Source: Candidatus Adlerbacteria bacterium (lineage in GTDB: Bacteria > Patescibacteriota > Minisyncoccia > Phycocordibacterales > SBAW01). From it: a stretch of DNA of 64,000 nucleotides. Below the pieces are notes generated by a model. That model made no database searches. It had not been told where the DNA came from and was given only the letters and a program-made list of their open reading frames with translations. This document shows, one piece after another, positions 1-64,000 of this stretch. The translations under genes were made by a program, and so were the position numbers. Location: NCBI GenBank assembly GCA_963749085.1, contig CAVVLG010000002.1:19178-83177 (forward strand). Reading direction: 5' to 3'. Every line of letters begins with the position of its first letter. Position 1 is the stretch's first letter.

Positions 1-505
1 GCTCTGCAATGCCTTCGCCCGTTTTACTCGATACCGCGACGTAGGGTACCTCGCCACCCATACCCTCTAAGTACACATTGTGCTCAAGGAGCGAGAGCTT
101 TGTGCGTTCGACGTTTGCCGAGGGCTTGTCTATTTTCGTGAGTGCGACGATATAGGGAATGTCTCTCTCGCCAAGCAACTTCAAGGCTTCCAGAGTTTGT
201 GGCTTGACCCCGTCTTCGGCGGAGACGACCAATACGGCGACGTCAGCGACTTCAAGGCCCCGCATTCGCATTGCTTTGAATGCCTCATGCCCCGGCGTAT
301 CGAGGAACGTTATCGCATGCGTTCCGCCCGCATTCGTGTGTGTCGCTTCATACGCCGAAAGGTGTTGAGTGATGCCGCCGGCCTCGCCCTCGGCCACGTG
401 CGTTTTGCGGATATAGTCGAGCAGGGTCGATTTGCCGTGGTCGATATGTCCCACGACGGCAACGATGGGCGGCCTCCCGGCCCCTATGGATTCCTCTTTG
501 TTCAT
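1..505 (-). CDS. infB: Translation initiation factor IF-2, partial (N-terminal portion; runs off the window start)
   Basis: The minus-strand translation starts at 505 with [35 protein letters not shown]...[19 protein letters not shown]. This is the G1 GHxDHGKT P-loop and the DTPGHEAF G3 motif of the IF-2 G domain. There is no stop before coordinate 1. Confidence 0.8.
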
Positions 506-510
506 AAGCC

Positions 511-1041
511 TTATTTCTTTTTGTGGGATGCAATGGATTCTTTCGCTTTTTGTATGACTTGTCGCTCCTCGTTTGAAAGCTCGAACGTCGAGCGCCCCCC
601 TTCAAGGGGCTTCCCATAGACGCCGACCCGGTCGCGCGCGTAGAGGGTGGAGAGTACCACGCCGCTCCCGTATTCATCAAGAAACGCTGCGGAGAAGCTC
701 TGGTTGCCGCCCTGTCCTTCTCCCGAGAACGGATTGAAGCGCACTATCCCCACACCCTGCACGCTTCCGCGCAGTCGCATCTCCGAGAGCTTAAGATATT
801 TTTCAATTTCGCCGCGAAACTCCCGCATCTCCTTCATCTCGCGCGAAAGGACGTTGAGCGTCTCCTCAAGCGAGCCACTTCTTCCCATAAGCAGGCGATT
901 GAGTCGGCGCTCAAGGACGAATAGTAAGAGAAGAGCCAGAAGGGAGAAAATCAACGCTCCAACGACTAGATAGGGTACGGCACGCGTAAGGTACACGCTC
1001 ATATGGGAAAAGATATCTACTATGGAAGATGAGAGCTGCAT
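511..1041 (-). CDS. DUF4446-like membrane-anchored protein (N-terminal TM helix and a conserved C-terminal domain)
   Basis: ORF with an N-terminal hydrophobic helix followed by ...RFNPFSGEGQGGNQSFSAAFLDEYGSGVVLS..., which resembles the DUF4446 family. It lies immediately upstream of infB on the same strand. Confidence 0.55.
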   Translation of the reverse strand: MQLSSSIVDIFSHMSVYLTRAVPYLVVGALIFSLLALLLLFVLERRLNRLLMGRSGSLEETLNVLSREMKEMREFRGEIEKYLKLSEMRLRGSVQGVGIVRFNPFSGEGQGGNQSFSAAFLDEYGSGVVLSTLYARDRVGVYGKPLEGGRSTFELSNEERQVIQKAKESIASHKKK

Positions 1042-1064
1042 AGGAATGTACTATTATATACCAC

Positions 1065-2234
1065 ATGAGGAGATTGTATGCCGACGCAGCGGCCGCCACG
1101 CCGCTTTCGAGGCGCGCGCGGCAAGAATTGCTGCGGCTGCTTGACCTCTACGGCAACGCCGGGGCGCTGCACTACGAGGGAGTCGAGGCAAAAAAGGAAC
1201 TTGAGACTGCGCGCGCTTCTGTAGCGAGAAGCATCGGTGCTCATGCGGATGAAATAGTATTCACCTCAAGCGGTACCGAAGGCAATAACCTCGCCATCCA
1301 AGGGGTGCTACGGCCACTGCTCCACACATACGGCGGCTTGCACGCGATAACGTGCGCGATTGAGCATCAATCCGTGCTGGAGCCTCTGCGCGCATTGCAG
1401 CGCGAAGGTCTCACGCTGACCGAGATGGAAGTCGACACCGAAGGCCTCGTCTCCCCGAAGGCGCTTGCTGAAGCGATAACCGACAAAACCGTTTTCGTTT
1501 CTATTCAACTGATGAATAGCGAAGTGGGGACGATAGAGCCACTGCATGATATCGCCAGGGGAATACGAAAGAAAAGAATTGGGCGATCATTACCGATTTA
1601 TTTCCATACTGATGCGTCACAGGCACTGCTCTGGGTTGATACAAAGGTAGATACTCTCGGCATTGACCTCATGACGCTTGACGCGCAAAAAGTACTTGGT
1701 CCCAAAGGAGTAGGGTGTCTCTATGTGCGGCGGGGTAGTGACATAGAGCCGGTGTTGTGGGGCGGAGCGCAAGAGCGGGGACTGCGCGGCGGAACGCCCA
1801 ATGTGCCGCTGATTGGTAGTTTTGCACTGGCGCTTGCCGATGCTCAAGCGACCGTACAGAAGAGAGCACAGAAAGTTTCTGAGATTCGGGATATGTGTAT
1901 TAAAGGGGTAATGGAACGCATACCTGATGCAATACTCAACGGTCCCTCGACCGCACACCGAGCTCCTAACAACGTAAATGTATCCATACCCGGGCTTGAA
2001 GCGCAGATGGCGGTTATTGCCCTTGACGCCGAAGGCATCGCCGCCTCGACCAGAAGTGCCTGCAACATCGGGGAAGAAGAACCTTCCCATGTCATTGAGG
2101 CGCTTGGCGTGCCGCGCGAATTAGCCGGCACGGCTATACGTCTTACCTTCCTGCCCGATGTATCAAGGGGTGATGCGAGACGCGTTGCGGAGACACTCGA
2201 AAAAGTTGCGCACCGGTATAGAAATATGGCATAA
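1065..2234 (+). CDS. Cysteine desulfurase (NifS/IscS-type, class V aminotransferase)
   Basis: MRRLYADAAAATPL...IVFTSSGTEGNNLAIQG... and the overall layout are typical of NifS/IscS. Confidence 0.85.
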   Translation: MRRLYADAAAATPLSRRARQELLRLLDLYGNAGALHYEGVEAKKELETARASVARSIGAHADEIVFTSSGTEGNNLAIQGVLRPLLHTYGGLHAITCAIEHQSVLEPLRALQREGLTLTEMEVDTEGLVSPKALAEAITDKTVFVSIQLMNSEVGTIEPLHDIARGIRKKRIGRSLPIYFHTDASQALLWVDTKVDTLGIDLMTLDAQKVLGPKGVGCLYVRRGSDIEPVLWGGAQERGLRGGTPNVPLIGSFALALADAQATVQKRAQKVSEIRDMCIKGVMERIPDAILNGPSTAHRAPNNVNVSIPGLEAQMAVIALDAEGIAASTRSACNIGEEEPSHVIEALGVPRELAGTAIRLTFLPDVSRGDARRVAETLEKVAHRYRNMA

Positions 2235-2245
2235 TAAAGGCACCT

Positions 2246-3049
2246 ATGGATCTGGAGCAGCTGACCAAGCATCAAATAGTCCTCCTGACGCTCTTGGTGA
2301 GCTTTGTCACCTCCATAGCGACTGGCATCGTGACCGTCTCGCTCCTGAGCCAAGCACCCCCGGGTGTTACCCGTACCATAAATCAAATAGTAGAGCGTAC
2401 CGTACAGGAAGTAACGCCGCCAACCCAGGGCGCCACACCCGTCACTACAGTGAAGACGGTCGTCGTCCAAAATGACGATCTAGTCGCGCAATCCATTGCA
2501 ACTATGCAAAAAAGCATCATTTATATCGTCGCAAAAGGAGGCACGGACTTGATTGCGCGCGGCATTATTATCGACAACAAAGGTACCGCGCTTACTGACA
2601 GCGCGGCCGTCATCGATTCGCCAGCGACCAGCTTCGAGGCATTGCTTGAAGACGGCGAGCGCCTGGCGGTCACTATTCCTTCAGGACAATCGACCACGAC
2701 ACCTATTCTCACCATTGATGTTGCAGTGGGTACTTCGACCGGCTTTATTCCGGCGGCGCTCGCCGACCAGAGCCAGCTGGGTCTCGGACAAAGCGTTGTT
2801 CGCATAGGGGGCGTCGGAAACGATGTGGTGGGAGAAGGGGTTATCGCCTCGCTCCCAAATCCTAAAAGCGGCGTCATACAGACTACTGTTTCTTCCGAGA
2901 CACCAGGCTCGATCGTTATGACGCTCTTCGGCGAGGCCATTGGCATCACGACCAGCGACTCTTTGCTAAGTGGTGATGAGTACTATACGCTGCTCCCTCA
3001 GACATCCACAACAACGACGCCTGAAACAAATTCGTCATCCGGTTCGTAA
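2246..3049 (+). CDS. Membrane-anchored protein with a degenerate trypsin/HtrA-like segment (probable pseudo-protease)
   Basis: N-terminal TM helix. The segment ARGIIIDNKGTALTDSAAV resembles the HtrA GSGxIIxxdGyILTNxHVV motif but has D in place of the catalytic His. Thr/Ser-rich tail. Confidence 0.45.
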   Translation: MDLEQLTKHQIVLLTLLVSFVTSIATGIVTVSLLSQAPPGVTRTINQIVERTVQEVTPPTQGATPVTTVKTVVVQNDDLVAQSIATMQKSIIYIVAKGGTDLIARGIIIDNKGTALTDSAAVIDSPATSFEALLEDGERLAVTIPSGQSTTTPILTIDVAVGTSTGFIPAALADQSQLGLGQSVVRIGGVGNDVVGEGVIASLPNPKSGVIQTTVSSETPGSIVMTLFGEAIGITTSDSLLSGDEYYTLLPQTSTTTTPETNSSSGS

Positions 3050-3060
3050 TATAACTATCT

Positions 3061-5751
3061 ATGCCCCCATTCAATCATTTCACCACTAAAGCAAAAGAAG
3101 CCGTGAGGCGTGCGCATGAACTCGCAGTTGAGCGCGGCCAAAACCAGGTAAGCCCGACACACCTTCTCGGGGCACTTTTGCTGCAAGAGGAATCGCTGGT
3201 CACCTCGGTGCTGGAGAAGCTTGAGGTTGATGTCATTTTGCTTACCGATACCGTGCTCGAAGCGCTCGAAGGCACCCCAGGAGGATCGGTTCTTTCTCCA
3301 TCCTACCAGCTGTATTTGACTCCCGAGCTGGTACAGGCGCTTGAGCGCAGCGCCAAAGTGGCGACCGAACTTCACGACGAATTCGTCTCAACCGAACATC
3401 TCTTTATTGCCATCCTCGACGTGCAGGGCGCCGCGCGCGATCTTTTGAGTCGTTTCCGCATCACGCGCGAGGCGATATTGCGAGCACTCGGAGAACTGCG
3501 CTCAACCAAAACAGCCGCAGCTACCGAGTCAAAAAAGTTCCGCGCTCTGCCGAAATACACCCGCTCTCTCACCAAAGCAGCGCTTGAGAATAAGCTCGAT
3601 CCGGTCATTGGCCGCGACGAGGAAATTCAACGCGTCATCCAGATACTCAGCCGCCGCACCAAAAATAATCCTATTCTCATTGGCGAAGCCGGCGTGGGGA
3701 AGACCGCCATAGCAGAGGGACTCGCCTCCCGCATCGCCATGGGCGATGTGCCGGAATCGCTTAAAGATAAAGATCTCGTATCGCTTGATCTCGGCGCCTT
3801 GATAGCCGGTACCAAGTACCGCGGCGAATTCGAGGAACGCCTCAAGGCCATCATGAAGGAGATAGAACGATCCGACGGCAAGATCCTTCTTTTTATCGAC
3901 GAGATTCATACCATGATAGGCGCCGGCGCTGCGGAGGGCGCCATGGACGCAAGCAATATGCTCAAACCGGCTCTGGCGCGCGGCGATCTTCACGTCATAG
4001 GCGCCACGACTCTCAAGGAATATCAAAGGCACATTGAGCGCGACCCGGCGTTCCAACGGCGCTTCCAGCCAGTCTACGTGCTTGAGCCGTCAGTTGAGGA
4101 CGCAGTATCAATTCTGCGCGGTCTCAAAGAGAAATACGAACTGTTCCATGGAGTCCATATCACCGACGACGCTATCGTGTCGGCGGTGCAGTTGAGTGCC
4201 CGTTACATCCCCGACCGATTTTTGCCGGACAAGGCGATAGACCTCATTGACGAAGCCTCTTCTTCTTTGCGCATTTCGCTGGAGAATAAGCCGCCGGTGC
4301 TTGAGGATGCACATCGCAGAATCATGCGTCTTGAAGTCGAGAAGGAAGCTCTCCGCAAAGAGGCACAGGGAGAAGACCGTACCGCTAAGGCGCGCACTAA
4401 GGAGATAGAGCGCGATATAGCAGAGCTTAAGGAAAAAACATCCGAGATTGAGATGCGCTGGAAGAATGAGAAGCAGGTGTTGGGTGATATTAAGTCGATA
4501 AAGAAAGAACTTGAGAGTCTACGGCTCGAGGCCGATTCGGCCGAATCAGCCGTCGATCTGTCCCGCGCGGCTGAAATACGCTACGGAGAAATTCCCTCGC
4601 TTGAACGCGAGTTGGAACAAAAGACCAAGCGACTCAAAAAACTCCAAAGCACCCGCCGCATTCTCAAAGAAGAAATAAACGAGAGTGACATCGCTTCAGT
4701 CGTTTCAAAATGGACGAGTATCCCTGTTTCCCGAATGCTTGAGGAGGAAGCAGAGAAATTGTCCCGCATTGAAGGAGAACTTGAAAAGCGGGTGGTTGGC
4801 CAGCGCGAGGCGGTACAAAAAGTATCCGACGCGGTGAAGCGCAGTCGCGCAGGCATAGCCGATCCCAATCGACCCATTGCCTCCTTTATGTTTCTCGGGC
4901 CAACCGGAGTGGGGAAGACCGAACTCACGCGTGCGCTGGCGGAATTTATGTTTGACGATGAAAAGGCGCTCATACGCGTTGACATGTCGGAATATATGGA
5001 GAAGCACTCCGTCAGCAAAATAATAGGAGCGCCACCTGGCTATGTGGGACACGAAGAGGGCGGGGCATTGACTGAGCTAGTTCGCCACCGCCCGTACGCG
5101 GTGCTTCTCTTCGATGAGATTGAGAAAGCACATCCAGAAGTATTCAACATTCTCCTCCAAGTTCTCGACAATGGATATCTAACCGACGCCAAGGGGCGCA
5201 AGGTAAATTTCCGCAACACGGTTATCATCATGACGAGCAATATCGGCGCGCAATATATCGATAAAATGGAGCAAATAGGATTCTCCGCGCACGGTGGCAC
5301 TGATGCGAGCAACTATATTATGGCTAAAGAGCGTGTGGAACAATCTCTCAAGGACTACTTCAGGCCAGAATTCCTCAACCGTATCGATGAAATAATCATC
5401 TTCAATATTCTCTCGCCCGAGGCCGTCAAAGAAATCGTCGGCATTCAGATCAAAGAAGTGACGGCACGCCTCACGGCAAAAGATATCACACTTACTATCA
5501 TGCCGGCAGTCTATGAGTATCTTTCCAAGGAAGGTTACAATCCACGCTATGGAGCTCGTCCCTTGCGCCGACTGATACAGGATAAAATTCTCACCAAAAT
5601 AGCCAGCCTTATGGTTTCGCGCGGCATACTTCAGGGGGGCAGCGTTATCGTCGATATGCACAAAGGCGAGTTCTCGTTTGATGTTAAAAAAGGAAGGAAA
5701 GGGATGAAAGTCACGCCGAGCGTTGCGGCCGAAGAAAAAGTCGGGGCCTAG
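3061..5751 (+). CDS. clpB: ATP-dependent chaperone ClpB (Clp_N domain, two AAA+ modules, long coiled-coil M domain)
   Basis: Clp N-terminal repeats. Walker A GEAGVGKT and GPTGVGKT. A long coiled-coil middle domain between NBD1 and NBD2. 896 aa. Confidence 0.9.
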
Positions 5752-5795
5752 AAATATCTCTTTAAATAAGGTATTTTGTAGAGGTTCTCCTCTAT

Positions 5796-5882
5796 GCGTC
5801 GGTGGCAGAGTGGTCAATTGCAATTGGCTGTAAACCAATCGCCCTTGCGGCTACGTAGGTTCGAATCCTACCCGGCGCACCA
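5796..5882 (+). tRNA. tRNA-Tyr (anticodon GTA), long variable arm, CCA encoded
   Basis: Acceptor GCGTCGG/CCGGCGC. Anticodon stem ATTGG/CCAAT with loop CTGTAAA. Long variable arm. T-loop TTCGAAT. Ends ACCA. Confidence 0.85.
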
Positions 5883-5926
5883 ATCTTGTTATTTAAGGAA
5901 CAACCCAAAAATTGGGTGTTATTATC

Positions 5927-7780
5927 ATGCATATGAAGAGACTTTGGCGCTTCGCTGCGTTGCCTCTTGTGGTTTTTTATTTGTTTACACCACTATTGGC
6001 GTTGGCACAAACTACTCAAGGCGCTGTCTCTATCGTCCCAGTCGTTGAGCCACAGGGCGGTAATGCCTATAGCGGAACCAATGCACCAGTCGTGGCGATT
6101 GGACTTTCCAATACTGGCTTAAACAACGCTCTGATTAATTCAATTGTCCTTGGAGAACAGGGCTCGGCACCCAAGACCATTTTTACCGGATTTTCAATCG
6201 AAACTGCCTCGGGAACTCTTCTCGGTTCCTCTTCAGGTGGTCTTGGTACTGATAGCACGGTGATGGTTCCTGTGTCTTCGACCATTGTAGCAGGCTCGCA
6301 GGAAATATTTGTCGCGTATGCTTCAATCGCGAATAATGTTTCTCCCGCACTTGGAAGCAGTTTTACGTTTTCGGTGGTCGCGGTCAACTCTTCAGCAACA
6401 GTCGCCGGAGCTCTGCCTGTGAGTGGCGGCCAGTACGTCATAACGAGCGGCACGCCACCGCCCACCTGCATCATGAATGTCAATCCGGGGATCATTTCCG
6501 TCGGTGGGGCAATAACCTTAAGCTGGCAGAGTGCTAACGCAACTGGGGGCACTATTACAAGTGTAGGATCAGTCGGTCCTTCGGGATCTATAAATCTACT
6601 ACCATCTTCAGCGTCTTACACGACCTTTGTCGGCACGTTCACTGGGCCATCCGGAGTTACAGTGTCTTGTCAGGCTACAGTCCAAGTTAACAGCTCGAGC
6701 GGCATTATCACAGGTACCACACCGGCCTCAACGCCCGCACCTGCAACACCAGCCGCCTCCACGCCATCGTCTAGTGGTTCCTTGGTGCCTTGTGGGGCCG
6801 GCAACGGTACGCCCGGGAGCGGTGATGTCATAGGAATAAATCAAACCAACTCGACCGGATGCTCGGCTTGCGACTTGGGGTATCTTGTCGAAAATATTAT
6901 TACTCTTCTCATCGGACTCTCCATACCCATTGCCGCCGGCCTCTTCGCTTGGGCCGGTGTACTGTATTTCACCTCAGGCGCAAATCCGGGAAATATCGAA
7001 AAAGCAAAAAGCATATTTAGAAATGCATTGGTCGGTTTCCTTATCGCGATTACTGCGTGGTTGGTCATCAACACACTTCTGCAGACGCTCCTTGCTGGCA
7101 GTCCCACCATTCCGCAGGGCAGCTGGTTCACGATACAGTGTAATAGGAGTGGACGCGCGGTCAGCGGCACTATACAAACTCTCTTAAATTCATTGCCGAT
7201 TGTGAGCACGACTCAACCTGTGGGCACTTCCTATACCTGTCCAAGCAACTATACGCTTCTTGGAGCTGGGAACACATGTATAGATAATACTAATGGAGAC
7301 ATAATAAACGCAACGCCAATAACAAGTGGGAGTGGAGGGCCTGTTACCCAATGCACAAATTCAAATTGCAGTGTATCAAGCTTGCAATCAAATGGAATGA
7401 GTTCGAATGTAGCGAGCGTCATGTCTTGCATTGCCCAGACCGAAAATCCTAGCGGAAGCTTGTGTAATGGCAACGCATGCGGGACATTCCAGATAATGTT
7501 GTCACTCAATCCACTTAGTGGGTCGGCATGTTCACCATATCCAGTGACTAATTGTACTGGTCCCTCACAGTGTAATGCAGTTGGTAGCACAGCACAAAAT
7601 CTAAACTCGGCCGCGTGTCAGACTTGCCTAGCGAGTGAACAAAAAGCTGCGCTTAACCCTCAATGCAATGCACAATCGGCGAATGCTCTTGTCCAGCAGT
7701 CTGGTTATAGCTCCTGGACTTGCCCCGGTTGTAATTCGAATGCTCAAGCATGTGTAAGCACATACGGCTCCAGTAATTGA
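5927..7780 (+). CDS. Large secreted/membrane protein: signal peptide, Ig-like repeats, a VirB2/TrbC-pilin-like hydrophobic hairpin, and a 17-Cys C-terminal domain
   Basis: Signal peptide MHMKRLWRFAALPLVVFYLFTPLLALAQT. Two hydrophobic helices, IAAGLFAWAGVLYF and FLIAITAWLVINTLL, separated by GANPGNIEKAKS. 17 Cys in the last ~215 aa. The start may be the TTG at 5912 or the ATG at 5927/5933. Confidence 0.6.
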   Translation: MHMKRLWRFAALPLVVFYLFTPLLALAQTTQGAVSIVPVVEPQGGNAYSGTNAPVVAIGLSNTGLNNALINSIVLGEQGSAPKTIFTGFSIETASGTLLGSSSGGLGTDSTVMVPVSSTIVAGSQEIFVAYASIANNVSPALGSSFTFSVVAVNSSATVAGALPVSGGQYVITSGTPPPTCIMNVNPGIISVGGAITLSWQSANATGGTITSVGSVGPSGSINLLPSSASYTTFVGTFTGPSGVTVSCQATVQVNSSSGIITGTTPASTPAPATPAASTPSSSGSLVPCGAGNGTPGSGDVIGINQTNSTGCSACDLGYLVENIITLLIGLSIPIAAGLFAWAGVLYFTSGANPGNIEKAKSIFRNALVGFLIAITAWLVINTLLQTLLAGSPTIPQGSWFTIQCNRSGRAVSGTIQTLLNSLPIVSTTQPVGTSYTCPSNYTLLGAGNTCIDNTNGDIINATPITSGSGGPVTQCTNSNCSVSSLQSNGMSSNVASVMSCIAQTENPSGSLCNGNACGTFQIMLSLNPLSGSACSPYPVTNCTGPSQCNAVGSTAQNLNSAACQTCLASEQKAALNPQCNAQSANALVQQSGYSSWTCPGCNSNAQACVSTYGSSN

Positions 7781-7823
7781 TAAGAGTTTGCGCAAAAAAT
7801 CTATATAGAGTAGAGTCTTTGGT

Positions 7824-7978
7824 ATGTCACAGGATCGACTCATTATCCTTAAACACGCTGCCACGGGCGAGGTGTATTGGACAAGCAAAAATAAGAAAAA
7901 AGTGGAGCGCAAGATAGAGCTCAAGAAATACAGCAAAAAGCTGCGCAAGCACGTTATTTTCAAGGAAGCGAAGAAATA
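7824..7978 (+). CDS. rpmG: 50S ribosomal protein L33
   Basis: A 51-aa ORF absent from the track (under 60 aa): MSQDRLIILKHAATGEVYWTSKNKKKVERKIELKKYSKKLRKHVIFKEAKK. The YxTxKNKRN...LELKKYDPxxRKHVxFKE pattern identifies L33. Confidence 0.8.
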
Positions 7979-7985
7979 AGTCGGC

Positions 7986-8056
7986 GGGCGCTGAGGGAAT
8001 CGAACCCCCGACGGCGGTTTTGGAGACCGCAGTTATACCATTTAACTAAGCGCCCA
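7986..8056 (-). tRNA. tRNA-Trp (anticodon CCA), no encoded CCA
   Basis: The reverse complement gives GGGCGCT...GCGGT-CTCCAAA-ACCGC...GGGGGTTCGATTCCCTC-AGCGCCC-G. This is a complete cloverleaf with anticodon CCA. Confidence 0.8.
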
Positions 8057-8068
8057 ATATGCGCTATC

Positions 8069-9022
8069 TTAGCCCGAAATAAACTTTTTTGCGAGCGAGA
8101 GCGCCTCTTTTTTGTCTTTAATCCAATATATATTTTTATTGTGTTTAAACCATCGATATTGCCGCTTGGCATAGCGGTTTATCTCCCGCTCAAGCTCTAT
8201 CTCAAACTGTGCTTGAGTCAGTTTATGTTGCAATAAAAAAGAAAGAAAACGGTATTCAAGTCCAAGCTCGCGCATACGTTTGTAGGAGAGACTCTCGCGG
8301 TGCAGCTCCTTAGCTTCACTTATCATGCCTGCCTTTATACGTACGCGTAGCCGCCTATGAATATTTCTGCGGAGTTTCTCAGAGGAGGGAGAGAGTCCGA
8401 GCCAGAGGATTTCATATTTCTCCTTGGTTTTTGGAAGGGGATTTTTGCCAATCGCTTTTGCTATTTCAATAGCTCGGATAAGTCGGCGCTTGTGCTCTGG
8501 CTCGATAGTCTTTGCTCGCCGAGGATCTAGTTTTTTGAGTTGTGTGAACAATTGTTTTGCAGAATAACGCTCTAGCCGCTTGCGCAAGGGCATATTCGGC
8601 GGCGCGTTCGGGAGCATAAGTCGTCCTAGCAAGACGTCTACATACAGACCCGTGCCGCCGACGAGAATAGGAAGGTGGCCATTTTGCTGTATGAGCATAA
8701 TTGCTTTTTCTCCCAGCTTTAAAAAGTCATCTGCACTGAATTGTTTCTTAGGGGAAACGACATCAAGCAAGTGGTGAGGAACGCCCTGCATTTCTTTTTT
8801 CGTCACCTTACCGGTACCAATATTAAGCCCTGTGTATACTTGTCTTGAATCGGCCGAAATAATCTCCCCATGCAATTTTTTGGCAAGCCAAATGCCCAAG
8901 GCGCTTTTGCCCGAGCTGGTCGGTCCCACGATACAGAGTATTTTGGTTCTACCCACAAAATGAATGTACAAACTTTTATGTGAAAAAGAAAGCACGGCAG
9001 TCAGCCGTGCTCTTTGCGCCAT
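8069..9022 (-). CDS. miaA: tRNA dimethylallyltransferase MiaA (true start probably internal, near 8960)
   Basis: ILCIVGPTSSGKSALGIWLAKKLHGEIISADSRQVYTGLNIGTGKV...HHLLDV are MiaA P-loop and signature motifs. The ORF start overlaps the neighbouring gene, so a GTG/TTG start near VGRTKIL is likely. Confidence 0.8.
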   Translation of the reverse strand: MAQRARLTAVLSFSHKSLYIHFVGRTKILCIVGPTSSGKSALGIWLAKKLHGEIISADSRQVYTGLNIGTGKVTKKEMQGVPHHLLDVVSPKKQFSADDFLKLGEKAIMLIQQNGHLPILVGGTGLYVDVLLGRLMLPNAPPNMPLRKRLERYSAKQLFTQLKKLDPRRAKTIEPEHKRRLIRAIEIAKAIGKNPLPKTKEKYEILWLGLSPSSEKLRRNIHRRLRVRIKAGMISEAKELHRESLSYKRMRELGLEYRFLSFLLQHKLTQAQFEIELEREINRYAKRQYRWFKHNKNIYWIKDKKEALSLAKKFISG

Positions 9023-9783
9023 GTGATGATGCGCCAGTCCATCTCGTCGTAACGCTCTCGAGGCCAGAGGCCGCAGTGTACATATGCCGCCATCACGTCA
9101 CGCATAATGAATCTAGTGTGCACGTTATCGTAACCGGCTCGCTGGAGAGCCTCAGTACCGCCGAGCTCCCAATCGGCAAAGACAACGTGATGCATCTCGC
9201 GCGTGGGATAGCCCGCGCTCTCCAGATTGCCGAACGCTTCCAGCATCGCTTTGGCGGTTGAGATGATATTCTCGACCGTCATATAGCTATGTCGGAGCAG
9301 GTCGGGTCGATCAATGAGCGTTTGATCCCTGCCATGGTTCTTGGGCGCCGTTTGCATGAAGCTGAAGCACGTCTCTCTATTTACGAGATCCAAGCCGCGA
9401 ACAATGTACTCATTTACCGACAGCTGAGACACGCCTTGGGCGAGTTGATAGCCTGCCGTTGGGATGCCTATGAGACACCGTTGCTTTCCGTGCGTAAGTG
9501 GAAGCGTGTCCACCTTATCCTTAATGGCTGTGCACACTCGAAGCAATAGCAGCGGATTCAGCGCGAGATCGTTGCGCATTCGCACATATACATGGGATTT
9601 GAATCCGGAGTTGAAGGTTATTTCCTCATTGCTCCATGCGATAGTACCGTTCAGTTCCAGATCGTTAAGCAGCGACATGTCGGCGCGACTCAACATTCTT
9701 CCTGACGGTCCGCGAAATGACTTGCCAACGGATTCTTTCATAGCAGACCCCTGTGTTGCGGATGGTTCTACTCCGCGAGACAC
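9001..9783 (-). CDS. Orotate phosphoribosyltransferase-like (type I PRTase fold) protein with a degenerate PRPP-binding motif
   Basis: EITFNSGFKSHVYVRMRNDL parallels the OPRTase EFTLKSGRKSPYFFN..GRDL. LIGIPTAGYQLAQGVS parallels the GIP loop. The PRPP-loop position reads VENIISTAKAM where VDDVITTGGT is expected, so the acidic pair is lost. Confidence 0.4.
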   Translation of the reverse strand: MSRGVEPSATQGSAMKESVGKSFRGPSGRMLSRADMSLLNDLELNGTIAWSNEEITFNSGFKSHVYVRMRNDLALNPLLLLRVCTAIKDKVDTLPLTHGKQRCLIGIPTAGYQLAQGVSQLSVNEYIVRGLDLVNRETCFSFMQTAPKNHGRDQTLIDRPDLLRHSYMTVENIISTAKAMLEAFGNLESAGYPTREMHHVVFADWELGGTEALQRAGYDNVHTRFIMRDVMAAYVHCGLWPRERYDEMDWRIITWRKEHG

Positions 9784-10007
9784 TCTAACAAATTGTTATA
9801 AAAAAGAAAGCGCCCAACAGAAGTTAGACACGTTTTACATGGTAGTTGTCCCGACAGAGGTTGTTACAAAAAAGATTTTCCTGTTTGTCTTTACAATGCT
9901 CTCGACGGCCTGTTAGTTTTTGACCGTACTGGGTGCTGGCAGGTCCCCCAAAATTTTCTCACCAAGTGAACGGGCATTACTAAGCTCGTAATACACTAGA
10001 ACCAGTC

Positions 10008-10448
10008 TCAAAAATAATGTTTGAGTAATAGCATGATGCACGCGAGCTTCACGAAGGCGGCAAAGTTCTGCAGTTTGTATTCGTAGCGAGTCACGAGCTT
10101 TCTCCAGTTGTGCATCCACGCGAACAGCCGCTCAATCTTCCACCGGCGCTTGTAGGAGCGCAGCGCCCTGCCGTCCTGTGTTGCTCTGCGCACCCGGCCT
10201 CTGCGATGCGGTGAAATGAGTTTGATGCGGTATTTGTTCAGGAGCGTTCCATCCAGCGGATCGGAATCATATGCTCGGTCAGCCGTGAGGCGAAGCGGAT
10301 TCTGTCGGGTAAATCGCCGGGCAAGCGTGTCTTCAACCAACCGGACTTCGCTCGGAGAAGCAGAGGCCACATAGACGGCGACTGGAAGAGAGCCTTCGTC
10401 CGCAATCGCCATGATCTTGGTGCCTTTCCCACGCTTCGTGGGTCCCAC
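10008..10448 (-). CDS. IS5-family transposase, C-terminal DDE ORF. It is in a different frame from the upstream ORF, implying programmed ribosomal frameshifting or a pseudogene.
   Basis: ...RAYDSDPLDGTLLNKYRIKLISPHRRGRVRRATQDGRALRSYKRRWKIERLFAWMHNWRKLVTRYE is the DDE_Tnp_1 C-terminal signature. It overlaps the N-terminal ORF by ~210 nt. Its stop codon lies in the terminal inverted repeat. Confidence 0.75.
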   Translation of the reverse strand: MGPTKRGKGTKIMAIADEGSLPVAVYVASASPSEVRLVEDTLARRFTRQNPLRLTADRAYDSDPLDGTLLNKYRIKLISPHRRGRVRRATQDGRALRSYKRRWKIERLFAWMHNWRKLVTRYEYKLQNFAAFVKLACIMLLLKHYF

Positions 10449-10780
10449 GCCAAGACCCCCTTTTTTGCCCCCGCGAAGGTGGCATCGAGAAAGCAGCTCC
10501 TGAGCTTGATGCGCCCCCGGTATTCCATGTCCATGGCCAGGGCTTCGACGATGCGGTCAAAGGCGCCGCTCTCCACCCACTGCTGGAACCTGCGATGGCA
10601 GGTCTGGTAGGGCGGGTAGTCTTTCGGCAGGTGCTTCCACTGGGCGCCGGTCTTCAGTGCCCAGAGGATACCTTCCAGTATCTTGCGGTCGTCCTGCCGG
10701 GGACGGCCGCGGGTTTCCAAACGCTTGAGGGGTGTGACAAACGGAGCGATGACGCTCCACTGCTCGTTGGTGAGAGGCAT
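10238..10780 (-). CDS. IS5-family transposase, N-terminal ORF (HTH / DUF4096-like)
   Basis: MPLTNEQWSVIAPF...ILWALKTGAQWKHLPKDYPPYQTCHRRFQQWVESGAFD is the typical IS427/IS1031-group OrfA. Confidence 0.8.
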   Translation of the reverse strand: MPLTNEQWSVIAPFVTPLKRLETRGRPRQDDRKILEGILWALKTGAQWKHLPKDYPPYQTCHRRFQQWVESGAFDRIVEALAMDMEYRGRIKLRSCFLDATFAGAKKGVLAWDPRSVGKAPRSWRLRTKALFQSPSMWPLLLRAKSGWLKTRLPGDLPDRIRFASRLTEHMIPIRWMERS

Positions 10781-10854
10781 GGGCAGGCAAATTACGGGTA
10801 ACGCCCTGTGCCTTTAGTCTACAACGGTATTTTTGAGATTGGTTCTAGGTTCAT

Positions 10855-11112
10855 ATGAAGAAAGGACATCGTGTCGCTCCTGAGGTAAAGGAGCAGATTT
10901 TAGGTCGCATTAAAAACGAAGGGGTCTCCATTGCAGAGGCAGCCAAGGAGCACGGCATCACCAGCCGGATCATTTACAAATGGCTCGGCATGGGGGCGCA
11001 GGGAGCGCCCACCTACGGGGAGGTCTCCAAACTCCGCAAGGAGAACGCCGAACTCAAACAGCTGGTGGGAGAGATCACTCTCAAGCTCTCTGAGGCCCAA
11101 AAAAAGAAGTGA
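10855..11112 (+). CDS. IS3-family transposase OrfA (HTH)
   Basis: MKKGHRVAPEVKEQILGRIKNEGVSIAEAAKEHGITSRIIYKWL...leucine-zipper-like tail. Ends at the A_AAA_AAG slippery heptamer at ~11100-11106. Confidence 0.8.
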   Translation: MKKGHRVAPEVKEQILGRIKNEGVSIAEAAKEHGITSRIIYKWLGMGAQGAPTYGEVSKLRKENAELKQLVGEITLKLSEAQKKK

Positions 11113-11927
11113 GAGACAACAGTACAGTCAACAAGACCCTGCTCGCCAAAGAGCTTGGCGTCTCGCGCCGGAGCCTCTACTACTATGCAACGAAACCAGC
11201 CAAGGACTGGACGCTCAAGTGCCGCATCGAGGAAGTACTGCGGGAGTTTCCCAGCTACGGGCACAAGCGACTGGCACTCCATCTCAAACTCAACAAGAAG
11301 CGGGTGCGCAGAGTCATGCGGCTTTTTGGCATCAAGCCCTACCGCAGGCGCGGTAGAAAACCCAAGCGGGACAAGACGCTCTCGACTCGTGCATACCCGA
11401 ACCTGCTCATGGTCATGCCGCCGGTCCGTCCACACCACATTTGGGTCGCCGACTTCACCTACCTGCCATTCCATGGACGGTTCGTGTACCTCGCCACGGT
11501 CATGGATGTTTTTGGCAGGGAGATTGTCGGCTGGAGCGTGCTCACGACGCACTCAACGCAGTTAGTACTCGGAGCGCTGTTTTCGGCCCTGCAGCAGCGA
11601 CCGCCTCCAGCGGTCTTCCACAGCGACAACGGTAGAGAGTATGGGTCCAAGGGCTTCATCGAAGCGCTCACCCTCTTGGGTGTTGCGGTATCCCGCTCAA
11701 AGAAAAGTTGTCCATGGGAGAACGGGTATCAAGAAAGTTTCTACTCTCAGTTCAAGGTGGACTTGGGAGATCCGGAGCGCTTTGAAACGCTTGGTGAGCT
11801 GGTGTATGAAATCCATCAGGCGATATGCCACTACAACACGAGGCGCATCCATTCCAGACTCCGGATGCCGCCCGCAGTGTTTGCCGCCGCTCACAGAACT
11901 GCTACACTACAAGCAATCGTTCACTAG
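11109..11927 (+). CDS. IS3-family transposase OrfB (DDE integrase core), reached by a -1 frameshift from OrfA
   Basis: HIWVADFTYLP...HSDNGREYGSKGF...SKKSCPWENGYQESF is the rve integrase DDE motif. It overlaps the orfA end. Confidence 0.8.
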   Translation: MRDNSTVNKTLLAKELGVSRRSLYYYATKPAKDWTLKCRIEEVLREFPSYGHKRLALHLKLNKKRVRRVMRLFGIKPYRRRGRKPKRDKTLSTRAYPNLLMVMPPVRPHHIWVADFTYLPFHGRFVYLATVMDVFGREIVGWSVLTTHSTQLVLGALFSALQQRPPPAVFHSDNGREYGSKGFIEALTLLGVAVSRSKKSCPWENGYQESFYSQFKVDLGDPERFETLGELVYEIHQAICHYNTRRIHSRLRMPPAVFAAAHRTATLQAIVH

Positions 11928-11960
11928 GTGCGCAAAGAAAAGGGTACCTTGCACTCTCTG

Positions 11961-12041
11961 TGCCGGAGGTGGGACTTGAACCCACATCCCTTGCGAGACA
12001 CGATTTTGAGTCGTGCGCGTATACCATTCCGCCACTCCGGC
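11961..12041 (-). tRNA. tRNA-Leu (anticodon CAA), long variable arm, no encoded CCA
   Basis: Reverse complement GCCGGAG...CACGA-CTCAAAA-TCGTG...long variable arm...GTGGGTTCAAGTCCCAC-CTCCGGC-A. The IS3 right end lies 7 bp from its 3' end. Confidence 0.8.
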
Positions 12042-12061
12042 CTCGTGCTAGAATATCTTTT

Positions 12062-13018
12062 ATGTCGCAGTTTTACAATAACGCTATTTTCTGGGTCGAA
12101 GTCGAGAAGATAAAGCCAAATCCTTTTCAGCCTCGCAAGGAGTTCGACGAGGCGAAACTCGCCGACCTCGCCCGCTCCATACGCCAGTACGGCGTCATTC
12201 AGCCGCTCACCGTCACCCGCAAAGAAGTGACGAAGGGGGATGGCGGTCTTGTTGCCGAATATGAGCTTATTTCGGGGGAGCGTCGTCTGCGTGCTGCCAA
12301 AATAGCCGGTGTTCGCGAAGTACCCGTCCTTATCCGCGAGGGCATGGATGATGATAAGACAAAACTGGAATTGGCCATCATCGAGAATCTCCAGCGGGAG
12401 GACCTCAATCCGATAGACCGCGCCAAAGCGTTCGCTCAACTTGTCGATGATTTTGGTTTTAAACACAACCAGATAGCCGAGAAGATAGGCAAAAGCCGAG
12501 AGTACGTAAGCAACAGCATTCGTTTGCTCGCAATGCCCCAGGAAATGCAGGATGCACTTTCGGAAGGCAAAATCTCGGAAGGACATACGAGGCCGCTTCT
12601 CATGCTCACGGATCGTCCCAAAGAGCAGGAAACGTTGTTTCGCGAAATAATGCTTAAGCGCCTCACGGTCCGCGACACCGAAAGCATCGCGCGTCGCATT
12701 GCCACCGACCGCGTGCGTAAGAAAGAGTATCTGTATTCGCCCGAGGTATTGGCGATGGAGAAAGAACTGACTGAATCCTTAGGTACTCGGGTAGCCATTG
12801 AGACCAAAGAGAATGGGGGTAAACTCTCCATTGATTTCATGAGCGAGGATGATCTGCGCACGCTCTTTGCAACCTTGGCGGCCCGTGTCGCGGCCTCTCC
12901 AAAACCTATTGCGTCTGAATCTACTCCCGATATTCCCGTGCAGGAACTCGACGACCGTTCCAAAGACGAAAGAGCGGAGGATGAGAACACCTTCGATCCA
13001 AGCAGTTTTTCCATCTAA
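12062..13018 (+). CDS. parB: Chromosome partitioning protein ParB/Spo0J
   Basis: [51 protein letters not shown]...[14 protein letters not shown]...[23 protein letters not shown] is the ParB box. The start was re-set to the ATG at 12062 because the track ORF runs through the tRNA-Leu. Confidence 0.85.
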
Positions 13019-14577
13019 GCTTTCTTCTCTTTGTCGAGTGCACTGCGAATGTGCCGGCGCGCAAGGGTAGTCTTGGCAAAATCAAGCCACTTGACCTTCG
13101 GGTGAGCAGTTTTTTTGGTCTGAATTTCGACAATGTCGCCGTTGTGGAGCACAGTGTCGAGCTGGACTAATTTATTGTTGACTTTGACGCCGAACACATG
13201 GTCGCCGATATCGGAATGTATGGCGTATGCAAAATCTATGGGACTCGAATTAGTTGGCAAATCGACCACGTCGCCGGTTGGGGTGAATACGAACACCCGC
13301 CAGTTGAATATGTCGGTTTTGAGTGTGGTTTCAAAATCGGGATCCTGAACACCGTCGGTGATATCAGAGAGCCACTCCGGGCCGCCTTTTGCTCCGTAGC
13401 GCGCGCGTTTGCCAATCTCGGTTTGCGAAACTCCTTTCTTGTTTGGTGCTGCCGTGCTGCGCTGGGTAAATCTGGGTATAAGACTTTTTATCCAATCAAA
13501 ACTTGACCCGCGTGCACTACTGCTGTGTGAGGAGGAAATATTGTGCGAACCCCCGTCCTTATATCCGACGTGCGCCGCAATGCCGTACTCCGCTTCCAAA
13601 TGCATCTCCTCAGTGCGGATTTGTATCTCGACAATGCCGCCGTCGCCGGAGAAGACAGTGGTGTGGACGCTTTGATAGCCGTTGGGCTTCGGGAAGGCGA
13701 TGTAGTCCTTTATTTTGTTCGGGAGCGGCTGCCAGAGATTGTTCACGAGCCCCAGCACGCGATAGCAGTCGGAAACGTCTTTGACGATGATGCGCAGCGC
13801 CGCGATGTCGTAGATTTTTTCGATGTCGCCTTCCTTGCGCTGGAGCTTGCGCCAGAGACTGTAGATCCCTTTGATGCGGTAATCAGTTCGAAACTCGGTG
13901 ATGTCATTTTTTGCGAGCTCCTTGCGGAGCGTTTTTTGCATTTTCTCAAGCTGTCGGATAGTCTCTTTCGAACGCTCAGCCAGCAATTTTTTCGTTTTCT
14001 TGTATTCATCCGGCAGCGCATACTCAAAGGCCAGATCCTCAAGCTCCCGGCGCACGACTCCCATGCCGAGCCGGTGGGCTATGGCCGCATATATCTCCAT
14101 CGTCTCAAGCGCGATACGCTCCCGCTTTTGAGCGGGCACGTGCGCAAGGGTGCGCATGTTGTGGAGGCGATCCATGAGCTTGATGATAAGGACGCGCGCG
14201 TCCTTGCCAGTTGCCACCAGCAATTTGCGCAGACTTTCACGGTGGCGTTCGGCCCCACGGTATTTAAGCCGTCCGAGCTTCGTAACCCCCTCCACCAAAA
14301 ATCGCACCTCTTTACCAAACTCCTTTTCCAGTGTTTCCGGCGAGACACCCACGTCCTCGATGCTATCGTGCAAAAGCGCCGCGGCGACCGTGCTGGCGCC
14401 AAGCCCCAATTCCGCTATGCCCTTGGCCGTCTCGACCAAGTGGGTAAGATAGGGCTCGCCGCTGAATCTCGTGTGGTCCTTATGGGCCTCGGCAGCAAAG
14501 GCGTAGGCTTTCTCGACCAGCGCTTTGTCCTCCGGGCTCGGCGCGCTCATTTTCTGGAGTATGTCCTCTGCCCCCAT
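13015..14577 (-). CDS. rel: (p)ppGpp synthetase/hydrolase Rel/SpoT family (HD, RelA_SpoT and TGS domains; short 520-aa form)
   Basis: HD motif region HDSIEDV. Synthetase region ...IKDYIAFPKPNGYQSVHT. TGS-like C-terminus VFTPTGDVVDLP. Confidence 0.85.
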   Translation of the reverse strand: MGAEDILQKMSAPSPEDKALVEKAYAFAAEAHKDHTRFSGEPYLTHLVETAKGIAELGLGASTVAAALLHDSIEDVGVSPETLEKEFGKEVRFLVEGVTKLGRLKYRGAERHRESLRKLLVATGKDARVLIIKLMDRLHNMRTLAHVPAQKRERIALETMEIYAAIAHRLGMGVVRRELEDLAFEYALPDEYKKTKKLLAERSKETIRQLEKMQKTLRKELAKNDITEFRTDYRIKGIYSLWRKLQRKEGDIEKIYDIAALRIIVKDVSDCYRVLGLVNNLWQPLPNKIKDYIAFPKPNGYQSVHTTVFSGDGGIVEIQIRTEEMHLEAEYGIAAHVGYKDGGSHNISSSHSSSARGSSFDWIKSLIPRFTQRSTAAPNKKGVSQTEIGKRARYGAKGGPEWLSDITDGVQDPDFETTLKTDIFNWRVFVFTPTGDVVDLPTNSSPIDFAYAIHSDIGDHVFGVKVNNKLVQLDTVLHNGDIVEIQTKKTAHPKVKWLDFAKTTLARRHIRSALDKEKKA

Positions 14578-14627
14578 ATCAGAAGTCTACTCTTTCTTGA
14601 GGAGAGGAACAAATCTCGCAATAATTG

Positions 14628-16838
14628 TTACTTTTTTTTCCTCACGAATCCTCTTTTCTTTTTTTCTTCTTTCAAAATCTCCAGAGCCCGCGGGAGCTCA
14701 ATGGTATACACGTCATCAGTTTTCAACGATCGGAAATCTTTCTCATGCACGATGAAGGGTCCGAAACGGCCTATGGATGCGGTAATAGGCTCATGCGTCT
14801 CGGGGTGGTTACCCAGGACGCGGGGGAGCGCCAGGTACTTGAGCGCTTCCTGCAAACTGACGCTTTCAGGATCCTTGTCTTTGGGGAGCGACGCGCGCTT
14901 GGGCTTCACTCTCGCTGCTTTGCCCCTGACTCCTTTTTTCTTGCTTTCGCCCAATTGCACAAAGGGACCGAAACGACCGCTGAGCACATACACGAACTCG
15001 CCGGTCTTTGGATCCGTGCCCAAGGGTTTTGCCGGTTCATTGGATATGGCCTCGCCTTGCTCGGTGCGTGCTCCATGGCACTCAGGAAAGCGCGAACACG
15101 ACATGAATTTGCCTTGGCGGGAGAGTTTATACACCATGGGAGCGCCGCATAGGGGACAGGTAAACTCTGCAGGCACGGGCCCCAGGTCAGTCAATTTACC
15201 CGCTTCCTTGTCTTTTATTCTTACTTCCTTATGAAACGGCGTGTAAAAATCACTGAGTGTTTTTTTATATTCCCGTTTACCTTCGGCTATCTCGTCGAGC
15301 TCGTCCTCCATTTCCGCAGTGAAGGTGTCGCTGATATAGGTAGGGAAGTTGTCTTCAAGGAAAGTCGAGACGACGTCGCCGGTGTCGGTAGGTTTCAGCG
15401 TCCGGCCCTCTTTTTCTACATACCCGCGCGCATCAAGGGTGCGCATGATTGATGCATAGGTTGAGGGGCGGCCGATGCCGCGCTTTTCAAGTTCCCTGAT
15501 AAGGCCGGCTTCGGTGTAGCGCGGCGGGGGCGTGGTTTGTTTTTCTTCAGCTGAAATATCTCTGACCTCCAACGACTCCCCAGTAGATACTTTCGGCAGC
15601 TCGACATCTTCGCCGCGGGCCTCCGGGTCGGCTTTGAGCCATCCATCGAACACTACACGCGAACCGTTGGCCACGAAGGAAGGTATGTGGTTGTCTTTAG
15701 TTTTCGCCTCAATCTTAGTGCGCAAGACTTTCGCGTCCGCCATTTGTGAAGCCATGGCACGCGACCAGATAAGCTTATAGAGCCTCTTTTGCTCCGGGGT
15801 CGTACCGGAGTTCTCTTTTTCTATGTGCGTCGGGCGAATAGCCTCGTGCGCTTCCTGCGCATTTTTTGATTTGGCGGTATATACGTGCGACTCGGCATAC
15901 TCTTTACCGAACTTTTTTTCAACCTGAGCAAGAATCGCGGCACGCGCCGGAGCTCCGAGATTTGTCGAGTCGGTGCGCATGTAGGTAATATGGCCCGCTT
16001 CATAGAGCCGCTGGGCCACCTGCATGGTGCGGGAAGGAGAGAACCCGAGCCTTGAGCTTGCGGTTTGCTGGAGTGTTGAGGTAGTGAAGGGCGCCCTTGG
16101 AGTGCGCTTGGCTTCCGCTTCGTTCACCTCAAAGACCGCGAGTCCATCTTTTTTAACTGCGGCTATGATGGTATCAACCTCATCCCTTTTCTTGGGTTCT
16201 TCAGCGCACGTGAGTAGAAGCGAGTCATGGCGGGGAGTCTCGGTCTGGGCTGTTATCACATAAAAGGTTTCGGGCTTAAAGGCGCGAATTTCACGTTCGC
16301 GCTCCATAATGATGCGCAACGCTGGCGACTGCACGCGGCCCGCCGAGAGCCCGTAACGGACTTTCTTCCATATAAGCCCAGAGAGGTCGTATCCCACGAG
16401 CCTATCGAGTACCCTCCGAGCCTCCTGTGCCAGGCGCAGATGCTCATCTATCGTGCGTGGATGAGCCAGGGCTTCCTCAATAGCCTCTTTGGTTATCTCG
16501 TGAAAAACAATACGCTCAGGCTTCTTGAGCCCCAATTCTTCCTTTATATGCCACGCAATAGCCTCCCCCTCACGGTCGGGGTCGGTGGCAAGTATGACCT
16601 CGTCGGCCTTCTTAGCCAGGGCTTTGAGGTCGTGGATGATATGCGCCTTGCCGGGGACCACCTCATAGTGGGGAATAAAGCCTCCGGGAATGTCTATCGC
16701 TTTTTTATTTGATTTCGGCAGGTCGCGCACGTGGCCAACCGAGGCACGCACGAGAAAGTCGCCTTTGGAATCAATAGAGTCCAAATATTTCTCAATAGTC
16801 TTCGCTTTGGCGGGCGACTCGACGATAACCAGTTTCAT
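14628..16838 (-). CDS. topA: DNA topoisomerase I
   Basis: Toprim N-terminus MKLVIVESPAKAKTIEKYL...GHVRDLP. Catalytic region ...YTEAGLIRELEKRGIGRPSTYA. C-terminal Zn-ribbon repeats CPLCGAPM. Confidence 0.9.
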   Translation of the reverse strand: MKLVIVESPAKAKTIEKYLDSIDSKGDFLVRASVGHVRDLPKSNKKAIDIPGGFIPHYEVVPGKAHIIHDLKALAKKADEVILATDPDREGEAIAWHIKEELGLKKPERIVFHEITKEAIEEALAHPRTIDEHLRLAQEARRVLDRLVGYDLSGLIWKKVRYGLSAGRVQSPALRIIMEREREIRAFKPETFYVITAQTETPRHDSLLLTCAEEPKKRDEVDTIIAAVKKDGLAVFEVNEAEAKRTPRAPFTTSTLQQTASSRLGFSPSRTMQVAQRLYEAGHITYMRTDSTNLGAPARAAILAQVEKKFGKEYAESHVYTAKSKNAQEAHEAIRPTHIEKENSGTTPEQKRLYKLIWSRAMASQMADAKVLRTKIEAKTKDNHIPSFVANGSRVVFDGWLKADPEARGEDVELPKVSTGESLEVRDISAEEKQTTPPPRYTEAGLIRELEKRGIGRPSTYASIMRTLDARGYVEKEGRTLKPTDTGDVVSTFLEDNFPTYISDTFTAEMEDELDEIAEGKREYKKTLSDFYTPFHKEVRIKDKEAGKLTDLGPVPAEFTCPLCGAPMVYKLSRQGKFMSCSRFPECHGARTEQGEAISNEPAKPLGTDPKTGEFVYVLSGRFGPFVQLGESKKKGVRGKAARVKPKRASLPKDKDPESVSLQEALKYLALPRVLGNHPETHEPITASIGRFGPFIVHEKDFRSLKTDDVYTIELPRALEILKEEKKKRGFVRKKK

Positions 16839-16888
16839 TCAGTGCTTACATTGATATACCAGATACGAAAATAATGCAAAGGGTTGAT

Positions 16889-16918
16889 TAAAAAATTGCT
16901 CCCGCGCAATGCGGGAGC
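16889..16918 (-). terminator. Intrinsic terminator downstream of the minus-strand HTH gene
   Basis: On the minus strand: GCTCCCGCATTGCGCGGGAGC hairpin followed by TTTTTT. Confidence 0.6.
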
Positions 16919-16925
16919 AGCTGAC

Positions 16926-17453
16926 TCATCGATACCACTTGAAGGCGATCGCTGCGATCTCGCGGCGAGTGAGATCGTTGGGATTTCCGGATACTTCGCT
17001 CGGAGTCGGAAAAGGTGAGCGTCTTCCGCCGAAGTCGTGATCGTTCACGAGACGCTCTACGACGGAAGAAGTTCCCGGCGCAATACCTGCACGAGCTGGC
17101 AGTGGTAAAGTGAAACTTTCTTTTGCCGAGGCTTTTTTTACAGTCCGCCCTTGTGCTTGCAGCGTATTGAGAGAAACGACGTTTGTCTGTGAACCCACCC
17201 CAGGTATTGCTACAGTGGGTATCGGAACCGCCCTTTTTCCTTTCGAGCCGCGCAAGGCCATGGTAGTCGGATGGTTTACAGGTTGGTTCCACGCTCCCTC
17301 GTTTTTCTTTTTGCGCACGATTTTCGCCCGAAAGAGAAGGCCAGCTATTTGGCTCTGCCCGACCCCGGTCATTTCTTCGATCTTTGAATTACTGAGCCCT
17401 TGTCTTCCGAGTCTTAGTACCTCAGCTTTCTTTGCCTCACTGGGTGGTGACAT
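16926..17453 (-). CDS. HTH-domain protein (sigma-70 region-4/LuxR-like helix-turn-helix at the N-terminus), function unknown
   Basis: AKKAEVLRLGRQGLSNSKIEEMTGVGQSQIAGLLFRAKI. A strong RBS AAGGAGACGTTCATG selects the MSPPSE start at 17453. Confidence 0.5.
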   Translation of the reverse strand: MSPPSEAKKAEVLRLGRQGLSNSKIEEMTGVGQSQIAGLLFRAKIVRKKKNEGAWNQPVNHPTTMALRGSKGKRAVPIPTVAIPGVGSQTNVVSLNTLQAQGRTVKKASAKESFTLPLPARAGIAPGTSSVVERLVNDHDFGGRRSPFPTPSEVSGNPNDLTRREIAAIAFKWYR

Positions 17454-17629
17454 GAACGTCTCCTTGCCTGTTGTGTGTAACGAACGCAACTCCTGGCACT
17501 GTACTATATCCCCCTAGTCTTGCCTATAGGTTCTGAGATGAACCTATAGACGAGGGGAGAAATATACGAGAAGAGTATCTTCGGCGGTTGTCGCAATGGG
17601 TATTGCATTGTAGGCTATACTTATATTCT

Positions 17630-18916
17630 ATGCTCGATATACAATTTATCCGCGAAAATCCTGATCTGGTTCGCGCAGCGATAAAGAACAAAAACCGCGA
17701 AGGCATAGATCTTGATCGTATCTTGATGCTTGCCGACGAGCGCAAAAAGGCTTCCGGAATAATCTCCGAGGTCAACCGCAAGCGCGGAGAGACGCAGGAG
17801 TTGCGCGATGCCGAAGCCGGCAAGAAGCTCAAGGATGAGCTCAAAACGGCGGAAGAGAAGTACCAAGCCATAGAGAAGGAATTAGTGTCCCTTCTCATTA
17901 AAATACCTAACGTTCCTTCGGCCGATACACCGGTGGGGAAGGATGAGTCCGGCAACAAAGTCATCCGCACCTGGGGAAATAAACCAAAATTTTCATTCAC
18001 CCCTAAAGCGCACTGGGACATTGGCAGGGAACTCGGCATTATCGACAGCGAAAAAGCGGCGGAGATAAGTGGCACGCGCTTCACATATCTCAAAGGCGAT
18101 TTGGTGCTGATGCAGTCAGCGCTTATGGACTTTGCGATCCGGGTGCTTACGTCCGAAGACGCGTTGCAGAAAATCATTCGCGTGGCGGGACTCTCTGTTT
18201 CAAGCAAGCCGTTTGTGCCGGTCATACCGCCCCTTATGATGCATGCGCAGGTTATGAACCGCATGGCGCGCCTGGATCCCATTGAAGACCGTTTTTATCT
18301 TGAGAAGGACAATCTGGTCTTAATAGGCAGTGCCGAACATACTCTAGGACCCCTTCATATGGACGAGGTGCTTGAGGAAGTACGACTGCCTCTACGCTAT
18401 GTGGCCGTGACGCCGGCATTTCGCCGCGAGGCAGGCGCGGCGGGGAAGGATACGCGCGGAATTTTGCGTTTGCATCAATTCGACAAAATGGAAATGGAAT
18501 CCTTTACCAAACCGGAAGACGGCCTTACGGAACAGGATCTTATGGTTGCGATACAGGAGCACCTTATGCAGCAGCTTAAGTTGCCTTACCAGGTCGTGGC
18601 TGTGTGCACGGGTGATATGGGTTTCCCCGACCAGCGCCAAATAGACGTTGAAGCCTGGATGGCAGGGCAAAACACATTCCGCGAAACACACACCTCCGAC
18701 TATATCGGCGGATTCCAGGCTCGGCGTCTCAACACTCGGTTAAAGCGCACAAACGGTGAAAAGGAACCGGTGCATATGAACGACGCCACCGCGCTATCCC
18801 AGCGCCCGCTCATCGCCATTCTTGAAAATTATCAAAATGAAGACGGCTCAGTTATGGTTCCCGAAGTCCTGCGCCCCCATATGGGGAAGGATCGCATCGA
18901 AAAGGTAAAGATATAG
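17630..18916 (+). CDS. serS: Seryl-tRNA synthetase
   Basis: N-terminal coiled-coil MLDIQFIRENPDLV.... Class II motifs ...VAVTPAFRREAGAAGKDTRGILRLHQFDKMEME... and GxGxxRxxxA. Confidence 0.9.
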   Translation: MLDIQFIRENPDLVRAAIKNKNREGIDLDRILMLADERKKASGIISEVNRKRGETQELRDAEAGKKLKDELKTAEEKYQAIEKELVSLLIKIPNVPSADTPVGKDESGNKVIRTWGNKPKFSFTPKAHWDIGRELGIIDSEKAAEISGTRFTYLKGDLVLMQSALMDFAIRVLTSEDALQKIIRVAGLSVSSKPFVPVIPPLMMHAQVMNRMARLDPIEDRFYLEKDNLVLIGSAEHTLGPLHMDEVLEEVRLPLRYVAVTPAFRREAGAAGKDTRGILRLHQFDKMEMESFTKPEDGLTEQDLMVAIQEHLMQQLKLPYQVVAVCTGDMGFPDQRQIDVEAWMAGQNTFRETHTSDYIGGFQARRLNTRLKRTNGEKEPVHMNDATALSQRPLIAILENYQNEDGSVMVPEVLRPHMGKDRIEKVKI

Positions 18917-18919
18917 ATT

Positions 18920-19771
18920 ATGGATCGGGCGATACTCGGGGAGTCCAGAGTGCGCGCACGGCGTCGGCGTCGCCGGATATTTGCCACATTATTCATTTTT
19001 TTCCTCCTGGCGCTTATATTCGGCGGAGTGGTGTGGCTTTCTCGCGATCCGTTTTTGCGCCTCACAGGGGTGGAGGTCTCTGGAGCACAGACGCTCTCGA
19101 CCTCAACCATTACCGCCTATGTGGAGCAACAAATCTCAGGCTATTACTATCACCTATTTCCGAAGAACAATTTCTTTCTCTATCCGAAATCGGCAATCTC
19201 TGAGGGCCTCCTCACTTTCATGCCGACGCTTCAGAGCGTGAGCGTCGGCACTCAGGGCCTCCATACTATTGCAGTGGTAATCGTCGAGCGCACACCGGAG
19301 GCGCTGTGGTGCGGCTCGGCTTCTTCTACTCCGGGAGAAGCCGCATCGTGCTCGTATATGGATCAACATGGCGTTGTTTATGCGCCGGCCCCTACGCTCT
19401 CAAGTGGCGGCACCTCAGAGCCGCTGCCCGGATATGAATCCTATTATGGCACTCTCAGCAACACCTCCCCGCCGCAGTATCTCAGCCCTCCACAGTTCCA
19501 GTCGCTCTCAACACTTATCAACGCTCTGGCCACGCAAACTGCCACTGACACTATCCAAAGCGTGTTTGTCGACAACAGTGACGACGTCTACGTGCAGTTT
19601 CTCAGCGGCTTTCAGCTTATTTTCGCCCTCAGCGACGCCGGCGGCGATGTCTATCAGCGTTTTGAATTGGCGCTCCAGTCCAACCTGTTCAAGTCGCATC
19701 CGTTGTCGGACTTTGGGTATCTCGACCTGCGCTTCGGCGACAAGCTGTACTACATGCTCAAATCGCCGTAA
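18920..19771 (+). CDS. Cell-division protein FtsQ/DivIB-like (TM helix and POTRA domain)
   Basis: An Arg-rich N-terminus, then a TM helix, then LTGVEVSGAQTLSTSTITAYVEQ... which is POTRA-like. Confidence 0.5.
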   Translation: MDRAILGESRVRARRRRRRIFATLFIFFLLALIFGGVVWLSRDPFLRLTGVEVSGAQTLSTSTITAYVEQQISGYYYHLFPKNNFFLYPKSAISEGLLTFMPTLQSVSVGTQGLHTIAVVIVERTPEALWCGSASSTPGEAASCSYMDQHGVVYAPAPTLSSGGTSEPLPGYESYYGTLSNTSPPQYLSPPQFQSLSTLINALATQTATDTIQSVFVDNSDDVYVQFLSGFQLIFALSDAGGDVYQRFELALQSNLFKSHPLSDFGYLDLRFGDKLYYMLKSP

Positions 19772-19780
19772 GGTAGAGCG

Positions 19781-20767
19781 ATGCGGGGATTTTGGGGCAC
19801 ACTACCGAAGCCTTTCTTCTGTTTAGCTCCGCTTGCGAATGTCACCGACGCGGCGTTTCGACGTGTGGTAGCGACCTATTCCAAGCCTACAGGTCCGCAG
19901 GTCATGTATACCGAATTCGTTTCTGCGGACGGACTCTTCCTTGCTGACAAAGAGGGAAGGGAGAAACTCATGCGGGATCTGATGTTCAGCGAGGCTGAGC
20001 GCCCAATAGTGGCCCAGTTTTTTACCTCTCATCCGGAGATTATGGAGAAAGCCGCAGCCTTGGCTCAGAAGCTGGGCTTTGATGGTGTTGATATCAATAT
20101 GGGTTGTCCCGACCGCAGCATCGAGAAACAAGGTGCAGGAGCAAAATTAATACTCAATCCCAAGTGCGCACAGGAACTTATTGCTGCAGCCAAACGGGGG
20201 GCGCCTCATCTGCCCGTCTCGGTTAAGACAAGGCTGGGGTATAACAAGGATAGGTTGGAAGAGTGGTTGCCGATGTTGCTTGAAGCAGAACTTGCGGCCG
20301 TTGCGTTGCATGCCCGCACGCGCAAGGAGATGTCAAAAGTGCCCGCGCATTGGGATAGGATCAAGCGAGCCGTTGAAATACGGGACGAGATGAAAAGTAG
20401 CACGCTCATCATCGGCAACGGGGATCTGAAGGATATGGATGATGCACGAGAGAAAATAAAGAAAACAGGGGCCGATGGCGCTATGCTCGGCCGAGCGATT
20501 TTCGGCCATCCCTGGTTGTTTTCCGATTCGCATGCATATGACGACAACGTTCAGAAAACATTAGACATTGCAGTTGAGCACACTAAACTGTTTGAGAATT
20601 TGCTAGGTGACATCAAGAGTTTCGCCATCATGAAAAAACACCTCAAGGCGTATGCTGAAGGTTTCCCTGGAGCCAAAGAGTTGCGTATGAAACTTATGGA
20701 AGCGAACCATGGTATCGAGGTTGAGAGAATCATAAAAAGTTTTACGGTGTTATCGGAGCGTTCATAG
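19781..20767 (+). CDS. tRNA-dihydrouridine synthase (Dus family)
   Basis: LAPLANVTDAAFRRV...VDINMGCP...HARTR... is the Dus TIM-barrel signature. Confidence 0.8.
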   Translation: MRGFWGTLPKPFFCLAPLANVTDAAFRRVVATYSKPTGPQVMYTEFVSADGLFLADKEGREKLMRDLMFSEAERPIVAQFFTSHPEIMEKAAALAQKLGFDGVDINMGCPDRSIEKQGAGAKLILNPKCAQELIAAAKRGAPHLPVSVKTRLGYNKDRLEEWLPMLLEAELAAVALHARTRKEMSKVPAHWDRIKRAVEIRDEMKSSTLIIGNGDLKDMDDAREKIKKTGADGAMLGRAIFGHPWLFSDSHAYDDNVQKTLDIAVEHTKLFENLLGDIKSFAIMKKHLKAYAEGFPGAKELRMKLMEANHGIEVERIIKSFTVLSERS

Positions 20768-20874
20768 GTTTGCTCAACCCTTCGGGGGACCTCATGGATG
20801 ACACCGTAGATGTATCTGTGCTTCGTCCGCCGCATGAATACGCGGCGGGCTTTCTTTTAGGTATACTTACACCC

Positions 20875-21921
20875 ATGAAAGGCAAAGAAAAGTCGGAAAG
20901 CTGGTCCTTGTACCGCAAATACCGACCCCAGAGCTTTGATGACATAGAGGGCGATCAGCAAATCGTCCATGTTCTCAAAGCAGCCATTAAACAAGATAAA
21001 ATAGCCCATGCCTATCTCTTTGCTGGCGGTCGCGGCACCGGCAAGACGTCGATAGCGCGCATTCTCGCGCACACATTGGGCACTAGTGATAACGATATTT
21101 ATGAAATGGACGCCGCGAGCAACCGCGGCATCGACGAAGTGCGCGAGCTGCGCGAGGGAGTAGCGACATTCCCGTTCGAATCAACCTACAAGTTTTATAT
21201 TATCGATGAAGCGCACGCTCTTACGAAAGACGCATGGGGTGCGTTACTCAAAACCCTAGAGGAACCTCCCGAGCATGTTGTGTTTGTGCTTGCAACGACT
21301 GAGCTTGAGCGGGTGCCCGAGACCATTCAATCGCGCTGTCAAGTCTTTCAATTCAAAAAGCCAACCCATGAGACTCTCAAATCTCTGGTACTGAGTGTCA
21401 CAAAAAAAGAAGGTGCGTCTTTGACGACCGCCGGTGCCGAACTCATCGCCACCGCAGGAGAGGGTTCCTTTCGGGACACGCTCGGCATTCTTCAAAAAGT
21501 CCTTACACTGTCGGCTGATACTAAGCTTACCGAAGAGGAGGTGGCAAAGGTTGTCGGCGCGCCCTCGTCAAAAACAGTCAATGAATTGCTGCAAGCCCTT
21601 GCTAAGCGGGATGTGGGGAAGGCCATAGCGTCTTTTCACGCAGGTGTGGGGAGCGGAGCAGAACCAAGTATGTTCACGCTCCTCGTTATCGCGAAAATCC
21701 GCGCGATTTTGCTTTTGCGTTTTGCCCCAAAAATAGAATCGGAGCTTGCGAACCAATTCGGCGAAGATGATCTCAAAATTCTTAAAACGCTAGCGGGAAA
21801 AGAAGGCATGGCGATAAACTCTCAGTTACTTGCCGAACTTATTACCGCGCTATTGGAAATGAACCGTGCACCTATTCCACAGATTCCGTTTGAGCTCGCC
21901 CTGTATAGAGTTTTTGAATAA
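20875..21921 (+). CDS. dnaX: DNA polymerase III subunit gamma/tau (short form)
   Basis: YRKYRPQSFDDIEGDQQIVHVLKAAIKQDKIAHAYLFAGGRGTGKTSIARILA...YKFYIIDEAHALT. The start was set to the MKGKEKS ATG just upstream of the conserved YRKYRPQ. Confidence 0.85.
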   Translation: MKGKEKSESWSLYRKYRPQSFDDIEGDQQIVHVLKAAIKQDKIAHAYLFAGGRGTGKTSIARILAHTLGTSDNDIYEMDAASNRGIDEVRELREGVATFPFESTYKFYIIDEAHALTKDAWGALLKTLEEPPEHVVFVLATTELERVPETIQSRCQVFQFKKPTHETLKSLVLSVTKKEGASLTTAGAELIATAGEGSFRDTLGILQKVLTLSADTKLTEEEVAKVVGAPSSKTVNELLQALAKRDVGKAIASFHAGVGSGAEPSMFTLLVIAKIRAILLLRFAPKIESELANQFGEDDLKILKTLAGKEGMAINSQLLAELITALLEMNRAPIPQIPFELALYRVFE

Positions 21922-21945
21922 AATACGCTACTCTGTAGCGTGTAT

Positions 21946-22019
21946 TGCCCGATCGTCTAACGGTAGGACAGCGGCCTTTGGAGCCGTTAATTGGGGTTCG
22001 AATCCCTGTCGGGCAGCCA
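21946..22019 (+). tRNA. tRNA-Gln (anticodon TTG), CCA encoded
   Basis: TGCCCGA...GCGGC-CTTTGGA-GCCGT...GGGGTTCGAATCCCTG-TCGGGCA-G-CCA. Confidence 0.8.
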
Positions 22020-22105
22020 GTTTGAGCTAGCACGAGACGCTTATGGGTCTTGAGCGCTCGAGAGGGATGCTTAGCAGATACAGGTCAAAGCGATACAATA
22101 TACAC

Positions 22106-22618
22106 ATGGAAGAAAAGACATTAAACGCACTTCGCTGGATTGTAGGAATCCTTAACAAACACCAGGTTCCTTACAGAATTGGTGGTGGATTTGCTGCGCA
22201 CATCTACGGATCAAATCGGCCGATCAACGACATAGACATTTCTCTACCCGGCAAGTATTTCTCGGCTATTGTGCCGCTAGGGGGAATCTTCCTTATTTCA
22301 CTTTTGGCGTTATTCCCATCGGGTGTACTGCCGGTGGCTTGCGTAAGCATTCTTTTTTCTATTGTCGGCAGCTGGGCTCTGTTAAATCATGACCATCGCT
22401 ATCCTTCTCATGTGCATCAGCCGAGTGATTATTGGTATATCTTTTTGACTGTTACCGTCTATGTGCTGCTCGCTGGTACGAGTATTTGGATATTACTAAC
22501 CGATGCAACACCCTACTCACTAGATGTGTTCTGCGGATTGATCGTCATACTGTTCGGGCTATCGCTCATCCGCGCATGGAGGGCACTTCTGATTACCAAA
22601 CATCATCCGTCCACGTAG
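22106..22618 (+). CDS. Hypothetical protein: nucleotidyltransferase-like N-terminus (GGFAAHIYG...DIDI) fused to a polytopic membrane region
   Basis: The ORF has a GG...DxD-like motif followed by 4-5 hydrophobic helices. The fusion could be real or reflect a frameshift. Confidence 0.35.
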   Translation: MEEKTLNALRWIVGILNKHQVPYRIGGGFAAHIYGSNRPINDIDISLPGKYFSAIVPLGGIFLISLLALFPSGVLPVACVSILFSIVGSWALLNHDHRYPSHVHQPSDYWYIFLTVTVYVLLAGTSIWILLTDATPYSLDVFCGLIVILFGLSLIRAWRALLITKHHPST

Positions 22619-22647
22619 ACTTTTCTACGTTTGATATACTACAAGTT

Positions 22648-23265
22648 ATGGAAGAATTAAAAGTGTTGGTACTCAATGGATCGCTCAAGCATGCGCCTGA
22701 TATTTCGAATACCGAAGAGGTGGCCACGTTGGTGCTCAATGAGATGAAAGTGCTTACACCTATCTCGACAGAAATTATCCGACTCTCCGACAAGCACATA
22801 CCAGTCGGCCTCGGTCTCAAAGAGAGCGACGATGACGATTGGCCCGCTATTGTGCAAAAAATCATCGCTTCCGACATCGTTATTTTTGCAACGCCGATCT
22901 GGTGGGGGGCGCAAAGCAGTTTGACCCAACGGGTTATCGAGCGTATGGACGCATTTTATGAGGAATTTATTCACGGAGGCTCTTCAGTTCTCCTTAATAA
23001 GGTTGCTGGTATTGTCATCACCGGAAGCGAGGACGGCGCGCAGGCAGTCATGTCGCGGCTCATGTCGACCCTCTCATTTCTTAACTTTACGCTACCGCCG
23101 CAGTGCTGCACCTATTGGGTCGGGGAAGTCGGCATGGATTCCGCAACCGACAGAGAGAGACGACTTAAAAATACGGCGGTTCTCGCCATGGCAAAAGAAA
23201 CCGCCAGAGGTCTAACGTATTTCTCCCTACTTCTTAAAGAGAATCCAATGAAGCCAATAAAATAA
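22648..23265 (+). CDS. NADPH-dependent FMN reductase / flavodoxin-like fold oxidoreductase
   Basis: MEELKVLVLNGSLKH...IVIFATPIWWGAQSSLTQRVIERMD...IVITGSEDG is a flavodoxin-like_fold pattern. Confidence 0.65.
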   Translation: MEELKVLVLNGSLKHAPDISNTEEVATLVLNEMKVLTPISTEIIRLSDKHIPVGLGLKESDDDDWPAIVQKIIASDIVIFATPIWWGAQSSLTQRVIERMDAFYEEFIHGGSSVLLNKVAGIVITGSEDGAQAVMSRLMSTLSFLNFTLPPQCCTYWVGEVGMDSATDRERRLKNTAVLAMAKETARGLTYFSLLLKENPMKPIK

Positions 23266-23266
23266 T

Positions 23267-23830
23267 ATGCCACTCTACAATTCTCTTATCAGTATTTGCT
23301 GGCTCGTCTTTATAGCGGTCTGGATCATATCAGCATTCAGTGCTAAAAGGACCGTGGGGCGCACTTGGCGTTTTATGGGTTTTAGGATTGTGCTTATTGT
23401 GGTCCTACTGGTACTTTTTAATTTGGAGTTTTTTCGAGGCTTAGGAGCATACCAGAGTCTTGCCTCCGTGTATCCGTGGGCGGGGCCTGTAGGCGTGGTG
23501 TTGTGCGGCCTGGGCGTCATATTGGCTGTCTGGGCTCGAGTGTATTTGGGGAGAAACTGGGGAATGCCGATGTCACTTAAAGAGCATCCGGAACTGGTAA
23601 CCACCGGTCCCTATTCCTATATCCGTCATCCTATTTACACTGGAGTTCTTCTTGCCATGCTCGGCTCGACGTTTGCCAACGAGACCTGGTGGGTCGTGAT
23701 ACTGGTTGTCTCCGGTATTTATTTTGTCTACAGTGCTACGGAGGAAGAAAAAATAATGACAAAGGAATTTCCCAACGACTACCCGTCGTATAAAGCAAGA
23801 ACGAAGATGCTTATACCGTTTGTGTTCTGA
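23267..23830 (+). CDS. Isoprenylcysteine carboxyl methyltransferase (ICMT/PEMT) family membrane methyltransferase
   Basis: Polytopic protein with the family signature LVTTGPYSYIRHPIYTGVLLAMLG. Confidence 0.7.
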   Translation: MPLYNSLISICWLVFIAVWIISAFSAKRTVGRTWRFMGFRIVLIVVLLVLFNLEFFRGLGAYQSLASVYPWAGPVGVVLCGLGVILAVWARVYLGRNWGMPMSLKEHPELVTTGPYSYIRHPIYTGVLLAMLGSTFANETWWVVILVVSGIYFVYSATEEEKIMTKEFPNDYPSYKARTKMLIPFVF

Positions 23831-23832
23831 AA

Positions 23833-24591
23833 CTATACGAAAAACTTCGCGCGTATTTTTTGAACCAAATCGTGAAAACGCAGACCCTCTTCGCGTCGCG
23901 GGTAGGGGAGTGCAACGAGGAATGTTTCTTCAATATGGCCGTCTTTCATGAGTATCACGCGGTCGGCGAGAGAGACCGCTTCTTCGATGAGGTGTGAAAC
24001 CATGACCACGGTTATCTTAGTCTCCCGCCATATTTTCAAGAGATCCTTATGCAATCCGTCGGTTGTCTTCGGGTCCAGCGCTGAGAACGGCTCATCGAGC
24101 AACAATACCTCTGGCTCAACGGCCAACGCTCTGGCAAGTCCCACGCGCTGATGCTGGCCTCCGGATAACTCCCGGGGATATTTCGAGGCAAAGTTAGAAA
24201 GCCCAACCATCTCCAGGTACTTCTGTACGGCGTTCTCAATATCCTTCTCCAGCCTTTGTTGTGCTCGCAGACCGAACTCGACATTTTCCTCCACCGTCAA
24301 CCACGGCAGCAGCGCGCCGCTTTGAAAGACCATGCTGAGCTTTTGCGGCACGTGAACCTCTCCCTTGTCGGCTTTTTCAAGTCCCGCAATTATCTTCAGC
24401 AGCGTCGATTTGCCGCAACCGGAGGGTCCCACGATGCACAGAAACTCGCTGCCGGCGACATTGAGAGATACGTCATGAAGCGCGGGTTTTTCGGTCCCCG
24501 GATAAGTTTTGCTAACACTTATGAGCGCTATGGCGCCCGCGTTATTCGAATTTGAATCGTTCTGCATAGGTGAGCAATTTCTGCCACACAA
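23833..24591 (-). CDS. ABC transporter ATP-binding protein (NitT/TauT nitrate/sulfonate/bicarbonate family)
   Basis: Walker A GPSGCGKST. Signature LSGGQHQRVGLARAL. Walker B LLLDEPFSALD. Confidence 0.85.
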   Translation of the reverse strand: MCGRNCSPMQNDSNSNNAGAIALISVSKTYPGTEKPALHDVSLNVAGSEFLCIVGPSGCGKSTLLKIIAGLEKADKGEVHVPQKLSMVFQSGALLPWLTVEENVEFGLRAQQRLEKDIENAVQKYLEMVGLSNFASKYPRELSGGQHQRVGLARALAVEPEVLLLDEPFSALDPKTTDGLHKDLLKIWRETKITVVMVSHLIEEAVSLADRVILMKDGHIEETFLVALPYPRREEGLRFHDLVQKIRAKFFV

Positions 24592-25357
24592 AGAAGTTTA
24601 TAAAGGCAATCGCGAGCACCAAAACGATAATAGCTGCGAGGAAAGTCTGTTCCTGTCCGGCTGCCGAAGCGTGTACCAGGACGCTCCCGATGCCGAAGAG
24701 GTCGGAGTTCCCGGTAGCGCCCGGCAGATACGTATGAAGTACCTCCGCGACAATGATGATGTTCCACCCTTGGGCCCACGCAAGAAGTGAGCCGGTCACT
24801 AAATAAGGCACTACTGCGGGCAGAAGGATTTTCCGCAAATAGGAAAAACCTCTTACCCCGAATATGGTGCCGGCAGATTTAATGTCCTGTGGTATGACCC
24901 GTAGGCCCCCGACGAGGGAGAAGACGATATTCCAAAGCATGGAGACGAACAGAATGAATATCGCCGCTCCGCTCCACAGTCCGTAGTGAATGAAGAAGAC
25001 GATGACAAGGGGAAAGAATGCCAGAACCGGCACCGACTGCATGATGTCAAAGATAGGCAGGAAAATCCGCTCGGCTGCGGTACTCCACGTCACCAAAAGT
25101 GCCAGGGGAATAGAGAAGACCAAAGCAAAGGCATAGGCTATGAGAAGACGCAGGAACGTAGCCCCGAGCGCCAGAAGTAGATAGGTGATGGTGATATGCT
25201 CAGGGGTGATGGCTGTATTCGTAAAAAAACGCACCAAGACAATGGCGACAACCAAGACGAGAAGCGGTGCCAGGATGAGCGTATAGAGACTTTGATGGAG
25301 CGACTTCGGATAGCTCACCATGTGCCGATGATGCGTTCCGATGTGCTTTGAGATCAT
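24542..25357 (-). CDS. ABC transporter permease (NitT/TauT family, BPD_transp_1)
   Basis: Six hydrophobic segments and the EAA-like loop of the binding-protein-dependent permease fold. Overlaps the downstream ATPase gene. Confidence 0.8.
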   Translation of the reverse strand: MISKHIGTHHRHMVSYPKSLHQSLYTLILAPLLVLVVAIVLVRFFTNTAITPEHITITYLLLALGATFLRLLIAYAFALVFSIPLALLVTWSTAAERIFLPIFDIMQSVPVLAFFPLVIVFFIHYGLWSGAAIFILFVSMLWNIVFSLVGGLRVIPQDIKSAGTIFGVRGFSYLRKILLPAVVPYLVTGSLLAWAQGWNIIIVAEVLHTYLPGATGNSDLFGIGSVLVHASAAGQEQTFLAAIIVLVLAIAFINFFVWQKLLTYAERFKFE

Positions 25358-25385
25358 AAGAAAAGTTTAGCACGCCGTTTCCGGC

Positions 25386-25868
25386 TTGTTTCTACTCTTT
25401 CTTTTTGGTATGTATGGAAGCGGAACCTATAGGGAGGCTCTTATGGGCAATACATGGATGGAAGCTGCGCGTCGCTATGCAAGACTAAGAAAGGACGTTG
25501 ATATTACTGAGGATAAAATTCCCGCCATCATTGCGGTTGCACGAGAACTCATGCGTTTTCACAGGAGCATCGAGGCACTCGACGCGATGTTGTTGCTGGA
25601 ACTAGCCGGCGGTGTTATCTCCTTCGGGAAGGGGAAGGGCAAGATGGCTGAAGAGGCTCTATTTTGTTGGAGTTCTCGAGGTCCATCCAAGGTACTGCTT
25701 GGCGGTCTCGGAGCCTTGGTTGGTCAGGGTGAACCACTCCCAGCATCCTTTATCGATTGTGCGAAAGCCATTGTGCGCGGGGGTATAAGTGCCGAGGACT
25801 TCCCACATTGGTTCAAAGCAAAGCTCGATGAAGTTGCCGCCAAAGCCCCCACATCCCTCGAAGTTTGA
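25386..25868 (+). CDS. Hypothetical protein
   Basis: ORF followed by the intrinsic terminator AGCCCGGATTACTTCGGGCT-TTTTCTT at 25873-25900. Confidence 0.4.
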   Translation: MFLLFLFGMYGSGTYREALMGNTWMEAARRYARLRKDVDITEDKIPAIIAVARELMRFHRSIEALDAMLLLELAGGVISFGKGKGKMAEEALFCWSSRGPSKVLLGGLGALVGQGEPLPASFIDCAKAIVRGGISAEDFPHWFKAKLDEVAAKAPTSLEV

Positions 25869-25917
25869 AGGCAAGCCCGGATTACTTCGGGCTTTTTCTT
25901 ATGGTAAAATTGAAAAA

Positions 25918-27588
25918 ATGTCGCTTGCAGAGGAGTTAAAAAAAGTGATGCGGGGAGAAGTCGAGGATTTCCCCGAAGTGCTTGAGGCTAATGCTCGCGA
26001 CGCCAGCCTTTTTTATGTAAAGCCTCAAGTCGTGGCGCGTCCTATGGATGCGGACGATGTATGTGCGGCGGTGAAGTTGGTGAACGAAAAAAAGAAAACA
26101 CCCGACTCGACTATATCACTCACCGCCCGCTCGGCGGGTACTGACATGTCGGGAGGTCCGCTGAATAATTCGATTATTTTGGACATGACGAAACATCTCA
26201 ACCGTCTTATTGAATTGGGGAGTGACTTTGCGGTGGTTGAACCGGGTATGTATTTCCGCGATTTTGACAAGGAAACGAAAAAGAAAAATCTGGAATTGCC
26301 GAGCTATACCGCAAGTCGCGAGATTAATACGGTGGGCGGTATGGTAGCTAACAACTCTGGGGGAGAGAAGAACCTCAAATACGGCAAGACTGCCCGCTAT
26401 GTGGAGGAGCTTGACATGGTGCTCTCCGACGGAGGGAAGTACACGTTTAAGAACCTTGGGGGCGTTGATCTACGCCACAAGCTCTCCGACGACTCCTTCG
26501 AAGGCTCCTTATACCGCCGCGTATCGGCACTGGTGAGCGCACCAGAGCACGTCAAGGTCATAGAAGAGCACAAGCCGAAAGTGGAGAAAAATTCCTCTGG
26601 CTACGCGCTATGGGACATTGGCGACGGGAAAGAGTCGCTCAATCTCGCACGGCTCATGGTGGGGGCGCAGGGGACACTCGGCATCATCACAAAAATAAAG
26701 TATAAGCTCGTGCACCCTAAGCCCTATTCGGCTATGACTATTCTTTTTCTCGATTCGCTCGATGAGCTCGGGGTAATAGTGCCGGAGGTATTGGCACACA
26801 GACCCGACTCCTTTGAATCCTACGACGACCACACGTTTTCCATAGCGATGAAGTATCTGCCCGAACTCGCCACCCAAATGAAATCTGGATTGATCTCCCT
26901 CGGCATATCCTTTTTGCCTGAGCTGTGGATGGTGATTACAGGTGGCGTGCCAAAACTCGTCCTTATCGTGGAGTTTCGCGCGGATACGCAGGAGGAAGCG
27001 CTCGCGAAAGCCGAGACCCTCGCGGAGGAAGCCAAGCACAACCGCCAGCATATAGGTGTACGTGTCGCTAAAAATGAAGCCGCCGGGATGAAATACTGGG
27101 CCGTGCGACGGGAGAGTTTTAATCTGCTGCGCAAAAAGATCCGCGGCAAACGCACCGCTCCTTTCATAGACGATTTTGTGGTACCCCCGCTGAAGCTACC
27201 GGAATTTCTGCCCAAATTAAATGCTATTCTCGCGCAGTATAAGCTCACCTATACGGTGGCGGGACACGTCGGTGATGGCAATTTTCACATTATTCCGCTG
27301 GTTGACCCCAACGATCCGACACTAGGGAAGACCATTGATGAGCTCTCCCACAAGGTATATGACCTGGTGGTATCGTATCAGGGGTCTATAACGGGGGAGC
27401 ACAACGATGGCCTTATTCGCACGCCTTACGTGGAGAAGATGTTCGGTTCCGAGATGTATGCGCTCTTCCACGAGGTTAAGATGATTTTTGATCCGCTCAA
27501 TATCTTCAATCCGGGTAAAAAAGTTGGCGGCACGTTTTCTGATGCACTCGAGAAACTTGATCTGCCCAAAAATAATTCACTTTCCTAG
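25918..27588 (+). CDS. FAD-binding oxidoreductase (PCMH-type FAD-linked oxidase, GlcD-like)
   Basis: ...ISLTARSAGTDMSGGPL...INTVGGMVANNSGGEK... is the FAD_binding_4 signature. A C-terminal FAD-oxidase_C-like region follows. Confidence 0.75.
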   Translation: MSLAEELKKVMRGEVEDFPEVLEANARDASLFYVKPQVVARPMDADDVCAAVKLVNEKKKTPDSTISLTARSAGTDMSGGPLNNSIILDMTKHLNRLIELGSDFAVVEPGMYFRDFDKETKKKNLELPSYTASREINTVGGMVANNSGGEKNLKYGKTARYVEELDMVLSDGGKYTFKNLGGVDLRHKLSDDSFEGSLYRRVSALVSAPEHVKVIEEHKPKVEKNSSGYALWDIGDGKESLNLARLMVGAQGTLGIITKIKYKLVHPKPYSAMTILFLDSLDELGVIVPEVLAHRPDSFESYDDHTFSIAMKYLPELATQMKSGLISLGISFLPELWMVITGGVPKLVLIVEFRADTQEEALAKAETLAEEAKHNRQHIGVRVAKNEAAGMKYWAVRRESFNLLRKKIRGKRTAPFIDDFVVPPLKLPEFLPKLNAILAQYKLTYTVAGHVGDGNFHIIPLVDPNDPTLGKTIDELSHKVYDLVVSYQGSITGEHNDGLIRTPYVEKMFGSEMYALFHEVKMIFDPLNIFNPGKKVGGTFSDALEKLDLPKNNSLS

Positions 27589-28089
27589 CACACGCTTCAT
27601 GGCGGAGGGCATGGCGCTTATATCCCCCCATGCCCAATCATCTTTTGGGATGCCACGGTGATAGACATAGCCATTCTCAACAAGTGCAAAATTAAGATGA
27701 TTCAGAGGTAAAATAAGCATGCTAGCCACTCCAAATTCACCGCCTTCAGGGGCATAGATCGCTACGCCGAACACGCGGGTACGTTGGAATAGTTCGGTTT
27801 CTATTTCATCAAGACTTTCAAGCAAGGCTTTAAGTATGGAGGGCACATTGAACCAATATGTTGGTGTGGCAATGAAAAGGGCATCACACGCAAGAATTTC
27901 TTTTTGGTACTCACTTAAAATATCAGGTCTAAGAGAAGGATATACGCCTCTTGAAAAGGGCGGAGGAGTATCATGAAGTTGTAATTCCGCCACTTCCCCA
28001 ACAGATTCAGCCGCCTTTTTGAAGGCGTCTACAAACCTGGCAGTATTACCGTTTTTATGTGGGGAAGCATTTATGATAAGAAATTGCAT
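27577..28089 (-). CDS. Flavodoxin-like NAD(P)H-dependent oxidoreductase
   Basis: MQFLIINASPHKNGNTARFVD...ALFIATPTYWFNVPSILKALLE. Confidence 0.7.
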   Translation of the reverse strand: MQFLIINASPHKNGNTARFVDAFKKAAESVGEVAELQLHDTPPPFSRGVYPSLRPDILSEYQKEILACDALFIATPTYWFNVPSILKALLESLDEIETELFQRTRVFGVAIYAPEGGEFGVASMLILPLNHLNFALVENGYVYHRGIPKDDWAWGDISAMPSAMKRVLGK

Positions 28090-28153
28090 ATCGCCACTTT
28101 ACCATACGTCGGTTCTCTCAGTAAAAAAATAGATAGTTTGCTATAATACTCCC

Positions 28154-28798
28154 ATGAAAATCACAAAGCTTGGTCATTGCGCATTGGTACTAGAAGTGGG
28201 AGGAGTGAAAGTACTCACCGACCCGGGGAGTTTTACCACTGAAGCCCAGAATACGGTTACGGGTGTTGACGTAGTCTTGATTACACATGAGCATCAAGAC
28301 CACTTTCATATAGACTCGCTCAAGGTTATTATCACCAACAATCCGCAGGCGATTGTAGTAACCAACAAAGCAGTTGCCGCCCTTATAGGCAAAGAAGATA
28401 TGCGCGTAACGGTCGAGATCGTGGGTGACGGGGAATCCGTCACGGCAAACGGTGTCACCATCGAAGGCTTTGGCAAAGACCACGCCCCTATTTACGGCAC
28501 TATGGGTTTGGTTGAGAACACCGGATATCTTGTCGCGGGCAAGTTCTATTTTCCCGGTGATAACTTCCATGTGCCTGGCAGAGATGTCGACGTGCTGGCG
28601 CTTCCCGTAGCGGGCCCGTGGATGAAGATCTCGGAGTGCATCGACTTTGCAAAAGAAATTAGGGCTCGTGTAGCCTTTGGGGTGCACGATGGAATGATAG
28701 TACCGAGCTTTCGCGGGTTTGTCGGTATGATGTTGAAAAACTTCATTCCTGGGACAGAGTATGTAGCGCTTGCCGATGGAGAATCGAGAGAATTTTAG
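28154..28798 (+). CDS. MBL-fold metallo-hydrolase
   Basis: ...VLITHEHQDHFH... is the HxHxDH motif. Confidence 0.75.
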   Translation: MKITKLGHCALVLEVGGVKVLTDPGSFTTEAQNTVTGVDVVLITHEHQDHFHIDSLKVIITNNPQAIVVTNKAVAALIGKEDMRVTVEIVGDGESVTANGVTIEGFGKDHAPIYGTMGLVENTGYLVAGKFYFPGDNFHVPGRDVDVLALPVAGPWMKISECIDFAKEIRARVAFGVHDGMIVPSFRGFVGMMLKNFIPGTEYVALADGESREF

Positions 28799-29235
28799 AG
28801 AAATGGCCAGCGGAAAAGCAGAATGGCAACGGCGACGGTACCGAACCAGCAGAAGGTTGAAATTCCCCCACTAATAAAAAGAGGGAGGCGCTCGCGGAAG
28901 GTAAGCGAGCTGTACGAGCGTTCAACCGCAACGTGCATTAACCACTCGACAAAGAATGAGTTAATAAGCAGAGTCGCGACAGAGAACATTTTCAGCCAAA
29001 AGAGCGGCTGGAAAAGTAAGTAGTCGCGCAGGGGCCAAAACAAATATAGGCCACTTAGAATAAGACCTGAGAGACCCACCGTAACTATCCAATGCAGTCT
29101 AAATACCTTTTTCCGGTGCGTGGCATCTATCCCGCCTTGCATCCACTGCAGTGCCGAATGGTCGGCAAGCAAGATTCCAATACCGGCCAGCGCAAGGAAC
29201 CCTAAATGAATTAAAACAAATATATTAGTAGTCAT
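28795..29235 (-). CDS. Hypothetical polytopic membrane protein
   Basis: Four predicted TM helices. It is in an operon with the cytochrome-b5-like gene. Confidence 0.45.
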   Translation of the reverse strand: MTTNIFVLIHLGFLALAGIGILLADHSALQWMQGGIDATHRKKVFRLHWIVTVGLSGLILSGLYLFWPLRDYLLFQPLFWLKMFSVATLLINSFFVEWLMHVAVERSYSSLTFRERLPLFISGGISTFCWFGTVAVAILLFRWPFL

Positions 29236-29618
29236 TGAGCAAGTGCGCCGATGTAGAAGGTGGCGAGCTCCTGCGCGGGCTGGTTCTGCCCGCCATGTTG
29301 GGCGTTAAATGCCGCGGAGCCGTCTGTGCCGCACAAGGGTAAGATATGCTCGGGACCCCCCGGATGTTGGCCAATCCAATTGGTCACGTCATAGACATTG
29401 CCGTTAATAGCCGTCCAGCAGCTCTGGGCACTGTTGTGCTGTGCCACCTGCACCATCGTATAGCTTTGCACGGTGGAACTTGCAGTCGTTGAAGATGCGG
29501 TAGAAGAAGTAGTCTGAGTGATGCTCTGCGGAGCGGGTGCAGGCAGCGTGAAATACGCGATGGCGAGCACGATGATAAGGACCGCACCCAAGGTGCTTAA
29601 GACAATTTTAGTCTTCAT
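29232..29618 (-). CDS. Cytochrome b5-like heme/steroid-binding domain protein (membrane-anchored, extracytoplasmic)
   Basis: YTMVQVAQHNSAQSCWTAINGNVYDVTNWIGQHPGG...CGTDGSAAFNAQHG is the Cyt-b5 fold signature. Confidence 0.7.
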   Translation of the reverse strand: MKTKIVLSTLGAVLIIVLAIAYFTLPAPAPQSITQTTSSTASSTTASSTVQSYTMVQVAQHNSAQSCWTAINGNVYDVTNWIGQHPGGPEHILPLCGTDGSAAFNAQHGGQNQPAQELATFYIGALAQ

Positions 29619-29621
29619 GTA

Positions 29622-30089
29622 TTACTGGGTAGAACCAGTATAGCTTCCTGCGCCCGCAGCACCGCCGGTGAATCCTCCACTAGAACCGGGGTAGGGTATG
29701 CCCGCGGGGCGAATTTGAATCGACGTTGCACTCACTGAACCATCGCTATTGGTAGTTCCTATTACCGTAACGTTGGTGCCAACGGTGAGATCACTTGCGC
29801 TGCCGCTTACCGTTTTGAGTATTTGTGTGGTCGGACTCAGGAGTACTATCTCGCTGCTGGAGCTGTTCGTCATCTGGATACTAATGTTGCCGCTGCCAGT
29901 TGAAACTATCTGTCCTATTGTAGCGCCACCGCCTGCGGCACTTCCCCTCGTAAATCCTGTGCGTCCGGCAAACGCTGCAGTTGTGCTGCGTTCCGGTGTC
30001 TGCGAGTTCGCGTACGCCATGCCGCCCCAAAATGCCACGCCCGCTACAATAACCAAAATAACCACAGCCCAAACAGCCTTTTTATTCAT
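29622..30089 (-). CDS. Secreted Gly/Ser/Thr-rich protein, unknown function
   Basis: Signal-anchor MNKKAVWAVVILVIVAGVAFWGGMA, then a low-complexity region and a beta-rich domain. Confidence 0.45.
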   Translation of the reverse strand: MNKKAVWAVVILVIVAGVAFWGGMAYANSQTPERSTTAAFAGRTGFTRGSAAGGGATIGQIVSTGSGNISIQMTNSSSSEIVLLSPTTQILKTVSGSASDLTVGTNVTVIGTTNSDGSVSATSIQIRPAGIPYPGSSGGFTGGAAGAGSYTGSTQ

Positions 30090-30143
30090 ATGTACTTAAT
30101 ACGTTTTGTATGCTCTTAATGGTGCACAGTTTATGTGGCCCTA

Positions 30144-30920
30144 TTATACCTGTATTTTTGAGAAGAAATAGCTTCCCAAACCTAAAAACAGAACGGTGAA
30201 GCCGGTCAATACCGCCAAGTCAAGCGGCATCCCGTAAATAGAAGGGCTGTTGGTAAGCAAAATGCGCATAGCGTCTATGCCGTAGGAGAGCGGGTCAATG
30301 GCGGCGACTATCCTCAGCGCTTCAGGAACATCGGTAAGAGGAAAGAGGGCACCCGAAAGAAAGAACAGAGGCATCACGAGGAAGTTCATGACCAGCTGAA
30401 AACCCTGCATATCGCGCATGAGCGAGGCGACCATCATGCCGAGTCCCGAGAAGAGCGTGCCGATAAAGAGCATTATCAATATGGTCGGCAACACCAAAAT
30501 CCAGGAAACCGGATGGAAGCCGACAAACAGCGTCAAGATAAGGACGAAGCATCCCTGCACAGAGGCGACCGTGGCGCCGCCAAAGGTGCGACCGAACATA
30601 ATGGCGAGGCGAGGTACAGGGGCCGCAAGGGTTTCTTTAAGAAAACCGAATTGCCTATCCCAAATGACCTGCATCCCGTTGAAAATGGAAGTGAAGATGA
30701 TGCTCATGCCGATGATGCCGGGTCCTAGAATATCGATGTAGTTTCCCTGGCCGGCTTTCGCGAAAATGGAGCTCAGCCCAAAATCAAATGACACGAGAAA
30801 GAGTAGCGGTTGCATGAGCGAGCCTGCGATGCGAGACTTGGAGCGCGAAAAGCGCTTCAACTCTCTCAGCCACATGATATAAGCAGCGTTCATATAATTA
30901 TCGGCGACCACCTGCACCAC
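30144..30920 (-). CDS. ABC-2 type transporter permease
   Basis: Six TM helices with the ABC2_membrane pattern. Overlaps the partner ATPase. Confidence 0.75.
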   Translation of the reverse strand: MVQVVADNYMNAAYIMWLRELKRFSRSKSRIAGSLMQPLLFLVSFDFGLSSIFAKAGQGNYIDILGPGIIGMSIIFTSIFNGMQVIWDRQFGFLKETLAAPVPRLAIMFGRTFGGATVASVQGCFVLILTLFVGFHPVSWILVLPTILIMLFIGTLFSGLGMMVASLMRDMQGFQLVMNFLVMPLFFLSGALFPLTDVPEALRIVAAIDPLSYGIDAMRILLTNSPSIYGMPLDLAVLTGFTVLFLGLGSYFFSKIQV

Positions 30921-31698
30921 GTATCATCCGCATGTGCGAGAGGGAATCAGCTCCTTCCTCCCGGATTTCGCTGCCGGTGAGCTTCAAAAACGCTTCTTCA
31001 AGGGTCTCTGTACCTGTCTGCTTCTTGAGTTCCTCGCCGCTTCCCGTGGCAACTATTTTACCGCGGTCGATGACCGCGATGCGCTGGGCCATCCGGTCGG
31101 CCTCATCCATATAGTGGGTGGTAAAAAACACGGTAATGTCTTCTTCGGCGTTCAACTTCTGCAAGTACTGCCACATGTGATTGCGCGTTTGCGGATCAAG
31201 TCCCAGGGTTGGCTCGTCGAGGAAAATAATCTTGGGGTGATGCAAAAGTCCGCGCGCTATTTCGAGCCGGCGCTTCATGCCGCCGGAAAATTCGCGCACG
31301 TAATTGTCTTTACGATCATAGAGTTCCACGAAGTGAAGAAGTTCATCAATACGCGCGCGACGAATAGTTTTCGGAACGCTATAGAGCACGCCGTGGAATT
31401 CCATGTTCTCCCACGCGGTCAAATCCTCATCAAGCGAAGGATCTTGAAACACGATGCCGAAACTTTTACGTGCGGCATCGGCCTCCTTCGTGGGGTTGTG
31501 CCCGTTGAGCATCAAAGAGCCGCTCGTGGGGGTGAGTAGGGTAGTGAGCATCTTTATAGTCGTTGATTTGCCTGCTCCGTTGGGCCCGAGGAAGGCGAAC
31601 AGCTCACCCTGTTTAACGTCAAAGGAGATATCGTCCACAGCGATAAAATCACCAAACTTTTTAGTCAGATGTTCAACTTCAATAATGTTGTCTGCCAT
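30898..31698 (-). CDS. ABC transporter ATP-binding protein (ABC-2 / DrrA-like)
   Basis: Walker A GPNGAGKST. Signature FSGGMKRRLEIARGL. Walker B IIFLDEPTLGLD. Confidence 0.85.
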   Translation of the reverse strand: MADNIIEVEHLTKKFGDFIAVDDISFDVKQGELFAFLGPNGAGKSTTIKMLTTLLTPTSGSLMLNGHNPTKEADAARKSFGIVFQDPSLDEDLTAWENMEFHGVLYSVPKTIRRARIDELLHFVELYDRKDNYVREFSGGMKRRLEIARGLLHHPKIIFLDEPTLGLDPQTRNHMWQYLQKLNAEEDITVFFTTHYMDEADRMAQRIAVIDRGKIVATGSGEELKKQTGTETLEEAFLKLTGSEIREEGADSLSHMRMIRGAGGRR

Positions 31699-31725
31699 TT
31701 AGATCGATTATACCACAAGGCATTT

Positions 31726-32973
31726 TTACTCGTATCTGAGCGCCTCTATGGGGTTAAGCGACGCGGCGCGCCGGGCCGGGTAGTAGCCAAAGGCGATGCC
31801 TATCGCAGCCGAAACGCCGAAGGCGAGCACTATTGCCTCCCATGAGACGGTGGTTTGCGTTACTCCTGAAATATCCACGCCAAAAGATATGCCTGCGCCC
31901 AAGACAATGCCCGTGATACCGCCGATGACCGTGAGTGCCACCGCCTCAGACAAAAACTGGATGCTGATGTCGCTTTTTTTGGCGCCGATGGCTTTGCGCA
32001 GGCCGATTTCTCGGGTGCGCTCGGTCACGGTTGTGAGCATCATATTCATGATGCCTATGCCGCCGACCAAAAGTGAAATGCCGGCGATAGCACCCAACAG
32101 CAGCGTGAGCGTGGTCGTGATGCTCGACGCGCTCGCCAAAATATCGGCTTGGTTGATAACATTGAAGTCGGCGTTCGCGGGATTGGTGATGTTGTGGCGG
32201 GACAGAAGCAACGTCGTAATGTCATTCTGTACTTGCGTCATGGAGTTTGGATCGGCGGCCTGAACGTCGATGGTCGACATATAACTGTTACCGATGAGGA
32301 ATTGCTGGGCCGTTTGGAGCGGAATGAATATCTCGTTATCCTGACTGCCGAAGCTGGTGCCTCCTTTGGCTACCGTGATGCCTATGACCGTGAAATCGAT
32401 GTTATTGATGCGTATGGTCTGCCCGATAACACCCGCAGGCAAGCCATCGGGCTGTGTGGGGTCGGTGCCGAAGAGATCCTCAACGACGGTGGGTCCCAAG
32501 ACCGCGACTTTTTGCAGCGACGTTCCCATCTCGTCGGTAACGAATTGCCCCTGGTCTATTTGCACGTCTCGTATTTGCGGGTAGTCCTCCGTCGTGCCAT
32601 CCACCGTGACGCGCGTATTGTTGCCACCGGCCGTCACCTGGTAGCTCCCAGTGGCTTCATCGGCGACCGCCACCACATTGCTTACTTGCGAGGCTATGGC
32701 GTCCGAATCGTCTTGGGTGAGGGACTGTGCCGTGCCGCGGCCGGCGGATACTCCCGCGCCGAAGGTGCGCGTGGCACCCGGCAACACCTCAAGCAAGTTG
32801 GAGCCGAGCGACTCCACGCTCGCTGATATGGATGCCGAGGCGCCCTGTCCGACGGACACCAGCGCTATGACGGATGCAATGCCGATGACGATACCCAATA
32901 TGGTAAGTCCGGAGCGTGTCTTGTTCGCCGAGAGCGCCGCGTATGTTTCCTCAAGAGTATCTTTAATAGTCAT
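31726..32973 (-). CDS. MacB-like ABC transporter permease (MacB_PCD periplasmic domain and FtsX four-TM domain)
   Basis: N-terminal TM helix, a large extracytoplasmic domain, and three C-terminal TM helices with ...ERTREIGLRKAIGA.... Confidence 0.8.
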   Translation of the reverse strand: MTIKDTLEETYAALSANKTRSGLTILGIVIGIASVIALVSVGQGASASISASVESLGSNLLEVLPGATRTFGAGVSAGRGTAQSLTQDDSDAIASQVSNVVAVADEATGSYQVTAGGNNTRVTVDGTTEDYPQIRDVQIDQGQFVTDEMGTSLQKVAVLGPTVVEDLFGTDPTQPDGLPAGVIGQTIRINNIDFTVIGITVAKGGTSFGSQDNEIFIPLQTAQQFLIGNSYMSTIDVQAADPNSMTQVQNDITTLLLSRHNITNPANADFNVINQADILASASSITTTLTLLLGAIAGISLLVGGIGIMNMMLTTVTERTREIGLRKAIGAKKSDISIQFLSEAVALTVIGGITGIVLGAGISFGVDISGVTQTTVSWEAIVLAFGVSAAIGIAFGYYPARRAASLNPIEALRYE

Positions 32974-33692
32974 GATGTTTGCGGCTCATGGATTACTCGG
33001 GCCGCTCGCTGGTGGTGTTTTTTATCCGACGTAATGAGACCGTCGCGTAGCGTGATAATGCGCTCGGCATGCTCGGCGATGTCCGGCTCGTGGGTGATGA
33101 GCACTATCGTGCGGCCGTGCTCTTTGTTTAACTTCTGAAAGGTTTCCAACACTATCTCGCCGGTTTTGGTGTCAAGATTGCCGGTGGGTTCATCGGCCAA
33201 AATAAGTGACGGATCATTGACGAGTGCGCGGGCAATGGCGACGCGCTGAATTTGTCCGCCGGAGAGCTCGTTGCTTTTGTGCATAAAATGTGTCTCGGTC
33301 AGTCCCGAGGCGTAGAGAGCTTCTTTTGCGCGCTTCTCGCGCTCCTCCTCGCCGACCCCTGCATATATGAGGGGGAGCATGACGTTGCGCAACACCGTGG
33401 TGCGTGGCAGCAGGTTGAACGACTGGAAAACGAACCCTATCTTGTCCTTGCGGATCTCGGCCAGTTCTTCGTCGGAGAGTTTAGACACATCTTTTCCGTC
33501 AAGATGATAGGAGCCGGAGGTGGGAGTATCGAGACAGCCAAGAATATGCATCATCGTTGATTTGCCGGAACCGGACGGCCCCATGATGGCTACGAACTCT
33601 CCATCGTTTATGCTGAATGAGACCCCTCTGAGCGCTTGAAACGCCGTGTCTCCGACGCCGTATGTTTTAGTAATGTTTTTTACTTCGATCAT
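32970..33692 (-). CDS. MacB/LolD-type ABC transporter ATP-binding protein
   Basis: [23 protein letters not shown]...[15 protein letters not shown]...[11 protein letters not shown]. Confidence 0.85.
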
Positions 33693-33767
33693 GCAGGTTT
33701 CGTGAAAACTTCTCTGATAAAAGCCCTCGGCTTCCAGTTATGTCCATGCGAAAGTGTGGCCGCCCTT

Positions 33768-35558
33768 TTATATCCGTATAGCGGCCCCTCCGCCGAACCC
33801 TCCCGCTCCGCCCGTGGTGCGCGCTCCAGCAGCTCCTACTCCGGTGGTTGCGGCCGCAACTGGAGTAGAACCACTCTCAGTGCGCGTAACGATTTGTTCT
33901 CCGAGCGTGAGACCCGAAAGTATTTGGGTATTCGTGTCGTCAGTAATACCCACGGTAACCGGGATATCCTGAGGCGCCGTCTTTGATACTACTCCTGTCG
34001 CACCCGCCGCTGCTATGGTTGAGCTCGCTATAGGAGGGATGAATGCCTGCACGTAGTTTGTAGTGCCTTGTGTCTTTATAGCTCCCGCAGGGACTTCAAG
34101 GATATTTTGATCCACCGCCGTCTCTATGGTGGCATTCACCGACATGCCGGCCTTAACCTGCGGATTCTGGGTGTCGAAGGAGACTTCCACGTTATACGTA
34201 ACGACCCCTGAGGTGACGGTTCCCGCCGGACTTATTTGAGCCACCGTTCCGGTCATCGTGAGGTTGGGGAGAGCGTCGAAGGTAAGGGTTGCTTTCTGTC
34301 CCAATTGGAGTTTTGCCGCATCGACTTCGTTGACCGAAAGATTGGCGTACTGAGTATTAGTCTGCAGCGTGGCGAGCGTAGTGCCGCTTCCGGCCTGGTC
34401 ATATGCAGCAACCGGGACCGACGCTATGGTGCCGGCGAACGGCGCATAGACCCAGTATTCGGCGAGCGTGGTCTGAGCCTCCGAAAGCGCCTCCTGCGCC
34501 TTGGTGACGCTGAGTTGGTCGCCTTGTATCTGGAGAGGGTCGGCGCCTGCCTGCGTCTGCGCAAGCGTTTGCTCGGCCGTCGTTATATTCTGCTGATCGC
34601 TCTGCAAACTGTTGGTGTCATTCAGCAGTGCAGTGAGGTGCGTTTGCGTCTCGCTCAAATAGGTATCGAGGCTCGCGAGCTGCGTTGCAGCAACCGCCTT
34701 TGGTGTCGCTCCGTTTTGAGTAAGTTCGTTGGTGTAAAACTGTATCAGGTCATTGGCGCTTTTTACTGCGGTCGCAATGGCGCCAGTCGTCTGGTACGTC
34801 TCGCTGAGGAGCTGCGTTATGGTTGCCCGATCGGGGCTCGAGGTTGCGGCTTCGAAATCAGAGAACGTTTGATTGTAGGACTCGAGCGCGGTTTCGTAAC
34901 TATTGTACGCATCGTCACGGTAGGATTCTGCCGCCGTGCTGTATTGTGCAGCTTGTGCTTCGTAGTAATCCATATTCCATTGTGAAGATCCTCCGGCAGC
35001 ACTCCCTAGGTCGATAGTTTGCAAGCCCGACATAATACTCGGCAAATCGACGAAAGTAGTGGTGACGTCGTTGAAGGAGGTTTGATAGAGCGTGGTGAGT
35101 GACTGCTCCGATTGCGTGATATTGTCCTGCTGCTGCGTCAGCGTGAGGGTGGTTGGCGGCTCCTGAAGTTCCGCAAGCGAGAGCTGTGCGCTCTCCAAAT
35201 CCTCCTTCGCACTCTCAACCGCCTCCTGCTGGGTCGTTGGATCTATTTCGGCGATAAGTTGACCAGCCTGCACCTGCTCGCCTGGTGTCACGTTAACAGA
35301 AAGTATCTCCCCGGAGACCTGAGGGGTGATAGAGAGGGTGTCGTTAGCCGCCACTTGTCCGCTCTCGCCGACCGAAGCGACTATCGTCCCCTGAGTTACG
35401 GTGCCGAGCACGTAGCTCGTCTCGCCGCTGGTGTTAGTCACTGTGCCATAGGCCCACCAGGCTACTCCCAAGATAACGACCAGGACAATCGCACTGATAA
35501 TCTTGTGTGCAATGACATATTTTTCAAGCCATTGGTACCAATTGTAAATGGTGCTCAT
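33768..35558 (-). CDS. Membrane-fusion (HlyD/MacA-type) periplasmic adaptor protein with an extended coiled coil
   Basis: N-terminal TM helix. A biotin-lipoyl-like hairpin with very long coiled-coil arms. A C-terminal beta-barrel ending in a Gly-rich tail. Confidence 0.75.
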   Translation of the reverse strand: MSTIYNWYQWLEKYVIAHKIISAIVLVVILGVAWWAYGTVTNTSGETSYVLGTVTQGTIVASVGESGQVAANDTLSITPQVSGEILSVNVTPGEQVQAGQLIAEIDPTTQQEAVESAKEDLESAQLSLAELQEPPTTLTLTQQQDNITQSEQSLTTLYQTSFNDVTTTFVDLPSIMSGLQTIDLGSAAGGSSQWNMDYYEAQAAQYSTAAESYRDDAYNSYETALESYNQTFSDFEAATSSPDRATITQLLSETYQTTGAIATAVKSANDLIQFYTNELTQNGATPKAVAATQLASLDTYLSETQTHLTALLNDTNSLQSDQQNITTAEQTLAQTQAGADPLQIQGDQLSVTKAQEALSEAQTTLAEYWVYAPFAGTIASVPVAAYDQAGSGTTLATLQTNTQYANLSVNEVDAAKLQLGQKATLTFDALPNLTMTGTVAQISPAGTVTSGVVTYNVEVSFDTQNPQVKAGMSVNATIETAVDQNILEVPAGAIKTQGTTNYVQAFIPPIASSTIAAAGATGVVSKTAPQDIPVTVGITDDTNTQILSGLTLGEQIVTRTESGSTPVAAATTGVGAAGARTTGGAGGFGGGAAIRI

Positions 35559-35584
35559 AGGTAGAGGTTAATAAAAATAATTTT

Positions 35585-36019
35585 TTACTGAACTACGTGA
35601 ATGAAGCCCGCATCCATATCCCCGTCATTGTCGGTATCATTGGGATCTCCGATTACAATGATCGTTTCTCCAACCTTGAGGCTCGATACATTAACGGTAC
35701 TGGTGCCTTCCCGCACAGGGGTAGTGGTTCCGACATAGACTGATACCTGTGTACCATCGCGCGTTTGAAGCACCAGCTCTGGAAGGGCAATACTTTCTAT
35801 GGTTCCCACCGCGCCATGTCCTGGCATGCCTCCCTCGGGAGAGAAGGGAAGTCCAAAAGGACCTTCAGGGGAACCTCTGCTTTCGAGTCCATGGAAGCGG
35901 AGGGCATCATGGTAGCCTACGATCGTTCCGGCTCGGAAGATAAGGAGTGCTAAGATTACTGCGAACAGCCCCCATAAAATCAACTTGAGGTTTTTAGTGA
36001 ACCAGTGATCTTCAGACAT
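35585..36019 (-). CDS. Hypothetical membrane-anchored protein
   Basis: MSEDHWFTKNLKLILWGLFAVILALLIF... is a signal anchor, followed by a beta-rich domain with an acidic tail. Confidence 0.4.
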   Translation of the reverse strand: MSEDHWFTKNLKLILWGLFAVILALLIFRAGTIVGYHDALRFHGLESRGSPEGPFGLPFSPEGGMPGHGAVGTIESIALPELVLQTRDGTQVSVYVGTTTPVREGTSTVNVSSLKVGETIIVIGDPNDTDNDGDMDAGFIHVVQ

Positions 36020-36404
36020 AATTAAATTTGTACGTTTGCACCGCCCGGCGAAGTGACCACACAAGCGCAAACACTATCGCTATGAGAAGCAGCGTCGCAA
36101 TGGCAGGGAGTGACTCGGCGAGCGACAACGCGAACTCCCGTGGGTATGCCATGACGTAGGAGCCGTCCGAGAAAAGAAGCGAGAAGTAATCATAAAAACC
36201 CGAGGCATAAAACTGCCCGAGCGCGTATTGAGTCGCCGGGACCAGTGCCACGCCCGAGAGAAGCGCCACAACCCCAAAGAGCCCCAGGCGAAAGGCAGCG
36301 CTGCGGCGCTCAAGCTCCTGTATGCGGGCGTGAATAGCACCATAGAGCCGCGCCGGCGGGTCTACTTCTTTAAGCAAGGCAGCCAATGAATACAGCCTTT
36401 TCAT
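36012..36404 (-). CDS. Putative anti-sigma factor (small membrane protein immediately downstream of the ECF sigma gene)
   Basis: Position and the two TM helices only; no motif-level identification. Confidence 0.35.
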   Translation of the reverse strand: MKRLYSLAALLKEVDPPARLYGAIHARIQELERRSAAFRLGLFGVVALLSGVALVPATQYALGQFYASGFYDYFSLLFSDGSYVMAYPREFALSLAESLPAIATLLLIAIVFALVWSLRRAVQTYKFNYV

Positions 36405-36407
36405 ACA

Positions 36408-36983
36408 CTATAGTATACGCCCTCTATCCTTATTTAGGTGCTTCCGTAAGACCAGGAGGGCGCGGCGGTGGCGGCTCTTGACGGTGTTGGCGGGCTCCCC
36501 CAGCAGCTGGCCTATTTCCTCGAAAGTGAGCTCGTTGGTGTAGTAGAGAATAAAGAGGTCGCGGTGCCGCGGCGGGAGCATCTCCAGCGCCCGTGCAAGC
36601 GCCGCGCTGCTCTCTTCTTTTGCGAAAAGCTCCTCGGGGAGCGCCCCGGTGTCCGGCACGGTTTCGGCGAGCACGTTCTCTCCTTCATGCTCGAACTGCG
36701 AGAGAGGCACATGCTTTTTTTTGCGCAAAAAATCGATTGAGGCATTGCGGGCGATACGCAAAATCCACGTCTTGAAAGAACTTTTTTGAGGGGCGTAATG
36801 GGAAAGATTGCTCCACGCCTTGACGAACGTTTCCTGCGCGATATCCTCCGCCTCCTCTTTGCTCCCGAGAAATCGAAGCGCGAAAGAATAGACGCCTTTT
36901 AGGTGTCGTGCGGTGAGTTCGTCGAATGCACCTCTCTCTCCCGCGAGGTACTCCGCGATGAGTTCTTCATCACTCTTGTCCAT
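36408..36983 (-). CDS. RNA polymerase sigma-70 factor, ECF subfamily
   Basis: Sigma70_r2 region DIAQETFVKAW. Sigma70_r4 region LPPRHRDLFILYYTNELTFEEIGQLLGEPANTVKSRHRRAL. Confidence 0.85.
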   Translation of the reverse strand: MDKSDEELIAEYLAGERGAFDELTARHLKGVYSFALRFLGSKEEAEDIAQETFVKAWSNLSHYAPQKSSFKTWILRIARNASIDFLRKKKHVPLSQFEHEGENVLAETVPDTGALPEELFAKEESSAALARALEMLPPRHRDLFILYYTNELTFEEIGQLLGEPANTVKSRHRRALLVLRKHLNKDRGRIL

Positions 36984-37017
36984 ACAGAGGGCTATTGTAT
37001 ACTTTTATTGAGGAAAT

Positions 37018-37290
37018 ATGAAAACACTTCTTTTTATTATCGTTATTGTCATCATTGCCCTCGGCGCGTATTTTTATTTAAACCAACCCGTGGTACAAGC
37101 GCCCACTCAAAGCACCTCGTCGCACGCGCAATCTCCCGCTTCTACTTCAACAGCCATTCCTCCTAACGTGGGCGCAACCGAAATCTCCAACCCGAACGCG
37201 CCCCCAGGCACTCCGGCGGAATGTGCAAAATGCGACGAGTATCAGGGCGTCCAAAAAGCTGAATGTCTGGTCGCGCTCAACTGTCAGTAG
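37018..37290 (+). CDS. Small secreted Cys-containing protein
   Basis: Signal anchor MKTLLFIIVIVIIALGAYF. Four Cys near the C-terminus: CAKCDEY...CLVALNC. Confidence 0.4.
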   Translation: MKTLLFIIVIVIIALGAYFYLNQPVVQAPTQSTSSHAQSPASTSTAIPPNVGATEISNPNAPPGTPAECAKCDEYQGVQKAECLVALNCQ

Positions 37291-37311
37291 ATAAAAGCGT
37301 ATACTGGCGGC

Positions 37312-38469
37312 ATGGAACCGCTGGCGTCAAAAATTAGACCTCAACGTCTCGACGACTTCGTCGGACAAGAACACTTGGTGGGGAAGGGCAAGCCCTTGCG
37401 CGAGGCTGTGGAACACAAACATCTGTTCTCCTTCATTCTGTGGGGTCCGCCGGGATCGGGAAAAACGACGCTCGCCCGGATATATGCCAACGCGCTCGAT
37501 GCCGATTTTTATGAGCTTTCGGCGGTCGACTCTGGCAAAGAGGACATCAAAAAAATCTTGGGTAGCAAACGCGGCAAACCGACCTTGGGATTTGATAAAC
37601 CGAAAGTGTTATTCATAGACGAGATACACCGCTTCAATAAAGCGCAGCAGGATTTTCTCCTGCCGTATGTGGAGCGCGGCGATTTGACGCTCATTGGTGC
37701 CACGACCGAAAACCCAAGCTTTGAGGTAATTGGTGCCCTTTTGTCGCGTTGCCGTGTGTTTGTGCTCAATGAATTGAGTGAGAAGAATATGGGAGACATC
37801 ATTGAACGTGCAGCAAAAGAATTAAAGACAAAAATTTCTAAGGACGCTAAAAGCTGGCTTATAGGCATGGCGCAGGGCGATGCGCGACAAGCCATTACGA
37901 TGATGGAGAACGCTCAAAAATTGTACGGTACGCTTGCGCTGGAGTCTCTTAAGGAAACCATACAATCTACACATTTACGTTACGACAAAAAGGGCGAGGA
38001 GCACTACAATACTATTTCGGCATTCATTAAATCTATGCGCGCCAGTCAGCCTGACGCTGCCCTGTATTACCTGGCCCGCATGGTTGACGCAGGAGAGGAT
38101 CCGCTTTTTATTGCGCGGCGGATGGTGGTATTTGCGAGCGAAGATGTCGGGCTTGCAGTGCCGACGGCGCTGGTGGTGGCCAATGCGGTTTTTCGAGCCT
38201 GTGAGACGATAGGGTATCCCGAATGTGCAATTAATCTGGCACAAGGCGTCACCTATCTCTCTGAGTGCAAAAAATCACGTAAATCCTACGACGCCTATTT
38301 TGAAGCGGTGGATGACGTCAAAAAATTTGGCAACTTGCCGATACCGATGAAGGTGCGCAACGCGTCGACCACATTGATGAAGGAACTCGGCTACCACAAA
38401 GGATATAAGTTGTACGATAAGGAACCCTATTTGCCGGAGAAGTTAAAGAATAAAAAATATTTAAAATAA
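37312..38469 (+). CDS. rarA: Replication-associated recombination protein A (RarA/MgsA AAA+ ATPase)
   Basis: [26 protein letters not shown]...[18 protein letters not shown]...[14 protein letters not shown]. Confidence 0.85.
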
Positions 38470-38495
38470 AAAAGCGGCATAGCGTGCCGCTTTTC
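38466..38495. terminator. Bidirectional intrinsic terminator between rarA and the downstream minus-strand ORF
   Basis: A-run, then AGCGGCATAGCGTGCCGCT hairpin, then TTTT. Confidence 0.55.
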
Positions 38496-38518
38496 GCGGG
38501 TACCAAACCTCCCACGCA

Positions 38519-38773
38519 TCATGCCGTTTTTTTCTTGGGTTCAGATTTGTCGAAAAGCCTATAAGCCCGCTCAATAGTGACGGTCGTTAACGTTGAGACG
38601 AGGTGGATTGTATTGTTCAGCTCGGGCCCGTGTTTTTTAACGGCGTCGTCCAGCTCATCCTTTGTCCTCACCGCTATGACTTCACTGGTAGCGTGTTTTT
38701 CTCTGAAGTCCCTTTCTTGCTGCGGACCATGGGTTGGGTCTGTCACTATAGCAACCATTTTTTTCGCGCTCAT
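38519..38773 (-). CDS. Hypothetical small protein
   Basis: ORF only. Confidence 0.3.
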   Translation of the reverse strand: MSAKKMVAIVTDPTHGPQQERDFREKHATSEVIAVRTKDELDDAVKKHGPELNNTIHLVSTLTTVTIERAYRLFDKSEPKKKTA

Positions 38774-38820
38774 CGAGTACTCCTGTACTACAGAAAGGTT
38801 CTGAGGAGTATACTAGCACA

Positions 38821-39354
38821 ATGGATGAGCTGGAAACCATAGTATTTGGTGGTGGGTGTTTTTGGTGCACCGAGGCGGTATTTACCATACTCAAGGGTGT
38901 CAAAAGTGTTGAACCCGGCTATGCCGGAGGCCATACAAAGAATCCAACGTATGAAGAGGTTTCCGCGGGAGACACCGGTCACATCGAAGTTATTAAAATA
39001 GAATTTTATCCTGACCAAATTGCGCCTGAGGAGCTATTCCAAGTATTTTTTGCCACGCATGATCCAACCACGCCGAACCGGCAGGGCAATGACGTGGGAC
39101 CACAGTACCATTCGGCAATCTTCTATACTACTGAGAGTCAAAAGAAAAAAGCCGAACACTACATCATGATGCTCCAAAAAACTATTCCCCATAGGACCAT
39201 TATCACAACGGTGGCGCCGCTTGATGTGTTTTACAAGGCCGAGGATTATCATCAAAAATATTACGAAAATCATCGCGGCGCAGGCTACTGTCAGGTCGTT
39301 ATTGATCCGAAGGTCGAGAAAGTGCGGGAGAAGTTTTCGAAGTTGCTCAAATGA
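38821..39354 (+). CDS. msrA: Peptide-methionine (S)-S-oxide reductase MsrA
   Basis: IVFGGGCFWCTEAVF...GYAGG...YEEV..G.TGHIEVIKIEFYP...HDPTTPNRQGND.G.QY are the MsrA catalytic motifs. Confidence 0.9.
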   Translation: MDELETIVFGGGCFWCTEAVFTILKGVKSVEPGYAGGHTKNPTYEEVSAGDTGHIEVIKIEFYPDQIAPEELFQVFFATHDPTTPNRQGNDVGPQYHSAIFYTTESQKKKAEHYIMMLQKTIPHRTIITTVAPLDVFYKAEDYHQKYYENHRGAGYCQVVIDPKVEKVREKFSKLLK

Positions 39355-39770
39355 CTCGTGAGGAATTCGAGCGGCTGGTTGAAGAAGAGTTTCCGAACGC
39401 GATACCGGAACAGTTCCGCAAAAAGATAAAAAACGTCGCGTTTTTGATTGAAGAGCAACCTTCCCCTCAGTTGAGGAGGCAGGAGCGTCTGAGTCTCCAT
39501 GAGACGCTTCTCGGTTTTTACCATGGGGTGCCCGCGACCGCGCGCGGCGACAGCTACGGGCTCGGCGCCACCCTGCCAGACACTATCACGTTATTTCAAT
39601 TGCCCATTGAGGAGGAAGCCCATTTCCTCATGCGCCGGAGCGGTGCTCCATGGGAAGAGAGTGTTCGCCGCGTGATTCGCGACACCATGTGGCACGAAGT
39701 CGCGCATCATTTCGGCTTCGATGAGAAGCAAGTACGCCAAAAAGAGGTGCAGCGCAGAAACGCGAAATAA
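39351..39770 (+). CDS. Zincin-like metallopeptidase family protein (HExxH)
   Basis: HEVAHHFG at the C-terminus. The small acidic protein architecture resembles the Zincin_1 family. Confidence 0.5.
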   Translation: MTREEFERLVEEEFPNAIPEQFRKKIKNVAFLIEEQPSPQLRRQERLSLHETLLGFYHGVPATARGDSYGLGATLPDTITLFQLPIEEEAHFLMRRSGAPWEESVRRVIRDTMWHEVAHHFGFDEKQVRQKEVQRRNAK

Positions 39771-39784
39771 TATATAGTTTATCT

Positions 39785-40216
39785 ATGGAAAACAAAGTCT
39801 ATTTGCCCCCCTTTTATCTTATTGCGGCTACTTTTATTGGTCTCGGGGATACGCTCTATCTAGCGTACTATCACCTGCTCGGCATCATCCCGACGTGTGC
39901 GATAGGGGGTTGCGAGACGGTGCTTTCAAGCCCCTATGCTACGCCTTTTGGGGTACCGTTCGCCTACATCGGACTGGTCTATTACCTATATATGCTCGCG
40001 ATTGGCATACTGCTTGTGATGGATCCTCGCTCGTATGGTCTTCGCTTCGGCGCGCTCGCGTATACCACGATAGGACTGCTATGCTCAATAGGCTTTGAGA
40101 TCTTTCAATATTTCGTCATTGGGGCGCTGTGCATGTACTGCGCCATCTCAGCACTCACCACGCTGCTACTTTTCATTCTCGCGCTGTGGCATTGGCGAGC
40201 CACTCGCTCTCGTTAA
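39785..40216 (+). CDS. Vitamin K epoxide reductase (VKOR) family protein
   Basis: Four TM helices with a CAIGGCE loop Cys pair and a CMYC active-site CxxC in the last helix. Confidence 0.7.
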   Translation: MENKVYLPPFYLIAATFIGLGDTLYLAYYHLLGIIPTCAIGGCETVLSSPYATPFGVPFAYIGLVYYLYMLAIGILLVMDPRSYGLRFGALAYTTIGLLCSIGFEIFQYFVIGALCMYCAISALTTLLLFILALWHWRATRSR

Positions 40217-41037
40217 TAGTAGGAGGGCCGACGAGTCCAGCGATAGGTTTTATAGAGTAGGTACAAGACCACAATGACTAGCACTGGGTAAAAAACGGCA
40301 GCGTTGTTGATGATGTAGAGCAGGATCGTCAGCGCATACACGTACACGGTCCACAGCACGAACCAAAACTCGCCCCACGGATTAGTGACAGTCGGGTTTT
40401 GCGTCTCAGCACCTTCGACGATGCCCGGTTGGGCGGTACTTGAAAGCTTTTGCTCGGCGTTCGTTAGTTGATTACTAAGCGCGTTTGCGGCATCTGAACG
40501 CAAACCATCGATGACCGCAAAGGCTGGCTCGGCTGCTTGGGCTGCCTGTGGTGAAACATTCGAGATATCCTGATCGATTTGCTGGGAGGATTCGACGGCC
40601 GCTGTATTCGAATCGGAAGTGCCTTGTCCGACAGGTTGCGGCGGAGGGTTAACGGTAAAAATTTGTGATTCTTTTTCGACTACGTTGTCGGCATTGTCTT
40701 CAATTTCGGCGGTTATGGTATGGGCACCTGCGAGAGGTATCCATGATATGGAAACAGTTTGTGCATCGCCGGCCGCGAGCGTTATCGCGACGCTGCCCAG
40801 CTGTGTGATGCCGTCTTCAAACAGCACACGACCGACAAATTGGCTGGTTTCTTCGTTTGATACGGTCGAATATATATGCACTGTATCTCCCTGGGTCACG
40901 GAGTTTTCTGAGAGAAATAAGGTTGATGGTGCAAACGCTGCTGCATATGCAAGCGACGGCAAGCATACAAGCGTGGCGAGAATAAATACCTTTTTCACAC
41001 TGCCCAGTATATCCCATAGTTCTAAGATCGTTGGCAA
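40213..41037 (-). CDS. Secreted protein with a C-terminal TM anchor, unknown function
   Basis: Signal peptide, a beta-rich Ig-like region, a Q/A-rich linker and a C-terminal hydrophobic helix. Confidence 0.4.
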   Translation of the reverse strand: MPTILELWDILGSVKKVFILATLVCLPSLAYAAAFAPSTLFLSENSVTQGDTVHIYSTVSNEETSQFVGRVLFEDGITQLGSVAITLAAGDAQTVSISWIPLAGAHTITAEIEDNADNVVEKESQIFTVNPPPQPVGQGTSDSNTAAVESSQQIDQDISNVSPQAAQAAEPAFAVIDGLRSDAANALSNQLTNAEQKLSSTAQPGIVEGAETQNPTVTNPWGEFWFVLWTVYVYALTILLYIINNAAVFYPVLVIVVLYLLYKTYRWTRRPSYY

Positions 41038-41125
41038 GGGGAGTGGAAAAATCTTTTAGTACTCGATCGTTCACGTATGGATAGTTTGTGCCTAGGGGAC
41101 ACGTTTCCCATGCTAGACTTTTTAT

Positions 41126-42049
41126 ATGTCGCTTTTTGAGCGCATCGGTAATTCTGTTCACCGGCATTTCGTGCCCTCTCCTGATAATGGCTATCGCCCG
41201 CATCTCCTGCGCCGACCGTGGCTCCTTTTCTTTCTCGCTGTTACCCTTGCGACTGAAGGATTTTTGGTAGCCAACTTGATAGCGCGGGAATCCAACCAGA
41301 CTTTTTTGGCGGCGGTGGTACCCGCGGAAATTATTGCGCTCACCAACCAGGCACGCGCGCAAAATGGTGTCGGTCAATTGACGAATAACGCTGAACTCGA
41401 TGCCGCCGCGCAGGCCAAGGCCGAAGACATGGCTTCAAAGGGTTATTTCTCACATATTAGTCCGGATGGCGAAACGCCGTGGCAGTGGATTACGAATGCT
41501 GGCTATCAATACCAATACGCAGGCGAGAATTTAGCTGTGCGTTTTATCAACTCCTCCGACGTGGTGAACGCATGGATGGCGTCGCCGACTCACCGTGCCA
41601 ATATCGTAAAACCCGTCTATACCGACATCGGGGTCGGCGCCGCAGAAGGGAACTATGAGGGGCAGCCTGCCACGTATGTTGTCCAATATTTCGGGACCCC
41701 AGTCTCATCATCCTCCGGAGCGGCGGCAATTACGGCCCCACCCATTTTCTCGGCGCTGAGCCAGGGAAGTTCATTCACTCAGTCGTTGGCGCGCCAACTT
41801 ATCCGAGCCCTCGCTGATCCCCAGCTCGTCAGCAATTGGATACTCTTGACGCTTGGCGTCATTCTTATAGTTGTCTTGTGTCTAACCTTCTTTGTGCATT
41901 TACAAGTGCAACCCGCAACTATGCTTATTGGGGGCGCAGTAGTAGCGTTTTTCGCACTTTCGTTCCTTGCACTCAATATATTCCTTGCCGATGGTTCTAC
42001 GCCCCAAATAAATCAAGCCGCAAGTATCGGATACGCCCTGTTTCCTTAA
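41126..42049 (+). CDS. CAP (SCP/PR-1-like) domain membrane protein
   Basis: ...NQARAQNGVGQLTNNAELDAAAQAKAEDMASKGYFSHISPDGETPWQWI...HRANIV... is the CAP signature. Flanked by N- and C-terminal TM helices. Confidence 0.7.
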   Translation: MSLFERIGNSVHRHFVPSPDNGYRPHLLRRPWLLFFLAVTLATEGFLVANLIARESNQTFLAAVVPAEIIALTNQARAQNGVGQLTNNAELDAAAQAKAEDMASKGYFSHISPDGETPWQWITNAGYQYQYAGENLAVRFINSSDVVNAWMASPTHRANIVKPVYTDIGVGAAEGNYEGQPATYVVQYFGTPVSSSSGAAAITAPPIFSALSQGSSFTQSLARQLIRALADPQLVSNWILLTLGVILIVVLCLTFFVHLQVQPATMLIGGAVVAFFALSFLALNIFLADGSTPQINQAASIGYALFP

Positions 42050-42594
42050 GAGGATTTCTTTTTTGGGGGGTCCACAAACGCGGCCCAACGATTAGTGTGT
42101 GTAAAAAGAAGCCCCTTCCAACGCTCTCTAAATTCTTTCAAGGGCAGCGTAATTCGTTTTTTCGATTCTGCGGGGTCAAGAAGAGTAATAGAATGTTTCG
42201 AAACGGCGAGCACTATTGCATAGTGATCCCAGTCCCAATGGCGCTCGGTGTAACAAACGATAACGACAAGATCCTTGGTAAGCGCTTTTGTAATGTGTGA
42301 GATAGTTTGGCGCTCAGCGCTGCGAGCGGTAAATCCATAATGGACAAGAGCACGTAGTAATCCTTTTGTGCTAGTGCCTGCTTTGGTCGTGGTCTTGGTA
42401 TAGGCTGCGATTTCTTTTTGCGTTTTTCGTATGCCTTGCGAACTCAATAACATTTGTATGACGGCTGGGCCACAATAGTAATCGGTTGTCTGGCGGGCAT
42501 GAGGGATATTCACGAGCTCAGTATACGAATAATCTGCGCGGGGATAAAGGACTTGCCCACACCTTTCGGCAGCGGTACTCTTCAGATATGTCAA
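42046..42594 (-). CDS. Papain-fold C39-like cysteine peptidase domain protein
   Basis: YYCGPAVIQMLL is the catalytic-Cys context. ...WDWDHYAIVLAV is the His region. These are arranged as in Peptidase_C39_2. Confidence 0.5.
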   Translation of the reverse strand: MTYLKSTAAERCGQVLYPRADYSYTELVNIPHARQTTDYYCGPAVIQMLLSSQGIRKTQKEIAAYTKTTTKAGTSTKGLLRALVHYGFTARSAERQTISHITKALTKDLVVIVCYTERHWDWDHYAIVLAVSKHSITLLDPAESKKRITLPLKEFRERWKGLLFTHTNRWAAFVDPPKKKSS

Positions 42595-43094
42595 AGAGAC
42601 AACTCACGCTCGGTATTGCGGTCACGGCGGCGCTCGCAGTCGTCGTCCTTTTCTTTATTTTTAATCCATTTACTATGGGCAGTTCATCTTTGAATCCAGC
42701 AGCCACTTCAGCAGCCTCACCACAAAGTACGTCTTCTTCGGGTCTCGTTGTACAGGATGAGACCATCGGTACCGGTGCGGTCGCAGAGCCCGGGGATGTC
42801 TTGACGGTCAATTACACCGGAACGCTCCAAGATGGCACTGTTTTTGATACCTCAGTGGGCAAAACTCCCTTCCAATTTACTCTCGGCGCCGGTGAAGTTA
42901 TACCCGGTTGGGACGAAGGGCTTGTAGGGATGCAAGTGGGTGGCCAACGCATCCTCATTATTCCGCCCAATTTGGCCTACGGCGCGCAAGGGGAGGGACC
43001 CATACCCCCAAACGCAACGCTCACCTTTGAAATAAATCTCTTAAGCGTAACGACGCCGACCACTGCGCCGGCTTCGGGCACAAGCGGGCAATAA
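42588..43094 (+). CDS. FKBP-type peptidyl-prolyl cis-trans isomerase (membrane-anchored)
   Basis: ...DVLTVNYTGTLQDGTVFDTS....PFQFTLGAGEVIPGWDEGLVGMQVGGQRILIIPPNLAYG... are canonical FKBP motifs. Confidence 0.85.
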   Translation: MSKRQLTLGIAVTAALAVVVLFFIFNPFTMGSSSLNPAATSAASPQSTSSSGLVVQDETIGTGAVAEPGDVLTVNYTGTLQDGTVFDTSVGKTPFQFTLGAGEVIPGWDEGLVGMQVGGQRILIIPPNLAYGAQGEGPIPPNATLTFEINLLSVTTPTTAPASGTSGQ

Positions 43095-43226
43095 AAGTAA
43101 AATTAAGGAAGAGGCGCGCGAACAAGAACGTGTCAGCTTCGTCGGCTGAACTGCCACTCGCTTTGTGTCTAGAGTACCGCTTCCGCGGGATGCGGGAGAG
43201 GCTTATTTTTTATATAGTTTACTTTC

Positions 43227-44444
43227 ATGCGTCCGATTTCGTTTTCTATAGATGTAGAAGGTCTGGGCCTCGCTCGTGCGGGTATCATCAAAACGCCGCA
43301 TGGCGATATTGAGACGCCTGCGTTCGTAGCCGTCGCAACTAAAGCGGATGTCAAAGGCATCTCGGCGCTTCAATTTAAAGATGTTGGAATTCAGACGGTT
43401 ATTGCCAATACCTATCACCTCTACCTATCACCTGGTGAGGATCTAATAGATAAAGCAGGCGGAGTGGGGAAGTTCATGGGATTTGAGGGACCCACCATGA
43501 CTGACTCGGGCGGATTCCAAGTGTTTTCTCTGGGAGAAGGATTCGGGAAGAAACTTTCCAAAGTTCTCCCTGAGCAGGCATCATCCGAAGAAGCCGTGGC
43601 GGTTTTTGACGAAGAGCTAGCGACCAGCCACGGCAAATTAGCCGTCGTCGATGAAGAGGGAGTTTCATTCACTTCCCATATCGATGGATCACTCCATCGC
43701 TTTACTCCTGAGCGCTCAATTGAAATCCAACACAAACTCGGTGCAGATATTATCTACGCGTTTGACGAGTGTACCTCGCCTGCGGCTGAGTATGGCTACC
43801 AAAAAGAGGCGATGGACAGGACGCATAGATGGGCTGAGCGCAGTCTGAAGGCACATCGCCAGAACGTGCAGAAAAATAACGAGCAAGGTATCTATGGCAT
43901 CGTGCAGGGAGGCCGGTATGAGGACTTGCGTATTGAGAGCGCCAAGACCGTCGCCAATATGGACTTCGACGGCTATGGCATCGGCGGTTCCTTCAGCAAG
44001 CGCGATATTTTAGGAATACTTGATGCGGTAAATCGAGCACTGCCAAAGGAAAAACCCCGACATCTATTAGGCATCGGCGAGCCCGAGGATATGTTTATTG
44101 GTGTCGCAAGCGGGATAGATACCTTTGATTGTGTGTTGCCGACCAGAAATGGCAGGACGGGCGGCATTTACACCACACAGGGGAAAATTCAAATTCCTAA
44201 TGCTGAATTTCAAGAGGATTTCGGGAAACTCGATGAAGACTGTGAATGTCCCACCTGTCATAACCACACTCGAGCCTATGTGCACCATCTTTTCCGCACC
44301 CATGAGATGCTGGGCCCCGTACTCGCAAGCGCTCACAATATTTACTTTTTAACGCATTTGTGCGAACAAATTCGCAGCGCTCTTTTGAACGGAGATTTTG
44401 ATCAGTACAGAGATTCATTTTTATCTGCCTACAAAATGAGTTAG
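43227..44444 (+). CDS. tgt: Queuine tRNA-ribosyltransferase
   Basis: ...DSGGFQVFSL.... Zn site CECPTCHNHTRAYVHHLF. Confidence 0.85.
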   Translation: MRPISFSIDVEGLGLARAGIIKTPHGDIETPAFVAVATKADVKGISALQFKDVGIQTVIANTYHLYLSPGEDLIDKAGGVGKFMGFEGPTMTDSGGFQVFSLGEGFGKKLSKVLPEQASSEEAVAVFDEELATSHGKLAVVDEEGVSFTSHIDGSLHRFTPERSIEIQHKLGADIIYAFDECTSPAAEYGYQKEAMDRTHRWAERSLKAHRQNVQKNNEQGIYGIVQGGRYEDLRIESAKTVANMDFDGYGIGGSFSKRDILGILDAVNRALPKEKPRHLLGIGEPEDMFIGVASGIDTFDCVLPTRNGRTGGIYTTQGKIQIPNAEFQEDFGKLDEDCECPTCHNHTRAYVHHLFRTHEMLGPVLASAHNIYFLTHLCEQIRSALLNGDFDQYRDSFLSAYKMS

Positions 44445-44456
44445 AGTGTGCACGTG

Positions 44457-46475
44457 ATGTTCAAGATTAAATCACCATATAAGCCTGCCGGTGACCAACC
44501 CAAGGCCATTGAAGCGCTTGTGAAAGGCCTGAGCGTTGGGGAGCGACATCAAACCTTACTTGGCGTCACCGGCTCAGGTAAGACGTTCACTATCGCCAAT
44601 GTCATTGAGGCGGTACAAAAGCCTACCCTTGTCATTGCGCACAACAAAACGCTTGCCGCGCAGCTGGCGCAGGAGTACCGCGAATTTTTCCCGGACAACG
44701 CGGTGCATTATTTCGTTTCCTATTACGATTACTACCAACCAGAGGCGTATATTCCGACGAGCGACACCTATATCGAGAAGGAGGCGCAGATAAACGAGGA
44801 AATAGATCGGCTGCGCCACGCATCCACCCAGGCGCTTTTGACCCGCAAGGACGTCATTATTGTCGCCTCGGTTTCCTGCATCTATGCGCTCGGCTCACCC
44901 GAGGAATACCGCAAAGTGCATCTGGAGCTCAAGACGGGAGTCAAGAAAAATCGCGCAGAGCTTATCCGTGAATTAATACAGCTGTATTTTGAGCGCACAA
45001 CCGCAGATCTCATCCCGGGAAAGTTCCGCGCACTCGGCAATTCAGTTGAAATAATGCCGACCGGCGAGCGCGTGATCTACCGCGTCGAATTTGAAGGAGA
45101 CCTAATAGCTCGCGTGCGCGTTATTGATGCCATAACTCGCGCGGAAAAAAAGCCTCAAGTGTCCTTGTTTCTGTTTCCTGCCAAGCACTACGTCACTCCT
45201 GAGGATGAGCGCGCCCGGGCCATTGAAGATATCAAACAGGAGCTCAAAGAGCAGCTCTCAAAATTCGAGCGAGCGGGCAAAGTGCTTGAAGCGGAGCGGC
45301 TCAAGCGCCGCACGAATCACGATTTGGCTCTTATTCGTGAAATCGGCTACTGCAACGGCATAGAGAATTATTCGCGCCACTTCGACGGCCGTAAACCCGG
45401 ACAGCCCCCGTATTCGCTCCTTGAATATTTTCCACATACCAAAGACGGAAAGCCGGATTTCTTGACCGTCATTGACGAGTCGCATGTGACGGTGCCCCAA
45501 ATAGGGGGGATGTACGAGGGGGACCGCGCGCGCAAGCAAAATCTCATAGAATTTGGCTTCCGTCTCCCGAGCGCCATAGACAACCGCCCGCTCCAGTTTG
45601 AAGAGTTTGAGGAACGTATTGCGCAGACTATATACACCTCGGCAACGCCCGGGCGATTTGAAAAAGAAAAGAGCGGCGCCCAGGTGGTCGAGCAAATAAT
45701 CCGTCCGACCGGCTTGGTTGATCCTGAGATTATCGTGCGGCCTGTCACGGGGAAGGGCATCCAAAAAGGCCAAATTCAGGATTTTTTGGAAGAAGCGGAG
45801 CAGGTCATACAGAAAGGCGCGCGGGTGATGGTTACGACGCTCACCAAAAAAATGGCCGAGGATCTTGCCGAGTATTTGAAAGACAGGGAGATAAAGGCGG
45901 CCTATTTGCACAGCGACATCGAGACCCTCGAGCGCATCACTACTCTTACTAGCCTTCGTAAGGGGGAATTTGACGTGCTGGTAGGAGTCAATCTCCTGAG
46001 GGAGGGACTAGATTTGCCCGAGGTAGAGCTGGTGGCGATTCTCGATGCCGACAAAGAAGGGTTTTTGCGCTCCGAGACCTCGCTTATTCAAACGATTGGA
46101 CGCGCCGCTCGCAACGTAGGTGGCCGCGTTATCCTCTATGCCGATCAAGAGACTGAGTCGCTCAAAAAAGCGGTAGATGAGACCAACCGCCGCCGCGCGG
46201 TACAGGTTGCCTATAACAAAAAGCACGGCATTACGCCGCAGACTATTAAAAAGGCTATCAAGGACATTACTGAGGAACTTAGAAGCGAACATGGCAAAGC
46301 GGTCAATGAGATGCTTTTGATAGAGCGGGATGAGTATAAAAAGAATCCGCGCCAGTTTATTGCCCAAAAAAGGCGAGATATGGCCGAAGCGGTGAAGGAT
46401 TTGGATTTCGAAACCGCCGCTCTTCTGCGAGACGAAATCTACGCCCTCACCGGTGAAGGGAAAAAAAAGAAATAA
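44457..46475 (+). CDS. uvrB: Excinuclease ABC subunit B
   Basis: MFKIKSPYKPAGDQPKAIEALVKGL...GVTGSGKTFTIANVI. C-terminal UVR domain LDFETAALLRDEIYAL. Confidence 0.9.
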   Translation: MFKIKSPYKPAGDQPKAIEALVKGLSVGERHQTLLGVTGSGKTFTIANVIEAVQKPTLVIAHNKTLAAQLAQEYREFFPDNAVHYFVSYYDYYQPEAYIPTSDTYIEKEAQINEEIDRLRHASTQALLTRKDVIIVASVSCIYALGSPEEYRKVHLELKTGVKKNRAELIRELIQLYFERTTADLIPGKFRALGNSVEIMPTGERVIYRVEFEGDLIARVRVIDAITRAEKKPQVSLFLFPAKHYVTPEDERARAIEDIKQELKEQLSKFERAGKVLEAERLKRRTNHDLALIREIGYCNGIENYSRHFDGRKPGQPPYSLLEYFPHTKDGKPDFLTVIDESHVTVPQIGGMYEGDRARKQNLIEFGFRLPSAIDNRPLQFEEFEERIAQTIYTSATPGRFEKEKSGAQVVEQIIRPTGLVDPEIIVRPVTGKGIQKGQIQDFLEEAEQVIQKGARVMVTTLTKKMAEDLAEYLKDREIKAAYLHSDIETLERITTLTSLRKGEFDVLVGVNLLREGLDLPEVELVAILDADKEGFLRSETSLIQTIGRAARNVGGRVILYADQETESLKKAVDETNRRRAVQVAYNKKHGITPQTIKKAIKDITEELRSEHGKAVNEMLLIERDEYKKNPRQFIAQKRRDMAEAVKDLDFETAALLRDEIYALTGEGKKKK

Positions 46476-46553
46476 TACCCATAACGGTCAGTCTGTGATA
46501 TACTACTCCATATCAACCCCCCGGAGCATCCGAGGGGCGAGTTTCGTATCTAT

Positions 46554-49136
46554 ATGGAAGACCATATCAACATAAAAGGCGCGAAGACGCACAATTTGAA
46601 GAATATTTCACTGTCTATTCCGCGCAATAAGATGATTGTATTCACCGGCCTCTCAGGTTCGGGGAAGTCTTCGTTGGCGTTCGACACTATTTTTGCCGAA
46701 GGACAACGTCGCTATATTGAAAGCCTCTCGGCATATGCCCGACAGTTCCTGCGCCAGATGCAGAAGCCTGATGTGGAGGAGATAACTGGGCTTTCCCCGG
46801 CCATTTCGATAGATCAAAAGTCGCGCTCCAACAACCCACGTTCAACCGTAGCAACCATTACCGAAATTTACGACTATTTGCGCATACTCTATGCACGCGT
46901 GGGGAAGCCCCACTGCCTCATCTGCGGTCGGGAAATAAAGAAACATTCCAATGAAGAAATAATCCAAAGCGTCATAGAAAGTATCTCCTCGCACGTGCCG
47001 AAGAAAACGCGCAAAGTTATGGGTGTTGAGATTAGCGAAGACGTTGTGCGCATCTTCGCGCCGGTCGTTGTGGGTCGCAAAGGCGAATACTATCAACTTT
47101 TGTACGACCTCCTTGGCAAGGGGTTTGAAAAAGCAAAGATTGACGGCAAACTTGTGAGTTTGCGCGACCGTGTCGAGTTGGCGCGGCACAAAAAGCACGA
47201 TATTGACGCGTTGGTAGATGAGATTCTGATTTCCGATTTCGTGAAAGAGAAAAAAGCAAGCGCAGTAGAGCGGCTTTCTGAGGCGGTAGAACGTGCACTT
47301 GAGGAGGCGGACGGGCTGGTAAAGGTCGAGGAGGTGGGGGGAACGCGTCTCATTTCGGCGAAATTCATGTGCCCCTATGACGGATTCTCATTTCCCGAAG
47401 TCGAGCCACGGCTCTTTTCTTTTAATTCGCCCTACGGGGCATGTCCCTCGTGCAACGGCCTTGGTACCAAGCATTTTTGGACCGACGAGCCGTGCCCCGT
47501 GTGCCACGGCAAGCGTTTGCGCCCAGAAGCCCTGAACGTATTTTTGGGAGAGAAAAAAAATATCGTGGATATTACGAACCAATCCATTCGCAACGCGTAT
47601 GATTTTTTTAAAAAACTAGAACTCAGTAAAAAAGATCAAGAGATATCAAAAACTGTAGTTAAGGAGATACTGGCACGGCTGAAGTTCATGCTTGATGTGG
47701 GGCTTGACTACCTCACGCTTGACCGTCGCGCCAATACCTTAAGTGGTGGGGAAGCGCAGCGCATTCGCCTTGCCTCGCAGCTTGGTTCCGGCCTCGTAGG
47801 GGCGTTGTATGTGCTCGATGAACCCACCATAGGGCTTCACCAGCGCGACAACGAACGGCTTATCTCGACCCTCATCAATTTGCGCGATCTCGGCAACACC
47901 ATCATCGTCGTCGAGCACGATGAAGACACTATCTACTCGGGCGACTATCTGGTTGATATTGGCCCGGGCGCGGGAGTCCACGGTGGACATATTGTCGCTG
48001 CCGATTATTTAGACAAGCTACTTACTGCCAAGAAGAATGACTCCGGCTCCATTACGCTCTCGTATCTGCGCGGGGAGAAAGCAATTGCCGTGCCTGAGAG
48101 CCGGCGCGAAAAGGACAAGGGAAAGCTTGAGATCAAAGGAGGGAAGGCCTTTAATATCGACAATCTCTCGGCTGAGATACCGCTCGGGCGCCTGATTGCT
48201 ATAACTGGTGTTTCGGGCTCCGGCAAATCGACTTTTTTGTACGAGATTTTGTACGAAAATTTGAAGATCCGTTTCGACAAGCGCTACCGTTCAAACAAAA
48301 CGCTCAACGCCTCGGTGTTTAAAGGAACGGAGCATCTCTCCCGTGCCATTTTGATAGATCAGAGCGCCATAGGACGCACGCCACGCAGCAATCCCGCCAC
48401 CTATACTGGCGCCTTTACCTTTATTCGCGAACTTTTCGCGGAGACGGGCGAAGCCCGGGCACGCGGATGGAAAGCATCGCGCTTCTCCTTCAACGTTCCG
48501 CAGGCGCGATCGGGCGGCCGCTGCGAAACCTGCGAGGGCAATGGCACTATCGCGGTTGAAATGCATTTTTTGCCGACGGTGTATGTCACCTGCGACGTAT
48601 GCAACGGCAAGCGGTTCATGAAAGAGACGCTCGAGGTGAAGTACAAGAAGAAGAATATCTATGACGTGTTGACCATGACTATTGAAGAGGCCCTCGAATT
48701 CTTCGGCGATATTCCCGCCATTTATGACCGGCTGAAGACCTTGGATGAAGTTGGCTTAGGTTATCTTGAGCTCGGGCAATCCGCAACGACACTTTCAGGC
48801 GGGGAGGCCCAGCGCGTCAAAATATCCGCGGAGCTATACCGCCCCCATATCCAAAAGACCATATATCTTCTGGATGAGCCGACCGTGGGCCTCCATTATG
48901 AAGATGTGCAAAAACTTATTGATATTCTCAACAGGCTGGTTTCAGCGGGGAACACCGTGGTACTCATTGAACACAATATGGACATTATAAAGAATGCCGA
49001 TTACGTTCTTGATTTCGGTCCTGAAGGTGGAGTCGGCGGCGGCAAACTCGTGGCCAAGGGAACACCAGAGGAGGTGGCAAATAATAAATACTCTCATACC
49101 GGTAAATATCTGAGACGTGTGCTGAAGGGCAAATAA
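46554..49136 (+). CDS. uvrA: Excinuclease ABC subunit A (860 aa, compact)
   Basis: Two ABC modules: GLSGSGKSSLAFDTIFAEGQRRY and GVSGSGKSTFLYEILY. Zn-finger Cys clusters CPSCNGLG and CETCEGNG. Confidence 0.9.
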   Translation: MEDHINIKGAKTHNLKNISLSIPRNKMIVFTGLSGSGKSSLAFDTIFAEGQRRYIESLSAYARQFLRQMQKPDVEEITGLSPAISIDQKSRSNNPRSTVATITEIYDYLRILYARVGKPHCLICGREIKKHSNEEIIQSVIESISSHVPKKTRKVMGVEISEDVVRIFAPVVVGRKGEYYQLLYDLLGKGFEKAKIDGKLVSLRDRVELARHKKHDIDALVDEILISDFVKEKKASAVERLSEAVERALEEADGLVKVEEVGGTRLISAKFMCPYDGFSFPEVEPRLFSFNSPYGACPSCNGLGTKHFWTDEPCPVCHGKRLRPEALNVFLGEKKNIVDITNQSIRNAYDFFKKLELSKKDQEISKTVVKEILARLKFMLDVGLDYLTLDRRANTLSGGEAQRIRLASQLGSGLVGALYVLDEPTIGLHQRDNERLISTLINLRDLGNTIIVVEHDEDTIYSGDYLVDIGPGAGVHGGHIVAADYLDKLLTAKKNDSGSITLSYLRGEKAIAVPESRREKDKGKLEIKGGKAFNIDNLSAEIPLGRLIAITGVSGSGKSTFLYEILYENLKIRFDKRYRSNKTLNASVFKGTEHLSRAILIDQSAIGRTPRSNPATYTGAFTFIRELFAETGEARARGWKASRFSFNVPQARSGGRCETCEGNGTIAVEMHFLPTVYVTCDVCNGKRFMKETLEVKYKKKNIYDVLTMTIEEALEFFGDIPAIYDRLKTLDEVGLGYLELGQSATTLSGGEAQRVKISAELYRPHIQKTIYLLDEPTVGLHYEDVQKLIDILNRLVSAGNTVVLIEHNMDIIKNADYVLDFGPEGGVGGGKLVAKGTPEEVANNKYSHTGKYLRRVLKGK

Positions 49137-49159
49137 AAAGGCCGGAGCATGCTCCGGCC
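49133..49159. terminator. Hairpin terminator between uvrA and the convergent small ORF
   Basis: GGCCGGAGCATGCTCCGGCC perfect hairpin. The A-run on the plus side gives a T-run on the minus strand. Confidence 0.55.
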
Positions 49160-49182
49160 CTGATAGTGCTGCCGTGGGCAGG

Positions 49183-49422
49183 TCACCTGGATTTTTTAGC
49201 CCCTCGCTTTTGACCGGCAGATTTCGAATCTGATTTGGTATTGAGTGAAACCTTGGACCCAGGAGTCGAAAGACCAATAATCATTCTGGCGAGCAAGCTC
49301 AGCGGACTTTTCTTCAGATCTTCGAAGATCTGCTCGCGATTCTTGATACTAAGCTGATCGATGTGCTCCGCAAGGTAGTGGGCCATCGCGGTCCGTACTT
49401 TTTCGGAAGAGTCCTTATTCAT
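49183..49422 (-). CDS. Hypothetical small basic protein
   Basis: ORF only. Confidence 0.3.
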   Translation of the reverse strand: MNKDSSEKVRTAMAHYLAEHIDQLSIKNREQIFEDLKKSPLSLLARMIIGLSTPGSKVSLNTKSDSKSAGQKRGAKKSR

Positions 49423-49448
49423 CGGGTACTCCTTCTTGAAGAACTGTA

Positions 49449-50714
49449 TTGAACATATATCATTATTTGGTTATAATGTCAAATATGACACTTGAGCAAT
49501 TCAAGAAAAAAGCAACTAAGATGCCCGATTCACCAGGGGTCTATTTCTTCTTGGATAAACGCAAAAAAGTTCTTTATATAGGCAAGGCAACTTCTTTGCG
49601 CGACCGCGTACGCAGTTATTTTTCCTCTGATTTAGCCCAGACACGCGGACCCATCATCGTGAAGATGATAGAGCAGGCGAGCGGGTTGGATTGGAGACAG
49701 ACCGACTCGGTACTTGAGGCGCTCTTGCTCGAGGCAAATCTCATCAAGACCTACAAACCCAAAGCCAATACCGATCTTAAGGACGATAAGAGTTTCAATT
49801 ACGTCGTTATAACAAAGGAAGATTTTCCTCGCGTCCTCTTGGTCCGTGGCAAGAACCTTGAGACGGAATTTCCTCCGAATAAAAGATTGCATACGTTCGG
49901 TCCCTTTCCGCACGGGCTCCAGCTGAAGGAGGCTATGCGCATCATCCGCAAAATCTTTCCGTACCGCGACACCTGTACGCCGCATTCAGGAAGGCGCTGC
50001 TTCAACGCGCAGATAGGGCTGTGCCCCGGCGTGTGTTCGGGAGAGATCCCCAGAACGGAATATCGGGACATCATCCGTCGCATCACGCTGCTTTTTCAGG
50101 GAAGGAAGCGGAAGCTCTTGCGTCAGCTGGAACAAGACATGAAGAAACTTGCGAAAGAAGAGCGCTTTGAGGAAGCCAGCCGGTTACGCAAACAGCTTTT
50201 CGCGCTCACGCACATTCAAGACGTGTCTCTTATTAAGGATGAATACCGTTCAATGTCATTCACGGGGGGTCACAATAACCGAATCGAAGCCTATGATGCA
50301 GCGCATCTGCGCGGCTCGGCTGCGGTGGGGGTCATGGTGGTTATCGATGACGGACAGGCGCAAAAAGGAGACTATCGCAAATTTAATATCCGCGCGGCCG
50401 CCTCCGGCGACGATGCCGGAGCACTCAGAGAAGTTCTCTCCCGCAGGCTTGGCCATTCCGAATGGCCTCTTCCTCGTCTTATTATCGTTGATGGCGCCGT
50501 ACAGCAAATTAACGCGGCGCAGAAAGTGCTTCGCGAAGCCGGAATAACTATACCGGTCATAGGTGTCGTCAAGGATAAAAAACACCGCCCCCGCGGTATT
50601 CGCGGGGATAAGGTACTTATCGCAGGCCGTGAGCGCGATATATTACTTGCGAATGCCGAGGCGCATCGCTTTGCCATTAGTTTTCATCGCCGGAAACTAC
50701 GGCAGGAGATGTAG
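49449..50714 (+). CDS. uvrC: Excinuclease ABC subunit C-like (GIY-YIG, UVR and RNase-H-like endonuclease domains; lacks the C-terminal (HhH)2 domain)
   Basis: GIY-YIG: SPGVYFFLDKRKKVLYIGKATSLRDRVRSYF. Cys region CFNAQIGLCPGVCSG. UVR motif EERFEEASRLRKQL. Endonuclease region IEAYDAAHLRGSAAVGVMVV...YRKFNI. The ORF ends at 421 aa. Confidence 0.7.
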   Translation: MNIYHYLVIMSNMTLEQFKKKATKMPDSPGVYFFLDKRKKVLYIGKATSLRDRVRSYFSSDLAQTRGPIIVKMIEQASGLDWRQTDSVLEALLLEANLIKTYKPKANTDLKDDKSFNYVVITKEDFPRVLLVRGKNLETEFPPNKRLHTFGPFPHGLQLKEAMRIIRKIFPYRDTCTPHSGRRCFNAQIGLCPGVCSGEIPRTEYRDIIRRITLLFQGRKRKLLRQLEQDMKKLAKEERFEEASRLRKQLFALTHIQDVSLIKDEYRSMSFTGGHNNRIEAYDAAHLRGSAAVGVMVVIDDGQAQKGDYRKFNIRAAASGDDAGALREVLSRRLGHSEWPLPRLIIVDGAVQQINAAQKVLREAGITIPVIGVVKDKKHRPRGIRGDKVLIAGRERDILLANAEAHRFAISFHRRKLRQEM

Positions 50715-50729
50715 AGAAAATCTGCTATA

Positions 50730-51812
50730 GTGCTCTCCATGAAGCGCATACAGAGCCCCGCGTCCTTTATTGGCATTGCTGGGGATAGCATTATCTCCTT
50801 CGGCTCCGGCCAGCCGGATCTCCCGCCACCCAAGGAGATATTCAAGAATCTCCAGTCACCGCGTCTTTTCAAATACGGTCTTATCCAGGGGGAGGAGGGC
50901 TTACGCGAGGCACTTGCCAAGGAATATCCAGGGGCGCGCCCGCAGGATTTTGTCGTCACCAACGGTGCTTCAGAGGCGCTTGACCTTGTATTCCGCGCAA
51001 TCCACAAAATGCACGGTCCAGTCGGGGTGCTATTGTGCCGGCCATATTACTATTCCTATCCACCGGTCGTGGAACTTGCGGGACTGAGGCCTGTCTATAC
51101 CGACTTGCGCGAGGGAAAAATAAATCTGCGGGATTTTGAGAAAAAACTGCGCGGAATAAAAGCTGTCCTTATCAACTCACCCTCCAATCCGACCGGCCGC
51201 GTTGAAGATCTTGTAACCTTGCGCGCCATAGAGAAGCTCTGCGCCAAACGCGGCGTCTACATTATCTCCGACGAGGTTTACAAAGATCTCATTTATGAAC
51301 GCAAAAATTATCTCATCAAAGGGCGACATGTCATCACCGTCAACTCCTTCTCAAAGACCTACGCAATGTGCGGTCTGCGCGTGGGGTATTTGTTCGCGCG
51401 GGATCCTAAAATAATTGAGGCAGTGGTCGACATCAAAATACACACTTCGATGAACACCAACATCCTCGGTCAGGAAATGGCGCTCAGAGCAATGAAAGCA
51501 CCGCGTTCCTATGTGGAAAAGCAAACGCAGATTTGGCGGCAGCGGCGCGATTTTATCCATGGAGGTCTCGTCGCCATGGGATTTGACCTCTGGAAGCCCG
51601 AGGGTGCCTTTTATGTATTGCCTAAAATAAAGAATTCGGAGCGTGTAGTTACTGAACTTTTTTACAAGCATAAAGTTATCGTCTACGACGGGGCGTGGTT
51701 TGGTGCACCGGGACGGATACGACTCTCCTACGCGCTCGAGCTCCCGAAGATAAGAGAAGGTCTTTCCCGAATTAAACGCTATATCAAAGGAAAAGAAAGC
51801 TGGGTACGGTGA
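50730..51812 (+). CDS. Pyridoxal-phosphate-dependent aminotransferase, class I/II
   Basis: ...INSPSNPTGRV...IISDEVYKDLIY...SFSKTYAMCGLRVGY contains the PLP Lys context. Confidence 0.8.
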   Translation: MLSMKRIQSPASFIGIAGDSIISFGSGQPDLPPPKEIFKNLQSPRLFKYGLIQGEEGLREALAKEYPGARPQDFVVTNGASEALDLVFRAIHKMHGPVGVLLCRPYYYSYPPVVELAGLRPVYTDLREGKINLRDFEKKLRGIKAVLINSPSNPTGRVEDLVTLRAIEKLCAKRGVYIISDEVYKDLIYERKNYLIKGRHVITVNSFSKTYAMCGLRVGYLFARDPKIIEAVVDIKIHTSMNTNILGQEMALRAMKAPRSYVEKQTQIWRQRRDFIHGGLVAMGFDLWKPEGAFYVLPKIKNSERVVTELFYKHKVIVYDGAWFGAPGRIRLSYALELPKIREGLSRIKRYIKGKESWVR

Positions 51813-51818
51813 TATACT

Positions 51819-52802
51819 TTGTGTATGCGAACCGTAGTGGGAGTGTTGCGCGGAGGGCCCAGTAGCGAATATGACGTGTCGCTCCTCACCGGAGCGAATG
51901 TGCTTGAGGCGCTTGATAAAGAGAAATACGAGCCCCGGGATATTTTTATTTCTCGGGAAGGGGAGTGGTATTTATACGGCGTTCCGATGACTCCTGAGCG
52001 GGCGCTACGTGGAGTGGATGTGGCGTTTAATGCCCTTCATGGCACGTTCGGTGAGGATGGCCAGGTACAGCGACTATTGGATGCACTCGCCATACCCTAT
52101 ACAGGTTCAGATGCATCCTCCTCCTCACTTGCGTTCAACAAGCAGAAGACCAAGAAAGCGGTCTCCATGCTCGGAGTGAGGGTTGTGCATGGCGTGGTAG
52201 TTGATCAGAACAATATAACGGACCTTGAGAGAACCGCCCTTAATCTTTTCCGCTCGCTGCCGAATCCAGTAATCGTTAAACCGGTCGTGGGGGGATCTTC
52301 AGTCGGCACCACCAAAGTCGATAACTTTCACGCCCTTCAATTTGCGCTTCAGTTCGCATTTGAGCATTCACATCGCGCATTGGTCGAAGAGTATATATCA
52401 GGTAGGGAGGCTACCGTCAGCGTCATGGATAACTTTCGGGGAGAGAAGACCTACGCACTCATGCCGGTTGAAATAATTCCGCCACGGGGATCTCCTTTTT
52501 TTGACTACGAAGCAAAATATAATGGAGCGTCTCTTGAGCGCGTGCCGGGACTATTTTCTGAGGTAGAAAAAAAATCTCTTGTCGACGTAGCGCGGCAAGT
52601 GCATGAGGGGCTCTCGCTTTCGCACTATTCGCGCTCAGACTTTATCGTTTCAAAACGCGGCATTTATTTTCTTGAGGTCAACACACTACCGGGCTTGACT
52701 AAGGAATCCCTTCTCCCGAAGGCGCTCAATGCTGTGGGAGCTAAGCTTTCAGATTTTCTCGACCATATTATCAGTCTTGCCCGTCGCACCGAGAGCGAAT
52801 AA
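51819..52802 (+). CDS. ddl: D-alanine--D-alanine ligase
   Basis: VLRGGPSSEYDVSL...ATP-grasp VKPVVGGSSVGTTKV...FLEVNTLPGLT. Confidence 0.85.
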   Translation: MCMRTVVGVLRGGPSSEYDVSLLTGANVLEALDKEKYEPRDIFISREGEWYLYGVPMTPERALRGVDVAFNALHGTFGEDGQVQRLLDALAIPYTGSDASSSSLAFNKQKTKKAVSMLGVRVVHGVVVDQNNITDLERTALNLFRSLPNPVIVKPVVGGSSVGTTKVDNFHALQFALQFAFEHSHRALVEEYISGREATVSVMDNFRGEKTYALMPVEIIPPRGSPFFDYEAKYNGASLERVPGLFSEVEKKSLVDVARQVHEGLSLSHYSRSDFIVSKRGIYFLEVNTLPGLTKESLLPKALNAVGAKLSDFLDHIISLARRTESE

Positions 52803-52811
52803 ACTCAGTAT

Positions 52812-53156
52812 ATGTCTGAATTGGCAGATAAAAAATGCGTACCATGCGAGGGAAATGTCCCGCCACTTACTCCTGATAAAGCACAGGAGATGATGAAGGA
52901 ACTTCACGATTGGTCCCTTATTGATGACGCGCATTTGCTCGCGAAAAGTTTCCGCTTTAAGGATTTTGTCGAGACGATGGAATTCGTCAACAAGATTGCG
53001 GCTATAGCCGAGGAGGAGCAACATCACCCCGATCTTACGGTTACGTACGGAGCGGTCACTGTTGAACTCATGACGCACGCCATAGGTGGACTTTCGGAAA
53101 ATGATTTTATTGTTGCGGCAAAGATAGATAGACAGGATGCAATGAGGTCGATATAA
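52812..53156 (+). CDS. phhB: 4a-hydroxytetrahydrobiopterin dehydratase (pterin-4-alpha-carbinolamine dehydratase)
   Basis: ...KAQEMMKELHDWSL....FRFKDFVETMEFVNKIAAIAEEEQHHPDLTVTYGAVTVELMTHA. Confidence 0.85.
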   Translation: MSELADKKCVPCEGNVPPLTPDKAQEMMKELHDWSLIDDAHLLAKSFRFKDFVETMEFVNKIAAIAEEEQHHPDLTVTYGAVTVELMTHAIGGLSENDFIVAAKIDRQDAMRSI

Positions 53157-53305
53157 AAAAAGACCGGCCGAGAATAAACCCAGCCGGCCAGAAAAATAGC
53201 TACGGCTATAAGAATCAGCGCGGCGAACGTCAGTAAAAAACTACGCCCGTTCGCTTTTGGATCCCAAAGCCGTTCATGAGGCGACAATTCTGTAGAGGTA
53301 CTCAT
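53024..53305 (-). CDS. Candidate small single-TM membrane protein; its 3' end overlaps phhB antisense, so low confidence
   Basis: Good RBS GTGAAGGAATGTGCT-ATG. MSTSTELSPHERLWDPKANGRSFLLTFAALILIAVAIFLAGWVYS is a TM helix. The reading frame continues ~130 nt into the opposite-strand phhB, which is unusual. Confidence 0.3.
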   Translation of the reverse strand: MSTSTELSPHERLWDPKANGRSFLLTFAALILIAVAIFLAGWVYSRPVFFYIDLIASCLSIFAATIKSFSESPPMACVMSSTVTAPYVTVRSG

Positions 53306-53488
53306 AGCACATTCCTTCACATGTTGTGCCCTCAAACCGCCGGGTATTGATTCTATAGAGCGTGTCTGAAGTATCAATTAACAATTTTGTTGATTACCTG
53401 TTGATTCTATGGGGATGAATTGTGAATTACCCTTTTATGCCTTAGAGAAGTGGATATTTTGTGGATATTGACGTAGGATAAAAATCAA

Positions 53489-53564
53489 GGGCCCGTAGCT
53501 TAGTTGGTAGAGCGCCTCATTTGCAATGAGGAGGTCAGGAGTTCGAATCTCCTCGGGTCCACCA
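53489..53564 (+). tRNA. tRNA-Ala (anticodon TGC), G3:U70, CCA encoded
   Basis: GGGCCCG...CCTCA-TTTGCAA-TGAGG...AGGAGTTCGAATCTCCT-CGGGTCC-A-CCA. Confidence 0.85.
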
Positions 53565-53576
53565 TAGTTATTTGTA

Positions 53577-53604
53577 TTGCAATCACACACAAAAAATTTA
53601 TACT
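53577..53604 (+). promoter_or_regulatory. Sigma-70-type promoter candidate (TTGCAA, 16 nt, TATACT) directly after tRNA-Ala(TGC), driving the 157-aa ORF
   Basis: Hexamers read directly from the sequence. An RBS AGGAA lies 8 nt before the ATG at 53663. Confidence 0.4.
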
Positions 53605-53662
53605 GTTCATAGACTTGTTATCTCGTCGCGCTTGACAGCGCATAACCTAGAGGAATGAACCT

Positions 53663-54136
53663 ATGGCCCTTCACGCTGATGTACGTTTACGGAGAAGCGA
53701 AGAAACTATACAGTTTCCTATGTCAAATGGGAAACCAATGGACTCAATTCGCGGGCGAAAGCCTCTGCCCTTGGTGATAAGTGGCAAGGCAGGAGGAATT
53801 ACCATTCTCTACAGTTTTAATCGCTGCGGGGGACCCATCCTTGGGGAAGAGGCGAAGCAAAATGTAGAAAAGGCATTTACTGAATCCAGAGTAAATGTCA
53901 TGAAACTTACTTTTGCTCGTTACAGCGACGACACTATTAACTGTACCGCGGACCTCGCTGAATCTCACGCTGGGCTAGGGACATACCGAGTTCCACTCTT
54001 CGTGCGGGGCGATATCACCATGTGTTTCGAATCGACCGATAACACTGGGCTTGCGTTCAACCTCGTTTATTGTCTTTGGAAAGTTTTCAAGCCCAAAAAC
54101 TATGTTCTCGATGCAAGTTTTTGGCAAAGTCGTTGA
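53663..54136 (+). CDS. Hypothetical protein (orphan; island cargo)
   Basis: ORF with an RBS, followed by a strong terminator. No recognisable motifs. Confidence 0.45.
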   Translation: MALHADVRLRRSEETIQFPMSNGKPMDSIRGRKPLPLVISGKAGGITILYSFNRCGGPILGEEAKQNVEKAFTESRVNVMKLTFARYSDDTINCTADLAESHAGLGTYRVPLFVRGDITMCFESTDNTGLAFNLVYCLWKVFKPKNYVLDASFWQSR

Positions 54137-54141
54137 AGCTC

Positions 54142-54172
54142 GCGTCGGTCTAAAGACCGACGCTTTCTTTTT
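54142..54172 (+). terminator. Rho-independent terminator
   Basis: GCGTCGGTC-TAAA-GACCGACGC hairpin followed by TTTCTTTTT. Confidence 0.7.
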
Positions 54173-54202
54173 ATATCAATCTCCTATACAGTTTTTCCTA
54201 AC

Positions 54203-54276
54203 GCACCCTTAGCTCAGTTGGCTAGAGCGCACCCTTCACACGGGTGAGGTCGCAGGTTCGAGTCCTGCAGGGTGCA
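54203..54276 (+). tRNA. tRNA-Val (anticodon CAC), no encoded CCA
   Basis: GCACCCT-TA-GCTC-AGTTGGCTA-GAGC-G-CACCC-TTCACAC-GGGTG-AGGTC-GCAGG-TTCGAGT-CCTGC-AGGGTGC-A. Confidence 0.8.
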
Positions 54277-54328
54277 CCTCTATATTTAATTTATTCAAGA
54301 TTTTCATTTGTACGTATGATTATTTATA

Positions 54329-55054
54329 ATGGACTTCAAAACGGCTGTCGATTTGTTAAATAGGGCTCTTATGAAAAGGCAGCCCGAGCATTTCAGTAGC
54401 TCCTGGATTTTCAAGCACACGCCATGCGCATATCATTATTTTCGACTCAACGTCAGGGCAGTAACCGGCGAGATTGATTGGGATACCATCACCACAGAGT
54501 TGGATCGGCCATTTCAAAAACGATGGACACGACGCCGGCGAAAGCGCCGAGAATTGCTTAAGCTCTACAGAAGCAAGCCTGAAGTCCAAGCGATTTTCAA
54601 GAAGTACAAAAATCAGCAATATGTATTCCTCAGCGCCAAGACACCCGAGGAATGGCGTGCGAGAGATCGTATCAGTATTGCACTCATGCGTGTCGCTCAG
54701 AAAGGCAATATCACTGCACAAAAAGAATTAATCGATCTCCTTATCTACACCGTTCAAAACTGGACTGAGCGGTACCCGTACTTTTATAGATGGAAGCACT
54801 ATAGTGATTTGCTACCCGACCATATTGAGACCTGCATGCGACGATATCATTTCACCGGCTCGTTCATTCAGTATCTGTACATATCTTTGATGTACTCAGC
54901 CCGAGCGCTCAAACGCATCCAAGTGTATTCTCTCGACAAGCCAATTTATGACGATGACGAAATAACATTAGCTGAACGCGTGGTTCAAGATCCGACTACC
55001 GGTGAGATAAAGATATACGAAGCCGGTCACTTAAGCGACTATCAAAATCTCTAA
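54329..55054 (+). CDS. Hypothetical protein (orphan; island cargo)
   Basis: 241-aa ORF with a basic stretch RWTRRRRKRRELLKLY. No recognisable domain. Confidence 0.45.
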   Translation: MDFKTAVDLLNRALMKRQPEHFSSSWIFKHTPCAYHYFRLNVRAVTGEIDWDTITTELDRPFQKRWTRRRRKRRELLKLYRSKPEVQAIFKKYKNQQYVFLSAKTPEEWRARDRISIALMRVAQKGNITAQKELIDLLIYTVQNWTERYPYFYRWKHYSDLLPDHIETCMRRYHFTGSFIQYLYISLMYSARALKRIQVYSLDKPIYDDDEITLAERVVQDPTTGEIKIYEAGHLSDYQNL

Positions 55055-55130
55055 AAAAAGTTGAGCAAGCGCTCGACCCTTTTGTCTTTTGTTGTTATAT
55101 TTTTGGGGTCGAAAGCTGTGCGGGGCGTCT

Positions 55131-55191
55131 TATAGTGGCATTATACACGCTTCGGGTGCGTGAAACCCGAGTTCGATTCTCGGCGCCCCGA
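55131..55191 (+). tRNA. tRNA-Pro (anticodon CGG), atypical D region (short D-loop, no nucleotide 26), no CCA
   Basis: Acceptor CGGGGCG/CGCCCCG is a perfect 7-bp stem. Anticodon stem CACGC/GCGTG with loop TTCGGGT. T-arm CCGAG-TTCGATT-CTCGG. 61 nt to the discriminator A; D-arm pairing is non-canonical. Confidence 0.55.
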
Positions 55192-55206
55192 CAGGGTTTT
55201 CGACAG

Positions 55207-55277
55207 GGGCTCATAGTAAAGTGGTATTACGCGGCATTCGCATTGCCGAGGCCCGGGTCCGATTCCCGGTGAGTCCA
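55207..55277 (+). tRNA. tRNA-Ala (anticodon CGC), G3:U70, 7-nt D-loop, no CCA
   Basis: GGGCTCA-TA-GTAA-AGTGGTA-TTAC-G-CGGCA-TTCGCAT-TGCCG-AGGC-CCGGG-TCCGATT-CCCGG-TGAGTCC-A. The G3:U70 Ala identity pair is present. Confidence 0.65.
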
Positions 55278-55282
55278 CAAAT

Positions 55283-55311
55283 TTGACAGACATATAAAAT
55301 ATGTGATACAC
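55283..55311 (+). promoter_or_regulatory. Cassette promoter copy A: perfect -35 TTGACA, 16 nt, TG-extended -10 GATACA. It begins the conserved ~70-nt leader that ends in RBS GGGAGG
   Basis: TTGACAGACATATAAAATATGTGATACA read directly. The same module recurs at 55993, 56574 and 63775. Confidence 0.45.
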
Positions 55312-55378
55312 AAATAAAAGACATCGGACTTAGTAATCCGCTCGTTCTCACCATTCTAACGCGCCAAGGGAGGCGGCA

Positions 55379-55696
55379 ATGGCACTATCCTTCGCACTGA
55401 GTATCTATTTCACAGTCGGTCTTCTCTTTTCGGTTGGATTCTGGACGGTCATCATAAAGGCTTACGCTTGTGAAAGAAGCGAGGGGACACTCCATGCAAT
55501 ACAAGAAGAATTGAATACGCAATCTGCCTACCTCGACACTTTGTTGCAAGTGTATCCAGCCCTTATCCTACTGCTTGCGGTATTTACTGCCATCATCTGG
55601 CCTATACCATTGATGATAATACTGCTCAGCGTAGTAAAGGGACTTATAAGTGGACTTCGGACAGGCATTCGAGCACTTCTGGCAAGGAGACGCTGA
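55379..55696 (+). CDS. Cassette ORF 1: small two-TM membrane protein (105 aa)
   Basis: RBS GGGAGGCGGCA-ATG. Two hydrophobic helices. Followed by a terminator. Confidence 0.5.
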   Translation: MALSFALSIYFTVGLLFSVGFWTVIIKAYACERSEGTLHAIQEELNTQSAYLDTLLQVYPALILLLAVFTAIIWPIPLMIILLSVVKGLISGLRTGIRALLARRR

Positions 55697-55706
55697 AGAA
55701 TTTAAC

Positions 55707-55740
55707 AGCCGTCGCTGAAATATGGGGCGGCTTTTTCTTT
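55707..55740 (+). terminator. Intrinsic terminator of cassette 1
   Basis: AGCCGTC...GGCGGCT stem followed by TTTTTCTTT. Confidence 0.5.
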
Positions 55741-55997
55741 ATAACGCCACTTAATCCAATACCCACTCTGTGCCTCTTACACCAATTATCCGCTAAACCC
55801 CTTCAAGAGCTTTCTGTAACACCGGACTGCTCTGGTAGTACCCCAAAAACCGAGAAAGATACTGTTTTAACCTGTTCGAGGTATACTCCCCACGGTGGGG
55901 TAGGACACCAAACTCTCCAATTCCCGAATACTCGCTCGTATCTCCTCCTTCCACCCCAAAAGTTCTGAAAGCCACCCTATTTGCCCACAAATTTGAC
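55735..55997 (+). repeat. Cassette 3' module copy 1 (conserved core, a ~120-bp extra segment, and the tRNA-3'-end-like junction ...GCCCACAAATTTGACA)
   Basis: ACTTAATCCAATACCC...GGACTGCTCTGGTAGTACCCC-AAAAACCGAGAAAGATA is shared with the copies at 56405 and 57165. Confidence 0.6.
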
Positions 55998-56021
55998 AGA
56001 TATTTCAATATATGGTAAATA
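55993..56021 (+). promoter_or_regulatory. Cassette promoter copy B (TTGACA, 17 nt, TGgTAAATA)
   Basis: Diverged copy of the promoter/leader. A leader hairpin ACGGATT-TAG-TAATCCGT follows. Confidence 0.4.
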
Positions 56022-56085
56022 AATAACAGTTACGGATTTAGTAATCCGTTCGTTCCATCAATTCTAACCCGCATGGGAGGACATC

Positions 56086-56373
56086 GTGCAAGAGAATAAG
56101 TCGATAATTTCCCAGACTCGGGGAGTGCAGCTGTTGGGTTGGACAGGCTCTGTACTCGCGCTGAGCATGTATCTAAGCTTTATTGACCAGATTCAGCTGA
56201 ACATCGCCGGTCATAAAGGCTCATGGATTATCCCACTCATCGGTACACTCAGTTGTAGTGTCTGGACAGCTTATGCGTGGTTGTTAAAGCCCCGCAACTG
56301 GCCGCTTATCGTATGTAATGTGCCAATGGTCATCCTTGGGCCTATGACCGTATTAACTACCTTCTTCTGGTAG
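56086..56373 (+). CDS. Cassette ORF 2: small polytopic membrane protein (95 aa, GTG start)
   Basis: RBS GGGAGGACATC-GTG. Three hydrophobic segments. A terminator follows directly. Confidence 0.45.
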   Translation: MQENKSIISQTRGVQLLGWTGSVLALSMYLSFIDQIQLNIAGHKGSWIIPLIGTLSCSVWTAYAWLLKPRNWPLIVCNVPMVILGPMTVLTTFFW

Positions 56374-56379
56374 CACAAC

Positions 56380-56407
56380 CCCCGGCAGCGATGCCGGGGC
56401 TTTCTTT
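56380..56407 (+). terminator. Intrinsic terminator of cassette 2
   Basis: CCCCGGCA-GCGA-TGCCGGGG hairpin followed by CTTTCTTT. Confidence 0.65.
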
Positions 56408-56576
56408 AGGTCTCGTTACTTAATCCAATACCCTCACTGTGTCTCTCCCATAATTCTTCCATCAGGCGCTTTCAAGTGCTTTCTGCAGCGCGGGACTGCT
56501 CTGGTAGTACTCCCAAAACCGAGAAAGATAGGTTTTTAGGGAGTTCAATGTTTTAATGCCTGTGTCCACAAATTTG
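56405..56576 (+). repeat. Cassette 3' module copy 2 (~170 bp, ends GTGTCCACAAATTTGACA)
   Basis: Aligned by eye to copies 1 and 3. The terminal ...GGGAGTTCAATGTTTTAATGCCTGTGTCCA resembles a tRNA T-arm and acceptor 3' end. Confidence 0.6.
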
Positions 56577-56693
56577 ACAGACATATAAAATATGTGATAC
56601 ACAAATAAAAGACATCGGACTTAGTAATCCGCTCGTTCTCACCATTCTAAAGCGCCAAGGGAGGCGGCAATGGCACTATCCTTGCACACTCAT
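56568..56693 (+). repeat. Near-identical (~98%) duplicate of 55272-55397: promoter, leader, RBS and the first five codons ATGGCACTATCCTT
   Basis: Direct comparison shows one mismatch in the leader (CTAACGCG vs CTAAAGCG) and divergence only after codon 5. Confidence 0.8.
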
Positions 56694-57153
56694 CAACGTC
56701 AAAACCGCAACGCCTGAACCGATAGCGGCAATACACGCTTCTATCGCAATGCCACACGTGTATCGCAGACCCGTTTACGTGAATGGACGTCGCTATTTGG
56801 ACGGCACAGGAGGTATACCTTTTCCCGCGCGAGAAGTTATCGAGCGGTGGGGTCTCACCGGACTTGTTGTACTCGCTAATCAACCACGGGATTGGCGACG
56901 CTCCCTAAAACGTAAGCTACTTGAGTTTGGAGCAATCTCACTTCTGCCTAAAGGTCCGCGCAAAACTTCTCGAAAGCGTTTGGAAATATTTGGAGAAAAT
57001 CTGCAGTATCTACGCTCGGGCCGCGTTCCTTACCTGATTGTCTGGACTGACGATGAGGTAGAAATATTCGAGCGTGACCAAACCAAACTACGAGGCACCG
57101 CAGAACGAGCGGGGGAGTTTATGAGCAGTCTACTTGAACGTGCGGGCACTTGA
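56669..57153 (+). pseudogene. Patatin-like phospholipase, C-terminal half only, fused in frame to the duplicated cassette leader (an ATG...TGA mini-ORF, then an in-frame ATG at 56749)
   Basis: ...AAIHASIAMPHVYRRPVYVNGRRYLDGTGGIPFP... matches the patatin ASxAxPxxFxPVxIdGxxYVDGG region containing the catalytic-dyad Asp. The upstream half with GxSxG is absent, and the sequence before it is the shared leader. Confidence 0.5.
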
Positions 57154-57170
57154 GCCCGCACGTTTTCTTT
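57140..57170 (+). terminator. Intrinsic terminator of cassette 3
   Basis: GTGCGGGCACTTGAGCCCGCAC hairpin overlapping the stop codon, followed by GTTTTCTTT. Confidence 0.6.
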
Positions 57171-57337
57171 AGGTCTCGTTACTTAATCCAATACCCTCAC
57201 TGTGTCCCTCCTTAGGTCTCTCTGCTAAGCCCGCTCAAGCGCTTTTTGTAGAGCCGGACTGCTCTGGTAATACTCCCAAAACCGAGAAAGATAGATTTTT
57301 ATGGAGTTCAATGTTTTAATGCCTGTGTCCACAAATT
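57165..57337 (+). repeat. Cassette 3' module copy 3 (ends GTGTCCACAAATTTaaaa; the TTGACA is lost)
   Basis: Aligned to copies 1 and 2. The next ATG, at 57348, lies 17 nt after the junction. Confidence 0.6.
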
Positions 57338-57347
57338 TAAAATTCTT

Positions 57348-57863
57348 ATGACACTCACCACTCACGCATTGGTTGGAGCCGCCGCTGCGAGTCTTTTCTC
57401 ACAGAAACCGGTCCTTGCATTTGCGGCCGGTTTTGTGAGCCATTTTTGTATTGATGCCATTCCACATTGGGATTATCGGCCAGAGTCCATGATCAAGGAT
57501 AAAAATAATAAACTGGCGACGGACATGATACTCGGCAAATCTTTTTTTAAAGATCTGATCTTTATAGGAAGTGATGCGCTACTCGGGCTTGCCCTCAGTG
57601 TCCTTATTTTTAGTCTATGGCTCTTTCACGTGCCTATAGCCATAATTACCTTGGGCGTCATCGCAGCCATACTGCCTGACCCACTGCAATTTATCTACTA
57701 CAAAACTCACTCAAAGCTTTTGGAGCCGCTCCAGAAATTCCACGCGGTGTGGCTGCAGCAAAAAAGTCCCATAAACGTTCCGGCATGGATAGGGCTCGGT
57801 CTGCAAGCCCTGCTCGTAGCGACAGTCGTCGGCATCTTAAAGATAATTCACCCTGTGTTATAA
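57348..57863 (+). CDS. Polytopic membrane protein upstream of atpB (possibly YdjM/DUF457-like metal-dependent membrane hydrolase); function unknown
   Basis: MTLTTHALVGAAAASLF...HFCIDAIPHWDY... His-rich N-terminus followed by about four TM helices. Confidence 0.4.
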   Translation: MTLTTHALVGAAAASLFSQKPVLAFAAGFVSHFCIDAIPHWDYRPESMIKDKNNKLATDMILGKSFFKDLIFIGSDALLGLALSVLIFSLWLFHVPIAIITLGVIAAILPDPLQFIYYKTHSKLLEPLQKFHAVWLQQKSPINVPAWIGLGLQALLVATVVGILKIIHPVL

Positions 57864-57866
57864 TCG

Positions 57867-58622
57867 TTGCATTCTATGAGTGGGGGATTGCAGATATCGC
57901 TTGCGGCGCAGGGTATAACTACGCTATGGGGCATACCCATAACCAACTCGCTTATATCCGTGTGGATAGTCATTGCCATATTGTGCGTCATGGCTTTTTT
58001 TGTGGGAAGAAACGTGCGGATGATTCCGGGCAAAGTCCAAAACCTGTTTGAAATGCTCTTTGAATACGTACTGGGGTATATGGAAAATACGCTGGAAAGT
58101 CCCATGCTCGCGCAGAGGTTTTTTCCGCTTATCATGAGCATTTTTCTCTTTATTTTCGCAGCAAATTTGTTCGAATTTTTGCCGTTCGTCGACAGTATGG
58201 GATTTCAAAGCGCGAGCGGCTTCACGCCGCTCCTGCGCCCGGCTACGACGGATCTCAACGTGACGCTCGCGCTTGCCATCATTTCCTTCTTCACCATTGA
58301 AATAACGGGGATTGTCATGCTTGGCATCTGGAAGTACGGCTCAAAATTTGTTAACCTGAAAGGAGGGGTGCTCGGATTTCTCATTGGACTCATTGAGCTT
58401 GTGAGCAACATTACGCGCCTCATTTCCTTCTCGTTCCGGTTGTTCGGCAACATCTTCGCCGGCGGAGTGCTTATCGCGCTTGCGGTCGGATTTCTGCCGT
58501 TGGTCTTACCAGTGCCGCTCATGCTCTTCGAGACGTTCGTGGGACTCGTGCAGGCGGCAATATTCGCACTTCTGACGTTGGCATTCATCAAGATAGCCAT
58601 CACGGAGGCGCACGCACACTAG
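57867..58622 (+). CDS. atpB: F0F1 ATP synthase subunit a
   Basis: ...SFSFRLFGNIFAGGVLIAL... contains the conserved Arg-helix motif. Confidence 0.85.
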   Translation: MHSMSGGLQISLAAQGITTLWGIPITNSLISVWIVIAILCVMAFFVGRNVRMIPGKVQNLFEMLFEYVLGYMENTLESPMLAQRFFPLIMSIFLFIFAANLFEFLPFVDSMGFQSASGFTPLLRPATTDLNVTLALAIISFFTIEITGIVMLGIWKYGSKFVNLKGGVLGFLIGLIELVSNITRLISFSFRLFGNIFAGGVLIALAVGFLPLVLPVPLMLFETFVGLVQAAIFALLTLAFIKIAITEAHAH

Positions 58623-58877
<255 letters not shown>

Positions 58878-58889
58878 ACTTTCTTTCTC

Positions 58890-59336
58890 ATGGCGCAAGT
58901 GCTTGGCATATTCGGCATCGACTGGCGACTTCTCGTCATCAACACGATTAATTTCGCATTGGTGCTTTTAGTGTTGTGGTATTTCCTGTACACGCCCCTT
59001 ATGCGCATGCTCGAAGCGCGCCGGCAGAAGGTAATTAAAGGCGTGGAAGACGCCGAGGAGGCCACTCGGAAACTCCACATCACCGAAGGGGAGAAAGCAG
59101 GAATTCTTGCTCGCGCCGGACAGGAAGCCGATGAGGTGCTTCAAAAAGCTCGAGCCGCCGCGGCTGAGAAGGAGCGAGCCATGGTAGCGGCAAGCGAGGT
59201 ACGCGCCGCGGCAGTGTTAAGCGATGCAGAGCGCGAAGCGAAGGAATTGAAGAATCGCGCGATAAAGGAAAGCAAGCAGGAGGTCGCCAAGCTTGTGGTG
59301 CTAGGGATGGATAAGGCGTTCGCGCGACACAAATGA
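58890..59336 (+). CDS. atpF: F0F1 ATP synthase subunit b
   Basis: N-terminal TM helix, then a long charged helix ...RRQKVIKGVEDAEEATRKL.... Confidence 0.75.
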   Translation: MAQVLGIFGIDWRLLVINTINFALVLLVLWYFLYTPLMRMLEARRQKVIKGVEDAEEATRKLHITEGEKAGILARAGQEADEVLQKARAAAAEKERAMVAASEVRAAAVLSDAEREAKELKNRAIKESKQEVAKLVVLGMDKAFARHK

Positions 59337-59587
59337 CCGCCGCTGCCTCCTACGCCCGTGCGCTCTATGAGCTTGCCGAGGAACATCCGCGGTCCGCGCG
59401 CGCGTATCTGAAACACATGCGCGAAGCGCTCAAGCGGCGCGGCCAGAGCAAATTACTGCCTACTATTCTCAGCGAGTATCAAAAACTCCAGACTGCCGCG
59501 GCTCGTCGTACTATGTATGCCACGGTGACGCCCGAGATGGAGCGCACCAGGATACTGCTGGAGCTCTACCGAAAACTGATTTCCTAA
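59333..59587 (+). CDS. atpH: F0F1 ATP synthase subunit delta-like (OSCP N-terminal helical domain only, 84 aa)
   Basis: ASYARALYELAEEH...YLKHMREALKRRG is OSCP N-domain-like. It is translationally coupled between atpF and atpA. Confidence 0.55.
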   Translation: MTAAASYARALYELAEEHPRSARAYLKHMREALKRRGQSKLLPTILSEYQKLQTAAARRTMYATVTPEMERTRILLELYRKLIS

Positions 59588-59588
59588 C

Positions 59589-61148
59589 ATGCCAAACTTC
59601 ATAGAGCAATTTAAAAAAGAAATAGAAGGCTTCACGCCCGAAGCAAGGCCTCTCAACAGCGGGACGGTCATTCGCGTCGGCGACGGCGTCGCCGAGATTG
59701 AAGGTCTTGCGGGAGCCGCCATGTCAGAGATGGTGCGGTTTGATATCGCCTCACGGGAGAAACTCGACACGGCGCTTACGATGCCGGCGGATGTGTTAGG
59801 TGTCATTTTGAATCTCGAAGAAGAGTCGGTGCGCGTCATCATTTTAGGCGACGTTGGTTTGGTGCGCGAGGGCATGACCGTTTCCTCAACCGGCACTATC
59901 CTTTCCATACCCGTGGGGGAGGCGATGCTCGGCCGTGTCGTCTCGGCGCTTGGCGAGCCGCTCGACGGTCTTGGCCCCATTGCCACAACCAAACGAAATC
60001 CCATAGAGCGCGAAGCCTACGGCGTCATGGAACGCCAGTCGGTGAATCAGCCGCTTCATACCGGTATTAAGGCTATCGACTCGATGATCCCCATTGGTCG
60101 CGGCCAGCGCGAACTTATCATCGGCGATCGCTACACGGGAAAAACAACCGTAGGCATCGATACCATTCTCAATCAAAAATCGGAACCGAAGGAAAGCAGG
60201 CCCATATGCATCTACGTCTCGGTGGGGCAGAAGGAGAGCAAAACAGCACGACTTGCCGCGCTCCTCAAGGAGCGAGGCGCCATGGACTACACTATTTTCG
60301 TTGATGCCGGGGCGTCCGCGCCGGCGGCGCTTCAATATCTGGCACCCTTTGCCGGAGCGGCCATTGGAGAATATTTTATGGATCAGGGCCGCGACGCCCT
60401 CATTATTTACGACGATCTTTCCAAGCACGCGGTCGCATACCGGCAACTCTCGCTTCTCCTGCGCCGCCCGCCCGGCCGCGAAGCTTACCCCGGCGATGTG
60501 TTCTATCTCCACTCGCGTCTGCTTGAGCGCGCAGCGAAACTCTCCAAGGAAAAAGGCGCCGGCTCCCTCACCGCGCTCCCCATCATCGAGACGCAGGAGA
60601 ACGACGTCTCCGGCTATATCCCGACCAACGTCATCTCCATAACGGACGGACAGATTTTTTTGGAAACCGATTTGTTTAACAAAGGTATGCGGCCCGCCAT
60701 TAACGCAGGGCTCTCCGTCTCGCGCGTGGGTTCCTCGGCGCAGACGAAGGCCATGAAAAAAGTTTCAGGTCGCATCAAGCTTGAACTCGCGCAGTTCCGC
60801 GAGCTTGAAGCCTTCATGCAATTTTCCCAAGACCTCGACCAGGACACCAAAAACCGCATCGAGTTCGGCGAGCGCATGATGGCGACCCTGAAGCAAAAAA
60901 ACGGCGAACCCATGGCGTTTCAAGAGCAGGCGGTGGTCATTTACGCGGCTATAAACGGCTACCTTGTGAAGGTTGTTGTGGCGCGCGTGCCGGAATACGA
61001 ACAGAAATTTCTTGCCTTTTTAGAGGCGGAAGCGCCGGCGATACTCCAGAGCATTGAACGCTCTCGTGATATGGTCCCACAAACCGAAGCAGAACTGAAA
61101 GTGCAACTCAAGCGATTTGAAGAAACGCATCCAGATCTTTTCACTTAA
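59589..61148 (+). CDS. atpA: F0F1 ATP synthase subunit alpha
   Basis: GDRYTGKTTVGIDTILNQ...ALIIYDDLSKHAVAYRQLSLLLRRPPGREAYPGDVFYLHSRLLERAA. Confidence 0.9.
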   Translation: MPNFIEQFKKEIEGFTPEARPLNSGTVIRVGDGVAEIEGLAGAAMSEMVRFDIASREKLDTALTMPADVLGVILNLEEESVRVIILGDVGLVREGMTVSSTGTILSIPVGEAMLGRVVSALGEPLDGLGPIATTKRNPIEREAYGVMERQSVNQPLHTGIKAIDSMIPIGRGQRELIIGDRYTGKTTVGIDTILNQKSEPKESRPICIYVSVGQKESKTARLAALLKERGAMDYTIFVDAGASAPAALQYLAPFAGAAIGEYFMDQGRDALIIYDDLSKHAVAYRQLSLLLRRPPGREAYPGDVFYLHSRLLERAAKLSKEKGAGSLTALPIIETQENDVSGYIPTNVISITDGQIFLETDLFNKGMRPAINAGLSVSRVGSSAQTKAMKKVSGRIKLELAQFRELEAFMQFSQDLDQDTKNRIEFGERMMATLKQKNGEPMAFQEQAVVIYAAINGYLVKVVVARVPEYEQKFLAFLEAEAPAILQSIERSRDMVPQTEAELKVQLKRFEETHPDLFT

Positions 61149-61151
61149 TCT

Positions 61152-63676
<2,525 letters not shown>

Positions 63677-63698
63677 TATATTCTGTGTGCTAAAAAAC

Positions 63699-63769
63699 GG
63701 GCCCATAGTATAGCGGTAGAACGGTTCCATGGCATGGAACAGGTCGGGGTTCGACTCCCCGTGGGTCCA
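63699..63769 (+). tRNA. tRNA-Ala (anticodon GGC), G3:U70, no CCA
   Basis: GGGCCCA-TA-GTAT-AGCGGTA-GAAC-G-GTTCC-ATGGCAT-GGAAC-AGGTC-GGGGTTCGACTCCCC-GTGGGTCC-A. Confidence 0.75.
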
Positions 63770-63774
63770 CAAAT

Positions 63775-63802
63775 TTGACAAGACCACATATATTTGTATA
63801 CT
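63775..63802 (+). promoter_or_regulatory. Promoter/leader module copy E (TTGACA, 16 nt, TG-extended TATACT) directly after tRNA-Ala(GGC); interrupted 18 bp later by the IS3 copy
   Basis: Same tCCACAAATTTGACA junction as the cassette copies. Confidence 0.45.
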
Positions 63803-63819
63803 GCAAGGCAGTTGCAAAA

Positions 63820-64000
63820 TGGCAGGTACCCCGAAATTTTCTCACCAAGTCGATGAGATTAACCGCTCATTTTTAGTAGAATCGAGGTATGAAGAAAGCA
63901 CATCGCATATCGCAGGAGGTGAAGGATCAGATCCTTGGGCGCATTAGAAACGAAGGGGTGCCGGTCGCGCAAGCGGCCAAAGAGCACGGCCTCCATGAGA
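63820..64000 (+). mobile_element. Second IS3-family element (left end, partial; diverged paralogue of the 9937 copy)
   Basis: Left inverted repeat TGGCAGGTACCCCGAAATTTTCTCACCAAGT, about 90% identical to 9937-9967. OrfA starts at 63889. Confidence 0.7.
63889..64000 (+). CDS. IS3-family transposase OrfA (partial, runs off the window end)
   Basis: MKKAHRISQEVKDQILGRIRNEGVPVAQAAKEHGLHE, compared with MKKGHRVAPEVKEQILGRIKNEGVSIAEAAKEHGITS in copy 1. Confidence 0.75.
   Translation, partial: MKKAHRISQEVKDQILGRIRNEGVPVAQAAKEHGLHE

Follow-up and report, generated by a model that had tools for sequence, protein, structure and literature searches.

A pilin-family hairpin joined to a predicted lysozyme-like domain at a conserved housekeeping locus of Paceibacteria-type bacteria

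The DNA analysed here is a 64,000-nucleotide stretch of a Candidatus Adlerbacteria contig (CAVVLG010000002.1), referred to below as the window. Between a tRNA gene and a ribosomal protein gene, it contains an open reading frame (ORF) for a multidomain protein. The features of the ORF and its surroundings, in window coordinates, are as follows.

5796-5882, plus strand: tRNA-Tyr, immediately upstream of the ORF
5927-7780, plus strand: the whole ORF, 617 aa plus stop from ATG 5927
5927-6007, plus strand: predicted Sec signal peptide (aa 1-27), with a basic n-region, a hydrophobic core and an A-x-A site, cleavage between ALA and Q
6011-6451, plus strand: beta-sandwich module 1 (aa 29-175), pLDDT 85-97, tandem Ig-like matches, no Cys
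6452-6700, plus strand: Ig/PKD-like module 2 (aa 176-258) with Cys181 and Cys248, pLDDT above 90
6701-6781, plus strand: Pro/Thr/Ser-rich linker (aa 259-285), disordered as judged by composition and a pLDDT below 50
6782-6874, plus strand: LVPCG motif and putative outer juxtamembrane Cys cluster (aa 286-316); C289, C312 and C315 are invariant
6866-7093, plus strand: two-helix hairpin (aa 314-349 and 355-389) whose loop is basic (K357, K359, R363)
7094-7336, plus strand: putative outer stalk (aa 390-470), comprising a WFTIQC405 motif, a low-confidence linker and a Cys438-Cys451 beta-hairpin module
7337-7777, plus strand: lysozyme-like, 14-Cys domain of predicted catalytic type (aa 471-617), from profile matches and the model
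7442-7444, plus strand: codon (GAA) of Glu506, the predicted general acid, at the C-terminal end of helix 493-506
7824-7979, plus strand: rpmG (ribosomal protein L33), immediately downstream; part of a conserved ClpB-X-L33-MiaA slot
39785-40216, plus strand: VKOR homologue (PF07884, E 7e-23), 32 kb away and unlinked to the ORF

The open frame spans 5912-7780 on the plus strand, with TTG 5912 and ATG 5933 as other possible starts; since orthologues begin with MKRLW, the true start may be ATG 5933. The 617-aa product is 100% identical to a public protein (P0001), the closest relative in the GTDB set is 45% identical, and homologues at E<=1e-30 amount to 132 cluster representatives. An earlier note made from the sequence had proposed a layout of signal peptide, Ig-like modules, linker, pilin-like hairpin and Cys-rich C-terminus, and this layout is borne out; its description of the protein as giant does not fit a chain of 617 aa.

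In 48 Paceibacteria-type relatives, the gene is held in a conserved housekeeping slot, ClpB-X-rpmG/MiaA-ParB, where it is single-copy and has ClpB, rpmG, MiaA, ParB, RelA and TopA as its neighbourhood. The GC content of the ORF is similar to that of the surrounding DNA. In view of this chromosomal synteny in 48 genomes and the native composition, we reject a mobile element or a phage lysin. The earlier note suggested looking for neighbouring components of type IV secretion systems (T4SS) or type IV pili (T4P): none, including virB4, virB6 and virB3/prgI, were found among the ~40 window ORFs scanned with Pfam, nor in the 20-kb syntenic loci of relatives, where the neighbours are housekeeping genes only. 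No second hairpin gene was found within the window. Orthologous loci carry an extra downstream gene that has neither a Pfam or PDB match nor a homologue in the window.

The N-terminal sequence MHMKRLWRFAALPLVVFYLFTPLLALA, followed by Q, reads as a typical Sec signal on sequence and hydropathy, and the AlphaFold2 model places a helix at residues 7-19 within it. In the same model, aa 33-255 form two beta-sandwich domains with pLDDT above 90, and a Foldseek search with the full-length model returned only generic tandem Ig-like domains. Module 1 has no Pfam match and is rare: our own HMM detects it in 2 of 33 close syntenic loci (L002 and L003) and in the duplicates L004 and L008. Module 2 is more broadly distributed, being present in 18 of 37 close orthologues; PKD matches occur in 3 of 69 homologues, and giant CPR proteins (P0086, P0163) contain as many as 16 copies of the module. 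The following segment, aa 259-313, is rich in Pro, Thr, Ser and Gly and is predicted to be disordered.

The two hydrophobic helices quoted in the earlier note fall inside the two long helices of the AlphaFold2 model, 314-349 and 355-389, which are joined by a short loop. Hydropathy gives hydrophobic segments at about 317-349 and 362-391. Residues 322-384 (nt 6890-7078) score 34.4 bits with the Pfam family T4SS_pilin (PF18895; curated cut-off 26.6), covering profile positions 10-71 of 71, and 67 of 69 homologues match the same family. Thus, a pilin-like hairpin, as had been proposed, is supported. Neither outcome that the earlier note named as a refutation, a single buried core in place of a membrane hairpin and the lack of a pilin-family profile match, was observed. 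The specific assignment to TrbC/VirB2 (PF04956) is weaker: the ORF protein has no match to this family, and sub-threshold matches occur in 2 of 69 homologues and 4 of 10 orthologues (E 0.0015-0.006). An hhalign comparison of the hairpin with Agrobacterium tumefaciens VirB2, whose sequence was verified against 8cue, was not significant (E 0.011, 3.8% probability), with a topologically sensible alignment. The hairpin also has a weak match to the NCBIfam Mbov_0395 pilin-like family, and its profile found no solved pilin in the PDB.

The hairpin is the best-conserved region of the family and holds many invariant or near-invariant residues. It is flanked on each side by long linkers that AlphaFold2 predicts to be disordered. 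Relatives encode arrays of small pilins, roughly 100-170 aa in those seen here, and the LVPCG-bearing gene that comes first in these arrays shares 35-43% identity with the hairpin; the LVPCG...C motif likewise opens the small array pilins. In two loci (L082 and L083), the first array pilin gene is fused to fn3, He_PIG or Big_9 domains. No VirB4 was found adjoining these arrays; the large proteins encoded next to them are GyrA, a solute-binding protein and a tRNA synthetase. A holin or SAR-endolysin is rejected in view of the predicted cleavable signal peptide, the large N-terminal ectodomain and the pilin-family hairpin.

The earlier note counted 17 cysteines in the last ~215 residues, and this count is exact: the protein has 22 Cys, 17 of them within residues 405-609, that is, in the last 215 residues. 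Cys makes up 7.8% of the C-terminal region vs 0.48% of 27 other window proteins (binomial P about 1e-15). The repeated Cys-N/T/S contexts, in turn, are accounted for by composition, since N, T or S comes next after 8 of the 17 Cys, against about 6.4 expected in a domain that is 38% S+N+T. Within the stalk, W400 and C405 are invariant or nearly so, and the Cys438-Cys451 module (strands 442-461, pLDDT 86-94) is present in multiple copies in several homologues. The VKOR that the earlier note had linked to these cysteines is present in the window, as listed above, and is a candidate oxidant for the 11 predicted disulfides. Its presence and the even number of cysteines, all of which would lie outside the cell in the proposed topology, support an exported, oxidised state.

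The description of the C-terminus as a disulfide-rich surface domain held for its Cys richness and missed its identity, as the 17-Cys region is predicted from sequence profiles to contain a divergent lysozyme-superfamily domain with a catalytic Glu. Single-sequence searches with the whole protein or the head against Pfam, NCBIfam and the PDB returned the pilin match only; the head itself gave no Pfam match up to an E-value of 1, SLT (PF01464) and SLT_3 (PF18896) included, and a word-indexed search for homologues of the head alone (aa 465-617) yielded a single protein. A profile built from alignment A2 (26 sequences) matched insect c-type lysozymes (PDB 3cb7, E 3.6e-7), the PDB entry 2fbd (E 4.4e-6) and Slt70 (1qsa, E 6.8e-5), and also MltC and EmtA. 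Profile A3 (16 sequences), whose members were picked by sequence motif with SLT-type heads left out, matched only c-type lysozymes and alpha-lactalbumin, with 3cb7 as the best match (E 2.6e-4). Among the 16 A3 members, Pfam matches are to SLT_3 in 9 (best E 2.6e-10), SLT in 8, Destabilase in 6 and Lys in 2. By hhalign, this subfamily is related to the SLT-type heads of orthologues with 80% probability (E 1.4e-5), in an alignment whose centre is the Glu and G-x-x-Q core.

The head model shows a helix, the Glu, a beta-hairpin and then further helices (pLDDT 80-93). In Foldseek searches with this model, the PDB matches were three lysozymes alone, none of them significant, and BFVD returned noise only. 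Glu506, Gly519 and Gln522 are invariant in both alignments. In the profile alignments, Glu506 falls on the catalytic Glu of insect c-type lysozymes and on the SLT E-S motif, and the strand motif G519-x-x-Q522 (nt 7481-7492) falls on the GIFQI strand of c-type lysozymes and on GLMQ of SLT.

The best PDB profile matches, 3cb7, 2fbd and 2rsc, lie among c-type (GH22) and i-type (Destabilase) animal lysozymes, although at modest E-values. The head shares with these enzymes a Cys five residues before the catalytic Glu, a G-x-F-Q-I strand, Cys positions that align at both termini and a predicted richness in disulfides; unlike them, it is bacterial, would be membrane-tethered and lacks the second carboxylate, and a Cys-rich insertion at aa 525-570 is specific to its lineage. 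With family-1 lytic transglycosylases (PF01464; Slt70, MltC, EmtA) and SLT_3, it shares a helix-end Glu followed by a G-x-x-Q strand, whereas it has G-Y-x-x-W where they have A-Y-N-x-G, and Asn in place of Ser after the Glu; most relatives have the usual E-S. The second catalytic carboxylate of hen egg-white lysozyme is Asp52, two residues before the conserved Gly. Here Ala517 occupies the equivalent position, where members of the 16-sequence subfamily have A, P, S or H, and the missing carboxylate favours a lytic-transglycosylase-like, single-acid mechanism, although the activity may also be that of a muramidase. The domain is possibly a catalytically dead binding domain instead of an active enzyme, and the invariance of the Glu and G-x-x-Q argues for retained catalysis. 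With the lysozyme-like identity and the predicted catalytic Glu, the functional reading shifts from an adhesin or pilin to a cell-wall-cleaving enzyme.

Across the relatives at the ClpB slot, the hairpin is kept in 48 of 48, while the outer domains are swapped: they are lysozyme-like, SLT, CHAP or of no known type, and some distant relatives have none. The E...GxxQ motif occurs in 40 of 69 homologues, and Pfam SLT and CHAP in 14 of 69 each. Among the slot proteins of close relatives (n=37), our own HMMs class 22 heads as lysozyme-like and 5 as CHAP-type, and 2 more match Pfam SLT. These heads differ in bond specificity and share one substrate, which points to peptidoglycan as the target. At distant loci, the slot is occupied by bare pilin-like proteins of 157-195 aa, suggesting that the hairpin works by itself. 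Median identity is 34% for the lysozyme-like heads, 48% for the hairpin and 84% for ClpB, and some orthologous loci contain tandem duplicates. This faster turnover of the heads and N-terminal modules than of the hairpin and the neighbouring genes is a pattern typical of host-interaction genes.

With moderate confidence, we propose that the protein is a membrane-tethered peptidoglycan glycosidase carried on a VirB2-like pilin module, probably acting in cis near pilin or T4SS machinery. It would be exported by Sec and cross the membrane of this Paceibacteria-type CPR bacterium twice. After removal of the signal peptide, the Ig-like modules and the flexible Pro/Thr/Ser linker would lie outside the cell. 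The T4SS_pilin-family hairpin would then enter the membrane in a VirB2-like topology, with both ends outside and the basic loop K-A-K..R in the cytoplasm, and the chain would re-emerge as a short, Cys-clamped stalk bearing the compact lysozyme-superfamily domain, with about 7 disulfides. This head would cut the glycan strands of peptidoglycan, with Glu506 at the helix end as the general acid, so that VirB1-like wall-cutting chemistry and a VirB2-like membrane module would be joined in one protein. The conserved hairpin would position the tethered enzyme beside the pilin or T4SS assembly machinery, where it would make a local opening in the wall of the producer itself, with the Ig-like modules extending outward. 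The proposed link to a T4SS draws on the family name and on the similarity to the small array pilins.

The VirB2-like pilins of Patescibacteria T4SS belong to PF18895 (Wang et al. 2023, PMC10633639; PMC12102498) and are widespread and essential in the phylum (PMC12102498, PMC12857230). Proteins with T4SS-pilin domains rank with the most highly expressed proteins of unknown function in Paceibacteria (PMC10936435), and in the only genetically tractable patescibacterium, T4SS and VirB2-like pilins are essential, their role being called completely unknown (PMC11665869). The protein described here resembles these pilins in its PF18895 match, the signal peptide and two-helix hairpin with a basic loop, the LVPCG...C motif and the phylum. 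However, those pilins are small, lie in arrays and are often near virB4, whereas this one has 617 aa, stands single in a housekeeping slot and carries Ig-like modules and an enzyme-type head.

The VirB1-type wall hydrolases of monoderm conjugation systems, pIP501 TraG, pCF10 PrgK and ICEBs1 CwlT, have SLT and/or CHAP domains on a membrane anchor. A membrane-tethered lysozyme-clan domain, or CHAP in orthologues, would likewise lie outside a monoderm membrane here, and their glycosidase and CHAP peptidase chemistries are mirrored by the alternatives across the ORF family. TraG, PrgK and CwlT have a single N-terminal transmembrane anchor and are encoded inside a T4SS operon. They bear two or three catalytic heads, in contrast to the one far more Cys-rich head and hairpin anchor found here. 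In the literature searched, we found no description of a fusion in which a pilin-family hairpin bears Ig-like domains at one end and a disulfide-rich, lysozyme-like domain at the other.

The protein could instead be a decorated pilus subunit used against a host, with the hairpin leaving the membrane to assemble into a T4SS-type filament, either by itself or together with small PF18895 pilins. Since both termini of VirB2-type pilins face the filament exterior, the Ig-like and lysozyme-like domains would decorate the filament or its tip, where they would bind the host cell and breach its wall. The relationship to LVPCG array pilins, some with fused fn3, He_PIG or Big_9 domains, the bare pilin-like proteins in the slot at distant loci and the long disordered linkers on both sides of the hairpin are consistent with such a subunit, and the fast head turnover and tandem duplicates fit a host-directed weapon. 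Reviews speculate on a Patescibacteria T4SS pilus (PMC12857230) and on host-attacking lytic transglycosylases (PMC11665869); how a monoderm could build such a pilus is a question also raised there (PMC12857230). Against this reading, ends of about 290 aa and 230 aa would crowd a VirB2-type helical lattice if present on every subunit. A pilus of this kind has never been seen, and T4SS genes are absent from the window and the 20-kb syntenic loci. A lysozyme would also find no target on methanogenic archaeal hosts, which are not known to contain murein; such archaea are parasitised by some cultured Paceibacteria (PMC10936435). Overall, we think that this use of the protein is unlikely.

An ordinary housekeeping autolysin would remodel the wall in growth and division, with the hairpin as a mere two-pass anchor. 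Membrane-tethered wall hydrolases are common in monoderms, and the single-copy gene, its conserved housekeeping neighbourhood in 48 relatives, its unremarkable GC content and the absence of secretion genes nearby all fit this account. However, a mere anchor should keep hydrophobicity rather than sequence, whereas the hairpin is conserved above all other parts of the protein, matches a curated pilin family and persists without an enzyme in distant relatives. Housekeeping autolysins also rarely exchange catalytic heads among close relatives, so we regard this explanation as doubtful.

It is tempting to speculate, although we consider it rather unlikely, that PF18895 hairpins are a general display module of Patescibacteria, with the first, LVPCG-type pilin as a tip or adaptor that carries exchangeable heads on a T4SS-built filament and, here, an enzyme-armed pilin drilling its own or the host's wall where contact is made. 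The heads of such a module would be lysozyme-like domains, CHAP domains or fn3/Ig adhesins, and this would account for pili that do without a separate VirB1. A non-enzymatic, disulfide-rich surface or adhesin domain on a pilin-like anchor, its lysozyme-like fold serving only to bind glycans, is very unlikely: the head's lack of a Pfam match, its E-N in place of E-S, its Cys-rich insertion and the non-enzymatic lysozyme homologue alpha-lactalbumin among the PDB matches point that way, but the Glu and G-x-x-Q do not vary in either alignment (26 and 16 sequences, the ORF product among them), and bona fide SLT and CHAP enzymes occupy the orthologous slots.

If the protein is indeed a tethered wall-cutting enzyme, it bears on a gap in the known T4SS of these bacteria, as a recognisable VirB1 is missing from most genomes with VirB2 (PMC12102498). 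A widespread, vertically inherited hairpin with exchangeable wall-cutting heads would be a testable candidate for the missing wall-opening activity, and the same protein may also serve to attack the wall of a host. The survey of Patescibacteria T4SS counts PF18895 matches as VirB2 and does not list lengths or extra domains (Quinonero-Coronel et al. 2025, PMC12102498); 'VirB2' counts of this type thus take in large, multidomain, enzyme-type proteins. The lysozyme superfamily, in turn, would gain a very Cys-rich, c-type-lysozyme-like bacterial branch.

The hairpin gene and its immediate surroundings in the window comprise the following features:

5796-5882, tRNA-Tyr, upstream of the target
5912..7780, + strand, target ORF, 617 aa from ATG 5927
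7824-7979, rpmG, downstream of the target, as are tRNA-Trp and miaA
10238-10780, - strand, DUF4096 domain, N-terminal fragment of an IS4/IS5-family transposase, between miaA and parB (probably an IS remnant)

The target product is 100% identical to the public protein P0001 (518-kb contig). Since MKRLW opens the orthologues, the true start may be ATG 5933; the N-terminus MHMKRLWRFAALPLVVFYLFTPLLALA before Q looks like a Sec signal peptide. In an AlphaFold2 model built with a 69-sequence alignment, aa 33-255 form two beta-sandwich domains (pLDDT >90), aa 260-313 are disordered and rich in Pro/Thr/Ser/Gly, two long helices span 314-349 and 355-389, and the C-terminal domain mixes helices with short strands. 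Foldseek matched the N-terminal half to tandem Ig-like domains, e.g. nectin, RAGE and transglutaminase barrels. Sequence and model thus bear out the anatomy of an earlier note: signal peptide, Ig-like modules, linker, two helices and a Cys-rich C-terminus. Its count of 17 C-terminal Cys is real (17 of 22 fall within 405-609), and Cys makes up 7.8% of this region versus 0.48% in 27 other window proteins (P~1e-15). The xC(N/T/S) repeats that it described are no motif, as 8 of the 17 Cys have this context and ~6.4 are expected given 38% S+N+T. The Ig-like module at aa 176-258 (window 6452-6700) is a CPR-specific repeat covered by no Pfam model, with up to 16 copies in giant proteins of 1675-2580 aa (public homologues P0086 and P0163).

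The two helices match the Pfam family PF18895 (T4SS_pilin) over aa 322-384 at 34.4 bits (cut-off 26.6), as do 67 of the 69 homologues. The pilin hairpin proposed earlier therefore stands by PF18895, but not by the family then named, TrbC/VirB2 (PF04956), which has no Pfam match in the target and only below-threshold matches in some orthologues. Against NCBIfam, the hairpin gave a weak sub-threshold match to the Mbov_0395 pilin-like conjugal-transfer family, and a PDB search with an 89-sequence hairpin profile retrieved no solved pilin. Its hhalign alignment to A. tumefaciens VirB2, whose sequence was confirmed against PDB 8cue, is topologically sensible but non-significant (E 0.011, 3.8% probability). 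The basic loop (K357, K359, R363) and the Cys in segments beyond the helices suggest that both ends lie outside and the loop inside, which would fit VirB2-type pilins. Many of the residues that are invariant, or almost so, fall within the hairpin. On its outer side it is bordered by four conserved Cys, of which C289, C312 and C315 never vary and C405 occurs in >=90% of sequences; these probably clamp its outer ends.

The Cys-rich C-terminal domain is, as judged from its homologues and their profiles, lysozyme-like and predicted to be catalytic. Pfam domains among the 69 homologues include SLT (14), CHAP (14), Destabilase (6), SLT_3 (4) and Transglycosylas (4), and in 40 of them the C-terminal part contains an E..G-x-x-Q motif. 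Across 26 aligned C-terminal regions, Glu506, Gly519 and Gln522 do not vary, and the resulting profile matched the insect c-type lysozymes 3cb7 (3.6e-7), 2fbd and 2rsc in the PDB, together with Slt70 (6.8e-5), MltC and EmtA. A stricter profile of 16 Cys-rich subfamily sequences, motif-selected so that SLT-type heads are left out, matched only c-type lysozymes and alpha-lactalbumin in the PDB (best 2.6e-4). Searched singly, these 16 members matched SLT_3 (9/16, best 2.6e-10), SLT (8/16), Destabilase (6/16) and Lys (2/16). The subfamily also aligned with the orthologues' SLT-type heads (Pfam SLT in 9/11) over the Glu and G-x-x-Q core (hhalign, 80% probability, E 1.4e-5).

Glu506 lies at the end of helix 493-506 in the models, with short strands coming next, in the fashion of lysozymes. 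The invariant C481, C501, C580 and C609 align with the C6-C127 and C30-C115 disulfide positions of hen lysozyme, and the C501-E506 spacing is that of C30-E35. At the site of Asp52 (HEWL numbering), the target has Ala517 and its relatives A/P/S/H. The lack of Asp makes a single-acid, lytic-transglycosylase-like mechanism more likely than the classical c-type one. The earlier note was right about the Cys enrichment but missed the enzymatic nature indicated by the lysozyme-like profiles and the conserved Glu506; this predicted activity and a modular, syntenic family are the key additions to that view.

Among 1.84 billion cluster representatives, searched exhaustively, 6397 proteins scored E<=1e-3, of which 1123 reached E<=1e-10 and 132 reached E<=1e-30. 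All named ones are Patescibacteria (Paceibacterota, Adler-, Kaiser- and Nomurabacteria, Parcubacteria). The same slot occurs in 48 related genomes, in the order aminotransferase, 267-aa membrane protein, ClpB, hairpin gene, (L33), MiaA, ParB, RelA/SpoT, TopA. Across these syntenic loci, ClpB has a median identity of 84%; the hairpin is kept at 48/48 slots with a median identity of 48%, and tblastn recovered the Ig module at 20, the lysozyme-like head at 14 and the first N-terminal module at 3. Among the 37 slot proteins of the 33 close loci (ClpB >=80%), 5 of which hold tandem pairs, 22 heads are lysozyme-like, 5 CHAP-type (own HMMs) and 2 Pfam SLT, the remainder being unknown. At 11 more distant loci, five slot proteins are bare and pilin-like (157-195 aa). 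Because the hairpin is always retained while heads change or are missing, we read it as the conserved core, to which exchangeable outer domains have been added.

The 267-aa membrane protein (window 2246-3049, +) always lies between aminotransferase and ClpB, a position conserved to the same degree as the hairpin gene's, and its lone match is a weak one to Trypsin_2 in one relative. Three related loci have an extra gene between the hairpin gene and rpmG (L002:11980-12507, L003:11893-12456, L005:11541-12122). Its 176-194-aa product combines an N-terminal anchor with a C-terminal GFSFCPGA motif that is conserved; the protein matches nothing in Pfam or the PDB, has no homologue within the window and might act as a partner of the enzyme or inhibit it.

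Elsewhere in relatives, small PF18895 pilins form arrays of 3-4 that lie downstream of gyrA and a gene for a solute-binding protein:

L069:9917-12282, small-pilin array
L071:9869-12625, small-pilin array
L076:7124-9290, small-pilin array
L083:5844-8971, small-pilin array

The first array gene resembles the window hairpin in its LVPCG...C motif and is 35-43% identical to it; in L083 and L082 (9872-12493) this gene also encodes fused fn3, He_PIG or Big_9 domains. VirB4 is absent among the arrays' large neighbours.

The ~40 ORFs scanned in the window encode housekeeping or transport functions, with no T4SS or type IV pilus component among them, and the hairpin HMM, run on the six-frame translation, picked up no further copy. 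Positions 1-16838 hold ParB, RelA/SpoT and TopA, and the cumulative GC skew reaches its minimum in the initial 16 kb. The replication origin may lie near the target gene; according to the T4SS survey (PMC12102498), Paceibacteria secretion genes tend to be located in the origin's vicinity. Other features are:

29235-29618, - strand, cytochrome b5-like haem/steroid-binding domain with N-terminal membrane anchor, unexpected for a genome of this type
39785-40216, VKOR, present as the earlier note said
40216-41037, - strand, exported 274-aa protein with Big_3_5/CARDB Ig-like domain and hydrophobic C-terminus, adjoining VKOR
41126-42049, + strand, CAP/cysteine-rich secretory family protein with hydrophobic C-terminal region, adjoining VKOR
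53489-55278, four tRNA genes (Ala, Val, Pro, Ala) with interspersed short ORFs without family match

VKOR and the two exported-protein genes (39785-42049) make up a small group of surface genes related to disulfides.

In the monoderm VirB1-type enzymes TraG, PrgK and CwlT, a membrane anchor bears both SLT and CHAP domains; this anchor is not known to be a pilin hairpin. A full-text literature search found no account of a fusion between a pilin hairpin and a wall hydrolase, nor any of the ClpB slot, and the NCBI names of relatives go no further than 'pilin' or 'lytic transglycosylase domain-containing protein'. Patescibacteria are already known to have VirB2-like pilins, which are essential in Southlakia epibionticum and have been surveyed with PF18895 (PMC10633639, PMC12102498, PMC12857230). 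The survey enters PF18895 matches as VirB2, giving neither lengths nor extra domains, and notes that a recognisable VirB1 is missing from most genomes that have VirB2 (PMC12102498). All parts of the target belong to known families or superfamilies, and the finding is not categorically new; no earlier description appears to exist of the domain combination, the conserved locus or the Cys-rich, c-type-lysozyme-like head.

What we observe is a domain composition, a conserved catalytic-type motif, a conserved slot and head swapping among wall-cleaving chemistries. In our model, both ectodomains would lie outside the cell, the 22 Cys could form 11 disulfides with VKOR encoded in the window, and the head would cleave peptidoglycan glycan strands with Glu506 as acid. 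Of four possible roles, we tentatively rank first a cis-acting, membrane-tethered wall opener that the hairpin positions near the pilin/T4SS machinery, which would amount to VirB1-like activity carried on a VirB2-like module. The second is a decorated pilus subunit presenting enzyme and Ig modules to a host, a role that the rapid head turnover favours. Archaeal hosts of the kind known for some Paceibacteria lack murein. Two points favour the cis-acting wall opener over such a subunit: the added domains are bulky, and some cultured Paceibacteria have archaeal hosts (PMC10936435). A plain autolysin with the hairpin as incidental anchor, ranked third, sits poorly with a hairpin that is highly conserved and persists without any head. 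A non-catalytic binding head comes last, given the invariant Glu and G-x-x-Q. For an essential, poorly understood machine, the target provides a concrete candidate for the activity that opens the wall, and it yields a testable 'armed pilin' hypothesis.

What the first reader, a model, noticed from the sequence alone, without database searches (positions are those of the whole stretch)
53380..57350. tRNA-anchored array of promoter-leader-ORF-terminator cassettes between phhB and the atp operon
Four real tRNAs (Ala-TGC, Val-CAC, Pro-CGG, Ala-CGC) lie within ~4 kb, each followed by an orphan ORF. After tRNA-Ala(CGC) come three tandem cassettes, each built as follows:
(i) a junction tCCACAAATTTGACA in which TTGACA is a perfect -35, followed 16-17 nt later by a TG-extended -10;
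(ii) a conserved ~70-nt leader with a small hairpin and RBS GGGAGG;
(iii) an unrelated small ORF (a two-TM peptide, a three-TM peptide, and a patatin fragment);
(iv) an intrinsic terminator;
(v) a conserved ~170-bp 3' module that ends by regenerating the same GTGTCCA|CAAATTTGACA junction.
This modular layout, with conserved boundaries and variable cargo regenerated at a tRNA-like 3' end, resembles integron-like cassette capture or serial tRNA-site integration. No integrase or recombinase is present in the window.
Basis: seen in the sequence. Interest (0 to 1): 0.8.

Follow-up and report, generated by a model that had tools for sequence, protein, structure and literature searches.

The report
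Integrase-less gene cassettes stacked at tRNA-Ala
Three small single-gene cassettes have been inserted one after another at the end of a tRNA-Ala gene in a Parcubacteria (CPR) genome. The conserved block that closes each cassette is the severed last ~35 codons of a serine-integrase gene, so this is serine-integrase site-specific integration, not an integron.

Summary
Three tandem units lie after tRNA-Ala(CGC), each built as leader, ORF, terminator and ~170-nt module. All are joined at G(T/C)CCAC-AAATTT, and a fourth half-unit abuts the 171-aa gene upstream of atpB.

Two close relatives (L005, L008) have the empty site, with tRNA-Ala(CGC) directly followed by that gene. A third lineage (L004/L006) has a different cargo followed by the same module. 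So these are insertions at the tRNA 3' end.

The new finding concerns the 3' module. Its minus strand encodes VDTGIKTLNSLKTYLSRFWEYYQSSPALQKALE*. Differences between copies fall mainly on third codon positions. This peptide matches the C-terminal end of 67 protein clusters, including C-terminal parts of large serine recombinases (P0166 has Zn_ribbon_recom). Homology starts at V-D, which is GTGGAC, the complement of the tRNA-end core GTCCAC. Each cassette therefore ends with the 3' fragment of a serine-integrase gene cut at its own att core.

In more distant Adlerbacteria-type relatives (L012, L019), full serine-integrase genes read straight into tRNA-Ala 3' ends.

It is not an integron, a MITE or a structured RNA. 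The acting integrase is not in the window. My best reading is integrase-less cassettes, mobilised in trans or decayed, stacked by serial integration. This is a new variant of a known kind.

The parts
55207..55278 (+). tRNA-Ala(CGC), the integration target. Its last bases ..GGTGAGTCCAC carry the core GTCCAC (55273-55278). This is the attL left side.
   Evidence: The tRNA 3' end is identical in L008, and in both L008 and L005 the tRNA is followed directly by the 167-aa gene.
55279..55378 (+). Leader 1 (P' side). It contains AAATTTGACA with TTGACA as -35, a palindrome ACATATAAAATATGT, a weak TG-extended -10, a small hairpin CGGACTTAGTAATCCG, and the RBS GGGAGG.
   Evidence: No significant RNA structure.
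55379..55696 (+). Cargo 1: 105-aa hydrophobic ORF with no family assignment.
55707..55732 (.). Terminator hairpin of cassette 1, shared by the convergent cargo ORF and the integrase-tail fragment.
   Evidence: z -3.0
55733..55988 (-). Module B: 3' fragment of a serine-integrase gene. The tail ..NRLKQYLSRFLGYYQSSPVLQKALEGV* has its stop at 55793-55795. It carries 87 extra in-frame nt (..AFRT..GEFG.. resembles the xYRT..LFEEFA motif of P0166/P0178). The core variant GCCCAC is at 55983-55988.
55989..56085 (+). Leader 2, about 83% identical to leader 1.
56086..56373 (+). Cargo 2: 95-aa SemiSWEET-like three-helix transporter.
   Evidence: MtN3_slv E 6.5e-5, 23.3 bits against a 23.7 cut-off
56380..56399 (.). 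Terminator hairpin of cassette 2.
56400..56569 (-). Module C: integrase tail VDTGIKTLNSLKTYLSRFWEYYQSSPALQKALESA* (56462-56569) plus its conserved 3' UTR. The core GTCCAC is at 56564-56569.
   Evidence: About 78 nt are 100% identical to L004/L006.
56570..56683 (+). Leader 3 plus the first 14 nt of ORF1. It is a 98% copy of 55279-55392.
   Evidence: (D2)
56684..57153 (+). Cargo 3: 5'-truncated patatin-like gene (C-terminal ~157 codons). It is not translatable from the duplicated start codon.
57141..57162 (.). Terminator hairpin of cassette 3.
   Evidence: z -5.7
57163..57332 (-). Module D: integrase tail VDTGIKTLNSIKIYLSRFWEYYQSSPALQKALERA* (57225-57332) plus 3' UTR. The core GTCCAC is at 57327-57332. 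This is attR, followed by AAATTTAAAATTCTT and the ATG of the 171-aa gene.
57348..57863 (+). Conserved 171-aa membrane-protein gene (B' flank) upstream of atpB. In L005 and L008 its homologue lies 21-34 nt after tRNA-Ala(CGC).
63699..63805 (+). Possible second occupied site. tRNA-Ala(GGC) ends ..GGGTCCAC and is followed by AAATTTGACAAGACCACATATATTTGTATAC, which is homologous to the first ~35 nt of the leader. An IS3-like element follows (OrfA start at 63889). The window ends at 64000.
   Evidence: The relative L005 has GGTCCAC|CAATTTAAAGC at this tRNA instead.

Best explanation
The locus is an attachment site at the 3' end of tRNA-Ala(CGC), used by integrative elements of the large-serine-recombinase (serine integrase) type in Parcubacteria.

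In this element family the crossover core (GTCCAC on the tRNA strand) lies inside the integrase ORF, at the codons V-D, about 35 codons before the stop. The P side of the element's att site is therefore the integrase's last 35 codons, its stop, its 3' UTR and a terminator. After integration this fragment sits at the far end of the element.

The window holds three such units in tandem. Each has the order core, promoter/leader, one cargo gene, bidirectional terminator, integrase tail, core. None carries an integrase body. They are integrase-less cassettes that entered by recombination at the core. The enzyme would be a cognate serine integrase encoded elsewhere (in trans), or one carried by ancestors that have since been lost.

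Cassette 1's right end has a variant core and a longer integrase fragment. Cassette 3 was later damaged by a rearrangement that fused a second copy of cassette 1's leader and start codon to the middle of a patatin gene.

Each cassette is a self-contained expression unit. The promoter and RBS sit in the conserved leader, and the terminator is shared with the integrase tail.

**Shown:** insertion at the tRNA end; variable cargo; the modules are integrase 3' ends; the core lies in frame.

**Inferred:** the enzyme acts in trans; the order of insertions; whether the cassettes are still mobile.
For: 1. **Empty sites.** In L005 and L008, tRNA-Ala(CGC)..GTCCAC is followed within 21-34 nt by the ATG of the 167-aa gene. 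In the window, 2.05 kb of cassettes lie between the same two features.

2. **A different occupant.** L004/L006/L007 have another cargo ORF, a terminator and the same module, ending ..GCCTGTGTCCAC|AGAAAACTT.., where the native spacer resumes.

3. **tRNA-end mimic.** Every unit ends with TGTGTCCAC (or TTTGCCCAC), against TGAGTCCAC for the tRNA end.

4. **Coding signature on the module's minus strand.** The stop position is conserved. Differences by codon position are C-D [2,2,10] (P=0.004) and C-L006 [1,2,6], with 9 synonymous against 3 non-synonymous codons for C-D.

5. **Protein matches.** A profile of the three peptides hits 67 cluster representatives, 23 of them at E<=1e-10. The match is at or within about 20 residues of the C-terminus in all but one weak multi-stretch hit. 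The upstream parts are unrelated, and homology starts at V-D.

6. **Link to serine recombinases.** Hit P0166 carries Zn_ribbon_recom (4.7e-11) and the end of the Recombinase domain. P0178, P0163 and P0186 share that recombinase's C-terminal region. In L026 the tail is contiguous with such a remnant, and GTGGACAC is kept in an AT-rich genome.

7. **Full integrases at tRNA-Ala in relatives.** L012 and L019 carry full large serine recombinases (Resolvase + Recombinase + Zn ribbon). Their ORFs run straight into antisense tRNA-Ala(CGC) and tRNA-Ala(TGC). The junction in L012 is GTCCAC|ACAACG.

8. **Horizontal spread.** About 78 nt of module C are 100% identical to L004/L006, whereas the adjacent gene is 62% identical in DNA and 63% in protein.

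9. **The cassette as a unit.** The leader abuts the core in all three cassettes although the cargo differs. This argues that the integrase-less layout itself is the propagated unit.
Against: - No recombinase that could act on this array is in the window. The rest of the 518-kb source contig could not be read.
- No full-length serine recombinase with this tail was recovered. The tail-bearing recombinase hits are partial proteins: P0166 comes from a 1.1-kb contig, and P0186 is a 5'-truncated remnant on a 2.2-kb contig.
- Classical serine integrases recombine only attP x attB, so tandem stacking at the same site is not expected without an unusual enzyme such as Ccr or TnpX.
- The P' side of the cassettes is a promoter/leader, not integrase coding sequence. 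Their origin from an integrase-bearing element is therefore not traced.
- The inverted symmetry around the core is weak (p about 0.003-0.03) and absent at junction B.
- Only two occupied lineages were found.
Confidence: 0.68

Rival explanations
1. Decay products. Three full-size integrase-bearing elements integrated one after another, and each later lost its integrase body by deletion. On this reading the 'cassettes' are dead remnants and were never mobile as small units.
For: Module B keeps a longer integrase fragment and a variant core. Cassette 3 is visibly rearranged and its cargo truncated. Integrase remnants with contiguous tails exist elsewhere (L026).
Against: In all three units the same homologous leader starts at the first base after the core. 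Three independent deletions would not end at the same nucleotide and leave the same promoter. No integrase-body remnant is detectable anywhere in the array by tblastn.
Confidence: 0.17
2. Local tandem duplication. The intergenic region upstream of the 171-aa gene was duplicated in place, and cargo was then replaced by homologous or illegitimate recombination (for example after natural transformation). No site-specific recombination was involved.
For: Leader 3 is a 98% copy of leader 1 including 14 nt of ORF1, so local duplication or gene conversion does occur here. Gene content after tRNA-Val and tRNA-Ala(TGC) also differs between relatives although the terminator-proximal sequence is conserved.
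Against: Module copies differ mainly at third codon positions, which means they diverged as parts of functional genes and not as neutral local duplicates. Each unit ends with a mimic of the tRNA end. Module C is identical over ~78 nt to a genome whose flanking gene is only 62% identical.
Confidence: 0.07
3. The conserved module is a stand-alone small-protein gene (35-46 aa) with its own function. On this reading it is a tandem paralogue family interleaved with accessory genes.
For: The frame is open, the stop is conserved and substitutions look like purifying selection. Gene callers have predicted ORFs over it in many metagenomes.
Against: There is no conserved start codon or Shine-Dalgarno. 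In D and L006 only the GTG of V-D is available, and B has none. The parts N-terminal to V-D are unrelated and range from 0 to about 260 aa. The same sequence is the C-terminus of proteins with recombinase domains.
Confidence: 0.04
4. An integron-type cassette array (IntI/attC), or alternatively MITE/IS-derived mobile insertion cassettes moved by the IS3-family transposases present in the genome.
For: The layout of conserved boundaries and variable single ORFs resembles chromosomal integron arrays. IS3-family elements lie next to tRNA 3' ends in this window (tRNA-Leu at 11960 and tRNA-Ala(GGC) at 63770).
Against: There is no IntI, no attC-like fold, no GTTRRRY core, and the cassettes carry promoters. 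There are no convincing terminal inverted repeats, no target duplication beyond the shared core, and no dispersed copies in 64 kb or in the loci fetched from relatives. The leader and module are not similar to the IS ends beyond a 9-mer.
Confidence: 0.03

Closest known systems
SCC / pseudo-SCC composite islands at the 3' end of rlmH (orfX) in staphylococci, moved by Ccr large serine recombinases (my own knowledge)
   Same: Serine-recombinase family. One fixed chromosomal site at the 3' end of a conserved gene. Tandem stacking of several elements separated by short direct repeats. Members that lack the recombinase genes and depend on one supplied in trans.
   Different: The target here is a tRNA gene end, not a protein gene. 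The units are 0.6-0.8 kb with one gene each, not 3-60 kb. Each unit carries the severed 3' end of the recombinase gene. The host is a CPR bacterium. Activity is untested.
SSV-type 'suicidal' tyrosine integrases of archaeal viruses and plasmids (abstract of PMC7253208; PMC8371274)
   Same: The recombination site lies inside the integrase ORF. Integration into a tRNA gene therefore splits the integrase gene and leaves fragments at the borders of the element.
   Different: Those are tyrosine recombinases in Archaea, and the split is near the N-terminus and inactivates the gene. Here the family is serine recombinase in Bacteria and only a ~35-aa C-terminal tail is detached. That the crossover is inside the ORF is inferred from where homology starts, not shown biochemically.
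tRNA-targeted genomic islands and tycheposons with tandem insertions (10.1101/2020.12.28.424599; Islander, PMC4383910)
   Same: Repeated integration at one tRNA site, with new elements pushing older ones away. Elements are separated by a partial tRNA copy. They carry cargo genes. Degenerate remnants accumulate.
   Different: Those use tyrosine recombinases with long (tens of nt) tRNA identity blocks, and each element normally carries its integrase. Here the identity is 6-9 nt, the units lack an integrase, and they carry a standard promoter/leader.
Chromosomal integron cassette arrays (IntI, attI, attC) (my own knowledge)
   Same: An array of small, mostly single-ORF units in one orientation, separated by a conserved repeat and with unrelated cargo.
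   Different: There is no IntI, no attC secondary structure and no GTTRRRY core. The repeat is about 280 nt, is partly a gene fragment and contains a promoter. The anchor is a tRNA gene.
CIMEs, cis-mobilisable elements formed by accretion next to ICEs in streptococci (my own knowledge; accretion also in PMC13651849)
   Same: att-flanked elements with no recombination genes of their own, in tandem with related elements and mobilisable by an integrase supplied in trans.
   Different: CIMEs are kilobases long, use tyrosine integrases, and are not standardised one-gene expression units.

Membership tests
Integron cassette array | Adjacent intI gene (tyrosine recombinase) with attI and Pc | tested here: not met
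   Pfam scans of 74 window ORFs (the 65 non-overlapping ORFs of at least 90 aa except four atp-operon ORFs, plus some shorter ones) gave no tyrosine recombinase. The anchor is a tRNA gene.
Integron cassette array | attC sites: imperfect hairpin with R''/L''/L'/R' boxes and a GTTRRRY core at the cassette boundary | tested here: not met
   The boundary is G(T/C)CCAC|AAATTT. Single-strand DNA folding of the junction gives z -0.24. There is no covariation.
tRNA-site integrative element (site-specific integration) | Empty site in relatives, with target gene and flank adjacent | tested here: met
   L005 and L008
tRNA-site integrative element (site-specific integration) | Direct repeat of the tRNA 3' end at the distal border of each element | tested here: met
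   TGTGTCCAC in C, D and L006 matches TGAGTCCAC at 8 of 9 nt. B has TTTGCCCAC. The repeat is short (6-9 nt).
tRNA-site integrative element (site-specific integration) | Element encodes its own integrase | tested here: not met
   Only the last ~35 (B: ~64) codons are present. tblastn with five recombinase queries finds no body.
Large serine recombinase (serine integrase) system | Protein with Resolvase catalytic domain + Recombinase domain + Zn ribbon | tested here: not met
   Absent from the window. Present in relatives' elements at tRNA-Ala (L012, L019).
Large serine recombinase (serine integrase) system | The module peptide is homologous to the C-terminus of such recombinases | tested here: met
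   Profile search. P0166 has Zn_ribbon_recom and ends with the tail. Pairwise tblastn E 6e-8.
Large serine recombinase (serine integrase) system | ~40-50-bp att sites with imperfect dyad symmetry around a 2-bp crossover; attP x attB only | tested here: inconclusive
   There is a weak dyad (arms of 19-21 nt around GTCCACAAATTTG, p 0.003-0.03) at junctions A/C-type and none at B. The crossover dinucleotide cannot be located from sequence.
Large serine recombinase (serine integrase) system | Recombination activity on these sites | not testable with these tools
   Needs an in vitro or in vivo assay.
MITE / mobile insertion cassette | Terminal inverted repeats, target-site duplication, many dispersed copies | tested here: not met
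   The TIR signal is weak and inconsistent. nhmmer finds module and leader only at this locus in the window and in no other locus apart from L004/6/7. There are no matches in the plasmid or phage collections.
Structured RNA (riboswitch, sRNA, tRNA-like, omega-RNA) | Match to an Rfam family, or a conserved structure with covariation | tested here: not met
   Only the true tRNAs reach threshold. RNAalifold on both strands finds no compensatory pairs. Leader fold z +1.3.

The most novel reading that the evidence does not exclude
Parcubacteria may harbour a family of serine-integrase elements whose att core sits inside the integrase ORF. Integration at tRNA-Ala would then detach a conserved 35-aa C-terminal tail, making the integrase state-dependent or 'suicidal'. 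This has so far been described only for archaeal tyrosine integrases.

Alongside them, standardised integrase-less one-gene expression cassettes (promoter-leader-ORF-terminator-tail) would circulate between species and stack at the tRNA. They would form an integron-like gene-capture array built on a different recombinase. Resident tails could re-complete an incoming integrase gene.
Probability: 0.3. Interest if true: 0.8.

Novelty: new variant of a known kind. Interest (0 to 1): 0.6.

Why it matters
Mobile elements and routes of gene flow in CPR/Patescibacteria, which have tiny and largely uncultured genomes, are poorly described.

This locus gives a concrete, testable system. It has a defined 6-9-nt core at a tRNA-Ala end, empty and occupied alleles in relatives, and a conserved about 280-nt att-like boundary. 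It also has a recognisable protein signature, the LSR tail ..KTLNxLKxYLxxFWxYYQSSPxLQKALE, which already marks at least 67 protein clusters in metagenomes.

If the cassettes are mobilised in trans, this would be a serine-recombinase analogue of integron-style gene capture. It would also be a bacterial counterpart of archaeal split integrases. The enzyme and its short sites could be of interest as a compact integration tool.

If the cassettes are only remnants, the locus is an ordinary though neatly legible integration hotspot.

Tried and rejected
**Database scans that gave little or nothing**
- The genome-contig scan with the junction pattern gave only 3 hits. All were in unrelated taxa, none lay next to a tRNA, and all were consistent with chance.
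- Viral contig scans with the module and leader patterns found nothing. The 18-mer junction gave 3 tRNA-less hits, consistent with chance.
- Plasmid and phage BLAST with the full boundary found no match.
- Exact look-ups of window proteins to recover the source contig failed. The cluster look-up gave no accession.
- The word-indexed protein search with the 40-aa peptide found nothing. Only the exhaustive HMMER profile search did.

**Ideas tested and dropped**
- RNA-gene, riboswitch, omega-RNA or attC-hairpin readings of the module and junction: no Rfam hit, no covariation and no stable fold.
- IS3-derived cassettes: the IS ends are not similar to the cassette ends.
- Tn7-like ends: this resemblance came from memory only and was not pursued.

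**Relatives that could not be used**
- Further relatives of the 171-aa gene (P0022, P0012, P0006, P0024, and the P0014 group) have a different gene order. They say nothing about this site.

Full report
**1. What is there**

The four tRNA genes are real. After tRNA-Ala(CGC) (55207-55277) come three head-to-tail units.
- Each unit starts right after G(T/C)CCAC with AAATTTGACAG.
- A ~100-nt leader follows, conserved at 83-98%. It contains a -35 TTGACA, a weak TG-extended -10, a small hairpin and the RBS GGGAGG.
- One ORF follows, then a strong terminator hairpin.
- A ~170-nt module closes the unit (about 255 nt in the first unit). It ends again with ..TGTGTCCAC, or ..TTTGCCCAC in the first unit.
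- The last module is followed by AAATTTAAAATTCTT and the ATG of a 171-aa membrane-protein gene that precedes atpB.

The cargo ORFs are unrelated to each other. They are a 105-aa hydrophobic protein, a SemiSWEET-like protein and the C-terminal two-thirds of a patatin-like protein.

The third leader and the first 14 nt of its 'ORF' are a 98% copy of the first. They are joined out of frame to the patatin fragment, so cassette 3 is rearranged.

The 38-nt module core occurs three times against none expected. nhmmer finds neither module nor leader anywhere else in the 64 kb.

**2. It is an insertion at the tRNA end**

The organism is a Parcubacteria/Patescibacteria member (names).

Two relatives with the same gene order carry tRNA-Ala(CGC) ending ..GTCCAC, followed after 21-34 nt by the ATG of the homologous 167-aa gene. 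The order is uvrBAC ... ddl, phhB, tRNA-Ala(TGC), tRNA-Val, tRNA-Pro, tRNA-Ala(CGC), 167-aa gene, atp. These relatives are L005 (GCA_028866155.1) and L008. The 2.05 kb of cassettes are absent from both.

A third lineage (L004 = L007, and L006) has a different upstream ORF, a terminator and the same module. The module ends ..GCCTGTGTCCAC|AGAAAACTTATACAGTATTCATG. This resumes the native spacer, which in L008 reads CGAAAATACTTTTCATTCTGATATG.

About 78 nt of that module are 100% identical to window copy C. The adjacent gene is only 62% identical in DNA and 63% in protein. The module has therefore moved between lineages recently, or is under extreme constraint.

**3. What the 3' module is**

No RNA explanation survived.
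- Only the tRNAs reach Rfam thresholds, even in a permissive scan.
- Consensus folding of four copies on either strand shows no compensatory pairs.
- The junction does not fold as single-stranded DNA better than shuffles.

The minus strand instead carries an open frame with a conserved stop: VDTGIKTLNSLKTYLSRFWEYYQSSPALQKALESA*. Differences between copies fall on third codon positions. For C against D the counts are [2,2,10] (P=0.004), with 9 synonymous and 3 non-synonymous codons. For C against L006 they are [1,2,6].

A word-indexed protein search found nothing. An exhaustive HMMER profile search found 67 cluster representatives, 23 of them at E<=1e-10.
- In all but one weak multi-stretch hit the match lies at or within about 20 residues of the C-terminus.
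- The sequence N-terminal to it is unrelated and between 0 and about 260 residues long.
- Similarity begins at V-D.

V-D is GTGGAC, the complement of the core GTCCAC.

Some hits are C-terminal parts of large serine recombinases.
- P0166 comes from a 1.1-kb contig, so it is probably cut by the contig end. It has the Zn_ribbon_recom domain (4.7e-11) and the end of the Recombinase domain, and it finishes with ..KTLNRIKNYLAEFWSFYQSSEKLQRALE.
- P0178, P0163 and P0186 share its C-terminal region.
- In L026 the tail is contiguous with such a remnant, and GTGGACAC is kept in an AT-rich genome.
- One hit is annotated from Candidatus Uhrbacteria.

Module B's 87 extra nucleotides stay in frame with the tail. 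They resemble the xYRT...LFEEFA stretch that precedes the tail in P0166 and P0178. B is therefore a longer fragment of the same kind of gene.

Each cassette thus ends with the 3' end of a serine-integrase gene, cut at the att core.

**4. Independent support from relatives**

In Adlerbacteria-type relatives the tRNA cluster Val-Pro-Ala(CGC)(-Ala(TGC)) lies near the same 170-aa gene and the atp operon. Full large serine recombinases (Resolvase + Recombinase + Zn ribbon) sit directly against tRNA-Ala 3' ends and read into the antisense tRNA.
- L012 reads ..SADVSLC|GLTGNRTRASAMRMPRNTTLL*, with DNA ..GTTGTGTGGAC|TCACCGGG.
- L019 does the same at tRNA-Ala(TGC).

The break in L012 lies about 177 residues after the Zn ribbon. 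The tail in P0166 starts about 166 residues after it. That these are equivalent positions is my inference, because BLAST does not align the intervening coiled-coil region.

tRNA-Ala 3' ends are therefore attachment sites for serine integrases in this group. In the integrated state the integrase ORF is interrupted at the core.

**5. Mechanism proposed**

*Shown:*
- insertion at the core;
- variable cargo;
- integrase-tail fragments at each right end;
- one orientation throughout;
- self-contained expression signals.

*Inferred:* the cassettes are integrase-less units whose att-like site is tail + core + leader. A serine integrase supplied in trans would integrate them, and they would stack by repeated recombination at the core.

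The third-position pattern among tails means the copies diverged while they were parts of working genes. They were therefore acquired separately and not duplicated in place.

The common leader begins at the first base after the core in all three units. This argues that the integrase-less layout is itself what propagates, and argues against three independent deletions.

*Against:*
- No suitable recombinase is in the window. Scans of 74 ORFs found only IS3-family and IS5-like transposases at 10.0-11.9 kb and an IS3-like OrfA start at 63889.
- The rest of the source contig was not retrievable.
- Classical serine integrases do not use attL or attR as targets, so tandem stacking needs an enzyme with relaxed site choice, like Ccr or TnpX.
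- The dyad symmetry around the core is weak.

**6. Comparison with known systems**

The array works most like SCC/pseudo-SCC composite islands. Those also involve serine recombinases, a fixed site at a gene's 3' end, tandem elements and recombinase-less members.

It also resembles tRNA-island and tycheposon tandems (10.1101/2020.12.28.424599).

The split of the integrase gene at its own att site parallels the SSV-type 'suicidal' tyrosine integrases of Archaea (PMC7253208).

It is not an integron, because IntI, attC and the core site are all unmet. It is not a MITE or mobile insertion cassette. It is not an RNA element.

**7. Verdict**

The key addition is that the conserved 3' module is a severed serine-integrase 3' end.

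I rate this a new variant of a known kind, with interest 0.6. The most novel reading not excluded has probability about 0.3: a serine-integrase, split-gene, integron-like capture system in CPR bacteria.

Noticed in passing
window 9921-11959 and 63771-64000: An IS3-family element (OrfA 10855-11109, OrfB/rve 11109-11927) ends directly against the 3' end of tRNA-Leu(CAA) (11960, minus strand). An IS5-like transposase (10011-10780, minus strand) separates it from a left-end-like sequence at 9921-9968. A second IS3-like OrfA, about 80% related, starts at 63889 just after tRNA-Ala(GGC). tRNA 3' flanks seem to be the general landing zones for mobile DNA in this compact genome.
   Followed up: partly
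window 63767-63805: tRNA-Ala(GGC) ends ..GGGTCCAC and is followed by AAATTTGACAAGACCACATATATTTGTATAC. This is homologous to the first ~35 nt of the cassette leader. The relative L005 has CAATTTAAAGC there instead. It may be a second occupied attachment site later hit by an IS. The window ends before this can be resolved.
   Followed up: partly
L012 3221-3324 / 4787-4890; L019 1-98 / 1584-1681; L020 1-1679: In Adlerbacteria relatives the serine-integrase gene next to tRNA-Ala is flanked by 98-104-nt inverted repeats (96-100% identical). These begin at the tRNA-end core (AGTCCACACAACG...). One strand encodes the integrase N-terminus and the other its C-terminal region. L020 carries the gene body in the opposite orientation to L019 at 100% identity. 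The integrase gene therefore appears to be invertible while staying intact. Many contigs of this species break at the repeat.
   Followed up: partly
window 53565-55120 vs L005 7939-9777 and L008 1-911: Gene content directly after tRNA-Ala(TGC) and tRNA-Val also differs between relatives. After tRNA-Val the window has a 241-aa orphan ORF, L008 has a 71-aa ORF behind a TTGACA promoter, and L005 has nothing. The T-tract and sequence just upstream of tRNA-Pro are nevertheless conserved. The ORF before tRNA-Val (157 aa here) is a fast-evolving AdoMet_dc-like gene with an ESH motif in all three genomes.
   Followed up: partly
L005 9727-9760: A partial duplicate of the 5' part of tRNA-Pro (GGGATGTCTTATAGTGCATT..) lies about 50 nt upstream of the real tRNA-Pro gene in the relative.
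   Followed up: no
window 53024-53377 (minus strand): A 117-aa ORF with a hydrophobic segment (weak Phage_holin_2 hit, E 0.017) lies between phhB and tRNA-Ala(TGC) and overlaps the phhB 3' end. A minus-strand terminator-like hairpin at 53189-53162 lies inside it. L005 has no counterpart.
   Followed up: no
window 55290-55304 and 56581-56595: A perfect palindrome ACATATAAAATATGT sits between the -35 and -10 of leaders 1 and 3, and is imperfect in leader 2. This is the usual position of an operator, so the cassette promoters may be repressor-controlled.
   Followed up: no

Follow-up and report, generated by a model that had tools for sequence, protein, structure and literature searches.

The gene for tRNA-Ala(CGC) is the insertion target of three single-gene modules, about 2.06 kb in total, which lie between it and a conserved gene for a 171-aa membrane protein. 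In the account that we favour and hold to be somewhat probable, these modules are an integrase-less, CIME-like array accreted at tRNA-Ala, and a nearly perfect duplicate within it is the leftover front of a second copy of module 1. In each module a 5' block is followed by a single cargo gene, then by a strong intrinsic terminator, and last by a 3' repeat of 160-250 nt ("rep"). The 5' block itself runs from the core GTCCACAAATTT through TTGACA, an AT-rich palindrome and a conserved 6-7-bp palindrome to GGGAGG before the start codon. The three cargo genes are mutually unrelated, and each comes with start signals and a terminator of its own. The features, in coordinates of the window (the whole 64-kb stretch of DNA that was analysed), are as follows, with rep scores in bits from R1, a sequence-only covariance model of the rep:

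55207..55278, plus strand: intact tRNA-Ala(CGC) with a G3:U70 pair (ARAGORN; Rfam 62.3 bits; sequence)
55273..55392, plus strand: block A (copy 1), with core GTCCACAAATTT, TTGACA, AT-rich palindrome ACATATAAAATATGT, palindrome CGGACTTAGTAATCCG (55325-55340), GGGAGG, ATG and 11 more coding nt
55368-55373 and 55379, plus strand: block A signals, Shine-Dalgarno GGGAGG and ATG respectively (sequence)
55379..55696, plus strand: cargo gene 1, encoding a hydrophobic orphan protein of 105 aa whose sole database match is itself
55707..55732, plus strand: gene 1 terminator hairpin, then a U-run (-14.1 kcal/mol, z -3.0)
55746..55992, plus strand: rep1, the module 1 3' repeat and most diverged copy, with an 88-nt insertion and terminal GCCCACAAATTT (112 bits)
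55793..55894, minus strand: micro-ORF of rep1, conserved part (..YLSRFLGYYQSSPVLQKALEGV*)
55985..56085, plus strand: block B, a paralogue of block A (77% identical) with the same core, TTGACA and GGGAGG, and a GTG start
56032-56049: block B palindrome, a perfect 7-bp stem
56086..56373, plus strand: cargo gene 2, a 95-aa SemiSWEET/MtN3-like membrane protein (Pfam PF03083, phrog_37682)
56380..56399, plus strand: gene 2 terminator hairpin (-17.4 kcal/mol)
56415..56574, plus strand: rep2, the module 2 3' repeat, with terminal TGTGTCCACAAATTT (144 bits)
56462..56569, minus strand: micro-ORF of rep2, (V/M)DTGIKTLNSLKTYLSRFWEYYQSSPALQKALESA*, with a possible extension to GTG 56602
56564..56683, plus strand: block C (copy 2), with one mismatch to block A at 56651
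56670..56717, plus strand: 15-codon ORF from the grafted ATG (MALSLHTHQRQNRNA*), out of the patatin frame
56686..57153, plus strand: 5'-truncated patatin-like remnant (~residues 152-306 of full-length homologues)
57136..57165, plus strand: terminator hairpin behind the patatin remnant (-22.6 kcal/mol, z -5.2)
57178..57337, plus strand: rep3, the module 3 3' repeat, with terminal TGTGTCCACAAATTT, meeting the chromosome at AAAATTCTT-ATG (139 bits)
57225..57332, minus strand: micro-ORF of rep3 (..DTGIKTLNSIKIYLSRFWEYYQSSPALQKALERA*)
57348..57863, plus strand: the conserved 171-aa membrane-protein gene on the right flank of the site
63765..63800, plus strand: fifth core copy at the 3' end of tRNA-Ala(GGC), then block-like TTGACA..ACATAT..TGTATAC, then an IS3-family orfA

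A repeat search of the 64-kb window pairs 55270-55392 with 56561-56683 (123 nt, 98% identity). Base-by-base alignment of the two copies resolves this into an unbroken 120-nt run, 55273-55392 against 56564-56683, with two more matching bases (TG) on its left at 55270-71. The sole mismatch in the run, 55360 C versus 56651 A, lies in the leader, downstream of the palindrome and upstream of the Shine-Dalgarno sequence, and agrees with the single leader difference reported in the initial annotation. Since the window holds only four repeat families of at least 40 nt, the duplicated block is not a chance match. The ~98% duplication that had been placed at 55272-55397 and 56568-56693 is thus real, except that its right edge was drawn about 5 nt too far: identity ends just after ATGGCACTATCCTT, which is four codons plus 2 nt, or 14 nt into the gene. 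The duplication is also recent, as had been proposed: its copies differ at one of 120 nt, whereas block B is 77% identical and the 3' repeats are 75-84% identical to one another. The duplicate sits in a cassette-like array and is physically joined to a different gene, and the third copy that the annotation implied is block B, about 77% identical at 55985-56085. The block motif CGGAYTTAGTAATCCGYTCGTTC occurs three times in all, with zero occurrences expected.

Copy 1 runs on into the 105-aa protein of gene 1. Copy 2 continues, as first described, into a 15-codon mini-ORF (MALSLHTHQRQNRNA* at 56670-56717) and a patatin fragment. The frame that is open across the junction can be aligned, from nt 56689 on, with residues 152-304 of a patatin protein of 306 aa (58% identity, E 1e-50), the homology starting 5 nt past the end of the block. 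Like the patatin-like phospholipases (PF01734), the remnant keeps the DG(T)GG aspartate motif (here DGTGG), and its entire length can be aligned to the C-terminal half of these ~300-aa proteins. Unlike them, it lacks the N-terminal ~151 residues that bear the GxSxG serine nucleophile, and has no in-frame start with a ribosome-binding site: the first one, ATG 56749, from which gene callers give a 134-aa ORF, is without a Shine-Dalgarno sequence. The grafted ATG at 56670 is offset by one base from the patatin frame (56650+3n), and translation from it would meet a stop after 15 codons. Because of this frame mismatch, the missing serine half and the start without a Shine-Dalgarno sequence, the block C junction is best read as a deletion scar or pseudogene, apparently dead and without a productive fusion, and the "new gene fusions" first announced here do not survive. 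It should be annotated neither as a new fusion gene nor as a riboswitch, and the duplicated block alone is no more than what decay in a variable islet ordinarily leaves.

Could the block with its first five codons instead be a standard cassette head, for example a leader peptide beginning MALS-, so that module 3 is independent and has always looked this way? Identity does end at the codon-5 position in both copies, but block B opens a different protein (GTG-CAA-GAG), the patatin homology begins mid-protein in another frame, and full-length patatin homologues have their own N-termini and stand in ordinary chromosomal contexts. We regard this reading as barely credible. Homologous recombination between leaders, which had been proposed as the origin of the duplicate, fares better at one edge only. 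It could explain the left edge, which falls in the shared core GTCCACAAATTTGACAG common to all blocks; the right edge, in codon 5 of gene 1, abuts the middle of the patatin gene without any homology and requires an illegitimate deletion or join.

A fuller version of the same proposal is that leader recombination placed an active promoter with its leader in front of another gene, giving a new expressed fusion, and that the leader is a cis-regulatory RNA. Besides the position of the left edge, what speaks for it is the palindrome, which is the best-conserved part of the leader between blocks A and B (21/23 nt). The hairpin described earlier is indeed perfect in block B (7 bp, ACGGATT/AATCCGT) and has one inner C.A in A and C, where the outermost pair is lost as well. 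The leaders of A and C, however, are no stabler than shuffled sequences (z +1.0 and +0.6, with -0.9 for B). Nor are the differences between A and B compensated, in a covariation test whose two variants give it low power: the stem substitution leaves a C.A on the sense strand and pairs only as G.U on the antisense strand. Rfam, at both gathering and E<=1 thresholds, matches only tRNAs, and a cis-regulatory role for the leader is accordingly not upheld. Because a sigma-70 scan calls no promoter in any block, the -10 being poor, the blocks can be described only as putative promoters. With the downstream half catalytically incomplete and the ATG out of frame, an expressed fusion is largely contradicted by the frame and truncation data and is improbable.

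A second question is whether the duplicate is an artefact of assembly or of strain mixture, with alternative haplotypes (tRNA-A-gene1... versus tRNA-A::patatin remnant) or a mis-resolved repeat path. The repeats are of sizes that confuse short-read assemblers (the 120-nt block, and about 80 nt identical between rep2 and rep3), and swapping the paths at A/C would yield a 1,291-bp circle and a chromosome that lacks modules 1-2. The Logan assembly of run ERR12036785, whose contigs were reached through look-ups of AtpE and of a 241-aa protein, is broken exactly at the repeats: contigs stop precisely 30 nt inside block A and begin precisely 30 nt ahead of the point where rep2 and rep3 diverge, and rep3 is identical in one of them (L050). 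Breaks at repeat edges are what a true repeat should produce, and they therefore argue against an artefact of a single assembler. In addition, the block-patatin junction is unique sequence, which a repeat-induced misjoin could not have produced, both the one-base difference and the different left contexts are implied by the branch points of an independent k-mer assembly, and the source contig is 518 kb long. An artefact is thus very improbable.

The setting of the array is that of a putative integration site. The 3' end of tRNA-Ala(CGC), GAGTCCA, continues into the shared core, and block A begins within the last 6 nt of the tRNA. The core GTCCACAAATTT(GACAG) is found at 55273, 55983 (as GCCCAC), 56564 and 57327, plus 63765 after tRNA-Ala(GGC); the core CCACAAATTTGACAG is found unchanged at 55275, 55985 and 56566, differs at one position behind tRNA-Ala(GGC), and is degenerate where rep3 joins the chromosome. 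At its end each rep imitates, over 10 nt, the acceptor 3' strand and trailer of tRNA-Ala: TG[T]GTCCACA at the rep end matches TG[A]GTCCACA at the tRNA end in nine of ten positions. Direct repeats of the tRNA 3' end, 10-17 nt and hence short, are present at the distal end as well as at the internal junctions. The array is flanked by tRNA genes and the ATP-synthase operon, and its GC content is slightly under the genome average (0.47 versus 0.52).

Comparison with relatives points the same way. In the closest one, L002, whose 171-aa protein is 69% identical, the site is empty, and the 171-aa gene starts ~35 nt after tRNA-Ala(CGC). Model R1 finds no rep in L002-L006, and in L004 and L006 other genes occupy the same spot, which is therefore a hotspot. 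In the metagenome contig L001, from a more distant relative, a rep lies directly upstream of the 171-aa homologue and contains a 78-nt run identical to rep2, while the adjoining gene is only 62% identical, with a third-position identity of 37.5%. Since the rep run has stayed identical beside a diverged neighbour, mobility and/or constraint at the nucleotide level is implied. Across viral-contig, metagenome, phage and plasmid searches neither rep nor block turns up outside this genome and L001, so the case for mobility comes from two lineages. Four DNA-pattern or peptide scans of viral contigs give no copy of the element, the metagenome scan gives L001 only, blastn against phages and plasmids gives no copy, and exact-protein look-ups with gene 1, gene 2, the 171-aa protein and the patatin ORF return no contig.

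The main competitor of accretion is that the 2-kb array is one composite island, acquired or evolved as a whole. Rep and block would then be paralogous regulatory or intergenic modules, none of them mobile, and block C would have arisen within the array by unequal crossing-over or replication slippage, with a deletion afterwards. This is possible, if doubtful. The lack of a nearby recombinase, the restriction of rep and block to two lineages, the slight drop in GC, and the fact that L001 shows the last rep only, its contig ending there, all fit a composite island. They stand against the same tRNA-like core at every junction, unrelated cargo genes each equipped with start signals and a terminator, and a core with a block-like start behind a second tRNA-Ala gene. 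The copies also appear to be of different ages, since the reps differ by 16-25% and blocks A and C by 0.8%.

Under the accretion model that we prefer, site-specific recombination at the tRNA-Ala 3' end would have inserted the modules one by one, or together as a ready-made tandem, with a recombinase encoded elsewhere and acting in trans. We infer both this recombinase and the order of events; the repeat, the anatomy of the modules, the empty site, the truncation and the frame are observed. The 123-nt duplicate would be the front of a second copy of module 1, once located at the rep2 junction. A later illegitimate deletion, running from codon 5 of this copy of gene 1 to the middle of the patatin gene of the next module, would have joined block C out of frame to the patatin 3' half. 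A second copy followed by a deletion looks the same as other orders of events. The short identity with the tRNA, 10-17 nt, and the modules' want of an integrase tell against the model. So does the fact that no module is observed as a circle or in excised form; on excision, the k-mer contig breaks at the repeat edges speak only indirectly. Searches of the modules with ORF, Pfam, PHROG and NCBIfam methods find no integrase, the top Pfam families listed for 50 ORFs of the window include none, and a crude box-II motif search gives zero matches. An orphan 241-aa protein upstream was considered as a hidden recombinase and rejected: it matches no family or PDB entry, and its single-sequence AlphaFold model, with a pLDDT of 41, is unusable.

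Three known systems help to place the array. One comprises CIMEs (cis-mobilizable elements) and tandem accretions at tRNA or tmRNA genes, with the ICESt1/CIME family of Streptococcus thermophilus as an example (review: PMC5704250). The modules resemble them in being integrase-less, in keeping their att sites, and in standing head-to-tail at a tRNA 3' end with internal att copies; decay and deletion inside the array and a site that is empty in relatives are further likenesses. They differ in their size of 0.6-0.76 kb with a single cargo gene, in the rep and block arms that make up almost half of a module, in a tRNA identity of only 10-17 nt, in their Patescibacterium host, and in that no cognate integrase or helper element is found in the window. 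In tycheposons, the tRNA-linked islands of Prochlorococcus, successive integrations at one tRNA displace older elements inward, and the elements are kilobases long with a tyrosine recombinase and often replication genes (10.1101/2020.12.28.424599). Here too, remnants have degenerated and incomplete tRNA repeats persist, niche genes form the cargo and the genome is streamlined, but the modules have no recombinase or replication genes, and Rfam detects no partial tRNA, nor any other family, in the reps. As in integron cassettes, unrelated single genes are split by a conserved repeat resembling a recombination site, and they lack a recombinase of their own. Unlike integrons, the array is without intI, attI and Pc and without an attC imperfect hairpin with a GTTRRRY core; its modules carry start signals and terminators, its target is a tRNA 3' end, and its repeat holds a micro-ORF on the opposite strand. 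The rep plus block contain no inverted repeats but one 8-nt pair, and the core at the junctions is GTCCACAAATTT.

With its signature of rep, core and block, the array shows cleanly how very small cargo modules accrete beside a tRNA gene, here in a reduced, Adlerbacteria-like Patescibacteria genome of ~0.5 Mb. The relative's empty site, the reusable signature and a conserved, unannotated micro-ORF provide useful context. Should single modules prove mobile, they would rank among the smallest cargo-carrying integrative units known, and would offer a handle on the exchange of accessory membrane and transport genes between ultra-small genomes. In this cargo, gene 2 matches PF03083 with an E of 6.5e-5, slightly below the cut-off, and phrog_37682 with 3.9e-20. 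Behind all cargo genes the terminators have z-scores of -2.9 to -5.2.

The three-fold rep constitutes a 161-nt repeat family (D1) with R1 scores of 112-144 bits and identities of 75-84%, and it was tried in several other roles. Read as what is left of the C-terminus of some larger protein, for instance an integrase, it shares no words in a search of 5.8 billion protein clusters; its derived protein has no Pfam, PHROG or NCBIfam match and no viral locus, and exact look-ups are empty, and its origin as a fragment of a common protein is rejected. As a structured RNA it was examined by RNAalifold on both strands, where changes in the hairpin ACTCCCAAAACC/GGTTTT-GGGAGT are uncompensated, and this role finds no support. 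"Gene capture" by a split integrase of the SSV type would require the N-terminal part of the integrase at the other end of each module, but antisense frames there close within ~20 codons, and this reading too is rejected.

Across a module junction, rep, core and block together form a conserved stretch of ~290 nt whose size and layout may be called attP-like, with a P arm, a crossover core and a P' arm. A bolder reading, speculative and unlikely, is that Patescibacteria harbour a family of integrase-less, self-expressed single-gene cassettes in which this stretch is a complete attP with an antisense micro-protein gene, served by a trans recombinase at tRNA-Ala 3' ends, each cassette having its own promoter and terminator. 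If true, the family would be a functional parallel to integron cassettes, yet with a promoter and terminator for every gene. The micro-ORF, ~35 codons on the strand opposite the rep, may have a role in the modules. It has no Shine-Dalgarno sequence and no clear promoter, and frame translations, viral loci and a protein-cluster search give no homologues. AlphaFold predicts a plain long helix followed by a short one (pLDDT 85), a fold that is uninformative on function. On the evidence of its substitutions the coding signature is real: pN/pS is 0.13 in one frame only, and the stop codon lies at the same position in all copies.

The duplicated sequence is most likely a scar left by decay within a small cassette array next to a tRNA gene, and it represents neither a new gene fusion nor a regulatory RNA. 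The window belongs to the genome of a member of the Patescibacteria, near Candidatus Adlerbacteria, and its proteins are recorded on a 518,058-bp contig. Three modules are stacked after tRNA-Ala(CGC), each with a 5' block (A, B or C), one cargo gene, a terminator and a 3' repeat (rep1, rep2 or rep3).

Features of the array and its flanks
55121-55192, plus strand: tRNA-Pro
55207-55278, plus strand: tRNA-Ala(CGC)
From 55273, plus strand: module 1, with block A, gene 1, terminator and rep1
55985-56085, plus strand: block B (77% identity to A), heading module 2, with gene 2 (95 aa), terminator and rep2
From 56564, plus strand: module 3, with block C (= A), mini-ORF, patatin remnant, terminator and rep3
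57348-57863, plus strand: 171-aa membrane-protein gene, then the ATP-synthase operon
55793-55894, 56462-56569 and 57225-57332, minus strand (1747-1854 in L001, a metagenome contig): rep micro-ORF, about 35 conserved codons

Gene 2 is SemiSWEET-like (PF03083, E 6.5e-5; phrog_37682, E 3.9e-20), and a strong GC hairpin with a U-run lies 3' of every cargo gene (-14.1, -17.4 and -22.6 kcal/mol; z -2.9 to -5.2). The three reps make up repeat family D1, and a sequence-only model made from them scores 112-144 bits on these copies, with no other match in the window. The conserved palindrome motif of the block occurs exactly 3 times, with zero occurrences expected. Homologues of the 171-aa protein at 36-47% identity are present in Bradyrhizobium and Mesorhizobium, with several copies per genome and one of them plasmid-borne; for a gene of Patescibacteria that adjoins the atp operon, such a distribution is unusual.

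The block duplication reported in the initial annotation is real, and the interpretation offered with it holds in part. A repeat search of the 64-kb window pairs 55270-55392 with 56561-56683 (123 nt, 98%), and base-by-base comparison of A and C gives an unbroken 120-nt run (55273-55392 and 56564-56683) whose sole mismatch is C at 55360 versus A at 56651; two more matching bases lie directly upstream. The run stops after ATGGCACTATCCTT, which is four codons and two bases. Since the 64-kb window holds only four repeat families of at least 40 nt, chance is excluded. The two blocks diverge by 0.8%, as against 16-25% for the reps, and the duplication is therefore recent.

Block A (copy 1) leads into a 105-aa hydrophobic protein (55379-55696), and block C (copy 2) into MALSLHTHQRQNRNA-stop (56670-56717), a 15-codon mini-ORF. 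The frame that is open across the block C junction aligns from nt 56689 to residues 152-304 of a 306-aa protein (58% identity, E 1e-50) and also to about 200 further proteins of about 300 aa, all patatin-like (PF01734); the nearest full-length homologue lies in an ordinary chromosomal setting between smpB and ftsH. As only the C-terminal part aligns, the remnant has lost about 151 residues from its N-terminus, the serine half among them, and only the final 35 positions of the Pfam model match it (E 0.005). The ATG brought in by block C, at 56670, misses the patatin frame by one base, and the first start within that frame, at 56749, has no ribosome-binding site. The junction is non-productive, and the new gene fusion proposed earlier does not hold.

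The leader was also put forward as a possible cis-regulatory RNA, which its folding does not support: whole leaders are no more stable than shuffles (z +1.0 for A, +0.6 for C and -0.9 for B). On the sense strand, block B forms a perfect 7-bp stem from which A and C lack two pairs. Pairing is better on the opposite strand: with G.U replacing C.A, both variants fold into the hairpin (-6.3 and -7.7 kcal/mol), and a T-rich tail comes after it. A terminator scan flags the palindrome on the minus strand in all three copies (55325-55340, 56032-56049 and 56616-56631). The palindrome could thus act as a backstop terminator on the antisense strand or as a binding site for a protein, with one informative substitution giving only a hint. 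Owing to a poor -10, none of the blocks is called as a promoter in a sigma-70 scan; the perfect TTGACA and the terminators isolating each gene suggest that the blocks act as promoters.

All module junctions have a common core, CCACAAATTTGACAG, exact at 55275, 55985 and 56566. It recurs at 63767, immediately behind tRNA-Ala(GGC), the second tRNA-Ala gene, where a single base differs, and is degenerate at the junction of rep3 with the chromosome (CCACAAATTTAAAAT). The last 10 nt of the rep, TGTGTCCACA, match the 3' acceptor strand of tRNA-Ala, TGAGTCCACA, at 9/10 positions. With the core and the tRNA-like rep end common to the junctions, the left limit of the A/C repeat is simply a module boundary.

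The same site was compared in relatives. In the closest one found (L002, whose 171-aa protein is 69% identical), the site is empty, with about 35 nt separating tRNA-Ala(CGC) from the 171-aa gene. The gap holds a different plus-strand gene in L004 and about 2.4 kb, apparently minus-strand coding, in L006; the rep model finds no rep in any of these three loci. In L001, a rep lies directly upstream of the 171-aa homologue and matches rep2 perfectly over 78 nt, even though identity in the adjoining gene is just 62% (37.5% at third positions). Two well-separated lineages thus carry the element at this site, and a third, more closely related to the window, lacks it, a distribution compatible with site-specific insertion. 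L001 also carries an extra opposite-strand 175-aa gene (707-1234) between the 171-aa gene and atpB, so the right flank too varies between lineages.

On the opposite strand, every rep copy has an open frame ending in ..YLSRF(W/L)(E/G)YYQSSP(A/V)LQKALExx-stop. Changes among rep2, rep3 and L001 are mostly synonymous, with Pro, Ala and Leu codons varying at wobble positions, and pN/pS is 0.13 in this frame versus 0.28-2.3 in the other five, which contain stops. The product is predicted to form a long and a short helix; homologue and family searches return no match, and inspection of the sequence reveals neither a Shine-Dalgarno nor an evident promoter. The 78 nt adjoining the core show nucleotide-level conservation that includes wobble positions, and the 24 core-proximal codons agree base for base between genomes whose third positions are otherwise saturated, which suggests a further role as DNA or RNA. 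The rep matches no Rfam family, and its predicted hairpin displays no covariation.

The best reading of the array is tandem accretion of integrase-less modules at the tRNA-Ala 3' end; the rep-core-block junction (about 290 nt) would be attP-like in size and layout. The best account of block C makes it the head of a second module 1 copy, whose body would later have been deleted, taking with it the next junction and the patatin 5' half. Homologous recombination, first proposed to occur between leaders, or site-specific recombination can account for the left edge but leaves the right edge unexplained. No recombinase is found in the array or among the families listed for 50 window ORFs, so either the enzyme is supplied in trans or the modules have lost their mobility. 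The array agrees with the CIME/accretion concept (PMC5704250) and has similarities to the tRNA islands known from tycheposons (10.1101/2020.12.28.424599).

An assembly artefact was considered using an independent k-mer assembly (Logan, run ERR12036785), which contains two contigs matching the window. The first passes tRNA-Ala and stops exactly 30 nt into block A, and the second starts exactly 30 nt before the rep2/rep3 divergence point and runs on into the 171-aa gene. With k = 31, the value that Logan uses, breaks at k-1 bases are those of true branch points, so that the reads would show the block and the rep each in two contexts. The presence of every copy on a single molecule is not thereby proven.

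The hotspot takes in the entire tRNA cluster (Ala-TGC, Val, Pro, Ala-CGC; window 53489-55278; L002 7865-9966; L004 1769-9337): orphan 157-aa and 241-aa genes lie between its tRNAs in the window, and relatives have other genes or none in the same gaps. Elsewhere in the window, an IS3-family element (orfA 10855-11112, orfB 11109-11927) adjoins tRNA-Leu and a frameshifted IS5-like transposase (10008-10780, minus strand). A second IS3 orfA, about 75% identical, starts at 63888 (region 63801-64000) just after tRNA-Ala(GGC), apparently inserted in a block-like TTGACA..ACATAT..TGTATAC stretch.
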